Source: Escherichia coli (GTDB lineage Bacteria > Pseudomonadota > Gammaproteobacteria > Enterobacterales > Enterobacteriaceae). Taken from it: DNA of 64,000 bases. The DNA is taken from assembly GCF_001677475.2 (NCBI RefSeq), contig NZ_CP015229.1, one strand, 5' to 3'. How positions within the stretch are numbered: the stretch's first letter is position 1; the number at the start of each line of letters is the position of its first letter. The notes beneath the pieces are model-generated. The model saw only the letters and a program-made list of their open reading frames with translations. It ran no database searches and was not told the DNA's origin. Positions 1-64,000 of this stretch are shown here, one piece after another. Position numbers and translations under genes: made by a program.

Positions 1-1
1 C

Positions 2-469
2 ACGCTGACGGTTTCTAACCTGTACGGTATGGTCACCGGGATGGCGGAAGATCTGCAGAGTCTGGTCGGCGGAACGGTGGTCCGGCGTAAGGTTTACGCC
101 CGTTTTCTGGATGCGGTGAACTTCGTCAACGGAAACAGTGACGCCGATCCGGAGCAGGAGGTGATCAGCCGCTGGCGCATTGAGCAGTGCAGCGAACTGA
201 GCGCGGTGAGTGCCTCTTTTGTACTGTCCACGCCGACGGAAACGGACGGCGCTGTTTTTCCGGGACGTATCATGCTGGCCAACACCTGCACCTGGACCTA
301 TCGCGGCGATGAGTGCGGTTATCACGGTCCGGCGGTCGCGGATGAATATGACCAGCCAACGTCCGATATCACGAAGGATAAATGCAGCAAATGCCTGAGC
401 GGTTGTAAGTACCGCAATAACGTCGGCAACTTTGGCGGCTTCCTTTCCATTAACAAACTTTCGCAGTAA
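2..469 (+). CDS. L: Lambda-like minor tail protein L, C-terminal part (N-terminus lies upstream of the window)
   Basis: Frame open from base 2; translation (TLTVSNLYGMVTGMAED...FLSINKLSQ) matches the phage lambda L C-terminus as recalled; followed by K, I, J in lambda order. Confidence 0.8.
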   Translation, partial: TLTVSNLYGMVTGMAEDLQSLVGGTVVRRKVYARFLDAVNFVNGNSDADPEQEVISRWRIEQCSELSAVSASFVLSTPTETDGAVFPGRIMLANTCTWTYRGDECGYHGPAVADEYDQPTSDITKDKCSKCLSGCKYRNNVGNFGGFLSINKLSQ

Positions 470-542
470 ATCCCATGTATTAGACGTCAACTAGTTTTGC
501 CGACTCGCGCCAACTATACTGGCCGCACCCTTCAGGGCGACA

Positions 543-1298
543 TCAAGTCGCGCTTGTTACTGCCTTCGCTGTCTTTTTCCTGTAGCTTTCCCCTTTCAGT
601 TCGAACATATATCCGTGATGGAGCAGCCTGTCTGCCGCAGCCACCGCCATAGTCTCATCCACGAAGATGCTGCCCCACATGCTGAACGGATGGTTACTGG
701 TTATCACCAGGCTCCCACGTTCATAGCGATGCGCTATTAACTCGAACAGCACACCCGTTTCGGCACTATCGCGTTTGACATAGCCAAGATCATCCACCAC
801 TATCACCCGGTAGCGATCCAGTTTCAGTAGCAGCTCATTCAGTTTCAACTGAGCTCTGGCTTTACGTAGTTCCTGCAACAGCTCTCCTGCGCTGTAGAAC
901 CGGGCCCGGTAGCCCTGACCTACTACGCCATCCACGATCGCTGCCGCCAGATGGCTTTTCCCCAACCCGCTGGCTCCGAACAGCAGAACGTTTTCTCCTG
1001 CATCAACCCAGTCTGTCGTTTCACAGAGTTGCCGGAACTGAGCTCCATTCAGTTCCGGCACCTGACTGAAGTCGTATTCGCTCAGCGTTTTGGCAACTGG
1101 CAACCGGGCCTCCTTTTTATAACGACGCAGTTTTTCACTCTCGCGCCACAGGAGTTCTTCATTGCATAGCGTCAGAAGATAGCGCGATGGTGTCCAGCCT
1201 TCTGCCAGCGCTCGTTTTTCCAGAGCGTGCCATTCAGCTCCAACTCGTGTCAGGCGTAGTTTACGCAGGCTATGTTCAAGGTGATGGATATTGCTCAC
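543..1298 (-). CDS. istB: IS21-family transposition helper ATPase IstB
   Basis: 251 aa ORF with Walker A motif GASGLGKSH and typical IstB length; start overlaps istA stop. Confidence 0.9.
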   Translation of the reverse strand: MSNIHHLEHSLRKLRLTRVGAEWHALEKRALAEGWTPSRYLLTLCNEELLWRESEKLRRYKKEARLPVAKTLSEYDFSQVPELNGAQFRQLCETTDWVDAGENVLLFGASGLGKSHLAAAIVDGVVGQGYRARFYSAGELLQELRKARAQLKLNELLLKLDRYRVIVVDDLGYVKRDSAETGVLFELIAHRYERGSLVITSNHPFSMWGSIFVDETMAVAAADRLLHHGYMFELKGESYRKKTAKAVTSAT

Positions 1299-2794
1299 TG
1301 CGAACCTCCCTTGCCACGCAGTAGTTGCTCATAACTGCTCAGGTTATGCTGTATCACATTGACTACCGGCAACGCCTTTTCTTTTATACCCAGGAAGCGC
1401 ATCAGCCGGTGCAGATCCACGTTTCCCGGGGTATTCAGCATCTGCTCCATACCTTTTGCCACGACTGAGATATCGTCGTATCCTGCAGCCAGTTTCAGGG
1501 CATGTACCATCAGCCTTCCTGCCATATCGGGCTCCAGATGATTACATAAGCGACGCCACAGCCTCCGCCATTCATCGTCCGGCAGGATGTCATTTCTCAG
1601 CGTTGCATGGCAGAACGCACCGGGCTTTTTTGCCAGACTGTCGATCACATGTCGGAAGTCGATACGACGGGCCCGCGTCTTCCCTTTTTCTGGTCTGACG
1701 CGAGGGCAGCTCATGACCTCGCTGCTGCCAACGTAACAGCTCAGACGATCGTCCCATAACCTGACCCGTAACAGTTGACCTACAAGCCGGGAAGGTACGC
1801 TGTAGACGACGTGCTTCACATTGATGGTACTGCTGCGACTAACCCTCACAGTCAGCTCATCATAGTCAGCACTGCGACGAAGCGGCAGCGGTTTCAGATG
1901 AAGACGTTCTTCCTTGACCAGATCCTGATTGTTACGGTTGTGCCGCATAACCTGCTGAGTGATGAAGGCCTGATATTCTTCTATGGTGCTGAAGTCGTTA
2001 CTGCCCCGCAGTATCAGCGCCTGACAGATACGCCTTTTCAGATGTCCGTGGGCACTTTCAACCGAGCCATTTTCGTGGCCCCGACCGGCATTATTGTGTA
2101 CGCCCTGCATTCCGTAGTGCTGACAGAGAGTAGCATAACGCTCAGTCAGCTCGCGGCGTCCATCTTCGCCCTGTTGTTTCCATGCTGCCCTCAGGCTGTC
2201 CGTTTTATGTTCTACCGGCACTCCGCCCAGTTGTCCGAGGGCTTCCTGCAGGCCTTCAGCCAGAGCAGAGAAGCTCTCACCACCCAGAACAACCCGCATC
2301 CAGCTCCAGTGGCTCCATTCCAGACGGAAGTGATACAACTTATGCGCCAACAACTTACCGGCGATGGTGACAACTACACCTTTCAGTTCAGTAAAGTCCG
2401 ACAGGCCTCGCAGGCCGGGCTGATGTTGCTGGCGGAACATGACCTCCTGCTCTGTACCATACTGTAGTTTCCATTCGCGAACCCGCCGTTGCATTGTTCT
2501 TCGAAGGCTGTTGGGGTACTGGCCGGGATATTTATCCTGTAGCATCTCCAGTAGAGTTGTTGGTGTCAGAGCCGGCCTCTCTTTCAACAGAGGAACAAGC
2601 ATGCTGTCCCACACAGCTTCCAGAGGATCTTTGCGTGTGCGCCAGTGCCGAACACTGTTTTTTGCCCACTCTCCTTTTTCGATCCGACGACCAGAACGGA
2701 CTGAGATACCAGCCTTCATGGCCGAGATATGCTGAGTTATACCTTTCTTACGCTGAGTCATATAGTAACTGACCTGAGAAGTATTGAGCGTCAC
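1295..2794 (-). CDS. istA: IS21-family transposase IstA
   Basis: 499 aa ORF immediately upstream of and coupled to istB; N-terminal HTH-like region and integrase-like core; family assignment by architecture. Confidence 0.85.
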   Translation of the reverse strand: MTLNTSQVSYYMTQRKKGITQHISAMKAGISVRSGRRIEKGEWAKNSVRHWRTRKDPLEAVWDSMLVPLLKERPALTPTTLLEMLQDKYPGQYPNSLRRTMQRRVREWKLQYGTEQEVMFRQQHQPGLRGLSDFTELKGVVVTIAGKLLAHKLYHFRLEWSHWSWMRVVLGGESFSALAEGLQEALGQLGGVPVEHKTDSLRAAWKQQGEDGRRELTERYATLCQHYGMQGVHNNAGRGHENGSVESAHGHLKRRICQALILRGSNDFSTIEEYQAFITQQVMRHNRNNQDLVKEERLHLKPLPLRRSADYDELTVRVSRSSTINVKHVVYSVPSRLVGQLLRVRLWDDRLSCYVGSSEVMSCPRVRPEKGKTRARRIDFRHVIDSLAKKPGAFCHATLRNDILPDDEWRRLWRRLCNHLEPDMAGRLMVHALKLAAGYDDISVVAKGMEQMLNTPGNVDLHRLMRFLGIKEKALPVVNVIQHNLSSYEQLLRGKGGSQ

Positions 2795-2890
2795 GCCATT
2801 TCCTGTTGGATCATGTAAATGACACTCAGGTTACAAAACCGGCCAGAATAATCGGCGCCAGGCGGACTGAGTTATTGTCGTCTCATACCC

Positions 2891-3634
2891 ATGACACAGA
2901 CTGAATCAGCGATTCTGGCGCACGCCCGGCGGTGTTCGCCTGCGGAATCGTGCGGCTTCGTGGTGAGAACGCCGGAGGGAGACAGGTATCTTCCCTGCGT
3001 GAATATCTCCGGTGAGCCGGAGGCGTATTTCCGGATGTCGCCGGAGGACTGGCTGCGGGCAGAAATGCAGGGTGAGATTGTGGCGCTGGTCCACAGCCAC
3101 CCCGGTGGACTGCCCTGGCTGAGTGAGGCCGACAGGCGGCTGCAGGTGCAGAGTGATTTGCCGTGGTGGCTGGTCTGCCGGGGGGCGATTCACAAGTTCC
3201 GCTGTGTGCCACATCTTACCGGGCGACGCTTTGAGTACGGGGTGACGGACTGTTACACGCTGTTCCGGGATGCTTACCATCTGGCGGGGATTGAGATGCC
3301 GGATTTTCATCGCGGGGATGACTGGTGGCGTAACGGCCAGAATCTCTATCTGGATAATCTGGAGGCCACAGGGCTGTATCAGGTGCCGTTGTCATCAGCA
3401 CAACCGGGCGATGTGCTGCTGTGCTGTTTTGGTTCATCGGTGCCGAATCATGCCGCCATTTACTGCGGCGACGGCGAGCTGCTGCACCATATTCCTGAAC
3501 AACTGAGCAAACGAGAGAGGTATACCGACAAATGGCAGCGACGCACACACTCCCTCTGGCGTCACCGGGCATGGCACGCATCTGCCTTTACGGGGATTTA
3601 CAACGATTTGGCCGCCGCATCGACCTTCGTGTGA
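2891..3634 (+). CDS. K: Lambda-like tail assembly protein K (JAB/MPN metalloprotease-like plus NlpC/P60-like domains)
   Basis: 247 aa ORF; JAMM motif HSHx7Sx2D (HSHPGGLPWLSEAD); C-terminus matches lambda K as recalled; overlaps I by about 100 nt as in lambda; alternative internal start at 3035 corresponds to the classical 199-aa lambda K. Confidence 0.85.
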   Translation: MTQTESAILAHARRCSPAESCGFVVRTPEGDRYLPCVNISGEPEAYFRMSPEDWLRAEMQGEIVALVHSHPGGLPWLSEADRRLQVQSDLPWWLVCRGAIHKFRCVPHLTGRRFEYGVTDCYTLFRDAYHLAGIEMPDFHRGDDWWRNGQNLYLDNLEATGLYQVPLSSAQPGDVLLCCFGSSVPNHAAIYCGDGELLHHIPEQLSKRERYTDKWQRRTHSLWRHRAWHASAFTGIYNDLAAASTFV

Positions 3635-4203
3635 AAACGGGGGCCGAAGCCATCCGGGCGCTGGTCATGCAGATCCCGGCGTTTCGTCAGAAACTGAGCG
3701 ACGGCTGGTATCAGGTACGGATTGCCGGGCGGGACGTCAGCACGTCCGGGTTAACGGCGCAGTTACATGAGACTCTGCCTGATGGCGCTGTGATTCATAT
3801 TGTTCCCAGAGTCGCCGGGGCCAAGTCAGGTGGCGTATTCCAGATTGTCCTGGGGGCTGCCGCCATTGCCGGATCATTCTTTACTGCCGGAGCCACCCTT
3901 GCAGCATGGGGGGCAGCCATTGGGGCCGGTGGTATGACCGGTATCCTGTTTTCTCTCGGTGCCAGTATGGTACTTGGTGGTGTGGCGCAGATGCTGGCAC
4001 CGAAAGCCAGAACTCCCCGTACACAGACAACGGATAACGGTAAGCAGAACACCTATTTCTCCTCACTGGATAACATGGTTGCCCAGGGCAATGTTCTGCC
4101 TGTTCTGTACGGTGAAATGCGCGTGGGGTCGCGGGTGGCTTCTCAGGAGATCAGCACGGCAGACGAGGGGGACGGTGGTCAGGTTGTGGTGATTGGTCGC
4201 TGA
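3532..4203 (+). CDS. I: Lambda-like tail assembly protein I
   Basis: 223 aa ORF, same length and position as lambda I; Gly/Ala-rich hydrophobic C-terminal half. Confidence 0.85.
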   Translation: MAATHTLPLASPGMARICLYGDLQRFGRRIDLRVKTGAEAIRALVMQIPAFRQKLSDGWYQVRIAGRDVSTSGLTAQLHETLPDGAVIHIVPRVAGAKSGGVFQIVLGAAAIAGSFFTAGATLAAWGAAIGAGGMTGILFSLGASMVLGGVAQMLAPKARTPRTQTTDNGKQNTYFSSLDNMVAQGNVLPVLYGEMRVGSRVASQEISTADEGDGGQVVVIGR

Positions 4204-4221
4204 TGCAAAATGTTTTATGTG

Positions 4222-4249
4222 AAACCGCCTGCGGGCGGTTTTGTCGTTT
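4222..4249 (+). terminator. Terminator-like hairpin between tail genes I and J
   Basis: Perfect 8-bp stem AAACCGCC/GGCGGTTT with 4-nt loop, followed by a T-rich run. Confidence 0.4.
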
Positions 4250-4263
4250 ATGGAGCGTGAGGA

Positions 4264-7200
4264 ATGGGTAAAGGCAGCAGTAAGGGGCATACCCCGCGCG
4301 AAGCGAAGGATAACCTGAAGTCCACGCAGTTGCTGAGTGTGATCGATGCCATCAGCGAAGGGCCGGTTGAAGGTCCGGTGGATGGATTAAAAAGCGTGCT
4401 GCTGAACAGTACGCCGGTGCTGGACAGTGAGGGGAATACCAATATCTCCGGTGTCACGGTGGTGTTCCGTGCAGGTGAGCAGGAGCAGACACCGCCGGAG
4501 GGATTTGAATCCTCCGGCTCCGAGACGGTGCTGGGTACGGAAGTGAAGTACGACACGCCGATTACCCGGACCATCACGTCTGCAAACATCGACCGTCTGC
4601 GCTTTACCTTCGGTGTGCAGGCACTGGTGGAAACCACCTCAAAGGGGGACCGGAATCCGTCGGAAGTCCGCCTGCTGGTTCAGATACAACGTAACGGTGG
4701 CTGGGTGACGGAAAAAGACATCACCATTAAGGGAAAAACCACCTCACAGTATCTGGCCTCGGTGGTGGTGGGTAACCTGCCGCCGCGCCCGTTCAGTATC
4801 CGGATGCGCAGGATGACGCCGGACAGCACTACAGACCAGCTGCAGAACAAAACGCTCTGGTCGTCATACACCGAAATCATCGATGTGAAACAGGGCTACC
4901 CGAACACGGCACTGGTCGGTGTACAGGTGGACTCGGAGCAGTTCGGCAGCCAGCAGGTGAGTCGTAATTATCATCTTCGCGGGCGCATTCTGCAGGTGCC
5001 GTCGAACTATAACCCGCAGACGCGGCAATACAGCAGTATCTGGGACGGAACGTTTAAACCGGCATACAGCAACAACATGGCCTGGTGTCTGTGGGATATG
5101 CTGACCCATCCGCGCTACGGCATGGGGAAACGTCTTGGTGCGGCGGATGTGGATAAATGGGCGCTGTATGTCATCGGCCAGTACTGCGACCAGTCAGTGC
5201 CGGACGGCTTTGGCGGCACGGAGCCGCGCATCACCTGTAATGCTTACCTGACAACACAGCGTAAGGCGTGGGATGTGCTCAGTGATTTCTGCTCGGCGAT
5301 GCGCTGTATGCCGGTATGGAACGGGCAGACGCTGACGTTCGTGCAGGACCGGCCGTCGGATAAGGTGTGGACCTATAACCGCAGTAATGTGGTGATGCCG
5401 GATGACGGCGCGCCGTTCCGCTACAGCTTCAGCGCCCTGAAGGACCGCCATAATGCCGTTGAGGTGAACTGGATTGACCCGGACAACGGCTGGGAGACGG
5501 CAACAGAGCTTGTGGAGGACACGCAGGCCATTGCCCGTTACGGTCGTAACGTCACGAAGATGGATGCCTTTGGCTGTACCAGCCGGGGGCAGGCGCACCG
5601 CGCCGGGCTGTGGCTGATTAAAACGGAACTGCTGGAAACGCAGACCGTGGACTTCAGCGTGGGTGCCGAAGGGCTTCGCCATGTGCCGGGCGATATCATT
5701 GAAATCTGCGATGATGACTATGCGGGTATCAGCATCGGTGGTCGCGTGCTGGCGGTGAACAGCCAGACCCGGACGCTGACGCTCGACCGTGAAATCACGC
5801 TGCCATCCTCCGGCACCACTCTGATAAGCCTGGTTGACGGAAATGGCAATCCGGTCAGCGTGGAGGTTCAGTCCGTCACCGACGGCATGAAGGTGAAAGT
5901 GAGCCGTGTTCCTGACGGCGTTGCAGAATACAGCGTGTGGGGGCTGAAGCTGCCGACGCTGCGCCAGCGCCTGTTCCGCTGCGTGAGTATCCGTGAGAAC
6001 GACGACGGCACGTATGCCATCACTGCCGTGCAGCATGTACCGGAAAAAGAAGCCATCGTGGATAACGGGGCGCACTTTGACGGCGACCAGAGCGGCACGG
6101 TGAATGGTGTCACGCCGCCAGCGGTGCAGCACCTTACCGCCGAAGTCACCGCAGACAGCGGGGAGTATCAGGTACTGGCCCGCTGGGACACGCCGAAGGT
6201 GGTGAAGGGCGTGAGCTTCATGCTTCGCCTGACCGTGGCAGCGGACGACGGCAGTGAGCGGCTGGTCAGCACAGCCCGGACGACGGAAACCACATACCGC
6301 TTCAGACAACTGGCGCTGGGGCGTTATATGCTGACGGTCCGGGCGGTAAATGCCCGGGGGCAGCAGGGTGATCCGGCGTCGGTATCGTTCCGGATTGCGG
6401 CACCGGTAGCGCCTGTCACTATTGAACTGATACCGGGGTATTTTCAGATAACGGCGGTCCCGAAACTGGCTGTATATGACCCGACGGTACAGTTTGAGTT
6501 CTGGTTATCGGAAAAGCGGATTATCGATATCAGGCAGGTTGAAACCACAGCCCGCTATCTTGGTACGGCGCTGTACTGGATAGCCTCCGGACCGGATATT
6601 GAGCCGGGCAATAATTATTATTTTTACGTTCGCAGTGTGAATACCGTCGGCAAATCGGCATTTGTGGAGGCTGTTGGCCAGCCGGGTAACGATGCTGAGA
6701 AATATCTCCATTTTTTTGAAGGGAAAATAAACAGCACCCTGCTGGGGCAGGAGCTGAACGATCGTATTAATGCCTCGGCATTGCGCAGTGAAGTTGAGCA
6801 ACTGGAGGATGAGATCAATCAGCAGATAGAGAGTGATATTGCTGAAGTGACCCAAAAAATCGGGGAGACAGAAAACAGCCTCACGCAGCTGGTTGCGAAA
6901 AAAAATGATGAGCTGTCACTGGGTATATCACAGGTGAGCCAGAGAGTGGATAACGTCAGCAGCGAACTCACGCAGACGGTCAGTCAGAGTAATGAGGAGA
7001 ATGCACGCCAGATAGCGCAGGTTCGCCAGTATGTGGATCAAAAAAGCAGTGAAATCATGACGACAACGGACCAGAAGCTGGGAGATCAGGAGGCCACCAT
7101 CCAGCAGATACAAAAGGTTCAGACGGACACCAGTAATAACCTGAACAGTATGTGGGCCGTGAAACTGCAGCAGATGCAGGATGGTCGCCTTTATATTGCG

Positions 7201-7965
7201 GGTATCGGTGCCGGTATTGAGAACACCCCCGACGGCATGCAGAGTCAGGTGCTGCTGGCGGCAGACAGGATTGCGATGATTAATCCTGCAAATGGCAACA
7301 CAAAACCGATGTTTGTTGGTCAGGGTGATCAGATATTCATGAATGAAGTGTTCCTGAAATATCTGACGGCTCCCACCATTACCAGCGGCGGTAATCCTCC
7401 TGCATTTTCCCTGACACCGGACGGAAAGCTGACCGCTAAAAATGCCGATATCAGCGGTAACGTGAATGCGAACTCCGGGACGCTCAACAACGTCACGATA
7501 AATGAGAACTGTCAGATTAAGGGGAAACTGTCAGCCAACCAGATTGAAGGCGATATTGTCAAAACGGTCAGCAAGTCTTTCCCCCGCACGAACAGTTATG
7601 CCAGTGGCACCATCACGGTAAGAATCAGTGATGATCAGAAATTTGACCGGCAGGTCATGATACCGCCAGTGTTGTTCCGTGGTGGTAAGCATGAGAATTT
7701 CAACAGTAATAACCAACAGTCATACTGGTATTCAACCTGCCGGTTAAGAGTGACCCGCAATGGTCAGGAGATTTTTAATCAGTCCACGACGGATGCTCAG
7801 GGCGTATTTTCCTCAGTTATAGATATGCCTGCCGGACAGGGGGCGCTGACACTGACATTCACCGTATCTTCATCAGGAGCGAATAACTGGACACCAACAA
7901 CCAGTATCAGCGATCTGCTGGTTGTGGTGATGAAGAAATCCACAGCAGGTATCAGTATCAGCTGA
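4264..7965 (+). CDS. J: Lambda-like tail tip / host specificity protein J (1233 aa) with divergent C-terminal receptor-binding region
   Basis: N-terminal about 800 aa match lambda J as recalled ([21 protein letters not shown]...); C-terminal third diverges and is longer. Confidence 0.9.
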
Positions 7966-7982
7966 ATTTTATAACCCATAAC

Positions 7983-8008
7983 GGGCGTCAGAAATGACGC
8001 CTTTTTTA
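7983..8008 (+). terminator. Rho-independent terminator after J
   Basis: Stem GGCGTCA/TGACGCC with GAAA loop followed by TTTTTT. Confidence 0.6.
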
Positions 8009-8031
8009 TTGCAGAAAAGCGAGAGGTAATT

Positions 8032-8631
8032 ATGCGTAAACTTTATGCCGCCATTTTGTCCGCAGCCATTTGTCTGGCCTTATCCGGTGCGCCTGCATGG
8101 GCGTCTGAACATCAGTCCACGCTGAGCGCGGGGTATCTTCATGTCTCGACGAACGTTCCCGGCAGCGATGATCTGAACGGGATTAACGTGAAATACCGTT
8201 ATGAGTTTACGGACACACTGGGTATGGTGACGTCATTCAGCTATGCAGGAGACAAGAATCGCCAGCTGACCCGTTACAGCGATACCCGCTGGCATGAAGA
8301 TTCCGTTCGTAACCGCTGGTTCAGCGTAATGGCGGGGCCGTCTGTGCGCGTGAATGAATGGTTCAGCGCGTATGCGATGGCGGGTGTGGCTTACAGCCGT
8401 GTGTCGACTTTCTCCGGGGATTATCTCCGCGTAACTGACAATAAGGGGAAAACGCACGATGTGCTGACCGGAAGTGATGACGGTCGCCACAGCAACACGT
8501 CTCTGGCGTGGGGAGCTGGCGTGCAGTTTAACCCGACCGAATCCGTGGCTATTGATATTGCTTATGAAGGCTCCGGCAGTGGCGACTGGCGCACTGACGG
8601 TTTCATCGTGGGTGTCGGTTATAAGTTCTGA
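8032..8631 (+). CDS. lom: Lom-like outer membrane protein (Ail/Lom/PagC family)
   Basis: 199 aa ORF with signal peptide (MRKLYAAILSAAICLALSGAPAWA) and terminal aromatic residue (YKF); lambda lom position downstream of J. Confidence 0.85.
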   Translation: MRKLYAAILSAAICLALSGAPAWASEHQSTLSAGYLHVSTNVPGSDDLNGINVKYRYEFTDTLGMVTSFSYAGDKNRQLTRYSDTRWHEDSVRNRWFSVMAGPSVRVNEWFSAYAMAGVAYSRVSTFSGDYLRVTDNKGKTHDVLTGSDDGRHSNTSLAWGAGVQFNPTESVAIDIAYEGSGSGDWRTDGFIVGVGYKF

Positions 8632-8657
8632 TTAGCCAGGTAACACAGTGTTATGAC

Positions 8658-8686
8658 AGCCCGCCGGGTTCAGGCGGGCTTTTTTG
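8658..8686 (+). terminator. Rho-independent terminator after lom
   Basis: Stem AGCCCGCC/GGCGGGCT followed by TTTTT. Confidence 0.65.
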
Positions 8687-8696
8687 TGGGGTGAAT

Positions 8697-10787
8697 ATGG
8701 CAGTAAAGATTTCAGGTGTCCTGAAGGACGGAGCGGGTGAGCCTGTCGTAAACTGTGCGATTGAATTGCGAGCCAGAAGAACCAGTCCGACAGTTGTGGT
8801 TAATATTGTGGCAACCTGTCTTACGGGAAGTGATGGCGGGTATACTATTAATGCTGAGCCGGGATTTTATGATGTATTTTTGTCCCGCTCAGGGCATCCT
8901 CCTGTAAAGGCGGGGGAAATTTATGTTGCACCGACAGATGAGCCGGATACGCTGAATGCTTTTCTGGATGCACCAAAGGAGGGTGATTTACGCCCTGAGG
9001 TAATGAAGCGTTTTGAGGAAATGGTAAATACCGTTGTTCGCTTGTCTGAGCAGGTGGTCAGTGACAGGGAGAGAGCAGAAACAGCTGCTGATGATGCAAT
9101 CAATGCAGCAACATCTGCGGCGGTTAGTAAGGATGAGGCAGAAGAGCTAAAAAATCAGACACAGCAGAGCGCCGAAGCTGCAGCCGGAAACGCACAGCAG
9201 ACGGCACAGGATGTGACGACAACCGCAACGGCCCGTGATGATGCGGAACGTTTTGCGGGTGAGGCAGAAAACAGCGCACAGTCATCAGGCACAGCGCGGG
9301 ACGAATCAGTCGATGCCGCCGAACGCGCCCGCCTTTATCATAATGCCGCATCATCAGCAGCGACCAGTTCAGAACTGTCGGCAAATGCGGCGCTGGGGCA
9401 CAAAAACAGTGCCGCCGAATACGCCCGACAGGCTAAAGCCAGCCAGGATGCAGGTGCAGACAATGCGCAGGAAGCGAAACAGTACAGGGATGAGGCGCAG
9501 CAGATAGTTGATGACCTGAATGCAACAAATGCCTCCACGACAGAAAAAGGTCTGGTGCAACTCTGTAGTGATACGGACAACGACAGCGAGGAACTGGCTG
9601 CCACGCCAAAGGCTGTCAAAGACGTCATGGACGAGGCGAAAACAAAAGCGCCACTGGACAGTCCGGCCTTCACCGGCACCCCAACCACCCCAACCCCACC
9701 GGATGATGCCGCCGGTCTGGAAGCAGCGAACGCAGCGTTTGTGCGCAAACTGCTTGCTGCGCTGGTTGGCTCATCGCCGGAAGTTCTGGACACCCTGAAC
9801 GAGCTGGCAGCGGCGCTGGGCAATGACCCGAACTTTGCGACGACAATCACAAACGCGCTGGCAGGCAAACAACCGCTTAATGACGTCTTAACGGCAATCA
9901 GCGCACTGACGCAACGGGCAGATAATCTTCTGTACTTCAATACAGACGGGAATGCCTCACTGTCTCTGCTGTCAGAGAAGGGCCGCGCATTACTGGCGCA
10001 TGACACGGCTGAAGCCATGCGCACGGAGCTTGAGCTGAACGCGGCTGCGACGATGGAACCCCAGAGTGATATCCGTGACCGCACACCGGGCAGGCTGGCC
10101 CTGTCCGGGATGTATGGGTTTGGACAGGCATTCACCAGCACTGACGCTCTGGCGTTTGAGGGGCTGTCTGATTTCGTTGAGTGGTTGAAGAAAGTCACGC
10201 CGGGGCGGTATGCGGTCAGTATTACAGACTCCTCGCAACTGCTTACCGGTACCACGCAATTTAACGGCATTATTGATGTGATGTGGTCACCGTACGCCAA
10301 CAGTGAATCCGACACAGTCCGCAAATTTAAAACCCTGATGTGCTACAACCAGTATTATCAGGGTGAACACTGTATTCACTATATGCAGTACCGGTACAAC
10401 GACAGCGATAACAGCTGGAACATGTCATCGCGGGTAGTTGTATACGACGGAGATTCACTGGCGTACCTGCTGTCCAGGATGGCGGGCTCAGGCTCATATT
10501 ATAAATACCCGGCCGTTGGTGTGCCGATTATGGCGGCATATCAGGGGGAGAGTTTTGGTGCAGATGCGTCTCTGGGGCTCGGTGATATTGTGCCGGGTTC
10601 CCGTCTTGGCCCTCTGGCTATGAGTGCACGGGTTAGCGATACAGGGACATACGCATCCTCACCGCAGGTTGTGATTGGCGGTGCTGGTGAATACAACTTC
10701 CCCGGTCGTTACACGGCGCTTTCGGGGACCCGCATTAGTCACGATACAACGCGTGGCTATATCGGTCTTTTTGTACGCATTGAGTAA
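8697..10787 (+). CDS. stf: Prophage side tail fibre protein (Stf-like)
   Basis: About 696 aa ORF (ATG at 8697; the ORF track starts at GTG 8691); Ala/Gln/Glu-rich fibrous central region; followed by tfa. Confidence 0.8.
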   Translation: MAVKISGVLKDGAGEPVVNCAIELRARRTSPTVVVNIVATCLTGSDGGYTINAEPGFYDVFLSRSGHPPVKAGEIYVAPTDEPDTLNAFLDAPKEGDLRPEVMKRFEEMVNTVVRLSEQVVSDRERAETAADDAINAATSAAVSKDEAEELKNQTQQSAEAAAGNAQQTAQDVTTTATARDDAERFAGEAENSAQSSGTARDESVDAAERARLYHNAASSAATSSELSANAALGHKNSAAEYARQAKASQDAGADNAQEAKQYRDEAQQIVDDLNATNASTTEKGLVQLCSDTDNDSEELAATPKAVKDVMDEAKTKAPLDSPAFTGTPTTPTPPDDAAGLEAANAAFVRKLLAALVGSSPEVLDTLNELAAALGNDPNFATTITNALAGKQPLNDVLTAISALTQRADNLLYFNTDGNASLSLLSEKGRALLAHDTAEAMRTELELNAAATMEPQSDIRDRTPGRLALSGMYGFGQAFTSTDALAFEGLSDFVEWLKKVTPGRYAVSITDSSQLLTGTTQFNGIIDVMWSPYANSESDTVRKFKTLMCYNQYYQGEHCIHYMQYRYNDSDNSWNMSSRVVVYDGDSLAYLLSRMAGSGSYYKYPAVGVPIMAAYQGESFGADASLGLGDIVPGSRLGPLAMSARVSDTGTYASSPQVVIGGAGEYNFPGRYTALSGTRISHDTTRGYIGLFVRIE

Positions 10788-10801
10788 TAAGGAAATAAGA
10801 C

Positions 10802-11380
10802 ATGAAAATCAGAGCGGTGAAAGGCATCAGAAACGCGCATTATCTTGAAAATGGTGCGGTTGACTGCGAGGTGTTATTTGAAGGTGAAACGGAGTTCGTC
10901 CTGTATACCGCCATACAGGATGATATGGCCCCGACAGGCCAGCATGTCTGGCAGGAGCTGCAAAGCGGGAAATGGGGCGAAATCGCCCCGTTCACCGTCA
11001 CGCCGGAACTTATTGCAGCGGCAAAGGATGCCAAAAGGCGGGAAATTGAGGCATGGCGCGACAGTCAGGAAAACGTTGAGTTTATTTTCACGTTTGATGG
11101 CCGTCGTTTTGATGGCGGAAAAACCTCGCAGTCACGCCTTGCCCCCGTGGTTGCAACAGCACAGGCCGGACTGCTTCCGGAGGGATTTTTCTGGACTGAT
11201 GCGGATAATAATAACGTCGTACTGACCAGGGAGAAACTTATTGCGCTGAACGATGCCATGATGGTGGCCATGGTGGCGGAGGGCTTTAAAATCCACGAAC
11301 GTCAGCGGGAGATGAAAGAGGAACTGAGCAGCCTGGAGGATTTACGCTCAATCAGAGCGATGGCGATTAGCAGTAATTAG
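10802..11380 (+). CDS. tfa: Tail fibre assembly protein (Tfa-like chaperone)
   Basis: 192 aa ORF immediately downstream of stf; Tfa-like length and position. Confidence 0.8.
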   Translation: MKIRAVKGIRNAHYLENGAVDCEVLFEGETEFVLYTAIQDDMAPTGQHVWQELQSGKWGEIAPFTVTPELIAAAKDAKRREIEAWRDSQENVEFIFTFDGRRFDGGKTSQSRLAPVVATAQAGLLPEGFFWTDADNNNVVLTREKLIALNDAMMVAMVAEGFKIHERQREMKEELSSLEDLRSIRAMAISSN

Positions 11381-11470
11381 CGGTCAATTCTGGGCTCTTT
11401 GTCTGCTCCTTCACCGTCTGGAATTGTGTGTCAATTAGCCTGGAATTAATCGGGTTCAGATTGTTTTGTT

Positions 11471-11513
11471 GTGGCAAAATTGGGACAAAAGGGGCAAAAA
11501 TGGGGCAAAAAAA
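11471..11513. repeat. Four tandem approximately 10-bp GGGGCAAAA-like units (phased A-tracts)
   Basis: GTGGCAAAAT / TGGGACAAAA / GGGGCAAAAA / TGGGGCAAAAAAA read directly from the sequence, helically phased. Confidence 0.7.
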
Positions 11514-11805
11514 GAGTAGGTTATTGTGGTTTATTGTAGTTGCTGATATGTTTTAATTCATTGAAAATGAAATAAAATACTTATGAGTCAGATGGTTGCA
11601 ATTTTTGTCCTTACTTGTTCAGGTTGTATTGTTCTTTCTTACTAATTTCTTGATTTTGCGACATTTAAAAGCGACTCAATTCGTTATATGGCATCAGAAG
11701 AGTATGCGTCATGCCGGAATGCCCAGCATAAGAAATCTGATATAAAAACAGTGGCGTGTATGGTACGGATTAGAGGGGAAAATGTCAGCACATTTGCGAA
11801 ATGAA

Positions 11806-11836
11806 TCAAAAAGCCCGCAGCAATGTGCGGGCGTTA
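11806..11836 (-). terminator. Rho-independent terminator downstream of uspF
   Basis: On the minus strand: stem GCCCGCA/TGCGGGC followed by TTTTTGATTC, directly after the uspF stop. Confidence 0.6.
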
Positions 11837-11839
11837 GTG

Positions 11840-12355
<516 letters not shown>

Positions 12356-12414
12356 TTAGATCAAAGGAGGAAGAATAAGCAGAAAAAGCCCGCCATAACA
12401 GCGGGCAGGAGGAT

Positions 12415-13548
12415 TTAGAACTGATAAACCAGACCTAAAGCGACAATATCATCGGTAGAGATGCCGTTGGCAGCGTAGAAGCTGTCATCTTCATCCAACA
12501 GGTTGATTTTATAGTCAACATAGGTGGACATGTTTTTATTGAAATAGTAAGTCGCGCCAACATCGGCGTATTTAACCAGATCTTTATCATCAACACCTGC
12601 CGGGTTGTCTGCACCACCGGCAGCGTGCAGGTCACGGCCTTTAGACATCAGGAAAGAGACTGCCGGACGCAGACCAAAATCAAACTGGTACTGTGCAGTA
12701 ACTTCAAAGTTCTGGGTTTTGTTTGCAACAGCATAATCGCTGTCGCCAAACGGGGTCATATTACGCGTTTCTGAATACATGGTTGCCAGGTAAATATTGT
12801 TAGCATCGTATTTTAGCCCAGCAGTCCACGCGTCTGCTTTATCACCACCCGCCGCAGTATGGTTAACCTGGTCATTGGTGCGGTCAGAAGAGGTGTATGC
12901 CGCACCAGCGCTAAAGCCCATGCCTAAATCATATGTTGTGGAAAGACCCCAGCCGTCACCGTTTTCATGGCGAACATCACGTCCGTTGTTGGTGCCTTCC
13001 TGACCATTACTGGCACCTTCGTTGTTACCTTGATACTGCACCGCGAAGTTCAGACCATTTACCAGACCGAAGAAATCAGTATTACGATAAGTCGCGACGC
13101 CATTGGCACGACCAGTCATAAAGTTGTCTGCATTGGTATAAGAGTCACCGCCAAATTCAGGCAGCATATCGGTCCAGCCTTCGATGTCGTACATTACGCC
13201 ATAATTACGTCCGTAATCGAAAGAACCGTAATCTGCAAATTTCAATCCGGCAAATGCCAGACGGGTCCATGACTGGTTTTTTGAGGATTCAGTGTTGTTT
13301 GCCTGAATATTGTATTCCCATTGACCGTAGCCAGTGAGTTGATCGTTAATTTGGGTTTCGCCTTTAAAACCCAGACGCGCATAGCTCTGGTCGCCATCTT
13401 TCGCTGAATTATCAGAAAAATAATGCAGGCCATCAACTTTGCCATACAGATCTAATTTGTTGCCGTCTTTATTATAAACTTCGGCTGCATGTGCAGCACC
13501 TGCGGCGAGCAGGGCAGGAATTAAAAGTGCCAGTACTTTGCTTTTCAT
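12415..13548 (-). CDS. ompN: Outer membrane porin OmpN (OmpC/OmpF family)
   Basis: 377 aa porin with signal peptide and C-terminal ...LVYQF; located between uspF and micC/ydbK as in K-12. Confidence 0.85.
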
Positions 13549-13775
13549 TGAATAAATCCTTTAGTTATTTTATTTGCCTTTTATCCCCATTTCGGGGAGT
13601 GAAAACATCCTAAAGGAGAAGTTCAGTTAGCCGATAAATATCATTTGTTACGCCTTAAGTAAAACCTTAATCAAATAATTCCTCTGAAATGACAATAAGT
13701 CTTGTGAATGTATCGAAGATAATACATACAAAATAAAAATTATACTTTTAATTTGCTATACGTTATTCTGCGCGG

Positions 13776-13884
13776 GTTATATGCCTTTATTGTCACAGAT
13801 TTTATTTTCTGTTGGGCCATTGCATTGCCACTGATTTTCCAACATATAAAAAGACAAGCCCGAACAGTCGTCCGGGCTTTTTTT
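13776..13884 (+). ncRNA. micC: MicC small regulatory RNA (Hfq-dependent, represses ompC)
   Basis: Sequence GTTATATGCCTTTATTGTCACAGATTTTATTTTCTGTTGGGCC...CCCGAACAGTCGTCCGGGCTTTTTTT matches recalled MicC including the terminator hairpin; ompN-ydbK intergenic position. Confidence 0.9.
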
Positions 13885-13913
13885 TAGAATTGGATAATCC
13901 TTATCCAGAGCAT

Positions 13914-16900
13914 TTAATCGGTGTTGCTTTTTTCCGCTTTTCCGGCCATTTGTGCCAGGAAGTCATAGCGTTTTTGCAAATCAGCTGCGGCATCTTTCCA
14001 TAACTGTTCTGCCACTTCTGGCTGCTGCGAATTCAGACGACGGAAACGCTGCTCGTGAAGTAACGTTTCTTCCAGTGCTTCTGACGGCGGGCGTGAATCC
14101 AGCGCCAGCGGCAGTTTGCCTTCATCGGCACGACGCGGATCAAAGCGATATAGCGGCCAGAAGCCGGTAGCAGTGAGTTGGCGCATCTGGTCGTGACTGA
14201 GTGCCAGATCGTAACCATGCTCTTCACACGGGCTATAAGCGATGATCAGCGATGGCCCCGGATACGCTTCCGCTTCCTGAATCGCTTTCACCGTCTGGTT
14301 GAGCTGCGCGCCGAGAGAAATCTGCGCCACATAAACATGACCGTACATCATCATACTGACGCCAAGATCTTTACGCGCTTTACGTTTGCCGTGCTCGCCG
14401 AACTTAGTTACTGCACCCAGCGGTGTCGCTTTCGACGCCTGACCACCGGTGTTGGAATAGCATTGCGTATCCAGCACCAGAATGTTGATGTTTTCCGTCA
14501 AACTCAATACATGATCCAGACCGCCAAAGCCGATATCGTAAGCCCAGCCATCACCACCAATCAGCCAGATTGATTTTTCCACCAGTGCATCTGCGTCACG
14601 TAGCAGTTCATGTGCTTCGGCAACATCGTTGAGTTGCTGGCGTAAAGCTGCAACCTGCTCACGACGAACCTCTGGCGTAGCGTCTGATTTCAACGCCGTC
14701 AGTAATTCCGTCGGGATTTTATCGGCAAATTGATCCAGCAGACGAAGCACGCGGACACGGTGTTGATCGACCGTCAGGCGGAAACCAAGGCCAAATTCGG
14801 CGTTATCTTCAAACAGCGAGTTCGCCCATGCCGGCCCACGACCGTTGGCATCGGTGGTATACGGTGTAGAGGGCAGGTTACCGCCATAAATTGAAGAACA
14901 GCCGGTGGCGTTAGCGATCAACATCCGGTCGCCATAGAGCTGAGTCAGCAATTTAATATACGGCGTCTCGCCACAACCGGAGCAAGCACCTGAATATTCA
15001 AACAGCGGTGTAATCAGCTGCGATGTACGAATATCAATACGTTCCAGTTTGCTACGGTCGATTTCTGGCAGGTTGAGGAAGAAATCGTAATTGATTTTCT
15101 CTTCTTCGACATGTTCCAGGCGCGACATCATATTGATGGCTTTAATCTCTGGATTCTGACGGTCTTTCGCCGGGCAAACTTCGACGCACAGGTTACAACC
15201 GGTGCAATCTTCCGGAGCCACCTGCAAGACATATTTCTGCCCGCGCATATCACGCGATTTCACATCCAGCGAATGCAGGCTGGCAGGGGCGTTTTCCATC
15301 GCTTCAGGCGGTACCACTTTTGCGCGAATAGCTGAGTGTGGGCAAGCGGCGACGCAGTGGTTACATTGGGTACAGAGTTCCTCTTTCCAGATGGGGATCT
15401 CTTCGGCGATATTGCGTTTTTCCCAGCGCGTGGTGCCCATCGGCCAGGTGCCGTCTGGCGGCAGCGCCGAAACGGGGAGGGCATCACCAAGCCCGGCGAG
15501 CATCGCAGCGGTTACGGTTTTCACGAAATCAGGGGCGGCATCGGAAACCACTGGCGGTCGATTGGCGCTGTGCGGATTTACCGGTTGCAACGGAACTTCT
15601 TCTACGGATTCACGCGCCAGCGCCAGAGCCTGCCAGTTGCGCTCCACCAGATCCTGACCTTTGCTACTGTAACTTTTGGCAATCGCACCCTGCAATTCTG
15701 CGAGGGCGCTATCGCCAGGCAGAATTTGCGTCAGATGGAAAAAAGCCATCTGCATGACGGTATTAATACGGGCCGCCAGGCCACATTCGCGGGCGATTTT
15801 CGCTGCGTTAATCACATAGAAGCGCGCTTTTTTCTGGTTTAGCACGGCCTGAACTTCCTGCGGCAAGCGCGACCACACTTCATCTGCGCTGTACGGCGTG
15901 TTGAGCAGGAAAATGCCGCCAGGTTTTAAACGCTCAGCCATCTGATATTTATCGATAAACTGCAACTGGTGGCAGCCAACAAAATCAGCCTGGGAAATGA
16001 GATAAGCGGAACGAATCGGCTGTTCGCTCACGCGAAGGTGAGAAACCGTCAGGCCGCCCGCCTTTTTGGAGTCGTAAACAAAATAGCCCTGTGCGTACCA
16101 CGGCGTGGAATTACCGATAATCTTGATATTGTTTTTGGTCGCGGAAACGCTGCCATCACTACCAAGGCCATAAAACAAGGCTTCCAGTTTCGCCGAGTTT
16201 GGCAGGGTGTTTTCCGGCAACGGCAGTGACAGATTGGTCACATCATCGTAAATACCAACCGTAAAGCGCGCTTTCGGTTTAGCCGCGTTGAGCTCGGCAA
16301 ATACCGCCAGTACACAGTCCGGGCCAAATTCTTTGGATGAAAGACCATAGCGCCCACCAATGACACGGGGCAGGATTTCACGCTCGCCATTATTAAAAGC
16401 TTCTGCCAGTGCGGTCATCACATCCAGATAGAGCGGTTCTGCCTGGGCACCAGGTTCTTTGGTTCTGTCCAGTACCGCCACGCTGCGTACGGATCCCGGC
16501 AGAGCTTGTAGCAAGTGTTTGGCGGAGAAGGGACGGTACAGGCGAACTTTCAGCACGCCAACTTTTTCGCCACGGGTTAGCAATTCATCAACCACTTCTT
16601 CACAGGTGCCAATGGCAGAGCCCATCAGGATAATCACCCGTTCCGCTTGCGGATGCCCGTAATATTCAAACGGCTGATACTGACGACCTGTCGCGGCAGA
16701 GAAATCATTCATCGCCTGTTCAACATGGTCATAGACCGCGTTGTACCATGGGTTGGTGGCTTCGCGAGACTGGAAATAAGTGTCAGGATTGGCGGACGTA
16801 CCGCGGATCACCGGATGTTCCGGGTTGAGTGCCCGGGCGCGATGAGCATCAATTTCGGCCTGCGGCATGAGATCAAGAATCGTGTCATCGGCCAGCGGGA

Positions 16901-17438
16901 CAATTTTATTGATTTCGTGGGACGTGCGGAAACCATCAAAGAAATGAATAAATGGCACGCGGCTTTTCAGCGTCGCGATGTGCGAAATGAGAGCAAAGTC
17001 TTGCGCTTCCTGGACGTTTGCTGCACACAACATCGCGCAACCCGTCTGGCGCACCGCCATGACGTCGGAATGATCGCCAAAAATAGAGAGTGCATGTGTG
17101 GCAACGGTACGTGCCGCTACATGCAGGACAAACGGTGTGAGTTCGCCTGCCAGTTTGTACAGCGTCGGGATCATCAGCAGCAAACCCTGCGATGACGTAA
17201 ACGATGTTGAAAGAGCACCCGTCTGCAAAGCGCCATGCACGGTAGCGATAGCACCCGCTTCCGACTGCATTTCAACCACGCGTGGTGTGTCTCCCCAAAC
17301 GTTCTTCAAGCCGTTTCCGGCCCAGGCATCAGCCTGTTCTGCCATCGTGGAACTGGGGGTAATAGGGTAGATGGCGATAACTTCACTGGTGCGAAACGCC
17401 ACCGAAGCAACCGCGCCATTACCGTCAATAGTAATCAT
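13914..17438 (-). CDS. ydbK: Pyruvate:flavodoxin/ferredoxin oxidoreductase
   Basis: 1174 aa; TPP-binding and two 4Fe-4S ferredoxin motifs (CTQCNHCVAACP, CTGCNLCVEVCP). Confidence 0.95.
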   Translation of the reverse strand: MITIDGNGAVASVAFRTSEVIAIYPITPSSTMAEQADAWAGNGLKNVWGDTPRVVEMQSEAGAIATVHGALQTGALSTSFTSSQGLLLMIPTLYKLAGELTPFVLHVAARTVATHALSIFGDHSDVMAVRQTGCAMLCAANVQEAQDFALISHIATLKSRVPFIHFFDGFRTSHEINKIVPLADDTILDLMPQAEIDAHRARALNPEHPVIRGTSANPDTYFQSREATNPWYNAVYDHVEQAMNDFSAATGRQYQPFEYYGHPQAERVIILMGSAIGTCEEVVDELLTRGEKVGVLKVRLYRPFSAKHLLQALPGSVRSVAVLDRTKEPGAQAEPLYLDVMTALAEAFNNGEREILPRVIGGRYGLSSKEFGPDCVLAVFAELNAAKPKARFTVGIYDDVTNLSLPLPENTLPNSAKLEALFYGLGSDGSVSATKNNIKIIGNSTPWYAQGYFVYDSKKAGGLTVSHLRVSEQPIRSAYLISQADFVGCHQLQFIDKYQMAERLKPGGIFLLNTPYSADEVWSRLPQEVQAVLNQKKARFYVINAAKIARECGLAARINTVMQMAFFHLTQILPGDSALAELQGAIAKSYSSKGQDLVERNWQALALARESVEEVPLQPVNPHSANRPPVVSDAAPDFVKTVTAAMLAGLGDALPVSALPPDGTWPMGTTRWEKRNIAEEIPIWKEELCTQCNHCVAACPHSAIRAKVVPPEAMENAPASLHSLDVKSRDMRGQKYVLQVAPEDCTGCNLCVEVCPAKDRQNPEIKAINMMSRLEHVEEEKINYDFFLNLPEIDRSKLERIDIRTSQLITPLFEYSGACSGCGETPYIKLLTQLYGDRMLIANATGCSSIYGGNLPSTPYTTDANGRGPAWANSLFEDNAEFGLGFRLTVDQHRVRVLRLLDQFADKIPTELLTALKSDATPEVRREQVAALRQQLNDVAEAHELLRDADALVEKSIWLIGGDGWAYDIGFGGLDHVLSLTENINILVLDTQCYSNTGGQASKATPLGAVTKFGEHGKRKARKDLGVSMMMYGHVYVAQISLGAQLNQTVKAIQEAEAYPGPSLIIAYSPCEEHGYDLALSHDQMRQLTATGFWPLYRFDPRRADEGKLPLALDSRPPSEALEETLLHEQRFRRLNSQQPEVAEQLWKDAAADLQKRYDFLAQMAGKAEKSNTD

Positions 17439-17711
17439 ATGACACCCTTACATTGCGCAAATGAGGGGCGCACGAAATTGCTGCGCGCCCAGTAGTAATC
17501 TTTCAATTTTAGCAAATGGCTTTCTTCTGCATTTTCGCTTTTGTGTCCCCCACATCAGCGTAATGAATGTTTTGATCAAACAGAGGGCAAAAAAATAGCC
17601 ATAAAAAAGTAAAAATGCGGGGCAATGCGCAGGACAGCTCTCGACGTCGCCCTCTGTGCTGCCTATTATTTATGGCGGTGTCGTTTGGCTTGAAGATCAG
17701 AGGAAGAAAAG

Positions 17712-17978
17712 ATGCGAGCAGCGTTTTGGGTAGGGTGTGCCGCTTTATTGTTGTCGGCGTGTAGTAGTGAACCTGTTCAGCAGGCGACTGCGGCGCACGT
17801 AGCGCCAGGTTTAAAAGCGTCGATGTCCAGTAGTGGAGAAGCAAATTGTGCAATGATCGGCGGTTCGCTTTCTGTTGCCCGTCAACTGGATGGTACGGCG
17901 ATTGGGATGTGTGCATTACCCAACGGCAAACGCTGTAGCGAACAGTCACTTGCCGCCGGGAGCTGTGGCAGCTATTAA
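17712..17978 (+). CDS. ydbJ: Small putative lipoprotein (DUF333 family)
   Basis: 88 aa with lipobox LLLSAC, RBS AGAGGAAG upstream; K-12 synteny. Confidence 0.8.
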   Translation: MRAAFWVGCAALLLSACSSEPVQQATAAHVAPGLKASMSSSGEANCAMIGGSLSVARQLDGTAIGMCALPNGKRCSEQSLAAGSCGSY

Positions 17979-18397
17979 TTCATTAAATCCGCCAGCTTAT
18001 AAGTTAATGTCTGTTTCGCGGTCGCCAGCGTTAACTGGTTCGCGGTCAGATCCACTTGTGCACCTTCCTTCAGCATGTCGCTAATGGTGTTATCAAGTTC
18101 ATTAAGCTGCGGGTTAGCGCACATCATACGGGTCATTGCCAGCCCTTTGGCTGTCAGTTCACCATTAGACAGTTTGCCTTCACCGCTAAAGCGGTTACAC
18201 ATGCTGCCGGAAATCATCATTTTTTCACCAAAGCTGATTTCTGGCGGATTTTTATCGCTGGTCACGGGCTTACCGTTTACGCTTTCCAGCACAAAGCGAT
18301 GATGCTGTAGCTGTTCTGGCGTTACAGCAATTTTGTCATTACTTACACATCCCGCCATCAGCAGGCTTAGCGCAACAAACGCGGCTACTTTCTTCAT
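17975..18397 (-). CDS. hslJ: Heat-shock lipoprotein HslJ (META domain)
   Basis: 140 aa from MKKVAAFVALSLLMAGC (lipobox); K-12 synteny. Confidence 0.85.
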   Translation of the reverse strand: MKKVAAFVALSLLMAGCVSNDKIAVTPEQLQHHRFVLESVNGKPVTSDKNPPEISFGEKMMISGSMCNRFSGEGKLSNGELTAKGLAMTRMMCANPQLNELDNTISDMLKEGAQVDLTANQLTLATAKQTLTYKLADLMN

Positions 18398-18507
18398 TGT
18401 GGTTCTCAATTACAGTTTCTGACTCAGGACTATTTTAAGAATAGAGAATGAAAGGTCATTGGGGATTATCTGAATCAGCTCCCCTGGATTGCAGGGGAGC
18501 GGCAAGA

Positions 18508-19497
18508 TTAAACCAGTTCGTTCGGGCAGGTTTCGCCTTTTTCCAGATTGCTTAAGTTTTGCAGCGTAGTCTGAGAAATACTGGTCAGAGCTTCTGCTGT
18601 CAGGAATGCCTGGTGCCCGGTAAACAGCACGTTGTGGCAGGCAGACAGGCGACGGAATACGTCATCCTGGATCACGTCGTTGGATTTATCTTCAAAGAAC
18701 AGATCGCGTTCGTTCTCATACACGTCCATACCCAACGAACCAATTTTCTGATTTTTCAGCGCTTCAATAGCCGCCTGAGAATCAATTAATGCACCGCGAC
18801 TGGTATTGACGATCATCACGCCATTTTTCATCTGATCGAAGGCGGCTTCGTTCAAAAGATGGTAGTTTTCCGGTATCAGTGGGCAGTGCAGAGAGATAAC
18901 GTCTGATTCAGAGAACAGGGTTGGCAGATCGACATACTCCACACCGAGTTCCAGCGCCGCCGCACTTGGATACGGATCGAACGCCAGCAGACGCATACCA
19001 AAACCTTTCAGAATGCGCAGCATCGCCACACCGATTTTACCGGTACCGATAACGCCTGCCGTTTTGCCATACATAGTAAAGCCGGTCAGACCTTCCAGAG
19101 AGAAGTTAGCGTCACGGGTACGCTGATACGCGCGGTGAATACGGCGGTTCAGCGTCATCATCATACCGATGGCGTGTTCAGCAACGGCCTCTGGATCATA
19201 GGCTGGAACACGGACTACTTTCAGCCCCAGTTCTTTTGCCGCGTCAAGGTCGACGTTGTTGAAACCGGCACAGCGCAGGGCGATATATTTAACGCCGTGC
19301 TTTTTCAGCTCTTCCAGCACCGGGCGGCTGCCGTCATCGTTTACGAAAATACATACCGCTTCGCAGCCATTGGCAGTTTTAGCGGTTTTTTCCGTCAGCA
19401 GAAAGTCAAAAAATTCCAGCTCAAAGCCAAAGGACTCGTTCACCTGTTGCAGGTACTTCTTGTCGTACTGTTTTGTGCTATAAACGGCGAGTTTCAT
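18508..19497 (-). CDS. ldhA: Fermentative D-lactate dehydrogenase (NAD-dependent)
   Basis: 329 aa D-2-hydroxyacid dehydrogenase with GxGxxG (GVIGTGKIG). Confidence 0.95.
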   Translation of the reverse strand: MKLAVYSTKQYDKKYLQQVNESFGFELEFFDFLLTEKTAKTANGCEAVCIFVNDDGSRPVLEELKKHGVKYIALRCAGFNNVDLDAAKELGLKVVRVPAYDPEAVAEHAIGMMMTLNRRIHRAYQRTRDANFSLEGLTGFTMYGKTAGVIGTGKIGVAMLRILKGFGMRLLAFDPYPSAAALELGVEYVDLPTLFSESDVISLHCPLIPENYHLLNEAAFDQMKNGVMIVNTSRGALIDSQAAIEALKNQKIGSLGMDVYENERDLFFEDKSNDVIQDDVFRRLSACHNVLFTGHQAFLTAEALTSISQTTLQNLSNLEKGETCPNELV

Positions 19498-19704
19498 AAG
19501 ACTTTCTCCAGTGATGTTGAATCACATTTAAGCTACTAAAAATATTTTACAAAATTTCAAATATAATTGAAAGCTATGGCGATATTGAAAAATTCATCAA
19601 CAACTATGCTTAGTGTAGGCGCAACCTTCAACTGAACGGTTAAACATGCCACAATACCCGTATTGAATGCTTAATTTTTCGCTAAATCAGGATATTAACT
19701 ACCC

Positions 19705-22344
19705 ATGCTGGGTAAATATAAAGCCGTTCTCGCGCTGTTATTACTGATTATTCTTGTGCCGTTGACGCTGCTGATGACGCTCGGGCTGTGGGTTCCCACG
19801 CTGGCGGGCATCTGGCTACCGCTCGGGACACGTATTGCATTAGATGAAAGCCCACGCATTACGCGTAAAGGTTTAATCATTCCCGATCTCCGTTATCTGG
19901 TGGGAGATTGTCAGCTTGCGCATATCACCAACGCCAGCCTTTCACATCCCAGCCGCTGGTTATTGAACGTCGGCACGGTAGAACTTGATTCAGCTTGTCT
20001 GGCGAAATTGCCGCAGACGGAGCAATCGCCAGCTGCTCCAAAAACCCTCGCGCAGTGGCAGGCCATGTTGCCTAACACCTGGATCAATATCGATAAACTG
20101 ATTTTTTCTCCCTGGCAGGAATGGCAGGGAAAACTTTCTCTCGCGTTAACCTCTGATATCCAGCAACTGCGTTATCAGGGCGAAAAAGTTAAATTTCAAG
20201 GCCAGTTGAAAGGGCAACAACTTACAGTCAGCGAACTGGATGTCGCCGCGTTTGAAAATCAGCCACCGGTAAAACTGGTGGGGGAATTTACTATGCCGCT
20301 CGTGCCGGATGGACTTCCTGTCAGTGGCCATGCTACTGCGACGTTAAACTTGCCGCAGGAACCGTCACTGGTGGATGCCGAGCTGGACTGGCAGGAAAAT
20401 AGCGGGCAATTGATTGTGCTGGCACGGGATAACGGCGATCCGTTGCTCGATTTGCCGTGGCAAATTACTCGTCAACAATTGACCGTAAGCGATGGTCGCT
20501 GGAGCTGGCCGTATGCAGGTTTTCCTTTGAGTGGCCGACTGGGTGTCAAAGTCGACAACTGGCAGGCAGGGCTTGAGAACGCTCTGGTCAGCGGACGACT
20601 GAGTGTGCTGACCCAGGGGCAAGCGGGTAAGGGCAACGCGGTGCTTAATTTTGGCCCAGGAAAATTAAGTATGGATAACAGCCAGCTGCCTTTGCAGCTG
20701 ACCGGTGAAGCGAAACAGGCGGACCTCATTTTATATGCCCGCTTACCCGCGCAGCTAAGCGGAAGTCTGACTGACCCAACGCTGGCCTTTGAGCCAGGCG
20801 CGTTATTACGTTCGAAGGGAAGAGTCATCGATTCGCTGGACATCGATGAAATCCGTTGGCCATTAGCGGGTGTAAAAGTCACCCAACGTGGTGTTGACGG
20901 ACGTTTGCAGGCCATTTTGCAGGCGCATGAAAATGAACTGGGCGATTTCGTGCTGCATATGGATGGGCTGGCGAATGATTTTCTCCCTGACGCTGGCCGC
21001 TGGCAGTGGCGCTACTGGGGAAAAGGGAGTTTTACACCGATGAATGCCACCTGGGATGTCGCAGGAAAAGGTGAGTGGCATGACAGCACGATTACGCTGA
21101 CCGATCTCTCCACCGGTTTCGACCAGTTACAATACGGTACGATGACGGTAGAAAAGCCGCGATTAATTCTCGACAAGCCCGTCGTCTGGGTACGTGACGC
21201 ACAGCATCCCTCCTTCAGCGGCGCGCTGTCACTGGACGCCGGGCAAACGCTGTTCACTGGCGGCAGTGTGTTACCGCCATCAACCTTAAAATTTAGCGTC
21301 GATGGACGCGAACCGACGTATTTCCTCTTTAAAGGCGATTTACATGCTGGTGAGATTGGCCCGGTTCGGGTAAATGGTCGCTGGGACGGTATTCGTCTGC
21401 GCGGTAACGCCTGGTGGCCTAAACAATCACTGACTGTATTCCAGCCGCTGGTGCCACCCGACTGGAAGATGAACTTACGCGATGGCGAACTGTATGCTCA
21501 GGTCGCATTTTCTGCTGCGCCTGAACAAGGATTCCGCGCGGGAGGGCACGGTGTGTTGAAAGGCGGTAGTGCCTGGATGCCAGATAATCAGGTTAACGGT
21601 GTCGATTTTGTCCTGCCTTTCCGTTTTGCCGATGGAGCCTGGCATCTGGGGACTCGCGGCCCCGTTACGTTGCGAATTGCCGAAGTGATTAATCTGGTGA
21701 CAGCGAAAAATATTACGGCTGATTTGCAAGGGCGCTATCCGTGGACAGAAGAAGAACCATTGCTGTTGACTGATGTTAGCGTCGATGTGTTAGGCGGTAA
21801 CGTGCTGATGAAACAATTACGTATGCCGCAACATGACCCGGCGCTGTTGCGGCTGAATAATCTCTCATCCAGCGAACTGGTTAGCGCCGTCAATCCGAAA
21901 CAATTCGCCATGTCCGGGGCATTTAGTGGTGCATTGCCGTTATGGCTAAACAACGAAAAATGGATAGTGAAAGATGGTTGGCTGGCAAATAGCGGGCCAA
22001 TGACCTTGCGGCTGGATAAAGACACCGCAGATGCGGTGGTGAAAGACAATATGACTGCGGGTTCAGCAATTAACTGGTTGCGCTATATGGAAATTAGCCG
22101 TTCATCGACAAATATTAATTTAGATAATCTCGGTTTATTAACCATGCAGGCCAACATTACAGGTACCAGTCGCGTTGATGGTAAAAGCGGTACGGTAAAC
22201 CTTAATTACCATCATGAAGAGAATATTTTTACGCTGTGGCGCAGTTTACGCTTTGGCGATAATCTCCAGGCATGGTTGGAGCAGAACGCACGTCTGCCGG
22301 GAAATGACTGTCCGCAAGGAAAAGAGTGTGAGGAAAAACAATGA
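19705..22344 (+). CDS. ydbH: AsmA/TamB-like envelope protein YdbH
   Basis: 879 aa with N-terminal TM segment; K-12 synteny. Confidence 0.9.
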   Translation: MLGKYKAVLALLLLIILVPLTLLMTLGLWVPTLAGIWLPLGTRIALDESPRITRKGLIIPDLRYLVGDCQLAHITNASLSHPSRWLLNVGTVELDSACLAKLPQTEQSPAAPKTLAQWQAMLPNTWINIDKLIFSPWQEWQGKLSLALTSDIQQLRYQGEKVKFQGQLKGQQLTVSELDVAAFENQPPVKLVGEFTMPLVPDGLPVSGHATATLNLPQEPSLVDAELDWQENSGQLIVLARDNGDPLLDLPWQITRQQLTVSDGRWSWPYAGFPLSGRLGVKVDNWQAGLENALVSGRLSVLTQGQAGKGNAVLNFGPGKLSMDNSQLPLQLTGEAKQADLILYARLPAQLSGSLTDPTLAFEPGALLRSKGRVIDSLDIDEIRWPLAGVKVTQRGVDGRLQAILQAHENELGDFVLHMDGLANDFLPDAGRWQWRYWGKGSFTPMNATWDVAGKGEWHDSTITLTDLSTGFDQLQYGTMTVEKPRLILDKPVVWVRDAQHPSFSGALSLDAGQTLFTGGSVLPPSTLKFSVDGREPTYFLFKGDLHAGEIGPVRVNGRWDGIRLRGNAWWPKQSLTVFQPLVPPDWKMNLRDGELYAQVAFSAAPEQGFRAGGHGVLKGGSAWMPDNQVNGVDFVLPFRFADGAWHLGTRGPVTLRIAEVINLVTAKNITADLQGRYPWTEEEPLLLTDVSVDVLGGNVLMKQLRMPQHDPALLRLNNLSSSELVSAVNPKQFAMSGAFSGALPLWLNNEKWIVKDGWLANSGPMTLRLDKDTADAVVKDNMTAGSAINWLRYMEISRSSTNINLDNLGLLTMQANITGTSRVDGKSGTVNLNYHHEENIFTLWRSLRFGDNLQAWLEQNARLPGNDCPQGKECEEKQ

Positions 22345-22526
22345 AAATTTTACTGGCTGCGTTGACGTCATCTTTTATGCTGGTTGGCTGTACGCCTCGC
22401 ATTGAAGTCGCTGCACCTAAGGAACCGATCACTATCAATATGAACGTTAAAATTGAGCATGAGATCATCATCAAGGCAGACAAAGATGTTGAAGAGCTGC
22501 TTGAAACTCGTAGCGATCTTTTTTGA
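22341..22526 (+). CDS. ynbE: Small lipoprotein YnbE
   Basis: 61 aa, lipobox LVGC; start overlaps ydbH stop (ATGA). Confidence 0.8.
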   Translation: MKILLAALTSSFMLVGCTPRIEVAAPKEPITINMNVKIEHEIIIKADKDVEELLETRSDLF

Positions 22527-22533
22527 GGTGATG

Positions 22534-22860
22534 ATGAAAAGAACATTGCTTCTTTGTGCATTTCTTGTTGGGCTGGTAAGCAGCAATGTAATGGCATTGA
22601 CTCTGGATGAAGCCAGAACTCAGGGGCGGGTAGGTGAAACATTTTATGGTTATCTGGTTGCGCTGAAAACGGATGCTGAAACAGAGAAATTAGTAACCGA
22701 AATTAATGCCGAACGTAAAGCGAGTTACCAACAACTGGCAAAGCAAAATAATGTGTCTGTAGATGATATCGCGAAACTCGCCGGGCAAAAGCTCGTAGCT
22801 CGGGCCAAACCGGGGGAATATGTACAAGGGATAAACGGTAAATGGGTGCGAAAATTTTAA
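22534..22860 (+). CDS. ydbL: Periplasmic protein YdbL (DUF1318)
   Basis: 108 aa from MKRTLLLCAFLVGL... with signal peptide; the 135-aa ORF-track start overlapping ynbE is rejected. Confidence 0.8.
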   Translation: MKRTLLLCAFLVGLVSSNVMALTLDEARTQGRVGETFYGYLVALKTDAETEKLVTEINAERKASYQQLAKQNNVSVDDIAKLAGQKLVARAKPGEYVQGINGKWVRKF

Positions 22861-23031
22861 TAGCAAAACCGCAATATCGGGATAACGCTACAGGAGAAAG
22901 CGATTGATCTATTTTCATGAAACAAGTTGAATATTCAAAAACTCCTGTCAAATTGCCTTTCGCCCTGAAAAATGCATAGTCAACTATCTGTTTTAACTAA
23001 TTGGCGTTGCAGTACACACAACGCGAATTAG

Positions 23032-23937
23032 TTAGCGGAATTTACGTCGATACTCGCCTGGCGTCATCCCAAAGCGTTGCTTAAATACCGTTGAAAAATG
23101 ACTCTGGTCAGAAAATCCCCAATGAAAGCCGATGCCTGCCAGTTTTTCATCATCTGCGGCATGGCGAATCGCATCTGCACAAAAATCGAGACGACGGTTA
23201 CGAATATATTGCGCGACTACCAAACCTTTATCGGCAAACATTCGGTACAAACTACGTACTGACATACCTGTCTCTCCGGCTATCCACTCCGGGCGTAATA
23301 TCTCTTCGCGAATATTATCGTCTATCAACGTAACCACTTTTTGAAACTGACGTTCACGGCGAGGTTGGACAGATTCCCGCTGATGAAGTACTGGGCGAAG
23401 CAGACACACCATCGCCTGTAGCGCAGCTTCACTTTCTGTTTCAGAAAGTGCCGGATTATTCATGCTCTCCTGTAACAGGCGATGACTGAGTTGCACCATG
23501 GGTAAGTCAGCGTCCAGTCTTTCTGCGCAGACAGGTTTTTGATGGGGAAAATATTGTTCCAGCAGAGTGCGTGGCAAAAGTAATGAAATCTGTTTAGAAG
23601 ACTCCTGCCAGTAAAGCGAACAGGGGCGTGAGGCATCGAGTAACGTAATATCGCCAGCGCCAATCTGCACCTGACGCTCATCCTGCTCCATTATTGCCTG
23701 ACCACTAAGCTGAAAAACGGTGTAAAACCAGGCATCGTCGCTGCCTTTTATTTCCTGCCAGGTGCGGGATAAATTCACCCCGCTGGTTGTCACGGTACTC
23801 AGCTTTAGTCCTTTGGCAAAATGCGTATCCAGTACACCCGTGTAACGCTCAGTCAGCAGGCGTCCGGTAAAATTTCCGCATACCTGATTGATTTGGGAAA
23901 GCCATTGCTGAAACTCATTATCCACTGCGGGGTTCAT
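23032..23937 (-). CDS. feaR: AraC-family transcriptional activator of feaB/tynA
   Basis: 301 aa with C-terminal AraC-type HTH. Confidence 0.9.
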   Translation of the reverse strand: MNPAVDNEFQQWLSQINQVCGNFTGRLLTERYTGVLDTHFAKGLKLSTVTTSGVNLSRTWQEIKGSDDAWFYTVFQLSGQAIMEQDERQVQIGAGDITLLDASRPCSLYWQESSKQISLLLPRTLLEQYFPHQKPVCAERLDADLPMVQLSHRLLQESMNNPALSETESEAALQAMVCLLRPVLHQRESVQPRRERQFQKVVTLIDDNIREEILRPEWIAGETGMSVRSLYRMFADKGLVVAQYIRNRRLDFCADAIRHAADDEKLAGIGFHWGFSDQSHFSTVFKQRFGMTPGEYRRKFR

Positions 23938-24172
23938 GGCACGTTTTCGCTCTGTGAAATGTATTTTTATTGTTGCATTTGTGTTGCAATAAACGAAGCT
24001 AATGAGCCTGACTATAGGAAATAAGTCTTGTCAGGCATAGAGACATAAGCGGTTATTGTCACGATTTGCGGAGCTTGTCACAGCTGACAAAGCGAATGTC
24101 ACAGCGAAAAAAGTGACTTTTCTTGTCGCTGCGTACACTGAAATCACACTGGGTAAATAATAAGGAAAAGTG

Positions 24173-25672
24173 ATGACAGAGCCGCATGTAGCAGTATTAA
24201 GCCAGGTCCAACAGTTTCTCGATCGTCAACACGGTCTTTATATTGATGGTCGTCCTGGCCCCGCACAAAGTGAAAAACGGTTGGCGATCTTTGATCCGGC
24301 CACCGGGCAAGAAATTGCGTCTACTGCTGATGCCAACGAAGCGGATGTAGATAACGCAGTCATGTCTGCCTGGCGGGCCTTTGTTTCGCGTCGCTGGGCC
24401 GGGCGATTACCCGCAGAGCGTGAACGTATTCTGCTACGTTTTGCTGATCTGGTGGAGCAGCACAGTGAGGAGCTGGCGCAACTGGAAACCCTGGAGCAAG
24501 GCAAGTCAATTGCCATTTCCCGTGCTTTTGAAGTGGGCTGTACGCTGAACTGGATGCGTTATACCGCCGGGTTAACGACCAAAATCGCGGGTAAAACGCT
24601 GGACTTGTCGATTCCCTTACCCCAGGGGGCGCGTTATCAGGCCTGGACGCGTAAAGAGCCGGTTGGCGTGGTAGCGGGAATTGTGCCATGGAACTTTCCG
24701 TTGATGATTGGCATGTGGAAGGTGATGCCAGCACTGGCAGCAGGCTGTTCAATCGTGATTAAGCCTTCGGAAACCACGCCACTGACGATGTTGCGCGTGG
24801 CGGAACTGGCCAGCGAGGCTGGTATCCCTGATGGCGTTTTTAATGTCGTCACCGGGGCCGGTGCTGTATGCGGCGCGGCCCTGACGTCACATCCTCATGT
24901 TGCGAAAATCAGTTTTACCGGTTCAACCGCGACGGGAAAAGGTATTGCCAGAACTGCTGCTGATCGCTTAACGCGTGTAACGCTGGAACTGGGCGGTAAA
25001 AACCCGGCAATTGTATTAAAAGATGCTGATCCGCAATGGGTTATTGAAGGCTTGATGACCGGAAGCTTCCTGAATCAGGGGCAAGTATGCGCCGCCAGTT
25101 CGCGAATTTATATTGAAGCGCCGTTGTTTGACACGCTGGTTAGTGGATTTGAGCAGGCGGTAAAATCGTTGCAAGTGGGACCGGGGATGTCACCTGTTGC
25201 ACAGATTAACCCTTTGGTTTCTCGTGCGCACTGCGACAAAGTGCGTTCATTCCTTGACGATGCGCAGGCACAGCAAGCAGAACTGATTCGCGGGTCGAGT
25301 GGACCAGCCGGAGAGGGGTATTATGTTGCGCCAACGCTGGTGGTTAATCCCGATGCTAAATTGCGCTTAACTCGTGAAGAGGTGTTTGGTCCGGTGGTTA
25401 ACCTGGTGCGAGTAGCAGATGGAGAAGAGGCGTTACAACTGGCAAACGACACGGAATATGGCTTAACTGCCAGTGTCTGGACGCAAAATCTCTCCCGGGC
25501 TCTGGAATATAGCGATCGCTTACAGGCAGGGACGGTGTGGGTAAACAGCCATACCTTAATTGACGCTAACTTACCGTTTGGTGGGATGAAGCAGTCAGGA
25601 ACAGGCCGTGATTTTGGCCCCGACTGGCTGGACGGTTGGTGTGAAACTAAGTCGGTGTGTGTACGGTATTAA
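24173..25672 (+). CDS. feaB: Phenylacetaldehyde dehydrogenase
   Basis: 499 aa aldehyde dehydrogenase (catalytic Cys in QGQVCAA); ATG 24173 after SD AAGGAAAA. Confidence 0.95.
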
Positions 25673-25690
25673 TCTGGTTCGCTCATAAGT

Positions 25691-25719
25691 AAAAAACGGC
25701 ACCTGGTGCCGTTTTTTTA
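25691..25719. terminator. Bidirectional rho-independent terminator between convergent feaB and tynA
   Basis: AAAACGGCACC-T-GGTGCCGTTTT flanked by A-run and T-run. Confidence 0.8.
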
Positions 25720-25730
25720 GTCTGAAACAA

Positions 25731-28004
25731 TCACTTATCTTTCTTTAGCGCCCCTAGCGTTGGCGTTTCGTCAAAGAAGTTCCATGGTTTAAGCAGAGTA
25801 TGTACCCATTCGGTCGGCATAATCGGCCACTCTTCGGCGCGGGCCACATGTGTGGTGCCGGTGGTCATCCAGACAACGGCGTCGGTGTTGTCCAGCGACT
25901 CGTTATCTTTACTGTATTGTTCAAGACCGGTGTCATGAGTAGAACGGTTCGGATATTTGCCTTCCGGGAAACGCTCGCCAGGATGATAACGCGTTACCCA
26001 GAGCTGCTTGTCCATAAAGCTTAAACGATGATAGATCCACTCGTCCGGCGCGAACTGGGCACCTTTTGCTACCGGGTGAGTACCACCTGCATAAGGAATA
26101 ATTTGATAGGAAACCGGATTGCCCATGCGATTCTCTTTGTTCAGGTTACTCAACAGACGAATCGTGCCCGGATCAAACTTCTGCGCGGCATCCTGTTCAT
26201 TGCCGATGTTGTAGTGATTAACTTGCATGGTACTGGTGCGTGGGCCACCGGCAGTGTTCGGTTTTACCACTGGGTCCATCGCCACCAGGCTGTTATTCTC
26301 GCCATCTACATCCAGATCGAGGCGGAAATTATAAATATGTTGGTGTGTAGTACCCACGATATTGTGATCGATAAGCGTGCCGTAGCGCGTGTCATCTTTC
26401 GCCGTCTCATCGTGCATGGTTTTCGCTTTAACACCTTTCACCGCTTCGATGCCCGTAGCCCCGGCATCAATGCCAATAGTGCCGTTTTCATGGAAGATCC
26501 AGTCAAAAATGTAGTCATAGTTACCCACTGTACTGATCCAGCGCACCACTAACTCCCGGCGTTCGGTACTGACGTTGGGCTGGCCCATTTCCTGATGCTT
26601 ATACTCCGGCCCGGCATAACGTTCAAATACCGCGATAGCGCGAGGGATCTCAATCGGCACGCCAGTGTAGTCGGCGATGGTTTCATTAAGGAGCACTGCG
26701 TTAGACGGGGCATCTTTACCACGAGCAATTGGTGAGGTTAGCGTGCCCATACCGTAGTCACCAGAGTCCAGATACGCTTTAAAGTACCAGCCAATATCAG
26801 GATCACCGTAAGGCACAATCATGCCGCCGAGAGAACCTTCGTACATGACTTTGCGTTTGGTGCCATTGTCGTTATAAGTCACGGTGGAGATCATCGGCCC
26901 GACGCGAGAGTTCATGCTGAGGTGAAAATCCCAGTTACGCCAGTGAATCATATCGCCAGTAATGGTGTAATTTTTACCTTCAGGCTCGATGATTTGCATA
27001 GGTTTAACTGCCGGAGCAACGCGGTCACGGCCATCAAATGGGCGTGCGGTCATTGGCACCGGAACTACCGGACCTTCTTCAATCTTAACGATTTTTTTCT
27101 GTTCTAAGTCAACGACCGCCACCAGGTTTTCGATGGGATGTGCCCAGTAGTTACCATCACCGACATCAAGATAGCTGATGACTTTGAGCAACCGGGCATC
27201 TTGTTTCAGGCCATCTTTACCATCGAAATAACCTACGGTCAGCGGCGTGGTAATCACTTTCTTCGCATCAGTAATACCGCGCTTCTTCACGGCAGCGGCA
27301 AATTCTTCACTGTTGTTAATAATGTTCTGCACACTGGCGAAATCATCCAGCAACACCATACCGTGGGCGTCTTTAATGGGTTGCCAGGAGAGCAGTTTGT
27401 TGTTTTGCAGATCCACCACCGCTTCGATGATATGTTTGCCGTCGAGCATAATGACGTCGGCTTTGCGTGGCTGGTCAACTGGTTTGTTTTCGAGCGCAAA
27501 CGCCCAGACAGCTTCTTTATCTGGCGGTAGCAGGGAGATCTCAGTAAAACGGGTATTGCGTTTGAAGTCCGCGGAAGCTTTAACAATTTCAACGGTCTGT
27601 TTAATTTCGTCCGCAGTTAGCGCATTAAGTGGGTGAGGGCGCTTTTCTACCTGAAAGGTTTGATCCAGCCCGGATTGGAAAACATCGTTAATAAAGGTGT
27701 CAGAAACCCAGGCTTTATTGTCTTTCATCACTACCGGTACTTGCAGTGCCAGAGGCTGACCATTAACAATTGCTGTTTGCGCACCAGGCTTCACTTTCAC
27801 GTACGCGCCATCTTTAATCAGAGTAAAGATCTGGGCGTAGTCGTCCCACTGTACATCGGCACCAAATTCTTTAAGCGTTTTATCCATTGGCACCATATGC
27901 GCTTCACCACCGTGGGCAAATACCGGCGCTTGCCAGGCGAAACTTAAGGCGACTGCCAACGCCAGGGCTGTTTTACGGGCAGAATACAGAGAGGGGCTTC
28001 CCAT
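25731..28004 (-). CDS. tynA: Periplasmic copper/topaquinone amine oxidase
   Basis: 757 aa from MGSPSLYSARK... (SD GAGG upstream); the ORF-track start at 28040 is rejected. Confidence 0.95.
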   Translation of the reverse strand: MGSPSLYSARKTALALAVALSFAWQAPVFAHGGEAHMVPMDKTLKEFGADVQWDDYAQIFTLIKDGAYVKVKPGAQTAIVNGQPLALQVPVVMKDNKAWVSDTFINDVFQSGLDQTFQVEKRPHPLNALTADEIKQTVEIVKASADFKRNTRFTEISLLPPDKEAVWAFALENKPVDQPRKADVIMLDGKHIIEAVVDLQNNKLLSWQPIKDAHGMVLLDDFASVQNIINNSEEFAAAVKKRGITDAKKVITTPLTVGYFDGKDGLKQDARLLKVISYLDVGDGNYWAHPIENLVAVVDLEQKKIVKIEEGPVVPVPMTARPFDGRDRVAPAVKPMQIIEPEGKNYTITGDMIHWRNWDFHLSMNSRVGPMISTVTYNDNGTKRKVMYEGSLGGMIVPYGDPDIGWYFKAYLDSGDYGMGTLTSPIARGKDAPSNAVLLNETIADYTGVPIEIPRAIAVFERYAGPEYKHQEMGQPNVSTERRELVVRWISTVGNYDYIFDWIFHENGTIGIDAGATGIEAVKGVKAKTMHDETAKDDTRYGTLIDHNIVGTTHQHIYNFRLDLDVDGENNSLVAMDPVVKPNTAGGPRTSTMQVNHYNIGNEQDAAQKFDPGTIRLLSNLNKENRMGNPVSYQIIPYAGGTHPVAKGAQFAPDEWIYHRLSFMDKQLWVTRYHPGERFPEGKYPNRSTHDTGLEQYSKDNESLDNTDAVVWMTTGTTHVARAEEWPIMPTEWVHTLLKPWNFFDETPTLGALKKDK

Positions 28005-28251
28005 TATTAACCTCGTCAGATGTTGTGTTCTTGTTAGCAACCGCGCTCTGTGGGCGGTTTAGTCAGGTTCACATTATCAGTACTGATGTAAAGGGGATTG
28101 CCTGCACCTGCCAGGTTGTTTGGCAGTTGTGCCAGCTTTTCATACAGTGGGTGCCTTGAAAATAGATGTACACACCATGCATAATGTGACAACGTCACAG
28201 AATTTAGTGAAATAAAAGGGCAACTATTCGCCGTTGCCCTTCATTCACCGA

Positions 28252-30297
28252 TTAATCGACAAAATCACCGTGCTGCCTGGCTACCAACGTCAGAATTGAA
28301 TACAGCGCCACCGGGGTTTGATGCTGATTGAATACCTCTACCGACCATTCCACCACACCTGTTGGTTTTTCTTCTGCGCTACGCTGTTTTTTCAGCGTCT
28401 TGCGCTTACAGGTGAGACGCACCTGGATGGTATCGCCTGGTTTTACGGGTTCGATAAAACGCAAGCTTTCCAGCCCATAATTAGCAATGACCGGACCGAC
28501 ACCGGCATCGACAAACAGACCCGCAGCCGCAGAAAGCACAAAATATCCATGTACCACACGCTCACCAAAAATAGATTCGGCAGCAGCAATCTTATCCATA
28601 TGCGCATAGAAATGATCGCCGCTGAGGCAAGCAAAGTTAACAATATCGGCCTCTGTCATTGTTCGGCGGGGAGTCAACAGGCTGTCGCCTGGTTGCAGCT
28701 CCTCAAAATATTTGCGGAACGGATGAATACGATCTTCTTCGACTTTCGCACCACGCACCCACTGTTTACTGATTGCGGCAAGCATCGTCGGACTACCCTG
28801 AACAGCGGTTCGCTGCATGTAATGTTTCACCGCTCGTAAACCGCCTAATTCTTCACCGCCTCCTGCGCGACCAGGCCCACCATGTACCAGTTGTGGCAGT
28901 GGGGAGCCATGCCCGGTGGATTCTTTTGCCGATTCTTCATTGAGGATCTGAATTCGCCCATGCGTACGTGCCGCGTCGGCAATAAACTGACGCGCAATTT
29001 GCGGATCAGCCGTCACCAGCGTTCCCGCAAGGCTACCGCCGCCTGCACAAGCTAGTTGCAGAGCATGTTGCTGGTTTTGTGCTGGCATCAGTGTTGCGAC
29101 AGGGCCAAAGGCTTCTGTTGCATGTACCGCCGGTGTTTCATCCGGCTGCGGACAGTACAATAAGGTTGGCGGGAAGAAGGCACCCGCAGCAGATAAATCC
29201 GCCTGACCACCGAGGCGAATCTCGCATCCTGCAGCCAGCAATGTGTTCACTTTTTCCTGCACATCGGCACGCTGCTCAGCATTTACCAGTGCGCCCATTT
29301 TCACGCCTTCCTGCCCAGGATCACCGACCACGACTTTCTGTAATCGCGCAACCAGAGTATCACTGACAGCATTAACCAATGCCTGCGGCACAATAATCCG
29401 CCGGATTGCCGTACATTTTTGCCCGGCTTTTGTGGTCATCTCACGCACAACTTCACGAATAAACAGCGCAAACTCCGGTTGATCCGGGGTGACATCTTCG
29501 CCCAGTACGCAGCAGTTCAGGGAATCAGCTTCCATGGTGAAGGGGATAGATTTGGCTACGATATTTGGCTGAACTCGCAGCATCTGTCCGGTCGCCGCTG
29601 ACCCCGTGAAAGTCACCACATCCTGGCTGTCCAGATGATCCAACAAGTCGCCCGCACTACCGCAGATCAGACTAATTGCGCCTTCGGGAACAAGACCACT
29701 ATCGACAATTGATTTCACCATCGCCTGAGTCAGTTGGGCCGTCGCGGTAGCTGGTTTGATGATGGCTGGCATTCCGCCCAGCCACGTTGGTGCCAGCTTT
29801 TCCAGCATTCCCCAGCAGGGGAAGTTAAAGGCGTTAATATGCACTGCCACGCCTGACTTTGAGGTCAGTACATGGCGCGCGGCAAATCCTCCTTCTTTCG
29901 ATAAGGGGATCAATTCATCTTCCGGCCACAGCGTATCGTCAGGCAGCTCCCGGCTACCGAGGCTGGCGTAAGTAAATAACGTCCCAATACCGCCTTCAAT
30001 ATCAACCCAACTCTCTGCCCGCGTTGCGCCTGTTTGCGCAGAAAGAGCATAGAAACGCTCTTTTTCACTCAGCAGATGTTTAGCGACCGCTTTAAGCATC
30101 GCCGCACGTTCGATAAAGGTCATAGCGCGGAGGGCGGGGGCGCCTTTTTCAATGGCAAACTGGCGGGCAGCCGCCATATCAAGACCTTCACTGGTCACTT
30201 CCCATAACGCCTCGCCGCTAATGGCGTGATGAATCAAACGGCTACGGCCCCGGCCAGACTGCCAGGTACCGGATAAGAAACTGGCTAACTGCTGCAT
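28252..30297 (-). CDS. paaZ: Bifunctional oxepin-CoA hydrolase / 3-oxo-5,6-dehydrosuberyl-CoA semialdehyde dehydrogenase
   Basis: 681 aa, ALDH domain plus C-terminal MaoC-like hydratase. Confidence 0.95.
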
Positions 30298-30340
30298 CGC
30301 TACTCTCCAGATGTTTCACATTTCTGTTTCTAATAGTTAA

Positions 30341-30352
30341 ATCACGAATCAT
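30341..30352. promoter_or_regulatory. Putative PaaX operator half-site near the paaZ promoter
   Basis: ATCACGAATCAT (reverse complement contains TGATTCGTGAT), the recalled PaaX recognition motif. Confidence 0.5.
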
Positions 30353-30527
30353 AAAAAGCAAGGCGTATTTTAACGAAGTGTTAACTGTGCGATCTGTATA
30401 TCAACCACTAAAAACATTAATGCACTGATAAATAATGAGTTATAAAAATAGGGTGCGAAATCCGTCACAGTTCAAACATACAAAATTTGTGATTTTAGTT
30501 AACCATTGTGTAACTTTCATAAAACAA

Positions 30528-30540
30528 CGTGATTCGTGTT
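30528..30540. promoter_or_regulatory. Putative PaaX operator near the paaA promoter
   Basis: CGTGATTCGTGTT contains TGATTCGTG; about 45 bp upstream of paaA. Confidence 0.5.
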
Positions 30541-30581
30541 TTTAATTAATTCAAGAAAATTGGAATCGTAAAGGTGATGAC

Positions 30582-31511
30582 GTGACCCAAGAAGAACGCT
30601 TTGAGCAACGGATAGCCCAGGAAATGGCTATCGAGCCGCAGGACTGGATGCCCGATGCTTACCGAAAGACATTGATCCGCCAGATTGGGCAGCATGCGCA
30701 CTCCGAGATTGTTGGTATGTTGCCTGAAGGTAACTGGCTCACTCGCGCACCAACCTTGCGGCGTAAAGCAATTCTGTTAGCCAAAGTGCAGGATGAAGCC
30801 GGTCATGGTCTGTATCTCTATAGCGCCGCCGAAACACTGGGCTGCGCCAGAGAAGACATCTACCAAAAAATGCTCGACGGACGGATGAAATATTCCTCCA
30901 TCTTTAATTATCCGACATTGAGTTGGGCTGATATCGGCGTTATCGGCTGGCTGGTGGATGGCGCAGCGATCGTCAATCAGGTGGCGTTATGCCGCACTTC
31001 TTATGGCCCGTATGCCAGAGCAATGGTGAAAATCTGCAAAGAAGAGAGTTTTCACCAGCGTCAAGGGTTTGAAGCCTGTATGGCACTGGCGCAGGGCAGC
31101 GAAGCTCAAAAGCAGATGTTGCAAGACGCCATTAACCGTTTCTGGTGGCCAGCCTTAATGATGTTCGGGCCAAACGATGATAACTCGCCAAACAGCGCCA
31201 GAAGTCTCGCCTGGAAAATCAAACGTTTCACCAACGACGAACTCCGCCAGCGTTTTGTGGATAACACCGTTCCACAGGTTGAAATGCTCGGTATGACCGT
31301 TCCTGACCCGGATCTGCATTTTGATACTGAAAGCGGTCACTACCGCTTTGGTGAGATCGACTGGCAGGAGTTTAACGAAGTAATTAACGGTCGCGGAATT
31401 TGTAATCAGGAGCGGCTCGACGCCAAACGTAAAGCCTGGGAAGAAGGTACCTGGGTACGGGAAGCAGCGCTGGCCCATGCACAAAAACAACTTGCCTGTA
31501 AGGTCGCATAA
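30582..31511 (+). CDS. paaA: Phenylacetyl-CoA 1,2-epoxidase catalytic subunit
   Basis: 309 aa; first gene of the paa operon. Confidence 0.95.
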
Positions 31512-31522
31512 GGAGATTCAAA

Positions 31523-31810
31523 ATGAGTAATGTTTACTGGCCGTTATACGAAGTTTTCGTGCGTGGCAAACAGGGCTTATCACACCGCCATGTTGGCAGT
31601 TTACATGCTACCGATGAGCGGATGGCACTGGAAAATGCCCGTGATGCTTACACCCGTCGTAGCGAAGGATGTTCAATTTGGGTGGTGAAGGCGAGTGAAA
31701 TTGTTGCCTCGCAACCGGAAGAACGCGGTGAATTTTTTGATCCGGCTGAAAGCAAAGTCTATCGCCATCCAACGTTTTACACCATCCCTGATGGCATTGA
31801 GCACATGTGA
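31523..31810 (+). CDS. paaB: Phenylacetyl-CoA epoxidase subunit B
   Basis: 95 aa. Confidence 0.95.
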   Translation: MSNVYWPLYEVFVRGKQGLSHRHVGSLHATDERMALENARDAYTRRSEGCSIWVVKASEIVASQPEERGEFFDPAESKVYRHPTFYTIPDGIEHM

Positions 31811-31818
31811 GGTCGGAA

Positions 31819-32565
31819 ATGAATCAATTAACGGCTTACACCTTGCGCCTGGGCGATAACTGTCTGGTGCTCTCCCAGCGGTTGGGGGAATGGTGCGGTC
31901 ACGCACCGGAACTGGAAATCGATCTCGCACTGGCAAACATTGGCCTCGATTTATTAGGTCAGGCACGCAACTTCTTATCGTATGCCGCTGAATTAGCGGG
32001 AGAAAGCGATGAAGATACCCTGGCCTTCACACGAGACGAGCGCCAGTTCAGCAACTTATTGTTGGTTGAACAACCAAACGGCAATTTTGCCGACACCATT
32101 GCACGCCAGTATTTCATCGATGCATGGCATGTGGCGCTCTTTACCCGTCTGATGGAAAGCCGCGAGCTGCAACTGGCGGCGATTTCTGCCAAAGCAATTA
32201 AAGAAGCGCGTTATCACCTGCGTTTTAGTCGTGGCTGGCTGGAGCGACTGGGCAATGGTACTGACGTATCAGGGCAAAAGATGCAGCAGGCCATCGACAA
32301 GTTGTGGCGTTTTACTGCCGAACTGTTCGATGCCGACGAGATTGATATTGCACTGAGTGAAGAGGGTATTGCGGTTGATCCACGCACTTTACGCGCAGCG
32401 TGGGAAGCCGAAGTTTTTGCCGGGATCAACGAAGCCACATTGAATGTTCCGCAAGAGCAGGCGTATCGCACTGGCGGTAAAAAAGGACTGCATACCGAAC
32501 ACCTTGGGCCAATGCTGGCAGAAATGCAGTATCTCCAGCGTGTCTTGCCCGGTCAGCAGTGGTAA
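31819..32565 (+). CDS. paaC: Phenylacetyl-CoA epoxidase subunit C
   Basis: 248 aa from MNQLTAYTLRLGDN...; SD GAGG upstream. Confidence 0.9.
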   Translation: MNQLTAYTLRLGDNCLVLSQRLGEWCGHAPELEIDLALANIGLDLLGQARNFLSYAAELAGESDEDTLAFTRDERQFSNLLLVEQPNGNFADTIARQYFIDAWHVALFTRLMESRELQLAAISAKAIKEARYHLRFSRGWLERLGNGTDVSGQKMQQAIDKLWRFTAELFDADEIDIALSEEGIAVDPRTLRAAWEAEVFAGINEATLNVPQEQAYRTGGKKGLHTEHLGPMLAEMQYLQRVLPGQQW

Positions 32566-32579
32566 CAGAGGAGATGGGT

Positions 32580-33077
32580 ATGCAACGTCTGGCCACCATT
32601 GCACCGCCACAGGTGCATGAGATATGGGCGCTACTCAGCCTGATCCCGGACCCGGAGATCCCGGTGCTGACCATTACCGATTTAGGCATGGTGCGTAATG
32701 TGACACAGATGGGAGAAGGATGGGTGATCGGCTTTACGCCGACATATTCCGGTTGTCCGGCAACGGAACATTTGATTGGCGCGATACGTGAGGCAATGTC
32801 AACCCACGGGTTTACCCCCGTTCAGGTTGTGCTGCAACTTGACCCGGCATGGACCACCGACTGGATGACCCCCGATGCCCGTGAGCGTCTGCGAGAGTAT
32901 GGCATTAGCCCGCCCGCAGGACACAGTTGCCATGCCCATTTGCCGCCAGAAGTACGTTGCCCGCGCTGCGCCAGCGTCCATACCACACTTATCAGTGAAT
33001 TTGGTTCCACGGCCTGCAAAGCATTGTACCGCTGCGATAGTTGCCGCGAACCTTTCGATTATTTCAAATGTATTTGA
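32580..33077 (+). CDS. paaD: Phenylacetate degradation protein PaaD
   Basis: 165 aa from MQRLATIAPPQ... Confidence 0.9.
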   Translation: MQRLATIAPPQVHEIWALLSLIPDPEIPVLTITDLGMVRNVTQMGEGWVIGFTPTYSGCPATEHLIGAIREAMSTHGFTPVQVVLQLDPAWTTDWMTPDARERLREYGISPPAGHSCHAHLPPEVRCPRCASVHTTLISEFGSTACKALYRCDSCREPFDYFKCI

Positions 33078-33084
33078 GGATGCC

Positions 33085-34155
33085 ATGACAACGTTTCATT
33101 CCTTAACGGTGGCAAAAGTCGAGCCGGAAACCCGTGATGCGGTGACCATTACCTTTGCGGTGCCCCAGCCTTTGCAGGAGGCGTATCGCTTTCGCCCCGG
33201 TCAACATTTGACCTTAAAAGCCAGCTTTGATGGTGAAGAATTACGCCGTTGTTACTCCATTTGCCGCAGCTACCTGCCTGGCGAAATTAGCGTGGCGGTG
33301 AAAGCCATTGAAGGCGGACGTTTCTCCCGCTATGCCCGCGAACACATCCGCCAGGGTATGACGCTGGAGGTCATGGTGCCGCAGGGTCATTTCGGCTATC
33401 AGCCGCAGGCCGAACGCCAGGGGCGCTATCTGGCTATTGCAGCAGGATCAGGTATTACGCCAATGCTGGCGATTATCGCCACCACTTTACAAACCGAGCC
33501 TGAAAGTCAGTTCACCCTGATCTATGGTAACCGTACCAGCCAGAGCATGATGTTTCGCCAGGCACTGGCAGACCTGAAAGACAAATATCCTCAGCGTTTA
33601 CAGTTGTTGTGCATTTTCAGTCAGGAAACCCTCGACAGCGATCTGCTTCACGGGCGTATTGACGGTGAAAAATTACAGTCACTTGGGGCCTCGCTCATTA
33701 ATTTTCGTCTTTATGATGAGGCATTTATTTGTGGTCCGGCGGCGATGATGGATGAGACGGAAGCCGCCTTCAAAGCACTGGGAATGTCAGATAAAACCAT
33801 TCATCTGGAGCGGTTTAATACACCTGGCACGCGCGTCAAACGTAACGTTAACGTGCAAAGTGACGGACAAAAAGTGACTGTACGTCAGGATGGGCGGGAT
33901 CGGGAAATCGTGCTTAATGCCGACGATGAAAGTATTCTCGATGCGGCATTGCGCCAGGGGGCGGATCTGCCCTATGCCTGCAAAGGCGGCGTGTGTGCGA
34001 CCTGCAAATGCAAAGTGCTGCGTGGCAAAGTGGCGATGGAAACCAATTACAGTCTGGAACCGGATGAACTGGCCGCAGGCTATGTGTTAAGTTGCCAGGC
34101 ACTGCCGCTGACCAGCGATGTGGTGGTTGACTTTGACGCGAAGGGGATGGCATGA
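33085..34155 (+). CDS. paaE: Phenylacetyl-CoA epoxidase reductase subunit (FNR-like plus 2Fe-2S ferredoxin)
   Basis: 356 aa from MTTFHSLTVAK...; C-terminal Cys cluster CKGGVCATCKC. Confidence 0.9.
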   Translation: MTTFHSLTVAKVEPETRDAVTITFAVPQPLQEAYRFRPGQHLTLKASFDGEELRRCYSICRSYLPGEISVAVKAIEGGRFSRYAREHIRQGMTLEVMVPQGHFGYQPQAERQGRYLAIAAGSGITPMLAIIATTLQTEPESQFTLIYGNRTSQSMMFRQALADLKDKYPQRLQLLCIFSQETLDSDLLHGRIDGEKLQSLGASLINFRLYDEAFICGPAAMMDETEAAFKALGMSDKTIHLERFNTPGTRVKRNVNVQSDGQKVTVRQDGRDREIVLNADDESILDAALRQGADLPYACKGGVCATCKCKVLRGKVAMETNYSLEPDELAAGYVLSCQALPLTSDVVVDFDAKGMA

Positions 34156-34919
34156 GCGAACTGATCGTCAGCCGTCAGCAACAAGTATTGTTACTGACCC
34201 TTAACCGTCCCGCCGCACGTAATGCACTGAATAATGCTCTGCTGACGCAACTGGTAAATGAACTGGAAGCTGCGGCTATCGATAGCAGTATTTCGGCCTG
34301 TGTGATTACCGGTAATGCACGCTTTTTTGCCGCCGGGGCCGATCTCAACGAAATGGCAGAAAAAGATCTTGCGGCCACCTTAAACGATACACGCCCGCAG
34401 CTATGGGCGCGATTGCAGGCCTTTAACAAACCACTCATCGCAGCCGTCAACGGTTACGCGCTTGGTGCAGGTTGCGAACTGGCATTGTTGTGCGATGTGG
34501 TGGTTGCCGGAGAGAACGCGCGTTTTGGTTTGCCGGAAATCACTCTCGGCATCATGCCTGGCGCAGGAGGAACGCAACGTTTAATCCGTAGTGTCGGTAA
34601 ATCGTTAGCCAGCAAAATGGTGCTGAGCGGAGAAAGCATCACCGCCCAGCAAGCACTGCAGGCCGGGCTGGTTAGCGACGTCTTCCCCAGCGATTTAACC
34701 CTCGAATACGCCTTACAGCTGGCGTCGAAAATGGCACGTCACTCGCCGCTGGCCTTACAAGCGGCAAAGCAAGCGCTGCGCCAGTCGCAGGAAGTGGGTT
34801 TGCAAGCCGGACTTGCCCAGGAGCGACAGTTATTCACCTTGCTGGCGGCAACAGAAGATCGTCATGAAGGCATCTCCGCTTTTTTACAAAAACGCACGCC
34901 CGACTTTAAAGGACGCTAA
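34152..34919 (+). CDS. paaF: 2,3-dehydroadipyl-CoA hydratase (enoyl-CoA hydratase)
   Basis: 255 aa crotonase fold. Confidence 0.95.
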   Translation: MSELIVSRQQQVLLLTLNRPAARNALNNALLTQLVNELEAAAIDSSISACVITGNARFFAAGADLNEMAEKDLAATLNDTRPQLWARLQAFNKPLIAAVNGYALGAGCELALLCDVVVAGENARFGLPEITLGIMPGAGGTQRLIRSVGKSLASKMVLSGESITAQQALQAGLVSDVFPSDLTLEYALQLASKMARHSPLALQAAKQALRQSQEVGLQAGLAQERQLFTLLAATEDRHEGISAFLQKRTPDFKGR

Positions 34920-35707
34920 TGATGGAATTCATCCTCAGTCATGTAGAAAAGGGCGTGATGACACTAACGCTCAACCGCCCGGAACGCCTGAACAGTTTTA
35001 ATGATGAGATGCACGCACAACTGGCAGAGTGCCTGAAACAGGTCGAGCGCGACGACACTATCCGTTGCCTGTTAATTACAGGTGCCGGGCGCGGATTTTG
35101 TGCTGGTCAGGATCTTAACGATCGTAACGTTGATCCCACTGGCCCCGCACCGGATTTAGGTATGTCAGTGGAGCGTTTCTATAACCCACTGGTACGTCGC
35201 CTGGCAAAACTGCCAAAACCAGTGATCTGTGCAGTCAATGGCGTGGCGGCAGGAGCTGGCGCAACACTGGCACTGGGGTGCGATATCGTTATTGCTGCCC
35301 GTTCAGCAAAATTCGTCATGGCGTTTAGTAAGTTAGGTTTGGTACCCGATTGCGGTGGTACCTGGTTACTGCCACGCGTTGCCGGACGAGCGCGCGCCCT
35401 GGGGCTGGCACTGCTGGGGAATCAACTGAGTGCTGAACAGGCGCACGAATGGGGGATGATCTGGCAGGTTGTTGATGATGAAACGCTGGCAGATACCGCG
35501 CAACAGCTGGCACGTCATCTGGCGACACAACCGACATTTGGTCTTGGACTTATCAAGCAAGCGATAAATAGCTCTGAAACCAATACGCTCGATACGCAAC
35601 TGGATCTGGAACGCGACTATCAGCGACTTGCCGGACGGAGCGCAGATTATCGTGAAGGCGTCAGTGCATTCCTGGCTAAACGCTCACCGCAGTTCACGGG
35701 GAAATAG
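34919..35707 (+). CDS. paaG: 1,2-epoxyphenylacetyl-CoA isomerase
   Basis: 262 aa crotonase-family. Confidence 0.95.
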   Translation: MMEFILSHVEKGVMTLTLNRPERLNSFNDEMHAQLAECLKQVERDDTIRCLLITGAGRGFCAGQDLNDRNVDPTGPAPDLGMSVERFYNPLVRRLAKLPKPVICAVNGVAAGAGATLALGCDIVIAARSAKFVMAFSKLGLVPDCGGTWLLPRVAGRARALGLALLGNQLSAEQAHEWGMIWQVVDDETLADTAQQLARHLATQPTFGLGLIKQAINSSETNTLDTQLDLERDYQRLAGRSADYREGVSAFLAKRSPQFTGK

Positions 35708-35708
35708 C

Positions 35709-37136
35709 ATGATGATAAATGTGCAAACTGTGGCAGTGATTGGGAGCGGCACCATGGGGGCAGGCATTGCTGAAGTTGCCGCCAGTCATGGACGTCAGGT
35801 TTTACTGTATGACATTTCTGCTGAAGCGCTGACCCGCGCAATAGACGGAATACACGCGCGGCTGAATTCACGCGTGAAGCGGGGAAAACTGACCGCTGAA
35901 ACCTGTGAACGCACATTGAAACGCCTGATCCCGGTGACCGATATTCACGCGCTGGCAGCAGCGGACCTGGTCATTGAAGCGGCGTCTGAGCGTCTGGACG
36001 TCAAAAAAGCGCTCTTTGCACAGCTGGCGGAAGTTTGCCCGCCACAAACGCTATTGACCACTAACACTTCGTCAATCTCTATAACCGCGATTGCTGCGGA
36101 GGTGAAGAATCCTGAACGTGTTGCGGGGCTGCATTTTTTTAACCCGGCACCGGTGATGAAGTTGGTGGAGGTGGTCAGTGGGCTGGCAACGGCGGCGGAA
36201 GTTGTCGAGCAGCTGTGTGAACTGACATTGAGTTGGGGTAAGCAGCCGGTGCGCTGTCATTCGACTCCTGGATTTATCGTTAACCGTGTAGCGCGTCCTT
36301 ATTATTCCGAGGCCTGGCGGGCACTGGAAGAGCAGGTTGCTGCACCAGAAGTGATTGACGCTGCGCTACGCGATGGCGCTGGTTTCCCGATGGGGCCGCT
36401 GGAATTAACCGATCTGATTGGTCAGGACGTCAATTTTGCTGTCACCTGTTCGGTGTTTAACGCTTTCTGGCAGGAGCGTCGTTTTTTACCTTCGCTGGTG
36501 CAACAGGAACTGGTGATTGGTGGACGGTTGGGCAAAAAAAGTGGGCTTGGCGTGTACGACTGGCGCGCGGAACGTGAGGCAGTTGTTGGCCTGGAAGCGG
36601 TTAGCGACAGTTTTAGCCCAATGAAAGTAGAAAATAAAAGTGACGGTGTCACGGAAATTGACGATGTTTTATTGATTGAGACACAAGGCGAGACGGCACA
36701 GGCGCTGGCAACACGACTGGCGCGCCCGGTGGTAGTGATCGACAAAATGGCGGGCAAGGTGGTGACCATTGCTGCTGCAGCGGTGAACCCGGACTCAGCG
36801 ACCCGCAAGGCCATTTATTACCTGCAACAGCAGGGCAAAACAGTGCTGCAAATTGCAGATTACCCAGGAATGCTGATTTGGCGAACGGTAGCAATGATCA
36901 TCAATGAAGCCCTCGATGCGCTGCAAAAAGGCGTGGCTTCTGAGCAGGATATCGATACCGCCATGCGTCTTGGGGTGAATTATCCATATGGCCCGCTTGC
37001 ATGGGGAGCGCAACTTGGCTGGCAGCGAATATTAAGGCTCCTGGAAAACCTACAACATCACTATGGCGAAGAACGCTATCGCCCATGTTCATTGCTGCGC
37101 CAACGGGCGCTTCTGGAGAGCGGTTATGAGTCATAA
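35709..37136 (+). CDS. paaH: 3-hydroxyadipyl-CoA dehydrogenase
   Basis: 475 aa from MMINVQTVAVIGSGTMGAGIA (Rossmann motif). Confidence 0.9.
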   Translation: MMINVQTVAVIGSGTMGAGIAEVAASHGRQVLLYDISAEALTRAIDGIHARLNSRVKRGKLTAETCERTLKRLIPVTDIHALAAADLVIEAASERLDVKKALFAQLAEVCPPQTLLTTNTSSISITAIAAEVKNPERVAGLHFFNPAPVMKLVEVVSGLATAAEVVEQLCELTLSWGKQPVRCHSTPGFIVNRVARPYYSEAWRALEEQVAAPEVIDAALRDGAGFPMGPLELTDLIGQDVNFAVTCSVFNAFWQERRFLPSLVQQELVIGGRLGKKSGLGVYDWRAEREAVVGLEAVSDSFSPMKVENKSDGVTEIDDVLLIETQGETAQALATRLARPVVVIDKMAGKVVTIAAAAVNPDSATRKAIYYLQQQGKTVLQIADYPGMLIWRTVAMIINEALDALQKGVASEQDIDTAMRLGVNYPYGPLAWGAQLGWQRILRLLENLQHHYGEERYRPCSLLRQRALLESGYES

Positions 37137-37548
37137 GGCCTGGCAAAATGCCCATGCAATGTATGAGAACGATGCCTGCGCCAAAGCGCTTGGCATCGAC
37201 ATTATCTCAATGGATGAAGGCTTTGCTGTAGTGACCATGACCGTCACTGCACAAATGCTTAATGGTCATCAAAGTTGCCATGGTGGGCAGCTATTTTCAC
37301 TGGCTGATACTGCCTTTGCCTACGCCTGCAATAGCCAGGGGCTGGCAGCCGTCGCTTCTGGCTGCACGATTGATTTTTTACGTCCAGGCTTTGCCGGAGA
37401 CACCTTAACTGCGACTGCGCAGGTACGTCATCAGGGCAAGCAAACCGGTGTTTACGACATCGAAATTGTTAACCAACAACAAAAAACGGTTGCGCTGTTT
37501 CGCGGTAAATCTCACCGCATCGGCGGCACCATTACAGGAGAAGCCTGA
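37126..37548 (+). CDS. paaI: Hotdog-fold phenylacetyl-CoA thioesterase
   Basis: 140 aa from MSHKAWQNAH... Confidence 0.9.
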   Translation: MSHKAWQNAHAMYENDACAKALGIDIISMDEGFAVVTMTVTAQMLNGHQSCHGGQLFSLADTAFAYACNSQGLAAVASGCTIDFLRPGFAGDTLTATAQVRHQGKQTGVYDIEIVNQQQKTVALFRGKSHRIGGTITGEA

Positions 37549-38753
37549 TGCGTGAAGCCTTTATATGTGACGGAATTCGTACACCAATTGGCCGCTACGG
37601 TGGGACATTATCAGGTGTTCGGGCTGACGATCTGGCAGCTATGCCTTTGCGGGAGTTGCTGGTGCGAAACCCGCGTCTCGATGCGGAGTGTATCGATGAT
37701 GTGATCCTTGGCTGTGCTAATCAGGCGGGAGAAGATAACCGTAACGTAGCACGGATGGCGACGTTACTGGCGGGGCTGCCGCAGAGTGTTTCCGGCACAA
37801 CCATTAACCGCTTGTGTGGTTCCGGGCTGGACGCGCTGGGGTTTGCTGCTCGGGCGATTAAAGCGGGCGATGGCGACTTGCTGATCGCCGGTGGTGTGGA
37901 ATCAATGTCACGGGCGCCGTTTGTTATGGGCAAGGCAACCAGTGCATTTTCTCGTCAGGCAGAGATGTTTGATACCACTATTGGCTGGCGATTTGTGAAC
38001 CCGCTCATGGCTCAGCAATTTGGAACTGACAGCATGCCGGAAACGGCAGAGAATGTAGCTGAACTGTTAAAAATCTCGCGAGAAGATCAAGATAGTTTTG
38101 CGCTACGCAGTCAGCAACGTACGGCAAAAGCGCAATCTTCAGGCATTTTAGCTGAAGAGATTGTTCCGGTTGTGTTGAAAAACAAAAAAGGTGTTGTAAC
38201 AGAAATACAACATGACGAGCATCTGCGCCCGGAAACGACGCTGGAACAGTTACGTGGACTAAAAGCACCATTTCGTGCCAATGGAGTGATCACCGCAGGC
38301 AATGCCTCCGGGGTGAATGATGGAGCCGCTGCGTTGATTATTGCCAGTGAACAGATGGCAGCAGCGCAAGGACTGACACCGCGGGCGCGTATCGTAGCCA
38401 TGGCAACCGCCGGGGTGGAACCGCGTCTGATGGGGCTTGGTCCGGTGCCTGCAACTCGCAGGGTGCTGGAACGCGCGGGGCTGAGTATTCACGATATGGA
38501 CGTGATTGAACTGAACGAAGCGTTCGCGGCCCAGGCGTTGGGTGTACTACGCGAATTGGGGCTGCCTGATGATGCCCCACATGTTAACCCCAACGGAGGC
38601 GCTATCGCCTTAGGCCATCCGTTGGGAATGAGTGGTACCCGCCTGGCACTGGCTGCCAGCCATGAGCTGCATCGGCGTAACGGTCGTTACGCATTGTGCA
38701 CCATGTGCATCGGTGTCGGTCAGGGCATCGCCATGATTCTGGAGCGTGTTTGA
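37548..38753 (+). CDS. paaJ: 3-oxoadipyl-CoA / 3-oxo-5,6-dehydrosuberyl-CoA thiolase
   Basis: 401 aa thiolase. Confidence 0.95.
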
Positions 38754-38779
38754 GCATATCAACCTGCGAGTACCCTACA

Positions 38780-40093
38780 ATGATAACCAATACAAAGCTT
38801 GACCCGATTGAAACCGCGTCTGTTGATGAGTTACAGGCGTTGCAAACACAGCGTCTGAAATGGACGCTCAAACACGCGTATGAAAATGTGCCGATGTATC
38901 GGCGCAAATTCGACGCAGCAGGCGTACATCCTGATGATTTCAGGGAACTTTCAGACCTGCGTAAATTTCCCTGTACCACCAAACAGGATCTGCGCGACAA
39001 CTATCCCTTCGACACCTTTGCCGTGCCGATGGAACAAGTGGTGCGCATTCATGCTTCTTCGGGAACCACAGGTAAACCGACAGTTGTCGGCTATACGCAA
39101 AACGATATTGATAACTGGGCCAATATTGTAGCGCGTTCCTTGCGTGCGGCAGGTGGCACGCCCAAAGACAAAATTCATGTTGCCTATGGTTACGGCCTGT
39201 TTACTGGTGGGCTGGGCGCGCACTATGGTGCCGAACGTCTGGGCGCTACGGTGATCCCGATGTCTGGCGGGCAGACGGAAAAACAAGCGCAACTGATCCG
39301 CGATTTTCAACCAGATATGATCATGGTTACGCCATCTTATTGCCTTAACCTGATTGAAGAGCTGGAGCGGCAGTTGGGCGGTGATGCCAGCGGTTGCTCG
39401 CTGCGAGTTGGAGTGTTTGGTGCTGAGCCGTGGACACAGGCCATGCGTAAAGAGATTGAGCGTCGCCTGGGGATCACCGCACTGGATATTTACGGCCTGT
39501 CAGAAGTGATGGGGCCGGGGGTGGCGATGGAGTGTCTGGAAACTACCGACGGCCCAACCATTTGGGAAGATCATTTCTATCCTGAAATTGTTAATCCTCA
39601 GGACGGCACACCACTTGCCGATGGCGAACATGGCGAACTGTTATTCACCACGCTGACCAAAGAAGCATTGCCGGTCATTCGTTACCGCACGCGTGATTTA
39701 ACCCGACTGTTACCAGGAACGGCGCGGACTATGCGCCGCATGGATCGCATCAGCGGACGCAGCGATGACATGTTGATCATTCGCGGTGTAAATGTATTCC
39801 CGTCACAATTGGAAGAAGAGATTGTCAAATTCGAACATTTATCGCCGCATTACCAACTGGAGGTGAACCGCCGGGGGCATCTTGATTCACTTTCTGTGAA
39901 AGTGGAGTTGAAAGAAAGTAGCCTGACATTGACGCATGAGCAGCGTTGCCAGGTGTGCCACCAGTTGCGCCATCGGATTAAGTCGATGGTGGGGATCTCT
40001 ACCGATGTGATGATCGTTAACTGTGGCAGTATCCCGCGTTCAGAAGGCAAGGCGTGTCGGGTGTTTGATCTGCGCAATATTGTTGGTGCCTGA
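38780..40093 (+). CDS. paaK: Phenylacetate-CoA ligase
   Basis: 437 aa from MITNTKLDPIE... Confidence 0.9.
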   Translation: MITNTKLDPIETASVDELQALQTQRLKWTLKHAYENVPMYRRKFDAAGVHPDDFRELSDLRKFPCTTKQDLRDNYPFDTFAVPMEQVVRIHASSGTTGKPTVVGYTQNDIDNWANIVARSLRAAGGTPKDKIHVAYGYGLFTGGLGAHYGAERLGATVIPMSGGQTEKQAQLIRDFQPDMIMVTPSYCLNLIEELERQLGGDASGCSLRVGVFGAEPWTQAMRKEIERRLGITALDIYGLSEVMGPGVAMECLETTDGPTIWEDHFYPEIVNPQDGTPLADGEHGELLFTTLTKEALPVIRYRTRDLTRLLPGTARTMRRMDRISGRSDDMLIIRGVNVFPSQLEEEIVKFEHLSPHYQLEVNRRGHLDSLSVKVELKESSLTLTHEQRCQVCHQLRHRIKSMVGISTDVMIVNCGSIPRSEGKACRVFDLRNIVGA

Positions 40094-40193
40094 CGTGTCG
40101 CCTGGCCCTGGTGAGGTAAAGCGCCAGGGCCAGAAGTCGATACGACCTGTGCTATGATTCATAAATCACAACAATAACAACAGACTGAATCGA

Positions 40194-41144
40194 ATGAGTA
40201 AACTTGATACTTTTATCCAACATGCTGTCAACGCTGTTCCTGTCAGTGGCACATCTTTGATCTCCTCTCTGTATGGTGATTCGCTTTCCCATCGTGGTGG
40301 TGAAATCTGGCTGGGTAGTCTGGCTGCTTTGCTGGAAGGGCTGGGATTTGGTGAGCGTTTCGTCCGCACCGCTTTGTTTCGTCTTAATAAAGAAGGCTGG
40401 CTGGATGTTTCCCGCATCGGGCGACGCAGTTTCTATAGCCTCAGTGATAAAGGCTTGCGTCTGACGCGACGGGCAGAAAGTAAAATTTATCGCGCAGAGC
40501 AACCTGCATGGGATGGTAAATGGCTCCTGTTGCTCTCGGAAGGTTTAGATAAATCAACGCTGGCTGATGTCAAAAAGCAGTTGATCTGGCAAGGTTTTGG
40601 CGCACTGGCACCCAGCCTGATGGCATCGCCGTCGCAAAAACTGGCGGATGTACAGACACTTTTGCATGAAGCGGGTGTGGCGGATAACGTGATTTGTTTT
40701 GAAGCGCAAATACCACTGGCGCTTTCTCGTGCAGCACTGCGTGCCAGAGTGGAAGAGTGCTGGCATTTAACTGAACAAAATGCCATGTACGAAACCTTTA
40801 TTCAGTCATTCCGCCCGCTGGTGCCGCTGTTAAAAGAGACGGCAGACGAGTTAACCCCGGAGCGTGCATTTCATATTCAGCTTTTACTGATCCATTTTTA
40901 TCGCCGTGTCGTCCTTAAAGACCCATTATTGCCGGAGGAGTTGCTTCCGGCACACTGGGCAGGGCATACGGCGCGTCAGCTGTGTATCAACATTTATCAG
41001 CGCGTAGCGCCTGCTGCTTTAGCGTTCGTTAGTGAAAAAGGTGAAACCTCGGTCGGTGAACTGCCTTCGCCGGGTAGCCTGTATTTTCAACGTTTTGGCG
41101 GTTTGAATATTGAACAGGAGGCGTTATGCCAATTTATCAGATAG
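40194..41144 (+). CDS. paaX: Phenylacetyl-CoA-responsive transcriptional repressor PaaX
   Basis: 316 aa. Confidence 0.95.
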
Positions 41145-41716
41145 ACGGTCTGACTCCGGTTGTACCAGAAGAGAGTTTTGTTCATCCGACAGCGGTATTG
41201 ATCGGCGATGTTATTCTCGGCAAGGGCGTTTACGTTGGACCAAATGCCAGTCTGCGTGGCGATTTTGGTCGTATCGTGGTGAAAGATGGCGCGAACATTC
41301 AGGATAATTGCGTTATGCACGGTTTTCCCGAGCAGGATACTGTCGTTGAAGAAGATGGGCATATTGGTCATAGCGCTATCCTTCACGGCTGCATTATCCG
41401 CCGCAATGCATTAGTGGGAATGAACGCGGTCGTGATGGACGGTGCGGTGATTGGCGAGAATAGCATTGTTGGCGCATCCGCATTTGTGAAAGCCAAAGCA
41501 GAAATGCCTGCTAATTACCTGATTGTCGGCAGCCCGGCGAAACCGATTCGTGAACTCAGTGAGCAGGAGCTGGCATGGAAAAAGCAGGGCACGCATGAGT
41601 ATCAGGTGCTGGTGACACGTTGTAAGCAGACGTTGCATCAAGTCGAACCATTGCGGGAAGTTGAGGCTGGCAGGCAGCGTCTGGTATTTGATGAGAATCT
41701 GCGACCGAAACAGTAA
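41126..41716 (+). CDS. paaY: Hexapeptide-repeat thioesterase/acyltransferase PaaY
   Basis: 196 aa left-handed beta-helix protein; overlaps paaX end. Confidence 0.95.
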
Positions 41717-41760
41717 CGTCCTGATGCTGGACGTTCTAATTTTTAGCATGTGATACCTAA

Positions 41761-41793
41761 ACCGCAACGCTGATACAGGTTGCGGTTTTTTTA
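41761..41793 (+). terminator. Rho-independent terminator after paaY
   Basis: Stem ACCGCAAC/GTTGCGGT followed by TTTTTTT. Confidence 0.75.
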
Positions 41794-41947
41794 TTGCCGA
41801 ATGCGGCGCTTTACGCGTTTTGTTTTGGTGTCTTTCAGGACAATAGAGCAACTCATCCAGTAATCTTGTTTACGCCTTCGCATTATTTATCTCTTTTCGT
41901 TTCTATACTGATTTTTCTCAATCCGTTTTATTACAGGGCAGGGTGCG

Positions 41948-42808
41948 ATGAGCAGCAATACATTTACTCTCGGTACTAAATCCGTTAACCGTCTTGGTTA
42001 TGGCGCGATGCAACTGGCAGGTCCTGGGGTTTTTGGCCCCCCAAGAGATCGCCACGTCGCTATAACCGTGCTGCGTGAGGCGCTGGCATTGGGCGTCAAT
42101 CACATTGATACCAGCGACTTTTATGGTCCGCACGTCACCAATCAGATTATCCGCGAAGCGCTTTATCCTTACTCTGACGACCTGACAATTGTCACTAAAA
42201 TTGGTGCGCGGCGTGGAGAGGACGCTTCCTGGTTGCCCGCCTTTTCTCCGTCAGAGCTGCAAAAAGCGGTGCACGATAATCTACGTAATCTCGGGCTGGA
42301 CGTACTGGATGTGGTTAACTTGCGCATTATGATGGGGGATGGTCATGGCCCAGCGGAAGGCTCGATTGAGGCCAGCCTGACCGTGCTGGCAGAGATGCAA
42401 CAACAAGGCCTGGTAAAACATATTGGCCTGAGCAACGTCACACCGACGCAGGTTGCAGAGGCGCGCAAGATTGCCGAAATTGTCTGTGTGCAAAACGAAT
42501 ACAACATCGCGCACCGTGCTGATGATGCAATGATTGATGCTTTGGCCCACGATGGCATTGCCTACGTGCCGTTCTTCCCGCTCGGGGGCTTTACACCGCT
42601 GCAATCCTCTACGCTGTCGGATGTTGCTGCGAGCCTGGGTGCAACACCCATGCAGGTGGCGCTGGCGTGGCTGTTACAACGTTCACCGAATATTTTGCTG
42701 ATCCCAGGGACGTCTTCTGTTGCTCATTTACGGGAGAATATGGCTGCTGAAAAATTGCATCTTTCTGAGGAAGTGTTGTCTACGTTGGATGGTATTTCGC
42801 GAGAATAA
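41948..42808 (+). CDS. ydbC: Aldo/keto reductase family oxidoreductase
   Basis: 286 aa; K-12 synteny. Confidence 0.85.
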   Translation: MSSNTFTLGTKSVNRLGYGAMQLAGPGVFGPPRDRHVAITVLREALALGVNHIDTSDFYGPHVTNQIIREALYPYSDDLTIVTKIGARRGEDASWLPAFSPSELQKAVHDNLRNLGLDVLDVVNLRIMMGDGHGPAEGSIEASLTVLAEMQQQGLVKHIGLSNVTPTQVAEARKIAEIVCVQNEYNIAHRADDAMIDALAHDGIAYVPFFPLGGFTPLQSSTLSDVAASLGATPMQVALAWLLQRSPNILLIPGTSSVAHLRENMAAEKLHLSEEVLSTLDGISRE

Positions 42809-42820
42809 CGAATATACAAA

Positions 42821-42846
42821 AGGGAAAGATGCATTTCCCTTTTTTT
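42821..42846 (+). terminator. Rho-independent terminator after ydbC
   Basis: Stem AGGGAAA/TTTCCCT followed by TTTTTT. Confidence 0.65.
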
Positions 42847-42870
42847 CTTTTTTAATGGCATGGAGTGCAT

Positions 42871-45177
42871 ATGTTTAAGGCCAGGAATTGCAGCTGGATA
42901 GGTTTACTTCCCCTGTTTATGCTGAGTCTTCCAGTACAGGCGGAACTTCGATGTGTTGCAAATGCAGTTGATATTGAACCATTTTTTTCTGCGGCTACCG
43001 CTGAAGATAAACAACAAGTTGAACAAGCTATCAACAGTAGCGTGAATCTTGTCCCCGTCGGTTTATCTGCACCGGACTGGAAAGTGCATCGTGGCAATTT
43101 AGTGGTGGAAGGTAATATAGAGAGTAATGAAAAATTGATTGTTCTTGGCAATTTGACAGTCAAAGGAAATATTTCCACTTTCTCTCTTTCTAATCCATGG
43201 GTTATTCTCGGTGATGTGACGGCAACGAATATATTTACGGATTCACCACTGTTAATTACCGGTTCGATAGATGCAAGTGGACTGGTATTTATCGACTCAT
43301 ATTACGATAATCCGTCTACGATTAAGGGAAGTATTAATGCGCGCGGGATATTTATCAATGACATAATTGCACCTGTTGTTGTGTCTTCGATAAATAGCGA
43401 ATTCATGGTCCGTGCGGGAGACAAAAATGACACTGAAAATGTCAAAAAAGCACTGACGATAATAAATCCTGATGCATATTATTGGGGCCTAATAAATGAT
43501 GAAGATGCTCTGAAAGAAATTTTTAAGCGAAGCAATATTCGCATGGCAGGGAATGTCTGTAATCAGATGAAAAAAGAAGCGCTGTTTCGCCCTAAGCCTT
43601 CTCCTGAGTTAGTGCAGGAATTGCAAATGCTGGATGAAGGCAAAGTTGCTGCATTTGAAGGACGAGACATTGCGACATTTGATCTTGCCGTAATGCGAAC
43701 TCTCCCAAGGCTTAAAGGAATTTCAGCTAACCTACGCAAACAACTTATTAATAGCAATGATGAACAAACGATTGAAAGTATGGCGAGATATATGCCCGAC
43801 AATGAGATTCTGGAGTTGACCGATCAGCAATTGGGTTACCAGCCTGTGGTTCTGGGGTTGCTCAACCGTGAACCGCTCTCTGTCGAAATAATGACGCGAA
43901 TGAGTCGTCTACCTAATGGTGTCGGTCCGTTGAATCTTGCGCTACGTGAAGATCTCCCTCTGGATATCGTCATGACTCTGGCGAAAAGAGATTGGGATAT
44001 GATCATTCAGGAGCTTTATAAAGATGCGTGGTTATTGCCCGAATCCATTATTGATGGCTATATCCGCAGTGATGATTCCTCTATTCGTCAGGTCGGTGCT
44101 GGAGGACAACTCACCTACAATCAGGCAATGCAGTTGGCGAACGATTCATCAAACAATGTTGTCACAAGCTTAGCGTTCAAGCTGGCAGAGATGAAGCACC
44201 ATGGTCAATTGTTGCGGATGACGCCACAAGAGAGTGACAAAGTTGCAGGCTATTTATACCAAAAATTCGAGAATGACGATGATCTAATACGTGTGTTATT
44301 TTTAGCATTGCCAGATAACTTACAGTTTAATTTTGTTAAAAGGATGGAGAAAAAATCCCCGGCCTACTTTTGCTGTCGGGATATGCAGGTAATTCACTCT
44401 GACGCTGCTTTACAACGGTTATTGACACGTTTCAACGATCCTGAGGGGTGGAGTAATCTGGCGAAAAATCAGTATCTGAGTACGGCGAAGAAACAAAAAA
44501 TTTGGCATCGCGCTTTATCGCATCGAAAAAATAATCCGAAAGCAGATTCAGCTGCATATGAAACCAGCGCTGATATGATTTTGTCTGAGCTTATCAGCCA
44601 CGGTGAAGTTGATGACCAGATGCTATTAAATGCCACCGCCCTGATACGTTTGGAAGACTGGGACTTTTTAGAGAGTGCATTAGTTAGTTGGGATAATTTA
44701 CCCGCTGTTGTCCTCAAGGAATTACAGCAAAATACGCCACGCAATGATATTTGGGCGAAGTTTTTTCTGAGGCAGGAAAACAGCTCCCGTGCGCAGGTTG
44801 ATGAAGCATTACGCGTCTATTATGCACTCGACCCCGGTGCGTTAGCACAACTGGATGTACTGGCAAAACAACCGGATCGTATATGGTGGAGTACACTGGC
44901 GAAAAGCAATCTCACATTTTTCAAGTTCGGCGCACTTAACAACCGCCACACACCGCCTGCAGTACTGGCGGCAGAAATTGATCCCGAGTGGTGGATTGTG
45001 GCGATGAATAATCCCCGTTTTCCAGTTGATGTATTAAAGGCGAGGCTGAAACGTGATCCTTTGCTGGCGTTAGAGCTTGTTAACCCTGAACTGGATTTAG
45101 TCCGCCAGCTGGCGCTTAACGGTAAGACGCGCGCAATACGGGAACAAGCGATGAAAAAACTTGATGAGTTGTATTGA
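42871..45177 (+). CDS. ydbD: Large uncharacterised protein YdbD with N-terminal signal peptide
   Basis: 768 aa from ATG 42871 (the ORF track begins at GTG 42865). Confidence 0.8.
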   Translation: MFKARNCSWIGLLPLFMLSLPVQAELRCVANAVDIEPFFSAATAEDKQQVEQAINSSVNLVPVGLSAPDWKVHRGNLVVEGNIESNEKLIVLGNLTVKGNISTFSLSNPWVILGDVTATNIFTDSPLLITGSIDASGLVFIDSYYDNPSTIKGSINARGIFINDIIAPVVVSSINSEFMVRAGDKNDTENVKKALTIINPDAYYWGLINDEDALKEIFKRSNIRMAGNVCNQMKKEALFRPKPSPELVQELQMLDEGKVAAFEGRDIATFDLAVMRTLPRLKGISANLRKQLINSNDEQTIESMARYMPDNEILELTDQQLGYQPVVLGLLNREPLSVEIMTRMSRLPNGVGPLNLALREDLPLDIVMTLAKRDWDMIIQELYKDAWLLPESIIDGYIRSDDSSIRQVGAGGQLTYNQAMQLANDSSNNVVTSLAFKLAEMKHHGQLLRMTPQESDKVAGYLYQKFENDDDLIRVLFLALPDNLQFNFVKRMEKKSPAYFCCRDMQVIHSDAALQRLLTRFNDPEGWSNLAKNQYLSTAKKQKIWHRALSHRKNNPKADSAAYETSADMILSELISHGEVDDQMLLNATALIRLEDWDFLESALVSWDNLPAVVLKELQQNTPRNDIWAKFFLRQENSSRAQVDEALRVYYALDPGALAQLDVLAKQPDRIWWSTLAKSNLTFFKFGALNNRHTPPAVLAAEIDPEWWIVAMNNPRFPVDVLKARLKRDPLLALELVNPELDLVRQLALNGKTRAIREQAMKKLDELY

Positions 45178-45346
45178 TCCACAACGTAATATTTCTTAAC
45201 TATTTGATTAATTGGGATAATCATTCCTGACAGTGAGTCCCCAATACCTTGATATATTCTGAATTTTTAATGAAGCGGCGTGTTGCGATATCTCCGTCAG
45301 GGGAATTGATGCACCATAACGCAAACCGAATTATCAAGGATTGATA

Positions 45347-45952
45347 ATGACGCTCTACCAGATAAAACCGCTCTTTCAGTCGCTGTTAAGGCCGACGATG
45401 TTTTGGCTTTATAAGCACCACGTTACAGCGAATCACATCACTCTTGCTGCACTGGCGCTTTCTCTTCTTACCGGTTTGCTGTTGATGTTGGTGTCACAAC
45501 CCATCCTCTTTATGCTATTGCCCATCGTGCTTTTTGTCCGTATGGCGCTTAACGCGCTGGATGGTATGCTTGCGCGTGAGTGCAATCAGCAAACACGGCT
45601 TGGGGCAATTTTGAATGAGACTGGCGATGTTATTTCCGATATTGCTCTCTATTTACCGTTTTTATTTTTACCGGAAAGTAACGCATCACTCGTGATACTC
45701 ATGTTATTTTGCACCATATTGACCGAGTTTTGCGGTTTACTCGTGCAGACGATTAACGGTGTTCGCAATTATGCCGGTCCATTTGGCAAAAGCGATCGCG
45801 CGTTAATATTTGGTCTGTGGGGGCTAGCCGTTGCCATTTATCCACAGTGGATGCAATGGAATAATCTTTTATGGAGCATTGCTTCAATTCTGCTTCTCTG
45901 GACTGCGATTAATCGTTGTCGGAGTGTGCTCCTGATGAGCGCTGAAAGATAA
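45347..45952 (+). CDS. ynbA: CDP-alcohol phosphatidyltransferase family membrane protein
   Basis: 201 aa; motif DGMLAR...G...DVISD; multiple TM segments. Confidence 0.85.
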   Translation: MTLYQIKPLFQSLLRPTMFWLYKHHVTANHITLAALALSLLTGLLLMLVSQPILFMLLPIVLFVRMALNALDGMLARECNQQTRLGAILNETGDVISDIALYLPFLFLPESNASLVILMLFCTILTEFCGLLVQTINGVRNYAGPFGKSDRALIFGLWGLAVAIYPQWMQWNNLLWSIASILLLWTAINRCRSVLLMSAER

Positions 45953-46848
45953 TGCTGGAAAAATCTCTGGCAACACTTTTCGCGTTGTTAATTTTAGCAA
46001 CGCTGATAAACCGTTTTCTGGTATGGCGGTTACCGGAGAGAAAAGAGGATGAAGTTACATTACGTATTCGTACCTGGTGGGGCATCGTCATTTGTTTTTC
46101 ACTGGTGATTTCAGGTCCACGCTGGATGACGTTGACGTTTTTTACGCTGATAAGTTTTCTGGCATTGAAAGAATATTGTACGCTTATATCCGTACATTTT
46201 CCGCGTTGGTTATATTGGGTTATTCCTCTTAACTATTTGCTTATCGGTTTTAATTGCTTTGAGCTGTTTCTGTTATTTATACCTTTGACTGGGTTTCTGA
46301 TATTAGCCACCTGGCGAGTTTTTGTGGGTGACCCCTCCGGTTTTCTGCATACCGTGAGCGCCATTTTTTGGGGCTGGATAATGACCGTTTTTGCCTTGAG
46401 TCATGCCGCCTGGCTATTAATGTTGCCAACCATAAATATCCAGGGCGGGGCGTTACTGGTGTTATTTCTTTTGGCGTTAACCGAGTCAAACGATATTGCA
46501 CAGTATTTATGGGGGAAATCCTGCGGCAGAAGAAAAGTGGTCCCCAAAGTCAGCCCAGGAAAAACGCTGGAAGGTCTGGTGGGGGGCGTAATCACCACCA
46601 TGATTGCGTCACTGATTATTGGACCGTTGCTGACACCGCTAAATACATTACAGGCATTATTAGCGGGTTTGTTAATTGGTATTAGTGGTTTTTGCGGCGA
46701 TGTAGTGATGTCAGCCATCAAACGAGATATTGGTGTTAAAGATAGTGGAAAACTATTACCAGGACATGGCGGACTCCTTGACAGGATTGACTCATTAATT
46801 TTCACCGCTCCGGTATTTTTTTATTTTATTCGCTACTGCTGTTACTGA
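45952..46848 (+). CDS. ynbB: CdsA-like phosphatidate cytidylyltransferase family membrane protein
   Basis: 298 aa; C-terminal CDS signature SAIKRDIGVKDSGKLLPGHGGLLDRIDS; start overlaps ynbA stop. Confidence 0.85.
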   Translation: MLEKSLATLFALLILATLINRFLVWRLPERKEDEVTLRIRTWWGIVICFSLVISGPRWMTLTFFTLISFLALKEYCTLISVHFPRWLYWVIPLNYLLIGFNCFELFLLFIPLTGFLILATWRVFVGDPSGFLHTVSAIFWGWIMTVFALSHAAWLLMLPTINIQGGALLVLFLLALTESNDIAQYLWGKSCGRRKVVPKVSPGKTLEGLVGGVITTMIASLIIGPLLTPLNTLQALLAGLLIGISGFCGDVVMSAIKRDIGVKDSGKLLPGHGGLLDRIDSLIFTAPVFFYFIRYCCY

Positions 46849-46863
46849 AGGAAAATAGAGAAA

Positions 46864-49927
<3,064 letters not shown>

Positions 49928-49977
49928 GTGGATTGAGATGTGGACTGAACTACAGTCCACATCAAGATCGTATCCGG

Positions 49978-50592
<615 letters not shown>

Positions 50593-50783
50593 TTATAGAT
50601 GTTTGAATGGGCGATGCCCCGTTGCTTGTTGACACTTTATTCACAATCCTGCCACAGAGATAGCGCAATAAATCGAAGCCTATGTTCGAATTTATTGAAC
50701 AACGCATAGAAAGCCGCGATGTGGTACTCTATATCTATCATTTAAAAGAAAATTAATCAGGCAGACTACTGCCCACTAACGTT

Positions 50784-53700
50784 ATGACAGAACAACAAAA
50801 ATTGACCTTTACTGCTTTGCAACAGCGGCTGGATTCGCTGATGCTGCGCGACAGACTGCGTTTTTCTCGCCGTCTGCACGGTGTTAAGAAGGTTAAAAAT
50901 CCTGATGCACAACAGGCCATTTTCCAGGAAATGGCGAAAGAGATTGACCAGGCGGCAGGGAAAGTCCTGCTGCGTGAAGCGGCACGACCGGAAATCACTT
51001 ATCCGGACAATTTGCCAGTTAGTCAGAAAAAGCAGGACATACTCGAAGCGATTCGCGATCACCAGGTGGTGATCGTCGCCGGGGAAACGGGTTCTGGTAA
51101 AACGACTCAGTTACCGAAAATCTGTATGGAGCTGGGGCGCGGGATTAAAGGGCTGATCGGCCATACCCAGCCGCGTCGCCTGGCGGCAAGAACGGTGGCG
51201 AACCGTATTGCGGAAGAGCTGAAAACGGAGCCGGGCGGTTGCATCGGTTACAAAGTGCGTTTCAACGATCACGTAAGTGATAACACGATGGTCAAGCTGA
51301 TGACCGACGGTATCCTGTTGGCGGAGATCCAACAAGACCGCCTGCTAATGCAGTACGACACCATCATTATTGACGAGGCGCACGAACGCAGCCTGAATAT
51401 CGATTTTCTGCTCGGCTATTTGAAAGAGTTGCTGCCGCGGCGTCCTGACCTAAAAATCATTATCACTTCCGCGACTATCGACCCGGAACGCTTTTCGCGC
51501 CACTTTAATAATGCGCCGATTATTGAAGTCTCCGGTCGGACTTATCCGGTGGAAGTGCGCTATCGCCCGATAGTTGAAGATGCGGATGACACTGAGCGCG
51601 ACCAGTTGCAGGCGATTTTTGACGCCGTGGATGAACTGGGGCGTGAAAGTGCCGGCGACATTCTGATCTTTATGAGCGGCGAGCGGGAAATTCGCGATAC
51701 CGCCGATGCGCTGAACAAGCTGAATCTGCGTCATACGGAAATTTTACCGCTTTATGCGCGGCTTTCGAATAGCGAACAGAACCGCGTGTTCCAGTCGCAC
51801 AGCGGACGGCGTATTGTGCTGGCGACCAACGTCGCGGAAACCTCGCTGACCGTACCGGGGATTAAATACGTTATCGACCCCGGTACGGCGCGTATCAGCC
51901 GCTACAGCTATCGCACCAAAGTGCAGCGTTTGCCGATTGAACCCATTTCACAGGCGTCTGCCAATCAGCGTAAAGGCCGTTGTGGTCGTGTGTCCGAAGG
52001 GATCTGTATTCGTCTCTATTCCGAAGACGATTTCCTCTCGCGCCCGGAGTTTACCGATCCAGAGATTCTGCGTACCAACCTGGCCTCGGTTATTTTGCAG
52101 ATGACCGCGCTGGGGCTGGGCGATATCGCTGCGTTCCCGTTTGTCGAAGCACCGGATAAACGCAATATCCAGGATGGCGTGCGTCTGCTCGAAGAGCTGG
52201 GCGCGATCACCACTGATGAACAGGCCAGCGCCTATAAACTGACGCCGCTCGGTCGTCAGCTCTCGCAGTTGCCTGTCGACCCACGTCTGGCGCGTATGGT
52301 GCTGGAAGCGCAAAAACATGGCTGCGTGCGTGAGGCGATGATTATCACGTCCGCGCTCTCCATTCAGGATCCGCGCGAACGTCCGATGGACAAACAGCAG
52401 GCATCGGACGAAAAACATCGTCGCTTCCACGACAAAGAGTCTGACTTCCTGGCGTTTGTGAATCTGTGGAATTATCTTGGCGAGCAGCAAAAGGCGCTTT
52501 CTTCAAACGCCTTCCGTCGCCTGTGTCGTACCGATTATCTCAACTATCTGCGTGTGCGCGAATGGCAGGATATCTACACCCAGTTGCGTCAGGTGGTGAA
52601 AGAACTTGGCATTCCGGTCAACAGCGAACCGGCGGAGTATCGCGAAATTCACATCGCCTTACTGACCGGTTTGCTTTCCCATATCGGCATGAAAGATGCC
52701 GATAAACAGGAATATACCGGTGCACGTAACGCGCGTTTCTCCATCTTCCCCGGTTCTGGTTTATTCAAAAAGCCGCCGAAATGGGTAATGGTGGCGGAAT
52801 TGGTAGAAACCAGCCGCCTGTGGGGGCGCATTGCTGCGCGTATCGATCCAGAATGGGTGGAACCCGTTGCGCAGCATTTGATTAAACGCACCTACAGCGA
52901 ACCGCACTGGGAACGGGCGCAGGGCGCGGTGATGGCAACGGAAAAAGTCACTGTGTATGGATTGCCGATTGTTGCCGCGCGCAAGGTCAACTACAGCCAG
53001 ATTGATCCGGCGTTATGTCGTGAACTCTTTATTCGCCACGCGCTGGTGGAAGGTGACTGGCAGACGCGTCACGCATTCTTCCGTGAAAACCTGAAACTGC
53101 GGGCCGAAGTGGAAGAACTGGAACACAAATCACGTCGCCGCGATATTCTGGTTGATGACGAAACGTTGTTTGAGTTTTATGACCAGCGCATCAGCCACGA
53201 TGTAATCTCCGCTCGTCACTTCGACAGCTGGTGGAAAAAAGTCAGCCGCGAAACGCCTGATTTGCTGAACTTTGAAAAGAGCATGTTGATCAAAGAAGGG
53301 GCGGAAAAAATCAGCAAGCTGGATTACCCGAACTTCTGGCATCAGGGCAATCTCAAGCTGCGTTTGAGCTATCAGTTTGAGCCCGGCGCGGATGCTGACG
53401 GTGTGACGGTACATATCCCGCTGCCGTTACTTAATCAGGTTGAGGAGAGTGGGTTTGAGTGGCAGATCCCCGGCCTGCGCCGCGAACTGATCATCGCGCT
53501 GATTAAATCGTTGCCGAAACCGGTACGGCGTAATTTTGTACCCGCGCCAAACTACGCCGAAGCGTTCTTAGGCCGCGTCACGCCACTGGAGCTGCCGTTG
53601 CTCGACAGCCTTGAGCGCGAGCTACGTAGGATGACCGGCGTTACCGTTGACCGCGAGGACTGGCACTGGGATCAGGTGCCCGATCACCTGAAAATCACCT

Positions 53701-54686
53701 TCCGCGTGGTGGATGACAAAAACAAGAAGCTAAAAGAAGGGCGCTCGCTACAAGATCTGAAAGACGCGCTGAAAGGCAAAGTGCAGGAAACGCTGTCTGC
53801 GGTGGCGGATGACGGTATCGAGCAGAGCGGCTTACATATCTGGAGCTTTGGGCAACTGCCGGAAAGCTATGAGCAGAAGCGCGGCAACTACAAAGTGAAG
53901 GCGTGGCCAGCGTTGGTGGATGAACGCGACAGCGTAGCGATCAAACTGTTTGATAATCCGCTGGAACAGAAGCAAGCGATGTGGAACGGTCTTCGCCGTT
54001 TGCTACTGCTGAATATTCCATCGCCGATCAAGTACTTGCATGAAAAGTTACCAAACAAAGCCAAGTTAGGGCTGTACTTTAACCCGTATGGCAAAGTGCT
54101 GGATCTTATCGACGACTGTATCTCCTGCGGTGTGGATAAATTGATCGATGCCAACGGTGGCCCTGTCTGGACGGAAGAATGCTTTGCTGCGCTGCATGAA
54201 AAAGTGCGTGCCGAACTGAACGATACGGTGGTGGATATTGCGAAGCAGGTCGAGCAAATCCTCACAGCGGTGTTCAATATCAATAAACGCCTTAAAGGGC
54301 GCGTTGATATGACGATGGCGCTGGGACTTTCAGATATCAAAGCGCAGATGGGCGGGCTGGTATATCGCGGTTTTGTCACCGGTAACGGTTTCAAACGTCT
54401 GGGTGACACGCTGCGTTATTTGCAGGCGATTGAAAAACGACTGGAAAAACTGGCGGTTGACCCGCATCGTGACCGTGCACAGATGCTCAAAGTCGAGAAC
54501 GTCCAGCAGGCGTGGCAGCAGTGGATCAACAAACTGCCGCCAGCACGTCGTGAGGATGAAGACGTGAAAGAGATTCGTTGGATGATAGAGGAGTTGCGCG
54601 TCAGTTACTTCGCTCAACAACTTGGTACGCCTTATCCTATTTCTGACAAGCGTATTTTGCAGGCGATGGAGCAGATTAGCGGATAA
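50784..54686 (+). CDS. hrpA: DEAH-box ATP-dependent RNA helicase
   Basis: 1300 aa; Walker A GETGSGKT, DEAH box (IIIDEAHERS). Confidence 0.95.
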   Translation: MTEQQKLTFTALQQRLDSLMLRDRLRFSRRLHGVKKVKNPDAQQAIFQEMAKEIDQAAGKVLLREAARPEITYPDNLPVSQKKQDILEAIRDHQVVIVAGETGSGKTTQLPKICMELGRGIKGLIGHTQPRRLAARTVANRIAEELKTEPGGCIGYKVRFNDHVSDNTMVKLMTDGILLAEIQQDRLLMQYDTIIIDEAHERSLNIDFLLGYLKELLPRRPDLKIIITSATIDPERFSRHFNNAPIIEVSGRTYPVEVRYRPIVEDADDTERDQLQAIFDAVDELGRESAGDILIFMSGEREIRDTADALNKLNLRHTEILPLYARLSNSEQNRVFQSHSGRRIVLATNVAETSLTVPGIKYVIDPGTARISRYSYRTKVQRLPIEPISQASANQRKGRCGRVSEGICIRLYSEDDFLSRPEFTDPEILRTNLASVILQMTALGLGDIAAFPFVEAPDKRNIQDGVRLLEELGAITTDEQASAYKLTPLGRQLSQLPVDPRLARMVLEAQKHGCVREAMIITSALSIQDPRERPMDKQQASDEKHRRFHDKESDFLAFVNLWNYLGEQQKALSSNAFRRLCRTDYLNYLRVREWQDIYTQLRQVVKELGIPVNSEPAEYREIHIALLTGLLSHIGMKDADKQEYTGARNARFSIFPGSGLFKKPPKWVMVAELVETSRLWGRIAARIDPEWVEPVAQHLIKRTYSEPHWERAQGAVMATEKVTVYGLPIVAARKVNYSQIDPALCRELFIRHALVEGDWQTRHAFFRENLKLRAEVEELEHKSRRRDILVDDETLFEFYDQRISHDVISARHFDSWWKKVSRETPDLLNFEKSMLIKEGAEKISKLDYPNFWHQGNLKLRLSYQFEPGADADGVTVHIPLPLLNQVEESGFEWQIPGLRRELIIALIKSLPKPVRRNFVPAPNYAEAFLGRVTPLELPLLDSLERELRRMTGVTVDREDWHWDQVPDHLKITFRVVDDKNKKLKEGRSLQDLKDALKGKVQETLSAVADDGIEQSGLHIWSFGQLPESYEQKRGNYKVKAWPALVDERDSVAIKLFDNPLEQKQAMWNGLRRLLLLNIPSPIKYLHEKLPNKAKLGLYFNPYGKVLDLIDDCISCGVDKLIDANGGPVWTEECFAALHEKVRAELNDTVVDIAKQVEQILTAVFNINKRLKGRVDMTMALGLSDIKAQMGGLVYRGFVTGNGFKRLGDTLRYLQAIEKRLEKLAVDPHRDRAQMLKVENVQQAWQQWINKLPPARREDEDVKEIRWMIEELRVSYFAQQLGTPYPISDKRILQAMEQISG

Positions 54687-54712
54687 CGCTGCAATCTGGT
54701 TGATAAATCTAA

Positions 54713-54746
54713 AACCCGGTAAGCATTTAGCGCCGGGTTTTTTATT
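54713..54746 (+). terminator. Terminator hairpin after hrpA
   Basis: AAACCCGG...CCGGGTTTTTTATT. Confidence 0.55.
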
Positions 54747-54958
54747 AATTCTAAAAACGGTAAGGGAAAAAATTCAGGAGTTCAGAAAAATACAATTCTC
54801 TGCTGCAAGATGAATAATGTTTATCTACAGCATTTCCTTAAAAGATATGTCAGGCTTGCGGAGTGGCGGTTAAGGAAATACGACTTCCTCCTTTCAGAGT
54901 GCTCCGCTTCTCACTATTATCTCACGCAGTATTCTTAAGGGAACGATAAGGAGGAACC

Positions 54959-55759
54959 ATGAACATTACCCCGTTTCCGACGCTTTCGCCGGCAACCATA
55001 GATGCTATAAATGTTATCGGACAGTGGCTGGCGCAGGATGATTTCTCCGGTGAGGTGCCGTATCAGGCCGATTGCGTGATCCTTGCAGGCAATGCGGTTA
55101 TGCCGACTATCGACGCGGCATGTAAGATTGCCCGCGATCAGCAAATTCCTTTACTGATTAGTGGTGGTATCGGTCACTCGACAACTTTTTTGTATAGCGC
55201 CATCGCACAACATCCGCATTACAACACTATCCGCACCACTGGCAGAGCAGAAGCTACCATCCTGGCGGATATCGCTCATCAGTTCTGGCATATTCCGCAT
55301 GAAAAAATCTGGATTGAAGACCAGTCAACAAACTGCGGTGAAAACGCACGCTTTAGCATCGCGCTATTGAATCAGGCCGTAGAACGAGTTCATACGGCTA
55401 TCGTTGTTCAAGACCCCACCATGCAGCGGCGCACGATGGCGACGTTCCGCCGTATGACCGGGGACAATCCCGATGCACCACGTTGGTTAAGTTATCCCGG
55501 ATTCGTTCCTCAGTTAGGAAATAACGCAGACAGTGTAATCTTTGTTAATCCGTTGCAAGGATTATGGCCGGTTGAGCGTTATCTATCACTACTCACTGGC
55601 GAGCTGCCGCGTTTACGCGATGATAGCGATGGCTACGGTCCCCGCGGGCGAGATTTTATCGTTCACGTTGATTTTCCGGCAGAAGTCATTCAGGCATGGC
55701 AAACGCTGAAACATGATGCGGTGCTCATCGAGGCGATGGAAAGTCGCTCGTTACGTTAA
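54959..55759 (+). CDS. ydcF: DUF218-family protein
   Basis: 266 aa; K-12 synteny. Confidence 0.85.
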
Positions 55760-55955
55760 AAATTGCCCGTTTGTGAACCACTTGTTTGCAAACGGGCATG
55801 ACTCCTGACTTTTATTTCTGCCTTTTATTCCTTTTACACTTGTTTTTATGAAGCCCTTCACAGAATTGTCCTTTCACGATGCCGTCTCTATGATGATTGA
55901 TGTTAATTAACAATGCATTTACCAAAAACAAACATATAAATCACAGGAGTCGCCC

Positions 55956-57395
55956 ATGTCAGTACCCGTTCAACATCCTATGTATATTGATGGACAGTTT
56001 GTTACCTGGCGTGGAGACGCATGGATTGATGTGGTAAACCCTGCTACTGAGGCTGTCATTTCCCGCATTCCCGATGGTCAGGCCGAGGATGCCCGTAAGG
56101 CAATCGATGCAGCAGAACGTGCACAACCAGAATGGGAAGCGTTGCCTGCTATTGAACGCGCCAGTTGGTTGCGCAAAATCTCCGCCGGGATCCGGGAACG
56201 TGCCAGTGAAATCAGTGCGCTGATTGTCGAAGAAGGGGGCAAGATCCAGCAGCTGGCTGAAGTTGAAGTGGCTTTTACTGCGGACTATATCGATTATATG
56301 GCGGAGTGGGCACGCCGTTATGAAGGCGAGATTATTCAAAGCGATCGTCCAGGAGAAAATATTCTTCTGTTTAAACGTGCGCTTGGCGTGACTACCGGCA
56401 TTCTGCCGTGGAACTTCCCGTTCTTCCTCATTGCACGCAAAATGGCTCCCGCTCTTTTGACCGGTAATACCATCGTCATTAAACCCAGTGAATTTACGCC
56501 AAACAATGCGATTGCATTCGCCAAAATCGTCGATGAAATAGGCCTTCCGCGCGGCGTGTTTAACCTTGTACTGGGGCGTGGTGAAACCGTTGGGCAAGAA
56601 CTGGCGGGTAACCCAAAGGTCGCAATGGTCAGTATGACAGGCAGCGTCTCTGCAGGTGAGAAGATCATGGCGACTGCGGCGAAAAACATCACCAAAGTGT
56701 GTCTGGAATTGGGTGGTAAAGCACCGGCTATCGTAATGGACGATGCCGATCTTGAACTGGCAGTCAAAGCCATCGTTGATTCACGCGTCATTAATAGTGG
56801 GCAAGTGTGTAACTGTGCAGAACGTGTTTATGTACAGAAAGGCATTTATGATCAGTTCGTCAATCGTCTGGGTGAAGCGATGCAGGCGGTTCAATTTGGT
56901 AACCCCGCTGAACGCAACGACATTGCGATGGGGCCGTTGATTAACGCCGCGGCGCTGGAAAGGGTTGAGCAAAAAGTAGCGCGCGCAGTAGAAGAAGGGG
57001 CGAGAGTGGGGTTGGGTGGCAAAGCGGTAGAGGGGAAAGGATATTATTATCCGCCGACATTGCTGTTGGATGTTCGCCAGGAAATGTCGATTATGCATGA
57101 GGAAACCTTTGGCCCGGTTCTGCCGGTGGTCGCATTTGACACGCTGGAAGATGCTATCTCAATGGCGAATGACAGTGATTACGGCCTGACCTCATCAATC
57201 TATACCCAAAATCTGAACGTCGCGATGAAAGCCATTAAAGGGCTGAAGTTTGGTGAAACTTACATCAACCGTGAAAACTTCGAAGCTATGCAAGGCTTCC
57301 ACGCCGGATGGCGTAAATCCGGTATTGGCGGCGCAGATGGTAAACATGGCCTGCATGAATATCTGCAGACCCAGGTGGTTTATTTACAGTCGTAA
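55956..57395 (+). CDS. aldA: Lactaldehyde / glycolaldehyde dehydrogenase
   Basis: 479 aa ALDH, catalytic Cys in SGQVCNCAERV. Confidence 0.95.
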   Translation: MSVPVQHPMYIDGQFVTWRGDAWIDVVNPATEAVISRIPDGQAEDARKAIDAAERAQPEWEALPAIERASWLRKISAGIRERASEISALIVEEGGKIQQLAEVEVAFTADYIDYMAEWARRYEGEIIQSDRPGENILLFKRALGVTTGILPWNFPFFLIARKMAPALLTGNTIVIKPSEFTPNNAIAFAKIVDEIGLPRGVFNLVLGRGETVGQELAGNPKVAMVSMTGSVSAGEKIMATAAKNITKVCLELGGKAPAIVMDDADLELAVKAIVDSRVINSGQVCNCAERVYVQKGIYDQFVNRLGEAMQAVQFGNPAERNDIAMGPLINAAALERVEQKVARAVEEGARVGLGGKAVEGKGYYYPPTLLLDVRQEMSIMHEETFGPVLPVVAFDTLEDAISMANDSDYGLTSSIYTQNLNVAMKAIKGLKFGETYINRENFEAMQGFHAGWRKSGIGGADGKHGLHEYLQTQVVYLQS

Positions 57396-57405
57396 TGAGT
57401 GGAAG

Positions 57406-57429
57406 AGGCGGAGGTTTTTTCCTCCGCCT
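57406..57429. terminator. Bidirectional terminator between convergent aldA and gapC
   Basis: AGGCGGAGG-TTTTTT-CCTCCGCCT hairpin. Confidence 0.7.
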
Positions 57430-57436
57430 GTGTGCG

Positions 57437-58438
57437 TCAGAGTTTAGCGAATTTTTCGAGGGTGCGAATGAGCTGTGTGACGAAGCCATATTCGTTATCG
57501 TACCAGGCGACCGTTTTCACCAGTTGTAAATCGCCCACGGCGGTAATTTCCGTTTGCGTGGCATCAAACACCGAACCGAAATGGCTGCCAATGATATCGG
57601 AAGAGACTATTTCTTCATCGGTATAACCAAATGACTCGTTATTGTTTGTCGCCTTTTTAAGCGCGTTGTTCACCTCTTCGGCAGTCACTTTTTTTCCGAG
57701 AATCGACACCAGTTCAGTGACCGAACCTGTTTTCACCGGCACGCGTTGCGCATGACCTTTCAGTTTGCCGCTCAGTTCCGGGATCACCAGACCAATGGCT
57801 TTTGCCGCCCCCGTAGTGTGGGGAATGATATTTTCTGCCGCTGCGCGTGAAGCACGTAAATCTTTACCACGCGGGCCATCAACCAGTGACTGGGTGCCAG
57901 TGTAGGCATGAATGGTCGTCATCGTGCCGACTTCTATCCCGAAACTGTCATGCAAGGCTTTGGCCATCGGCGCAAGGCAGTTAGTGGTGCATGACGCCAC
58001 GGAAACAATAGTGTCGTTGCCATCCAGAGTGTCGTCATTGACGTTATAAACGATGGTTTTCATTTCACCGGCAGGGGCGGAAATCAACACCTTCTTCGCG
58101 CCAGCATCAAGATGTGCCTGCGATTTCTCGGCGGAGGTATAAAAGCCAGTACATTCGACAATGATTTCTGCACCTTTCGCTTTCCACGGAATATTTTTAG
58201 CCTCTTTTTCGGCGTAAACCGCGATGCTTTTTCCATCAACGATAAGTGAATCTTCCGTAAAATCAACGCTCCAGGGGAACGGTCCGTAGTTTGAATCATG
58301 TTTCAGCAGGTAGGCGAGAATTTTTGGGGAAGTGAGATCATTAATAGCGACAATGTCTATGTTGCTTTTGACTTCAAGTAATCGACGCAACACCAGTCGA
58401 CCGATACGACCAAAACCGTTAATACCAACTTTACTCAT
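57437..58438 (-). CDS. gapC: Glyceraldehyde-3-phosphate dehydrogenase C (intact ORF)
   Basis: 333 aa uninterrupted GAPDH ORF (catalytic SCTTNC). Confidence 0.9.
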
Positions 58439-58626
58439 GGTCTTCTCCTGTCAGGAACGTTCGGATGAAAATTGATCCTTTCCAGGCTTAGACCAGGATG
58501 GCGGGATGGGCAATCTACATTCTTGCCGTGAAACGTAACGTACTGAAAATGGGTGAACAATATTTAATGAAATTTTAAGAAAAGCTCGTTATGTTAACAG
58601 CAAATTGTTTTAAAGCAGGAAATGTT

Positions 58627-59157
58627 ATGGAAAATAAATACTCTAGGTTACAAATCAGCATTCACTGGCTGGTCTTTTTGCTGGTTATCGCAGCGTATTG
58701 CGCAATGGAGTTTCGTGGTTTCTTCCCACGTAGCGATCGGCCGCTCATCAACATGATTCATGTTTCCTGTGGCATCACAATTCTCGTGCTGATGATGGTT
58801 CGTCTTTTGTTAAGGCTGAAATACCCAACCCCGCCGATTATACCTAAGCCAAAACCGATGATGACGGGACTGGCGCATTTGGGACATTTGGTGATCTATC
58901 TCCTGTTTATTGCGCTGCCAGTGATTGGTTTGGTGATGATGTATAACCGGGGTAACCCGTGGTTTGCGTTTGGTATAACGATGCCTTATGCATCAGAGGC
59001 CAATTTCGAACGGGTTGATAGCTTAAAGTCGTGGCATGAAACGCTGGCGAATCTGGGATACTTTGTCATCGGGTTGCACGCTGCGGCTGCACTGGCACAC
59101 CACTATTTCTGGAAGGACAACACACTTCTACGCATGATGCCGCGTAAACGTTCCTGA
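58627..59157 (+). CDS. cybB: Cytochrome b561
   Basis: 176 aa from MENKYSRLQISIHWLVFLL...; the ORF-track upstream start at 58591 is rejected. Confidence 0.9.
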   Translation: MENKYSRLQISIHWLVFLLVIAAYCAMEFRGFFPRSDRPLINMIHVSCGITILVLMMVRLLLRLKYPTPPIIPKPKPMMTGLAHLGHLVIYLLFIALPVIGLVMMYNRGNPWFAFGITMPYASEANFERVDSLKSWHETLANLGYFVIGLHAAAALAHHYFWKDNTLLRMMPRKRS

Positions 59158-59401
59158 AGGATATTTAAAGAAAACGCCTGTACTAAAACCGACCCGTGGT
59201 ACAGGCGAAGAATACGGGCCTACATCGGAAGCGCCTATTATATTTATTTGTATGACAAATAAAACCATAATCCTTGTCCATACGTCCATCTGGCTTATCT
59301 TTAATCAATTCACCCGATCTTTGATCTCATCAACGGTATCAAAATAAACCAGCGTATAACGTTAAAATCAAACATAAGATTCGATAAATCATGGAGGTTA
59401 T

Positions 59402-59575
59402 ATGAAAAAACTGGCATTTATCTTGGTTATGGGAACGCTTGTTTCCTTTTATGCCGATGCCGGGCGCAAACCCTGTTCTGGTTCGAAAGGGGGGATCTCA
59501 CACTGTACGGCAGGCGGCAAATTTGTTTGTAATGATGGTTCTATTAGTGCATCGAAAAAAACATGCACTAACTGA
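59402..59575 (+). CDS. ydcA: Small secreted Cys-rich protein YdcA
   Basis: 57 aa ([20 protein letters not shown]...) with SD GGAGG; below the ORF-track cutoff, translated manually. Confidence 0.8.
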
Positions 59576-59646
59576 AGTGTAAAAGGGGTGCCATGAGAAA
59601 ATGAATCCGCTAGTCAGATGCGCGGGGAAAATTCCCGCGCTTGCCC

Positions 59647-59839
<193 letters not shown>

Positions 59840-59854
<15 letters not shown>

Positions 59855-59905
59855 TCGTTGGCCTCGGTTGATAGAAATATCGGTCGGGGCCTTCGTCTTT
59901 CTGAT
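59840..59905 (+). ncRNA. sokB: Putative SokB antisense RNA (coordinates approximate)
   Basis: Expected antisense partner opposite the mokB start/leader; placement by analogy to hok/sok, not by sequence match. Confidence 0.3.
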
Positions 59906-60194
59906 TCCCGGTTAGCCTGAAAACAGAAAGTCTCAGGCACCCGTGAGCATCCTATGTGGTTTCCTTAGGGACGAAAATAATCACCTGACGAAATTGCGTG
60001 CTGTTTTCCAGAATTTTTCGTTATTCGGTTTAGCCAGTTTAATCATTCGTTACTCTCTTCATTCCAATGGCATTAATCTTCTCTGCAATAATTGTTGTAA
60101 AAATGTGACGCAAAGAGGTTTTTGGTCGTAAGTAATTACCGTCAAGTGCCGATGACTTTCTATCAGGAGTAAACCTGGAAGAGAGACAACGGTA

Positions 60195-61835
60195 ATGAAT
60201 ACAACTCCCTCACAGCGATTAGGTTTTTTGCATCACATCAGGCTGGTTCCGTTATTTGCCTGCATTCTTGGCGGTATCTTAGTTCTATTCGCATTAAGTT
60301 CAGCCCTGGCCGGCTATTTCCTTTGGCAGGCCGATCGCGATCAGCGTGATGTTACTGCGGAGATTGAGATTCGGACCGGGTTAGCGAACAGTTCAGATTT
60401 TTTGCGTTCAGCCCGGATCAATATGATTCAGGCCGGTGCTGCGAGTCGTATTGCGGAAATGGAAGCAATGAAGCGAAATATTGCGCAAGCCGAATCGGAG
60501 ATTAAACAGTCGCAGCAAGGTTATCGTGCTTATCAGAAGAGGTCGGTGAAAACACCTGCTGATGAAGCCCTCGACACTGAATTAAATCAACGCTTCCAGG
60601 CTTATATCACGGGTATGCAACCTATGTTGAAATATGCCAAAAATGGCATGTTTGAAGCGATTATCAATCATGAAAGTGAGCAGATCCGACCGCTGGATAA
60701 TGCTTATACCGATATTTTGAACAAAGCCGTTAAGATACGTAGCACCAGAGCCAACCAACTGGCGGAACTGGCCCATCAGCGCACCCGCCTGGGTGGGATG
60801 TTCATGATTGGCGCGTTTGTGCTTGCCCTGGTCATGACGCTGATAACATTTATAGTGCTACGTCGGATCGTCATTCGTCCACTGCAACATGCCGCACAAC
60901 GGATTGAAAAAATCGCCAGTGGCGATTTGACGATGAATGATGAACCGGCGGGTCGTAATGAAATCGGTCGCTTAAGTCGTCATTTACAGCAAATGCAGCA
61001 TTCATTGGGGATGACAGTAGGGACCGTTCGACAGGGCGCGGAAGAGATTTATCGTGGCACCAGCGAAATTTCCGCTGGCAATGCGGACCTGTCATCTCGC
61101 ACCGAAGAACAAGCGTCGGCAATTGAACAAACTGCCGCCAGCATGGAGCAACTCACTGCGACGGTGAAACAGAATGCGGATAACGCGCATCATGCCAGCC
61201 AACTGGCGCAAAAGGCTTCTATTAAAGCCAACGATGGCGGGCAGACGGTTTCCGGTGTAGTAAAAACGATGGGGGCTATCTCCACGAGTTCGAAGAAAAT
61301 TTCTGAGATCACCGCCGTCATCAACAGTATTGCTTTCCAGACGAATATTCTGGCACTGAATGCTGCCGTTGAAGCCGCGCGAGCGGGTGAGCAAGGGCGT
61401 GGATTTGCCGTTGTCGCCAGCGAAGTACGGACACTCGCAAGCCGCAGCGCCCAGGCGGCGAAAGAGATTGAAGGCTTGATCAGTGAATCAGTTAGGTTAA
61501 TTGACCTGGGGTCGGATGAGGTGGCAACGGCAGGGAAAACCATGAGCACTATTGTTGATGCCGTCGCGAGTGTCACACATATCATGCAGGAAATCGCCGC
61601 CGCCTCGGATGAACAAAGCAGAGGCATAACACAGATTAGCCAGGCGATTTCTGAAATGGATAAGGTGACGCAACAGAATGCTTCTCTGGTAGAAGAGGCC
61701 TCAGCGGCGGCGGTGTCCCTTGAAGAACAGGCGGCACGATTAACTGAGGCGGTGGACGTATTCCGTCTGAACAAACATTCTGTGTCGGCAGATCCTCGCG
61801 GAGCTGGTGAACCAGTTAGTTTCGCTACGGTGTGA
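60195..61835 (+). CDS. trg: Methyl-accepting chemotaxis protein III (ribose/galactose sensor)
   Basis: 546 aa; two TM segments, HAMP, highly conserved MCP signalling domain. Confidence 0.95.
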
Positions 61836-61872
61836 AAATGTTAAAGGGGGGATCGACAGATCCCTTCACCTT

Positions 61873-62796
61873 TCAGAACGGCATTGATTTTCGAATAGCG
61901 TTAATCATCAACTGGCAACCAGAAGAGAACGTCGCATCTACGCGGGTCAGTATTCCAATCGGTTCGCCTGCACCATGTCCCGGAACAGGCAGGGCCACCA
62001 GAGTGGCATGACGCAGGTCGTCTTTTACAGCGCCAGAAGGGACAAACCACACGTAGTCGTATTCAACCGTAAGTTGACGAGATAGCGAAGCAGACAGCGT
62101 TTCGATACAACCCGAAGGAATTTTACATCCCTGGCTCTGCACTAATGCATCTGAATGCTGGCGTGGCGCAGTGCCTTCTGGTGATACAACGACCGGCCAT
62201 TCCAGCACCCGGCTTAGCGTTACGTTCTCCTGAAGTAGCGGGTGATTAGGGCGGACAACCAGCTTCAGCGATTCAAGAAACAGCAGTTCGTAATTAAGCC
62301 CGGTCATCAGTTCAGGATCTGACATCCGACCAATGCCGATATCGATTTCCCCGGTTTTTAAACCCGCCAGAATCATAGGGTTACTCATTGTCGCAACTTG
62401 CAAGGTCGTCTCTTTTTGTTGCTGATGAAACTGACCTATAACCGAAGGTAATATCCCCAGTGCCGCAGTAGGTAGTGCACCAACCCTGACGACATCATTA
62501 TTAAGACCTTCTTTACGATGAAGCGACTGTCCGGCAGTGTTGATGGCGTCAAGAACTCTGACTGCATGCGTTAAAAATTGCTCGCCGGGTAAGGTAAGTT
62601 GCGCCCCCTGACGACCACGCTCAAACAAGCGAGCGCCCGTCAGCTGCTCCAGTTCATTCAATGTCTTAGAGAGCGCAGGTTGACTCAAATTAAGGGTTTC
62701 AGCCGCGCGCCCCAAAGTTCCTTGTTGTGCGACAGCTACGAATGTATGAAGGTGGCGCAAACGGATGCGCTGACTAAACAGACTATTTTTTTCCAT
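61873..62796 (-). CDS. ydcI: LysR-family transcriptional regulator
   Basis: 307 aa from MEKNSLFSQRIRLRHLHTF...; the 354-aa ORF-track start is rejected. Confidence 0.85.
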   Translation of the reverse strand: MEKNSLFSQRIRLRHLHTFVAVAQQGTLGRAAETLNLSQPALSKTLNELEQLTGARLFERGRQGAQLTLPGEQFLTHAVRVLDAINTAGQSLHRKEGLNNDVVRVGALPTAALGILPSVIGQFHQQQKETTLQVATMSNPMILAGLKTGEIDIGIGRMSDPELMTGLNYELLFLESLKLVVRPNHPLLQENVTLSRVLEWPVVVSPEGTAPRQHSDALVQSQGCKIPSGCIETLSASLSRQLTVEYDYVWFVPSGAVKDDLRHATLVALPVPGHGAGEPIGILTRVDATFSSGCQLMINAIRKSMPF

Positions 62797-63012
62797 AAGC
62801 GATGTTAAAAACGAAGCGGTGTCGCTGACAAGTGAAGTTGTTTGATTATGATAACTTGATTGCAAAATATTATTAACAATTAAAGCAATCATGTTACAAC
62901 AAAATGGATAATATTGATGTTTTCGCGGCGAGATCACAGTTTGTAAATTCTTCCCGCCGGAGTGAATGCGGTTACCTACACTCCAGATTACTGACCACTG
63001 GAGGCAGATACT

Positions 63013-64000
63013 ATGGCGAACAGCATCACGGCGGATGAGATTCGGGAACAGTTTTCGCAGGTAATGTCAGCCATGTACCAGCAAGAAGTTCCGCAGTACG
63101 GCACGCTGCTGGAACTGGTAGCTGATGTGAATCTGGCTGTGCTGGAAAACAATCCTCAACTGCACGAAAAAATGGTAAATGCAGACGAGCTGGCGCGACT
63201 GAATGTTGAACGTCATGGGGCGATTCGCGTTGGGACTGCACAAGAGCTTGCTACTCTTCGGCGGATGTTTGCCATTATGGGGATGTACCCGGTGAGCTAT
63301 TACGATCTCTCGCAGGCGGGGGTGCCGGTACATTCGACAGCATTTCGGCCTATTGATGATGCTTCTCTGGCGCGTAATCCCTTCCGCGTTTTTACTTCAT
63401 TACTCCGACTTGAGCTTATCGAGAACGAAATTTTGCGCCAGAAAGCGGCGGAGATTCTGCGTCAGCGCGATATCTTCACCCCACGTTGTCGACAACTGTT
63501 AGAGGAATATGAGCAGCGGGGCGGTTTTAACGAAACACAGGCACAGGAGTTTGTGCAGGAAGCCCTGGAAACGTTTCGCTGGCACCAGTCAGCAACGGTA
63601 GATGAAGAAACCTATCGCGCCTTGCACAACGAACATCGGTTGATTGCTGATGTGGTCTGTTTTCCTGGATGCCATATCAACCACCTGACGCCACGTACGC
63701 TGGATATTGACCGGGTGCAGTCGATGATGCCTGAATGCGGAATTGAACCCAAAATTCTGATCGAGGGGCCGCCGCGCCGCGAGGTGCCGATTTTACTACG
63801 CCAGACCAGCTTTAAAGCACTGGAAGAGACGGTGTTGTTTGCGGGGCAGAAACAGGGCACGCATACCGCGCGCTTTGGTGAAATAGAGCAGCGTGGCGTG
63901 GCATTAACGCCGAAAGGGCGACAACTGTATGATGATCTTCTGTGTAACGCTGGAACCGGGCAGGATAATCTCACTCACCAAATGCATTTACAGGAAACCT
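63013..64000 (+). CDS. ydcJ: DUF1338-family protein YdcJ, N-terminal part (continues beyond the window)
   Basis: Frame open from ATG 63013 to the window end; K-12 synteny. Confidence 0.8.
   Translation, partial: MANSITADEIREQFSQVMSAMYQQEVPQYGTLLELVADVNLAVLENNPQLHEKMVNADELARLNVERHGAIRVGTAQELATLRRMFAIMGMYPVSYYDLSQAGVPVHSTAFRPIDDASLARNPFRVFTSLLRLELIENEILRQKAAEILRQRDIFTPRCRQLLEEYEQRGGFNETQAQEFVQEALETFRWHQSATVDEETYRALHNEHRLIADVVCFPGCHINHLTPRTLDIDRVQSMMPECGIEPKILIEGPPRREVPILLRQTSFKALEETVLFAGQKQGTHTARFGEIEQRGVALTPKGRQLYDDLLCNAGTGQDNLTHQMHLQET

Follow-up and report, generated by a model that had tools for sequence, protein, structure and literature searches.

Predicted bipartite PaaX operators in the divergent paaZ/paaA control region of Escherichia coli

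The paaZ/paaA intergenic region

The DNA analysed here (64,000 nucleotides of the Escherichia coli contig NZ_CP015229.1, called the window below) carries the divergently oriented genes paaZ and paaA. They are separated by a gap of 284 bp (30298-30581) that extends from the paaZ ATG (30297, minus strand) to the paaA GTG (30582). Both genes, as well as paaX and paaY, which together span 40194-41716, were named by NCBIfam equivalog models.

28252-30297, minus strand: paaZ coding sequence, 681 aa (ORF list; TIGR02278 PaaZ, 1203 bits; RefSeq annotation of 98.3%-identical E. coli matches)
30571-30584, plus strand: paaA ribosome-binding site AAGGTGA and GTG start codon (AAGGTG conserved in the cross-genus alignment)
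30582-31511, plus strand: paaA coding sequence, 309 aa, GTG start (ORF list; TIGR02156 PaaA, 515 bits; RefSeq annotation of E. coli matches)
40194-41144, plus strand: paaX, gene of the cognate repressor (TIGR02277, 409 bits for a cut-off of 264)

The paaA start is the same in strain K-12, where the gene is annotated as paaA b1388. When the PaaX protein of the window was compared with PDB 8A39 (E. coli PaaX repressor), a full-length match was obtained (E = 8e-206), the two lengths being essentially identical.

The paaZ/paaA region was up to 98.3% identical over 700 bp to annotated E. coli chromosomes, and it was found in 3131 of 5426 complete E. coli genomes, in three of them on plasmids. The gap itself was 98.6% identical to that of strain 1190 and 93.3% identical to that of K-12 (19 substitutions in a gapless alignment). 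Among E. coli genomes, its identity to the window ranged from 90% to 98.6%, which is unusually divergent for the species; the regulatory boxes of the gap were invariant in E. coli despite that divergence. A search of the control region against Rfam gave no family match.

The initial annotation had placed a PaaX-type motif at both ends of the gap (30341-30352 on the minus strand and 30530-30538 on the plus strand). Exact copies of the 9-mer TGATTCGTG were indeed present at 30343-30351 (minus strand), inside the first of these intervals, and at 30530-30538 (plus strand), and no others occurred in the 64-kb window. By itself, a count of two is not significant, as 0.74 copies were expected and at least two were obtained in 18 of 100 shuffles. 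Such a count would be compatible with the co-occurrence, by chance and devoid of function, of a short AT-rich word in AT-rich intergenic DNA. It is the placement and the context of the copies, rather than their number, that carry the signal. Both are confined to 0.4% of the window, namely the 284-bp gap, and each begins 52-54 bp upstream of the start codon to which it points, a symmetry that argues against chance. Furthermore, the whole window was scanned with the 15-bp motif WWTRTGATTCGYGWT, reportedly the PaaX consensus of Ferrandez et al. 2000; the best two matches were those at the paaZ promoter Pz (no mismatch) and at the paaA promoter Pa (one mismatch), and the next best had two mismatches.

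Bipartite PaaX sites and core promoters

The site of the E. coli PaaX repressor has been given as TGATTC(N27)GAATCA (review citing Kim et al. 2004, PMC9493321). An exact search of the window for TGATTC-N26-28-GAATCA returned no match, because each of the E. coli operators has one mismatch. When up to one mismatch was allowed, four sites were observed for 0.66 expected, and none of 200 dinucleotide-preserving shuffles of the 64-kb window reached four. Three of the four sites were located at the three paa promoters Pz, Pa and Px, an enrichment that is again hard to reconcile with chance.

30312-30351, minus strand: predicted Pz PaaX operator; TGATTC 30351-30346, N28, GAAACA 30317-30312 (11 of 12 bases match)
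30530-30568, plus strand: predicted Pa PaaX operator; TGATTC 30530-30535, N27, GAATCG 30563-30568 (11 of 12 bases match)
40155-40192, plus strand: predicted third PaaX operator, at Px; TGATTC-N26-GAATCG (11 of 12 bases match)
47904-47942: intragenic bipartite match; TGATTC-N27-AAATCA, in a 585-aa ORF (46864-48621) downstream of the paa cluster

The Px site ends 1 bp ahead of the paaX ATG (40194) and overlaps a -10-like hexamer, TATGAT, at 40153-40158; it presumably corresponds to the Px operator already known to mediate paaXY autoregulation. With an expectation of 0.66 such sites per window, the fourth one is probably due to chance.

The initial annotation had proposed a comparison with the published consensus; both 9-mers contain the TGATTC half-site of this type of operator. 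The Pz operator includes the minus-strand 9-mer (30343-30351) together with a 15-mer, TTTATGATTCGTGAT (30341-30355; no mismatch to WWTRTGATTCGYGWT), and the Pa operator the plus-strand 9-mer (30530-30538) together with a 15-mer, AACGTGATTCGTGTT (30526-30540). In K-12 (U00096.3), the two 15-mers correspond to 1453686-1453700 and 1453871-1453885. In both cases, a partner half-site was found 27-28 bp further towards the gene. Judged from the sequence, the two 9-mers would not be partners of each other; each is predicted to be the well-preserved, promoter-proximal half of its own operator, an imperfect palindrome of about 40 bp, of which the gene-proximal half at Pz (GAAACA) is weak. The unit that PaaX would recognise is then the pair of hexamers and not the 9-mer. 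It had also been claimed that one motif faces each promoter. Each 9-mer does read towards its gene; as the full site is palindromic, this direction reflects only which of the two halves is better preserved and is not a property of the operator itself.

We infer the following core promoters from conserved hexamers and published start sites:

30333-30361, minus strand: proposed Pz core promoter; -35 TTGCTT 30361-30356, 17-bp spacer, -10 AACTAT 30338-30333
30487-30516, plus strand: proposed Pa core promoter; -35 TTGTGA 30487-30492, -10 TGTAAC or TAACTT 30509-30516

At Pz, the PaaX half-site sits inside the spacer between the proposed boxes, which read AAGCAA (30356-30361) and ATAGTT (30333-30338) on the plus strand and are both conserved in the cross-genus alignment. 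At Pa, TTG and TGTAACTT (30509-30516) are conserved across genera, the choice of hexamers being ours. A generic sigma-70 scan missed both Pz and Pa; its sole match in the region was on the minus strand (30520-30492) and at chance level.

Start sites were computed from published K-12 tables. The K-12 ArcA box located at -62 to -42 of the paaZ start corresponds to 30367-30387 of the window, so that the Pz start falls at 30325 (A, minus strand), 7 nt downstream of AACTAT (PMC3798270, Tables S8 and S4). Relative to this start, the Pz operator extends from about -26 to +14, with the 15-mer at -30 to -16; the DNA between the two boxes, the -10 box itself and the start site lie under the operator. 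The Pa start could be bounded by means of the published ArcA footprint coordinates to about 30516-30520, or up to 30523 if the -10 box is TAACTT; the supplements of PMC3798270 list no primers that would fix it exactly. The Pa operator is thereby placed from about +8/+12 to +50, in the initial transcribed region.

For E. coli, PaaX is described as competing with RNA polymerase at Px, by steric hindrance, and at Pz, and as acting by another mechanism at Pa (PMC9493321). The position of the Pz operator fits such a competition with the polymerase, and that of the Pa operator fits a mechanism other than competing for polymerase binding.

Conservation of the control region across species

For a phylogenetic footprint, PaaA was used in a scan that retained one genome per species and yielded 80 loci. 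The divergent arrangement of paaZ and paaA is kept in Enterobacteriaceae (gap of 282-288 bp), in Providencia, Xenorhabdus and Serratia (322-338 bp) and in Acinetobacter. One of the loci (L004, JAEYLX010000046.1) comes from a metagenome-assembled contig labelled 'Bacillota bacterium', and its PaaA is 94% identical to that of the window; this contig is most likely mis-binned or contaminant enterobacterial DNA.

On the Pa side, about 40 species had a TGATTC-N26-28-GAATCA pair whose distance from the paaA start was fixed (12-15 bp in Enterobacteriaceae, 18-38 bp in other enterobacterial genera); the pair was perfect in most of them and had one mismatch in a few. The 27-bp spacer of this operator had a mean identity of 0.39, for 0.26 in random sequence. 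On the Pz side, 27 other loci from Enterobacteriaceae (L002-L029, leaving out L004 and L028) all had GAATCA (plus strand) at the corresponding position; the half nearer to the gene was degenerate across species (TGTTTC, TGTTAC or TGGTTC).

The 'GTG' tail of the 9-mer was unconserved, other genera having TGATTCAcc, TGATTCAtc or TGATTCGca. Within E. coli, the Pz copy reads TGATTCGCG in K-12 and most strains and TGATTCGCA in strain HS-02, and of eight aligned E. coli-type sequences just two, those of the window and of strain 1190, have GTG at both Pz and Pa. Compared with K-12, there is one difference in each 15-bp PaaX motif (GCG to GTG at Pz, AATG to AACG at Pa), and owing to these two substitutions the 9-mers are identical to each other in the window, unlike in K-12. 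Both alleles of the window occur elsewhere, Pz GTG in strain 1190 and Pa AACG in strains 1190, 40EC, KKa014 and 2023CK. On this alignment, the identity of the two 9-mers appears to be an accident of the lineage, and the functional core would be the pair of hexamers.

This lineage-specific identity is what one might expect if the two copies had met by chance. The TGATTC cores and their partner half-sites are nevertheless conserved in about 40 species in which the neighbouring bases vary, and the cores match the published PaaX consensus (PMC9493321). Because the half-sites are conserved across species, the reading by chance is effectively refuted, and we give it almost no weight.

The distance between the two promoter-proximal half-sites was also examined. 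In 28 species of Enterobacteriaceae from more than a dozen genera, it was held at 182-185 bp. The central filler, which separates the Pz module from the CRP site (30395-30453 in the window; same stretch in L001-L029), measured 56-58 bp in these 28 species; its sequence had a mean pairwise identity of 0.40, for 0.26 in random sequence, and a G+C content ranging from 22% to 64%. The length of the filler is thus held and its sequence is not, which suggests a phasing or architectural constraint between the promoter modules and gives a small hint of coupling between Pz and Pa. That the PaaX operators and the CRP, ArcA and IHF modules form one nucleoprotein complex of fixed geometry seems to us improbable on present evidence; if it were true, Pz and Pa would be mechanically coupled, for example by a bend, a loop or a shared CRP. 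In the literature consulted, to which the primary PaaX footprint papers did not belong, no description of Pz-Pa coupling in the paaZ/paaA region was found.

The same constant distance, maintained although the central 56-58 bp are nearly free to vary, could be taken to mean that the two 9-mers are arms of a single long-range inverted repeat, which PaaX might bridge into a loop or which might extrude as a cruciform. In the window they do form an inverted repeat of 13 nt, with arms 92% complementary and 178 nt between them. Each 9-mer has, however, a local partner half-site at the published N27/28 spacing, and Px carries the same local bipartite site and has no distant partner. Beyond TGATTC, the arms are unconserved in other species and even in K-12. 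Furthermore, 183 bp correspond to about 17.4 helical turns, which would set the half-sites on opposite faces of the DNA. At the RNA level, the arms are not co-transcribed and are unable to pair, because the Pz copy lies upstream of its own start site. A long-range repeat is therefore very unlikely as the explanation of the pair, and two local PaaX operators are preferred.

Sites for global regulators and regulation of Pz and Pa

Four further sites, two of them published for K-12, were located between the predicted operators:

30367-30387, minus strand: ArcA box upstream of Pz (published K-12 site; followed by the conserved TGCGATC 30388-30394)
30418-30430, minus strand: IHF-like site TATCAGTGCATTA, candidate only (one mismatch to WATCAANNNNTTR)
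30454-30469, plus strand: CRP site TGCGAaatccgTCACA, TGCGA-N6-TCACA, centre 30461.5 (exact match to TGYGAN6TCACA)
30474-30527, minus strand: four-repeat ArcA-P site that overlaps the Pa core promoter (K-12 site from the literature; 2 substitutions)

In PMC3798270, CRP is listed as a regulator and as an activator of paaA. The initial annotation expected a CRP site between the operators, and the one at 30454-30469 bears this out: it is one of two TGYGAN6TCACA matches in the window, agrees with TGTGA-N6-TCACA at 9 of 10 bases, and has half-sites that are conserved, around a variable spacer, in all aligned Enterobacteriaceae. Its centre lies between -57.5 and -61.5 of the Pa start, itself placed within a few bases; with a start at 30523 it would be at -61.5, one of the positions (-61.5, -71.5 and so on) typical of class I activator sites for CRP. 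A second candidate, TGTGA-N6-TTAAC at 30488-30503, was rejected as a CRP site, its right half being poor and unconserved. In addition, the heptamer TGCGATC at 30388-30394 (TGTGATC in most other genera) is strongly conserved and adjoins the Pz ArcA box. It resembles a lone CRP half-site; a full 16-mer, if there were one, would have its centre at -70.5 of Pz, and its other half is unconserved.

The K-12 paaZ ArcA box is TAGTTAACATTTCGTTAAAAG, at 1451736-1451756 of U00096.2 and -62 to -42 of the start (PMC3798270, supplementary tables). It maps onto the window in a gapless alignment with 3 substitutions, and the block 30367-30394 is strongly conserved across genera. The K-12 paaA ArcA-P site covers 1451843-1451896, for a 57-bp footprint from -46 to +11 (PMC3798270, Table S4), and ArcA-P was reported to exert a strong anaerobic repression on a paaA-lacZ fusion (PMC3798270). 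The ArcA boxes are direct repeats with an 11-bp centre-to-centre spacing, and the 2-3 substitutions of the window fall outside the GTTAA cores. These footprints come from the literature on E. coli.

For IHF, listed as a regulator of paaA/paaZ from EcoCyc (PMC3798270, Table S8), the control region was scanned with WATCAANNNNTTR, which gave two candidates with one mismatch. The candidate at 30418-30430 is flanked upstream by A/T-rich DNA, is identical in K-12, and is invariant among 8 aligned E. coli-type sequences but for one position in one of them. Its YTGAWA core is kept only in AT-rich lineages, and the region is unconserved in GC-rich lineages. Of the expectation that an IHF site lies between the operators, what stands is a one-mismatch match at 30418-30430, which we retain as a candidate only. 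An 80%-identical direct repeat was noticed beside it, formed by 30338-30357 (TAAATCACGAATCATAAAAA) and 30429-30448 (TAAATAATGAGTTATAAAAA); the latter copy resembles the Pz PaaX box in degenerate form and adjoins the IHF-like site. This repeat may be due to chance in AT-rich DNA.

Alternatively, the two motifs might be recognised chiefly by CRP or ArcA, both global regulators, and not by PaaX. The GTGA in cGTGATTCG resembles a CRP half-site, and the published Pa ArcA footprint ends at +11, where it abuts the Pa 15-mer. No second CRP half-site is however found at N6, and a well-formed, conserved CRP site is present elsewhere (30454-30469). As for ArcA, the repeats given by Park et al. extend no further than 30527 and leave out TGATTC (PMC3798270). 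The same motif, in addition, recurs ahead of paaX. We consider a reading by CRP or ArcA to be extremely improbable.

The gap is thus best read as the known divergent Pz/Pa control region, in which each TGATTCGTG copy is the promoter-proximal half of a PaaX operator of about 40 bp (TGATTC-N27/28-GAATCA); we estimate the probability of this reading at about 93%. What is expected of operators for an E. coli-type PaaX, a GntR-like repressor, was found here: the spacing of the hexamers, their position at the promoters, paaX in the same window and the drift of the spacer sequence.

In E. coli, PaaX represses Pz, Pa and Px and is released by phenylacetyl-CoA (PMC9493321). The initial annotation had invoked this repression of Pz and Pa and this release, and the review supports both for the species; binding and release belong to that literature, to which our analysis adds that the 9-mers of the window carry the predicted operator half-sites. 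The regulation would then proceed as follows. When phenylacetyl-CoA is absent, PaaX, encoded 10 kb downstream, would bind the Pz and Pa operators, and the Px operator would likewise be occupied as long as phenylacetate is lacking. At Pz, PaaX would lie on the start site, the -10 box and the spacer and so exclude RNA polymerase; at Pa, PaaX bound to the early transcribed sequence (about +8 to +50) would block a step other than a simple competition for polymerase binding. Upon conversion of phenylacetate to phenylacetyl-CoA by PaaK, PaaX would be released and both operons induced. CRP, and possibly IHF, would raise the output of Pa when preferred carbon sources are absent, and the two ArcA-P sites would shut the system off under anaerobic conditions.

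This system is already known, PaaX control of Pz and Pa being textbook-level E. coli aromatic catabolism; only the mapping of the elements to the coordinates of the window and the comparative evidence are new. The genes are the same as in the Pz-Pa region of E. coli W and K-12 (Ferrandez et al. 2000; Kim et al. 2004; Fernandez et al. 2014, via PMC9493321). The gap of K-12 has the same 284 bp, and its TGATTC, GAATCG and GAAACA half-sites, CRP site, core promoter blocks and start codons are identical to those of the window. Px, the paaXY promoter of the same cluster, shares the bipartite architecture and is repressed by PaaX through steric hindrance (PMC9493321); it differs by its spacer (26 bp instead of 27/28 bp) and by having a single operator, with no divergent pair. 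The multi-repeat ArcA-P sites of paaA and paaZ (Park et al. 2013, PMC3798270), which map to 30474-30527 and 30367-30387 and are both conserved across genera, differ in that they constitute a separate layer of anaerobic shut-off and abut the PaaX half-sites without including them.

As an aid to annotation, positions in the window are now available for the predicted PaaX operators at Pz, Pa and Px, the proposed core promoters of Pz and Pa, the site for CRP, both sites for ArcA and the IHF candidate. The hexamer pair as the putative unit of recognition bears on motif models for PaaX and on the engineering of phenylacetate-inducible promoters.

Two observations concern the rest of the paa cluster. 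After the paaY stop, the next ORF (286 aa) follows at a distance of only 232 bp (41716-41948). K-12 presumably carries a disrupted ydbA autotransporter pseudogene and IS elements downstream of paaY, which appear to be absent from the window. Finally, a G+C-rich stem-loop (CTGGCCCTGG...CCAGGGCCAG) without a T-run was observed at 40103-40133, just past the paaK stop and ahead of Px; it may be a terminator or an RNA-stability element that divides paaA-K from paaXY.

Follow-up and report, generated by a model that had tools for sequence, protein, structure and literature searches.

A probable ancient deletion of the ydbA adhesin gene between paaY and pdxI, shared by many Escherichia coli genomes

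The paa-ydbA segment of the Escherichia coli chromosome is described as a 'region of genomic heterogeneity' with variable carriage of ydbA and of the paa genes, bounded by the core genes ydbH/ynbE/ydbL and ynbC/ynbD/azoR (Goldstone et al., 2016, PMC4951805). Full-length ydbA is reported from about 42% of phylogroup A genomes (PMC4951805). The parts of that study that concern the locus report which genes are present or absent, and give no junction, scar or direction of change (Goldstone et al., 2016, PMC4951805); these are worked out here.

The product of ydbA belongs with the BigA/YdbA type Va autotransporter adhesins, whose intact alleles share the BigA_N and BigA_beta domains and end in Phe. 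Both domains (PF25784, PF25783) match ydbA of E. coli MLI104K2 and of Pseudocitrobacter, and the C-terminal ydbA fragment of STIN_95 matches the autotransporter beta-domain PF03797. Intact E. coli YdbA scores 1,127 bits against NCBIfam auto_BigA, under the cutoff of 3,400, and YdbA is therefore a relative rather than an equivalog of Salmonella BigA. Many RefSeq records name the N-terminal ydbA fragment (1,797 aa in STIN_95, L005 4485-9878) 'EntS/YbdA MFS transporter'. A domain search of this fragment finds BigA_N and no MFS domain, and the label looks like a mix-up of the names ydbA and ybdA spread by automatic annotation.

The closest described counterpart of the locus is the ydbA pseudogene of K-12. 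MG1655 has the order paaY, 330-bp spacer, ydbA 5' fragment, IS2, IS30, ydbA 3' fragment, pdxI, and its 330-bp spacer contains a terminator-like hairpin and an annotated 21-aa ORF. The name ynbG may apply to this ORF; the literature matches for that name concerned yeast medium only. Besides the IS2 and IS30 insertions of K-12, ydbA is inactivated by IS3 in M719 and by a split into two ORFs in O157:H7 and STIN_95, and the intact ydbA of the paa-plus strain MLI104K2 runs to 6,063 nt (2,020 aa). In every other E. coli context seen, ydbA adjoins pdxI with or without the paa island:

K-12, M719, MLI104K2: paa island present, ydbA adjoins pdxI
O157:H7, GF131, STIN_95: without the paa island, ydbL-ydbA-pdxI

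The K-12 paaY-ydbA spacer, hairpin included, also stands 5' of ydbA in STIN_95, and since STIN_95 is paa-less, this 330-bp segment travels with ydbA and not with paaY. The paa island itself (feaRB-tynA-paa) has sharp edges when compared with the paa-less STIN_95: the left edge lies about 63 nt past the ydbL stop and the right edge 13 nt past the paaY stop, as placed from window 22534-22920, L005 4109-4175 and L001 3058-3070. Two divergent allele classes of ydbL (window 22534-22855) occur, one shared by the window and STIN_95, the other found in O157:H7, GF131 and E. albertii with about 76% nucleotide identity to the window and a different 3' end.

The window, the whole stretch of DNA analysed here, comprises 64,000 nucleotides of E. 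coli contig NZ_CP015229.1 (assembly GCF_001677475.2). At the paaY-pdxI locus it contains the following genes:

40194-41144, plus strand: paaX
41126-41716, plus strand: paaY, last gene of the paa cluster (TIGR02287, 374.6 bits, cutoff 319.6)
41948-42808, plus strand: pdxI (formerly ydbC), an intact aldo-keto reductase gene (NF007695, 558 bits)
42871-45177, plus strand: ydbD

The paaY reading frame is 95.8% identical to that of K-12, its changes relative to other strains falling mostly at third codon positions, and it stops at TAA (41714-41716); the RefSeq name for the pdxI/ydbC homologue is 'pyridoxine 4-dehydrogenase'. A preliminary description of the window had placed the start of ydbC 231 bp past paaY and had described a K-12 arrangement in which an IS-disrupted ydbA separates the two genes. 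Both points hold: the spacer 41717-41947 measures exactly 231 bp, and MG1655 does carry ydbA fragments, split by IS2 and IS30, between paaY and pdxI. No ydbA-like DNA is detected by blastn anywhere in the 64-kb window, and the absence of ydbA is a real structural difference rather than an effect of alignment or chance. The two loci share their position, flanking genes, ydbA terminator and pdxI upstream region, but K-12 keeps both ydbA halves and the 330-bp upstream segment, whereas the window keeps 18 nt of the ydbA 3' end.

The surroundings of the locus diverge from those of sequenced relatives. Among 5,426 complete E. coli genomes, the closest reaches 97.6% identity over 22 kb (window 30000-52000) and 98.1% over the 1.75-kb locus (41100-42850). 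An artefact was considered as the cause of this low identity and rejected, because the bias towards third codon positions indicates natural divergence. The source may belong to a sparsely sampled lineage, or to Shigella or a cryptic clade, groups that a collection of E. coli genomes is not expected to include. In window 1-20000, prophage tail genes (gpJ, tail fibre) are mixed with ompN, nifJ and ldhA; coverage of this segment at a single place does not exceed 73% in any complete genome, and its prophage content is thus strain-specific.

Alignment of the 231-bp spacer to K-12 and to ydbA-plus genomes, which the preliminary description had proposed as a search for deletion scars or short repeats, gives both breakpoints:

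41717, plus strand: last base common with K-12 downstream of paaY (TAAC), from alignment to the K-12 left junction
41718-41721, plus strand: 4-base filler GTCC, matching neither flank
41722-41732, plus strand: ydbA remnant A, TGATGCTGGAC, corresponding to ydbA nt -29 to -19 from the stop-codon end
41733-41739, plus strand: ydbA remnant B, GTTCTAA, the final 7 nt of ydbA, stop codon included
41740-41795, plus strand: sequence directly 3' of ydbA in ydbA-plus strains, including the ydbA intrinsic terminator, near-identical in K-12, O157:H7 and STIN_95
41796-41947, plus strand: rest of the ydbA-pdxI intergenic region, presumed to hold the pdxI promoter and leader

The left breakpoint falls between 41717 and 41718, one base past the paaY stop codon. 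It is not the right edge of the paa island, an identity that was considered and rejected: the two are different sites, 12 nt apart. On the right side, homology to K-12 and other ydbA-plus genomes starts within the ydbA gene rather than downstream of it. In the window the sequence is TAA-C-GTCC-TGATGCTGGAC-GTTCTAA-TTTTTAGC..., and in all alleles examined ydbA ends ...GGCGTGATGCTGAAC-TTCAAGAAAAC-GTTCTAA-TTTTTAGC.... The counterpart of remnant A in ydbA is TGATGCTGAAC, the codons for V-M-L-N; the 11 nt TTCAAGAAAAC that lie between the two remnants in intact ydbA are missing, and where the window has the filler GTCC, ydbA has GGCG or GGTG. The remnant therefore amounts to 18 nt of coding end (41722-41739), the last 29 nt of ydbA minus 11 nt. 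Relative to the MLI104K2 allele, the missing segment measures 6,359-6,363 bp, plus these 11 nt.

Several observations tie these short matches to ydbA. The 8,952 nt that separate the paaY and ydbA stops in K-12 contain the 8-mer TGATGCTG at a single place, 29 nt ahead of the ydbA stop, and a match of this kind for a 14-nt junction segment has a chance probability of 0.002-0.008. In the form TGATGCTG(G)AC it equals ydbA -29 to -19, and it is present in the window scar along with GTTCTAA. K-12, M719, O157:H7, STIN_95 and Pseudocitrobacter faecalis all keep the ending ...GTGATGCTGAAC(T/G)T(C/T)AAGAAAACGTTCTAA; in L007, a divergent E. coli allele, the stop is TGA and the ending is otherwise the same. 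Pseudocitrobacter (L008) and L007 share this ending while their spacers 3' of ydbA are unrelated to that of the window, so the shared junction bases are part of ydbA rather than of the spacer.

In Pseudocitrobacter, 5-nt direct repeats, AACGT (AACGTcaagaaAACGT), flank the missing 11 nt, and repeats of this kind, AAC(GT) at this site, are the usual signature of slippage, to judge from the sequence. Short-homology (illegitimate) deletions and quasi-palindrome template-switch mutations are both known in E. coli, and the 11-nt loss between AAC(GT) direct repeats resembles the former. For the large deletion, microhomology of TAA (the paaY stop against GATAAAGG in ydbA) or of AAC was considered; it would span at most 1-3 nt, and the CGTCC filler bars a unique reconstruction.

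Downstream of the remnant, the sequence is that of a ydbA-plus strain. Positions 41740-41947 are 95.2% identical to the K-12 ydbA-pdxI spacer over 208 nt. Within them, 41759-41768 and 41779-41788 form a perfect 10-bp inverted repeat followed by seven T's, and 41759-41795 folds as RNA at -20.5 kcal/mol (z = -4.3). With its G+C-rich hairpin, direct T-run and position 3' of a stop codon, this element qualifies by sequence as an intrinsic (Rho-independent) terminator. The preliminary description had also noted a terminator after paaY, and the hairpin with T-run is found as it said; its reading is refined here in that the element, by its match to the sequence downstream of ydbA, is ydbA's own terminator, now 43 nt past the paaY stop. 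The terminator-like hairpin that follows paaY in K-12 sits in the 330-bp segment and is deleted here along with ydbA. From its position, the former ydbA terminator should be where paaXY transcripts end. A weak REP-like hairpin lies at 41799-41820, a sigma-70 consensus scan of the spacer gives no promoter match, and an Rfam scan of 41500-42100 gives no family. With the pdxI upstream region intact (95% identical to K-12 over the 208 nt), pdxI expression should be unaffected.

The direction of change is informed by outgroups, drawn from a PdxI search of genome contigs in which the matches listed from close relatives are E. albertii, one divergent E. coli, Pseudocitrobacter, Kluyvera and Enterobacter. 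Pseudocitrobacter faecalis has the order paaX-paaY-ydbA (1,982 aa, intact)-pdxI-azoR, which places ydbA in the same gene order in another enterobacterial genus, as a derived loss in E. coli predicts. Among the matches listed, it is the only outgroup genus with the full order paaY-ydbA-pdxI, and transfer of the whole block between genera may be an alternative explanation for it. In E. albertii NBRC 107761 (L006 4977-5523), ydbL stands directly beside pdxI across a 222-bp spacer that matches E. coli only over the ~50 nt nearest pdxI; the locus has no paa island, no ydbA, no ydbA terminator and no visible scar, and is apparently a separate, independent state. Ancestral presence of ydbA is therefore not supported by every Escherichia lineage. 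In Kluyvera and Enterobacter, neither paaY nor ydbA lies within 10 kb upstream of pdxI.

A strongly divergent ydbA-pdxI allele occurs in some E. coli, such as SCPM-O-B-8794 (L007 1-6115; see also L005 12229-13741). At the nucleotide level its pdxI has 87% identity to that of K-12, its REP-containing spacer resembles that of Pseudocitrobacter, and it adjoins an azoR whose product is 99.5% identical to K-12's, with ydbD-ynbABCD missing. These features suggest import of the allele by recombination from another genus.

A single ancient deletion of about 6.36 kb that removed ydbA very probably gave rise to the 231-bp spacer. The ancestor would have carried paaY, the 330-bp spacer, ydbA and pdxI, and the deletion would have begun one base past the end of paaY and extended to a point 29 nt ahead of the ydbA stop codon, taking with it the 330-bp spacer (terminator-like hairpin and 21-aa annotated ORF) and nearly all of the ~2,020 codons of ydbA. 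The further 11 nt would have been lost between the short AAC(GT) direct repeats, together with the large deletion or afterwards. The 18-nt ydbA remnant would have been left behind, with the ydbA terminator placed where paaXY transcripts should end and the region upstream of pdxI unaltered; much of the species would since have received the allele by inheritance, and probably by recombination as well. As expected of a deletion allele, the junction retains residual ydbA sequence (41722-41739). Two features count against this reading: the 4-5 bases GTCC/CGTCC match neither parent, which makes the event more than a simple two-ended deletion, and the remnant is short (18 nt) and alignable only with the extra 11-nt loss.

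The ydbA-less allele is not specific to the source strain of the window. A 134-nt junction probe is fully covered in 2,042 of the 5,426 complete E. coli genomes (about 38%), and a probe for the ydbA 3' end with downstream sequence is covered in 3,086. Some 300 complete genomes are without both; genomes such as LR-28, where homology breaks at about window 41819, and 2EC1, which keeps only the pdxI 3' end, show other rearrangements at this site. Base-by-base reading of nine ydbA-less junctions gives one and the same breakpoint, GTCC filler and 11-nt loss in all of them, the identity expected of carriers with a single origin. Two scar haplotypes account for 2,017 of the 2,042 junction carriers, as counted with two 41-nt junction probes, and 25 match neither. 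Haplotype 1, the window type, reads TGATGCTGGACGTTCTAA (556 genomes); haplotype 2 reads AGATACTGAAC(G/A)TTCTAA (1,461 genomes) and includes O111:H- 11128 and B7A, both strains of phylogroup B1. The spacers of the window and strain WGI31CT differ at three positions only, 41722, 41726 and 41730, and these three haplotype differences cluster within 9 nt (P = 0.003). Because an untemplated filler is common to both haplotypes, one ancestral event followed by drift is the reading adopted; a single origin of the ydbA-less junction is probable, judged from the identical junctions.

The preliminary description had left open whether the strain never acquired ydbA or lost it cleanly, and had suggested that the junction could tell the ancestral state. 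If it was never acquired, the paaY-pdxI arrangement would be ancestral, and ydbA with its 330-bp segment would have been inserted in K-12-like lineages. Such an origin would suit the pdxI genes without upstream ydbA in E. albertii, Kluyvera and Enterobacter sp., the known hotspot of gene-content variation in which the locus lies, and the strong divergence of ydbA alleles and their upstream regions between lineages. It is nevertheless the least probable account considered, and can be given hardly any credence: an empty site should be free of element-derived sequence, but this one holds the final 7 nt of ydbA, stop codon included, along with 11 further coding bases and the ydbA terminator. An insertion would have had to stop 29 nt short of the gene end, in a target where the conserved V-M-L-N...T-F-stop codons already existed with 11 nt to spare. 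Moreover, Pseudocitrobacter and L007 share the ydbA ending without sharing the downstream spacer, and ydbA adjoins pdxI in paa-less lineages too. The scar effectively refutes insertion into an empty site; together with the adjacency of ydbA and pdxI and the Pseudocitrobacter gene order, it makes 'never acquired' untenable. The junction did prove informative: the ydbA gene was in all likelihood lost, and, given the 18 nt that remain, not with perfect cleanness. Several independent deletions at a fragile site, perhaps by way of the palindromic AACGTT or the paa-island edge, would explain why there are two distinct scar haplotypes. The left breakpoint lies close enough to the right edge of the paa island to hint at a fragile spot, and ydbA has been inactivated independently, by other routes, in K-12, M719, O157:H7 and STIN_95. 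Recurrence is still very improbable, because both haplotypes share the left breakpoint, the unmatched filler and the internal loss, and independent events would not recreate an untemplated filler; nearly all carriers, besides, match one or other junction probe.

A further feature of the sequence bears on how the junction acquired its present form:

41715-41735, no strand assigned: 21-nt quasi-palindrome AACGTCC-TGATGCT-GGACGTT, with its centre at the junction and its left end inside the paaY stop codon

Eight of its nine pairs are Watson-Crick, and 21-mers this palindromic occur at 3.1e-4 per window position. In the window haplotype it folds as DNA at -6.4 kcal/mol (z = -4.3), and the terminator scan flagged it too. 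The filler GTCC is complementary to GGAC (41729-41732) in the opposite arm. Relative to the ydbA-like state, taken as the starting point, haplotype 1 would have repaired pair 6-16 and haplotype 2 pair 8-14, the third haplotype difference falling in the palindrome loop. Of the six haplotype-2 junctions read, three carry a ...GAACATT sub-variant with two mismatches in the stem and no significant fold (-1.9 kcal/mol, z = -0.9).

The quasi-palindrome is probably a mutational footprint. A filler complementary to the opposite arm and clustered changes that each repair one mismatch are what quasi-palindrome template switching would leave, and a template switch across the ydbA 3' end might conceivably have created both the deletion and the inverted GTCC, the haplotypes arising through templated hairpin 'corrections'; a weaker form of the idea is that the hairpin affects the 3' end of paaXY mRNA. 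We regard this proposal as possible though rather doubtful: the mechanism is read from the sequence alone, and the filler is not derivable unambiguously. Considerably less likely is that selection favoured the hairpin 41715-41735 for a role in RNA, for instance in stabilising the 3' end of paaXY or attenuating it, after loss of the K-12-type terminator. Its improbability by chance at this spot, the good fold of the window haplotype with a T-rich stretch following, and the clustering of the three differences, two of which each repair a stem mismatch, would fit such selection; yet a strong bona fide terminator lies only ~20 nt downstream, no Rfam family matches, and a selected hairpin at the paaY stop is rated unlikely because the ...GAACATT sub-variant fails to fold.

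On the deletion reading, the ydbA-present state is ancestral at this locus, and the strain carries a derived, very common deletion for which the 41-nt junction sequence would be diagnostic. The junction palindrome is a small curiosity for researchers of deletion mechanisms; if the template-switch proposal were true, it would be a population-scale example of quasi-palindrome mutagenesis in a common natural allele. For the organism, this is gene-loss polymorphism of an ordinary kind, in a region whose variability is already known, and no new biology follows from it. The source strain is without the YdbA adhesin, no functional part of ydbA being left in the window, and the 21-aa ORF and the K-12-type hairpin after paaY are also gone. 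In this respect, ydbA is another large adhesin gene that E. coli lineages lose repeatedly, by IS insertion, by ORF splitting and by deletion.

Follow-up and report, generated by a model that had tools for sequence, protein, structure and literature searches.

An intact gapC gene in Escherichia coli predicted to encode a second type I glyceraldehyde-3-phosphate dehydrogenase

In Escherichia coli K-12 the gapC gene is annotated as a pseudogene (b4493, 1001 bp in MG1655; earlier names gapC_1/gapC_2, b1417/b1416). In the stretch of E. coli DNA analyzed here, 64,000 nucleotides in full and referred to below as the window, the orthologous locus carries an uninterrupted reading frame. The locus therefore raises two questions: whether the strain possesses a second functional glyceraldehyde-3-phosphate dehydrogenase (GAPDH) beside GapA, as the original prediction proposed, and whether an intact gapC is as rare within E. 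coli as the comparison with K-12 had implied. The features on which the answers depend are as follows.

55956–57395, plus strand: aldA, aldehyde dehydrogenase A, convergent with gapC (open reading frame)
57406–57429, no strand assigned: GC-rich hairpin AGGCGGAGG-T6-CCTCCGCCT in the 41-bp convergent aldA-gapC spacer (fold)
57437–58438, minus strand: gapC coding sequence, 333 amino acids, intact type I NAD-dependent GAPDH (open reading frame listing and translation)
57689–57695, minus strand: A7 homopolymer at gene nucleotides 744–750, codons 248–250; A6 in K-12, a frameshift (alignment)
57908–57910, minus strand: codon CAT of the catalytic His177 (sequence)
57989–57991, minus strand: codon TGC of the catalytic Cys150, inside SCTTNC (sequence)
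58322–58324, minus strand: codon 39, AAA (Lys) in the window and TAA in K-12 (alignment with MG1655 gapC)
58445–58449, minus strand: Shine-Dalgarno sequence AGGAG, 6 nt 5′ of the gapC ATG (sequence; kept in 10 other E. coli loci)
58627–59157, plus strand: cybB, cytochrome b561 / superoxide oxidase, divergent from gapC (open reading frame and K-12 annotation)

The gapC reading frame and its product

The gapC frame runs on the minus strand from ATG to TGA over 333 codons without interruption, at the position given in the original prediction. Its product matches TIGR01534, the NCBIfam equivalog model for type I GAPDH, with 447 bits against a curated cut-off of 367.2, and the match spans residues 3–325 of the protein and positions 1–330 of the 330 in the model. 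With a score above this cut-off, the reading frame is not due to chance. The SCTTNC motif, also named in the prediction, is found at residues 149–154, which places the catalytic Cys at residue 150. The N-terminal NAD-binding GxGxxG motif (NGFGRIGR) is formed by residues 7–14, and Asp34 is present within the segment AINDL; an Asp at GAPDH position 34 is the residue that selects NAD+ over NADP+. Both Pfam domains of the family, PF00044 (Gp_dh_N) and PF02800 (Gp_dh_C), are recorded for a protein identical to the window product. This exact protein is found on at least 718 public contigs, where it is named type I glyceraldehyde-3-phosphate dehydrogenase.

The product is identical at 330 of 333 residues to E. 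coli EcGAPDH1 (PDB 7C5F). This is one of a group of near-identical entries (7C5F, 7C5H, 7C5P, and 7C7K, together with C150A, C150S, and H177A mutants), and the EcGAPDH1 structures contain NAD, glyceraldehyde-3-phosphate (G3P), and the thioacyl intermediate. EcGAPDH1, which represents proteins of the WP_000048667.1 type, agrees with the window product in length, in Cys150 and His177, and in its aldA-gapC-cybB locus; it differs by three conservative substitutions, I29V, K262Q, and N265T (window residue first). GapA also has an Ile at the position aligned to gapC residue 29. Wild-type EcGAPDH1 is active, with a Km of 0.73 mM for G3P and a high turnover, and both Cys150 and His177 are essential: activity is abolished in C150A, 3.8 × 10^4-fold lower in C150S, and 8 × 10^3-fold lower in H177A (PMC8615399). 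We note that these assays were made at pH 10 and 50 °C on a protein three residues off the window allele (PMC8615399), such that the physiological activity we propose for the window allele is extrapolated from EcGAPDH1.

The main glycolytic GAPDH of E. coli, GapA (b1779), is likewise a type I phosphorylating enzyme and has the catalytic motif in common with the gapC product, but the two are only 47% identical. The GAPDHs of Enterococcus and Listeria, at 68–71% identity, are closer to the gapC product than GapA is. GapA is the “eukaryote-like” form of the enzyme and GapC the typical bacterial form. The erythrose-4-phosphate dehydrogenase Epd (GapB) also shares the GAPDH-family fold and the active-site Cys with the gapC product, but the latter reaches just 277–280 bits against Epd models whose cut-offs are 530–539, and a score so far below these cut-offs indicates that it is not an Epd. 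Assignments of the gapC product to Epd, to the ArsJ-associated GAPDHs, and to type II GAPDH were all ruled out on curated cut-offs.

The K-12 lesions and their distribution in E. coli

The K-12 gene is the ortholog of the window gene, with shared neighbors, but is not identical to it. Global alignment of the two gives 22 substitutions and one 1-bp gap in 1002 nt (97.8% nucleotide identity), and two of these differences are lesions. The nonsense lesion is an A-to-T change at gene nucleotide 115, which converts codon 39 to a stop, and the frameshift arises because the A7 run is one A short. The original prediction had described K-12 gapC as frameshifted; this is borne out by the 1-bp loss in codons 248–250, but the description was incomplete, in that it missed the TAA at codon 39. 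Both marks of the K-12 pseudogene are missing from the window gene. Further missense differences of K-12 from the window are R18G, I29V, and N265T, as well as K262Q and N264T, the latter two in restored codons past the frameshift. K-12 gapC differs from intact B1-type alleles at only 4–5 nt and is therefore a young pseudogene.

The frequency of both lesions was surveyed among the 5,426 complete RefSeq E. coli genomes, in 5,417 of which gapC was found. The survey used short probes (41-mers at codon 39), with each 28-mer seed forced across the lesion. The K-12 TAA allele of codon 39 was detected in 1,155 genomes and the intact AAA allele in 3,718, while the K-12 A6 allele was detected in 1,050. 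A concatenated probe for both lesions matched at 2,205 places in 1,163 genomes, such that 21.4% have at least one K-12-type lesion; the two counts together give 1,042 genomes with both lesions, leaving 113 with the nonsense lesion alone and 8 with the frameshift alone. A further ∼544 genomes match neither of the 41-mer probes at codon 39 and presumably carry nearby polymorphisms. As the survey covered the two K-12 lesions only, the ∼79% of genomes without them represent an upper bound on intact gapC, given these ∼544 unmatched genomes and other kinds of lesion outside the survey.

Annotation agrees with this distribution. In 10 of 11 genomes drawn at regular intervals along the similarity ranking, ABU 83972 and O157:H7 Xuzhou21 among them, PGAP lists an intact “type I glyceraldehyde-3-phosphate dehydrogenase,” and the A7 run is present in all 10 of these alleles; in the remaining genome, gapC is annotated as “frameshifted; internal stop.” An intact gapC is thus the majority state in E. 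coli, with the broken K-12 copy as the exception, and the rarity implied by the original prediction has to be given up in view of the ∼79% of complete genomes that lack the K-12 lesions. Neither the biology of an intact gapC nor its routine annotation is new. Its presence in natural and environmental E. coli isolates is stated in a passage of the later literature that cites Espinosa-Urgel & Kolter (1998).

Carriers of the lesions have been isolated from humans, pigs, a mouse, a frog, and both migratory and wild birds, so the lesions are not an artefact of laboratory domestication. We considered whether the two could represent a single linked haplotype. This was ruled out by FT130, from a migratory bird, which carries the codon-39 stop only, and by M9, from a mouse, which carries the A7-to-A6 slip only. 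Apart from this slip, the M9 allele has the sequence of the intact EH53 allele, which points to either independent homopolymer slippage or recombination. The A7-to-A6 slip in gapC looks recurrent.

Selection on gapC and the weighing of readings

Across 11 distinct E. coli gapC alleles from an evenly drawn sample, dN/dS is 0.036; a set giving 0.028 included alleles fetched by exact protein identity and is biased low. In comparisons with E. whittamii, Escherichia sp. E1V33, and E. albertii the ratio is 0.012–0.021, at a dS of ∼0.7–0.8. The window gene differs at 15 or more sites from every allele fetched, the great majority of the substitutions being synonymous, and those alleles that encode exactly the window protein are separated from it by 22–32 synonymous and 0 non-synonymous changes. 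Orthologs are intact across the Enterobacteriaceae, at 90–93% identity in Citrobacter and 85–88% in Klebsiella, with further intact copies in Enterobacter, Kluyvera, Kosakonia, and Pantoea. Judged by this pattern of substitution, gapC is a selectively maintained enzyme gene under strong purifying selection. We also considered whether ∼2–3% divergence and a dS of ∼0.1 at gapC are unusual in themselves, and rejected this idea: dS at aldA, ydcF, and cybB is 0.07–0.10, and synonymous divergence equal to that of these genes argues against a locus-specific anomaly.

The hallmarks of type I enzymes, the near-identity to the assayed EcGAPDH1, purifying selection, and freedom from the K-12 lesions all favor the central claim of the original prediction, and a second functional GAPDH in the window strain is very likely. 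The reading that we prefer, with a probability of roughly 0.9, is that the window carries the intact ancestral allele of gapC, a chromosomal paralog of gapA, and that this allele encodes a phosphorylating NAD-dependent type I GAPDH that would serve as a conditional isoenzyme beside GapA. In the mechanism we propose, Cys150 would form a thiohemiacetal and then the thioacyl intermediate with G3P, with His177 acting as the base. NAD+ bound in the N-terminal Rossmann fold would take the hydride, and phosphate would then bring about the release of 1,3-bisphosphoglycerate. The gene would be transcribed and its enzyme active in the window strain. We would expect GapC to be expressed conditionally, in stationary phase, hunger, or low-temperature aquatic conditions, with GapA staying the main glycolytic GAPDH.

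Three other readings can be set against this one. An intact but cryptic gapC, without meaningful expression and headed for the pseudogene state of K-12, would leave GapA as the sole working GAPDH. In keeping with this, a simple scan of positions 57000–59000 found no sigma-70 consensus promoter, upstream of gapC or elsewhere in that interval, and loss of gapC is evidently tolerated, given that lesions have spread to 21% of complete genomes and that the nonsense and frameshift lesions also occur separately. A gene silent for long is, however, incompatible with dN/dS values as low as those within E. coli and between species. The ribosome-binding site and the upstream spacer are also kept, and transcription persists at the broken K-12 locus, which was among the differentially expressed genes in a study of hunger and global regulators and has been reported to be RpoS-dependent. 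We consider crypticity very unlikely. Still less probable, in our judgment, is that the gapC product is a GAPDH-family enzyme with another main substrate or role, be it Epd-like, an ArsJ-coupled arsenate-detoxifying enzyme, or an NADP-dependent gluconeogenic enzyme of the GapB type. The product does match those NCBIfam models with good E-values, and gapC has been classed in one paper among putative gluconeogenic genes whose expression rises in slow growth. Yet the scores fall well short of the curated cut-offs (280 against 539 for Epd, 307 against 450 for the ArsJ-associated model), the flanking genes are aldA and cybB rather than an arsJ, the NAD-specificity residue Asp34 is present, and the near-identical EcGAPDH1 uses G3P and NAD+.

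The intact frame could also be an artefact of assembly or consensus calling, the real gene having the K-12 frameshift in its A run. A homopolymer is a classic site of sequencing error, and at this site the two alleles differ by nothing other than A7 versus A6. Against such an error, codon 39 is also intact as AAA, 22 substitutions separate the window allele from that of K-12, A7 is present in every one of the ten sampled alleles annotated as intact, and more than 700 independent contigs encode this protein without a single residue changed. We give this reading next to no credence and retain that of an intact gene for a type I GAPDH.

What the isoenzyme would be for is a more tentative matter. 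GapC may be niche-specific, with a use in cold or fresh water away from the host or during starvation under RpoS control. Lineages in which it was repeatedly inactivated would then be those that have ceased to depend on that niche, and the window lineage would be one that still depends on the enzyme. The presence of a lesion in 21% of genomes, with the codon-39 nonsense and the A7-to-A6 change occurring both alone and together, suggests such a role, which we regard as possible but somewhat doubtful. Nothing in this reading is particular to the window, and its core goes back to 1998.

For practical purposes, K-12 is a poor reference for the gapC locus. The ∼79% of E. coli genomes without the K-12 lesions would encode a second phosphorylating GAPDH, and K-12-based metabolic models and assumptions of gapA essentiality may not transfer to them. 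The lesion counts refine the known story of gapC and open no new one; apart from accurate annotation, the intact gene is of little consequence.

The flanking spacers and other regions of the window

The order aldA-gapC-cybB is common to the window, MG1655, and ten other E. coli genomes, and cybB is followed by RydC, ydcA, hokB/sok, and trg, in the same order as at the MG1655 locus. The 188-bp spacer between gapC and cybB, which should hold the gapC promoter, is kept across E. coli loci with a few SNPs. At its far end, mechanical open reading frame calling begins cybB at an ATG at 58591 (58591–59157, plus strand, 188 amino acids), whereas the 176-amino-acid protein of K-12 and PGAP corresponds to a start at 58627; twelve additional in-frame N-terminal codons are thus open in the window. 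Two small RNAs on the minus strand, each with an Rfam match above the gathering score and each positioned as in K-12, lie beyond: RydC (59168–59231), just 3′ of cybB, and the sok antitoxin RNA of hokB/sokB (59791–59942).

In the spacer on the other side of gapC, the original prediction had placed a strong bidirectional terminator shared with aldA. The hairpin there is GC-rich, stable, and conserved. It has a 9-bp stem and a T6 loop, with a folding energy of −22.1 kcal/mol on the plus strand and −18.5 kcal/mol on the minus strand; the corresponding z scores are −4.5 and −4.8, and 0 of 200 and 1 of 200 shuffled sequences, respectively, fold as well. Ten other E. coli loci have the stem unchanged. 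The T/A run, however, forms the loop of the hairpin and not its tail. On the aldA strand the stem is followed by UGUGUGCG and on the gapC strand by UCUUCCAC, each with U at 3 of 8 positions, so that a U-tract 3′ of the stem is absent on both strands, and a terminator scan requiring at least 5 U made no call. The hairpin thus stands, and its description as a strong bidirectional terminator is supported only in part. The site is plausibly a transcript-end hairpin shared by the two genes, though one that lacks canonical U-tracts.

Other E. coli alleles have UCUUUUAC in the tail of the hairpin on the gapC strand. The tail in the window (57430–57436) reads UCUUCC. Of ten other E. coli alleles sampled, only L099 has this form, and the remaining nine read UCUUUU or UCUUUC. 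These T-to-C changes weaken whatever U-tract the gapC terminator has.

The window clearly resembles E. coli: over 7–8 kb, it is 97–97.6% identical to the E. coli loci fetched, and a scan of species representatives places other Escherichia species at 84–89% DNA identity. Among the 5,426 complete RefSeq E. coli genomes, none exceeds 97.2% identity over window positions 45000–64000 (19 kb), and none exceeds 98.5% over gapC. Across the 19 kb compared, a divergence of ∼2.8% separates the window lineage from all of these complete genomes. The lineage seems to be unrepresented among them, and could be an E. coli of a divergent or cryptic-clade-I-like kind.

Positions 1–20000 match less completely, with the best five genomes 96.2–97.1% identical at a coverage of no more than 73%. 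Within positions 1–12000, lambdoid prophage tail genes, including a gpJ-like open reading frame of 1233 amino acids (4264–7965) and tail-fiber open reading frames, lie immediately upstream of ompN and MicC. Even the best-matching genomes leave some of the tail-fiber region unmatched, at this same coverage of at most 73%. The MicC small RNA (13773–13893, plus strand) has an Rfam match above the gathering score and is positioned as in K-12. A run of co-oriented open reading frames extends from 31807 to 41716, and from its position alone we take this to be the place of the paa (phenylacetate catabolism) cluster of K-12.

Follow-up and report, generated by a model that had tools for sequence, protein, structure and literature searches.

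What directs the transcription of trg in Escherichia coli, and how much of the answer can be recovered from the DNA in front of the gene? The stretch that we analyzed, referred to below as the window, is 64,000 nucleotides long and comes from a strain other than K-12. At the site of interest it is E. coli hokB-trg DNA: of 5426 complete E. coli genomes, 5415 contain a match to the 901 bases around the site, the best of them being 98.8% identical, and annotation of this segment gives hokB and trg. Relative to K-12 the window is collinear and ~97-98% identical, and the gene order at the locus in E. coli 042 and K-12 is aldA, gapC, cybB, (rydC), ydcA, yncP, hokB/sokB, trg, ydcI. The gene served by the promoter is a 546-aa ORF on the + strand (60195-61835), whose counterpart in E. 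coli 042 and K-12 bears the annotation trg, and its product is the ribose/galactose methyl-accepting chemotaxis protein. Elsewhere in the window, the 8.9-kb ydbA pseudogene of K-12, with its IS2 and IS30 insertions, is missing (41717-41731), and gapC, a pseudogene in K-12, is intact and encodes 333 aa (57437-58438).

A sequence-only reading of this DNA had proposed that trg is preceded by a sigma-28 (FliA) promoter consisting of two boxes 11 bp apart, and both boxes and the gap lie exactly where it placed them, on the strand that it gave. The -10 element, GCCGATGA (60148-60155, + strand), matches the consensus GCCGATAA at 7/8 positions, carries the essential CGA core at 60150-60152, and is 39 nt from the trg ATG at 60195. 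Upstream of the 11-bp spacer TACCGTCAAGT (60137-60147, + strand) is the -35 element, TAAGTAAT (60129-60136, + strand), which matches TAAAGTTT at 4/8 positions, with its fit to the consensus confined to the leading TAA. Taken together, the two boxes have five mismatches to TAAAGTTT-N11-GCCGATAA. The TAA covers positions equivalent to -32 and -30 of the aer promoter, where mutations severely reduce aer activity (PMC2859248). We also considered an alternative -35 register, GTAAGTAA with a 12-bp spacer, which likewise matches at 4/8 positions, but across genera it is the TAA belonging to the 11-bp register that is invariant, and the alternative was rejected. One element had been overlooked, a CRP binding site at 60101-60122 (AAATGTGACGCAAAGAGGTTTT, + strand). 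It matches the consensus AAATGTGATCTAGATCACATTT at 13/22 positions, with a perfect left half, AAATGTGA, and a poor, barely recognizable right half, and the 22-mer ends 6 bp (60123-60128) ahead of the -35 octamer.

Boxes as weak as these raise the concern that the motif arose by chance and has no function, with trg being transcribed from elsewhere. To score the site we built a FliA matrix from 51 published FliA ChIP-seq sites (Fitzgerald et al. 2014), leaving out trg to avoid circularity. The matrix scan, which had been suggested as a check on the proposal, recovered the site at 14.9 bits, but only as the sixth best match in the window (fourth and seventh with two other training sets), and a random Markov-1 window is expected to hold ~0.4 matches scoring this high, so this part of the check did not place the site above chance. 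A consensus search allowing at most three mismatches found two other sites in the window, at 13611 and 50070, and missed the trg site because of its five mismatches. The composition of the DNA also favors a chance origin, as octamers of the GCCGAT type are over-represented in the window: GCCGATGA occurs 5 times versus 2.8 expected and GCCGATAA 7 times versus 2.1 expected.

Six look-alike matches in the window score at least as high as the trg promoter. These are found in ompN (12559-12586, - strand, on the sense strand of the gene), in the ompN-micC spacer 129 nt ahead of MicC (13611-13638, + strand), in a segment without a match in the K-12 stretches compared (7425-7452, + strand), in feaR (23314-23341, - strand), in tynA (26949-26976, - strand), and antisense in azoR (50070-50097, + strand). 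Those with a K-12 counterpart have the same or almost the same sequence in it, and after mapping the look-alikes to K-12 we found none of them among the FliA ChIP-seq peaks of PMC4183435 or in the predicted-promoter table. With no FliA binding listed in K-12, we set the look-alikes aside as non-functional or undetectably weak. The same result lends some weight to the concern about chance, given that matches equal to or better than trg (12559, 13611, 26949, and 50070) are unbound by FliA in K-12. Sequence statistics alone do not lift the trg site above chance in a window of 64 kb; its significance comes from its position and its conservation.

Experiments published for K-12 speak directly against a chance match. 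The FliA ChIP-seq motif reported for trg is the 28-mer TAAGTAATTACCGTCAAGTGCCGATGAC (Fitzgerald et al. 2014, PMC4183435 Table 2), and window positions 60129-60156 are identical to it letter for letter, the -35 box being its first 8 bases. This sequence coincides with a strong FliA ChIP-seq peak, centered at 1490461 and 23-fold above threshold (PMC4183435 Table 2), and normalized trg RNA falls from 108 in motile MG1655 to 4 in a fliA deletion, a significant 27-fold change (PMC4183435). Microarray data place trg in the sigma-F regulon as well, with expression 2.0-fold down in a fliA mutant and 2.2-fold up on sigma-F induction (Zhao et al. 2007, PMC1935009). The proposal of a FliA promoter for trg thus holds, with boxes and spacing equal to those of the published alignment, and so does its assignment to flagellar class 3, for which both FliA occupancy and FliA-dependent expression have been published for the identical K-12 28-mer. 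Adding to this a start site mapped just downstream of the motif in K-12 and the cross-genus comparison described below, we regard a functionless chance motif as a negligible prospect.

Start-site mapping, the other check that had been suggested, is compatible with the motif and raises no conflict. RegulonDB lists the K-12 promoter trgp1 (ECK120034223) with a TSS at 1490463, supported by evidence codes HIPP and HTTIM, and gives its sequence as ...gccgatgactttctatCaggag with the start region ...gccgatgactttctatCagg (PMC4183435 Table S3). This TSS is the C at window position 60164, which is the ninth base past the -10 octamer and is found 20 bp downstream from the center of the motif. A distance of 20 bp from the motif center is the average for FliA promoters according to work from the same laboratory as PMC4183435. 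At aer, tar, fliC, tsr, fliA, fliL, and ves, transcription begins at the sixth or seventh base past the octamer (PMC4183435 Table S3), so that the high-throughput start of K-12 trg is 2-3 nt farther from the -10 box than the starts of individually mapped sigma-28 promoters. By analogy with those promoters the start would fall at 60161-60162, and we annotate a probable start region of 60161-60164 on the + strand. We consider a start at 60164 compatible with a FliA promoter but not ideal. Counted from 60164, the trg 5′ UTR extends to 60194 on the + strand and within it positions 60177-60186, GGAAGAGAGA, are rich in purines and resemble a Shine-Dalgarno sequence.

The CRP site has experimental support of its own from K-12. 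CRP binds the trg regulatory fragment in gel shift assays with an affinity similar to that for aer (Hollands et al. 2010, PMC2859248). A trg100::lacZ fusion was found to be sigma-28-dependent and inactive without FliA, and in assays that compared CRP+ with CRP- strains while a plasmid provided FliA regardless of CRP, the fusion was directly activated by CRP (PMC2859248). The distances separating the CRP site from the promoter elements are the same at trg as at aer, and at aer CRP is centered at -49.5 (PMC2859248).

A weak -35 box and a need for CRP could also be read another way, since CRP usually partners the sigma-70 holoenzyme: trg would be driven mainly from the hokB-trg spacer by a promoter of the sigma-70 or another type, the FliA site would be minor, and the FliA dependence of trg would be indirect. 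A search of 59500-60400 for TTGACA/TATAAT-like pairs 16-18 bp apart returned none, with 1.2 expected in shuffles. Furthermore, deletion of fliA leaves almost no trg RNA and ChIP-seq places FliA physically at the site (PMC4183435), and the trg fusion is inactive without sigma-28, whose plasmid-borne supply did not depend on CRP (PMC2859248). An indirect effect of this kind is, in our estimation, very improbable. We instead conclude, with a probability of roughly 0.97, that 60101-60164 is trgp1, a promoter of flagellar class 3 that is read by FliA and on which cAMP-CRP acts directly as an activator.

For K-12, FliA occupancy, FliA dependence, CRP binding and activation, and the mapped start have all been demonstrated in published experiments. 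The window is identical to K-12 trgp1 over 60101-60179 save for one base outside all of the elements, a G instead of A at 60128, directly upstream of the -35 box; a second difference, A instead of C, lies in the leader at 60180. With only these two flanking bases different, we infer that the promoter would behave in the same way in this non-K-12 strain.

In the mechanism that we propose for trgp1, region 2 of sigma-28 would read the extended -10 octamer GCCGATGA and region 4 would read the weak -35 octamer, TAAGTAAT, located upstream beyond the 11-bp spacer. CRP, bound to its 22-bp site ~50 bp before the start, would recruit polymerase, as shown for aer. Transcription would then begin ~6-9 nt past the -10 box, leaving a leader of ~31 nt ahead of the trg ATG. 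Under such an arrangement trg would be made only once the flagellar cascade yields free FliA, and its expression would be boosted when glucose is low.

Whether the arrangement is retained outside of E. coli was addressed by scanning species-representative genomes with Trg residues 1-300, which yielded 80 orthologous loci at 64-88% identity. These represent ~20 enterobacterial genera, including Escherichia, Citrobacter, Enterobacter, Lelliottia, Leclercia, Kosakonia, and Phytobacter, with Pseudescherichia, Salmonella arizonae, Siccibacter, and Franconibacter also among the orthologues. The homologous site is the top FliA-matrix match within 300 nt upstream of the trg start codon in every one of the 80 loci and scores at least 12 bits in 79 of them. 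Among control 300-nt windows from the same orthologous loci (n = 3229), only 2.2% reach 12 bits and 0.65% reach 14 bits, and it is this comparison that separates the trg site from a chance match. The distance from the site to the ATG is 38 nt in Escherichia and 43-52 nt in other genera, with Enterobacter mori as the one exception. For Salmonella, we sought trg binding data in the 2017 and 2020 Wade-laboratory preprints, and in the portions of these that were available trg is not discussed individually.

Within the site, conservation is concentrated in particular bases. Of 78 distinct orthologous sequences, 77 keep T1, A2, and A3 of the -35 box; positions 4-6 are variable, and a consensus -35 box is present in 0/80 trg orthologues. 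GCCGAT of the -10 box is invariant in 77/78 distinct sequences, 72/78 retain the non-consensus G of position 60154, and the full octamer GCCGATGA is found in 64 of the 80 loci. The spacer is 11 bp long in 80/80 loci and is unconserved in sequence, its columns carrying a mean information of 0.49 bit. The multi-genus alignment contains a further conserved block immediately ahead of the -35 box, namely AAATGTGAC and a run of T residues after it. The CRP half-site TGTGA, which in the window occupies 60104-60108, is present at all 80 loci, at 20 nt from the -35 box in six of them (the Escherichia spacing) and at 21 nt in the other 74. The CRP-sigma-28 activator complex has been reported to be position-sensitive.

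This conserved footprint is what would be expected of a functional, activator-dependent sigma-28 promoter. We speculate, tentatively and with more doubt than confidence, that the weak boxes, meaning the TAA-only -35 box and the fixed non-consensus G, may be under selection for CRP dependence across Enterobacteriaceae, and that the CRP-sigma-28 complex may tolerate, or may originally have used, a geometry other than -49.5. That weak boxes and CRP dependence are connected is our inference, and it is in line with the argument that Hollands et al. made for aer.

The leader and the DNA upstream of the promoter show further features across genera. The UTR block AAGAGAG is nearly invariant, and ~14 nt of UTR found in other genera are missing from Escherichia. 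At the ribosome-binding site (window 60177-60194), AAGAGAGTCGACGGTCATG is almost invariant across genera, beyond what a Shine-Dalgarno sequence would need. The trg leaders outside of Escherichia contain an inverted repeat, GCGTG-TTTT-CACGC, after the predicted start. We considered this repeat as a conserved 5′ UTR hairpin and rejected it, as RNAalifold gave no consensus pairs in the non-Escherichia orthologues. Single-sequence folds of the leader were no more stable than shuffles (z from -0.06 to 0.58), and in pair counting 85% of cells were paired, with covariation not above that of shuffled controls. The Enterobacter mori locus (L039) has an insertion of ~190 nt between the trg promoter and the ATG, and this insertion contains CCCCAGTCACTTACTTATGTAAGCTCCCGGGGATTCAC, probably the core of an ERIC/IRU repeat. 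Farther upstream, ~40 nt before the CRP site, the genera other than Escherichia have a terminator-like hairpin, GCCAGCGG-TTTTT-CCGCTGGC-TTT; at the position of this hairpin Escherichia has the hokB/sokB toxin-antitoxin locus, with an Rfam sok match at 59791-59942.

Within E. coli the promoter region varies little where it is present. The K-12 44-mer (60125-60168) occurs unchanged in 3252 complete genomes and the window version in 339, the two differing only at 60128, and ~4010 genomes carry the 44-mer at no more than two differences. In E. coli 042 the -35 box is TAAGAAAT. Another ~600 complete E. coli genomes match the window only up to ~60057. In one of these, designated L084, the sequence jumps from ~60053 to ~61391, a deletion of ~1.3 kb in which the promoter and its CRP site are lost together with the leader and approximately the first 399 codons of trg. 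We note that the L084 deletion joins intergenic DNA (~60021-60053, ..RFSQFNHSLLS) to the Trg signaling domain, with no promoter evident in the sequence. Tls, which represses the expression of flagellar genes, was recently shown to be encoded by a truncated trg allele of phylogroup B2 (PMC12623472), and the deletion in the ~600 genomes corresponds to this B2 Tls allele. The window carries the intact trg allele.

The motif is the already published trg promoter, an ordinary feature whose site, sigma factor, activator, and start site are known from the literature and RegulonDB. What is mildly new is the conservation in ~20 genera of the entire CRP and sigma-28 architecture with its weak boxes, together with the 1-bp difference in the spacing of the CRP half-site. 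The locus also serves as a calibration point for reading raw sequence: such a reading picked out a real alternative-sigma promoter, yet the matrix alone could not separate it from five non-functional look-alikes. The evidence was carried by gene context and phylogenetic footprinting and not by the motif score.

Compared with other class 3 promoters, trg has both common and distinct features. It has in common with tar, fliC, tsr, and motA the layout of two octamers around an 11-bp spacer, FliA occupancy, and FliA-dependent expression. Those four promoters have near-consensus -35 boxes and showed no clear CRP binding (PMC2859248), whereas trg keeps only the TAA of the -35 box, a weak box that is conserved across genera; at tsr, CRP binds 132.5 bp upstream and has no direct effect (PMC2859248). 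The closest counterpart is aer, which with trg makes up the two known CRP-activated sigma-28 promoters. In K-12, the aer promoter consists of the CRP site AATTGCGATCTAAATCAAATTA, 6 bp, the -35 box TAAAGATA, 11 bp, and the -10 box GCCGACAT, the same layout as that of trg in the window. Both promoters have a non-consensus -10 octamer, and both serve chemoreceptor genes located outside of the flagellar clusters. They differ in how well the CRP site matches its consensus, at 17/22 positions for aer and 13/22 for trg, and in how the start was determined: that of aer was found by primer extension at the sixth base past the octamer, and that of trg, known from high-throughput mapping only, lies at the ninth.
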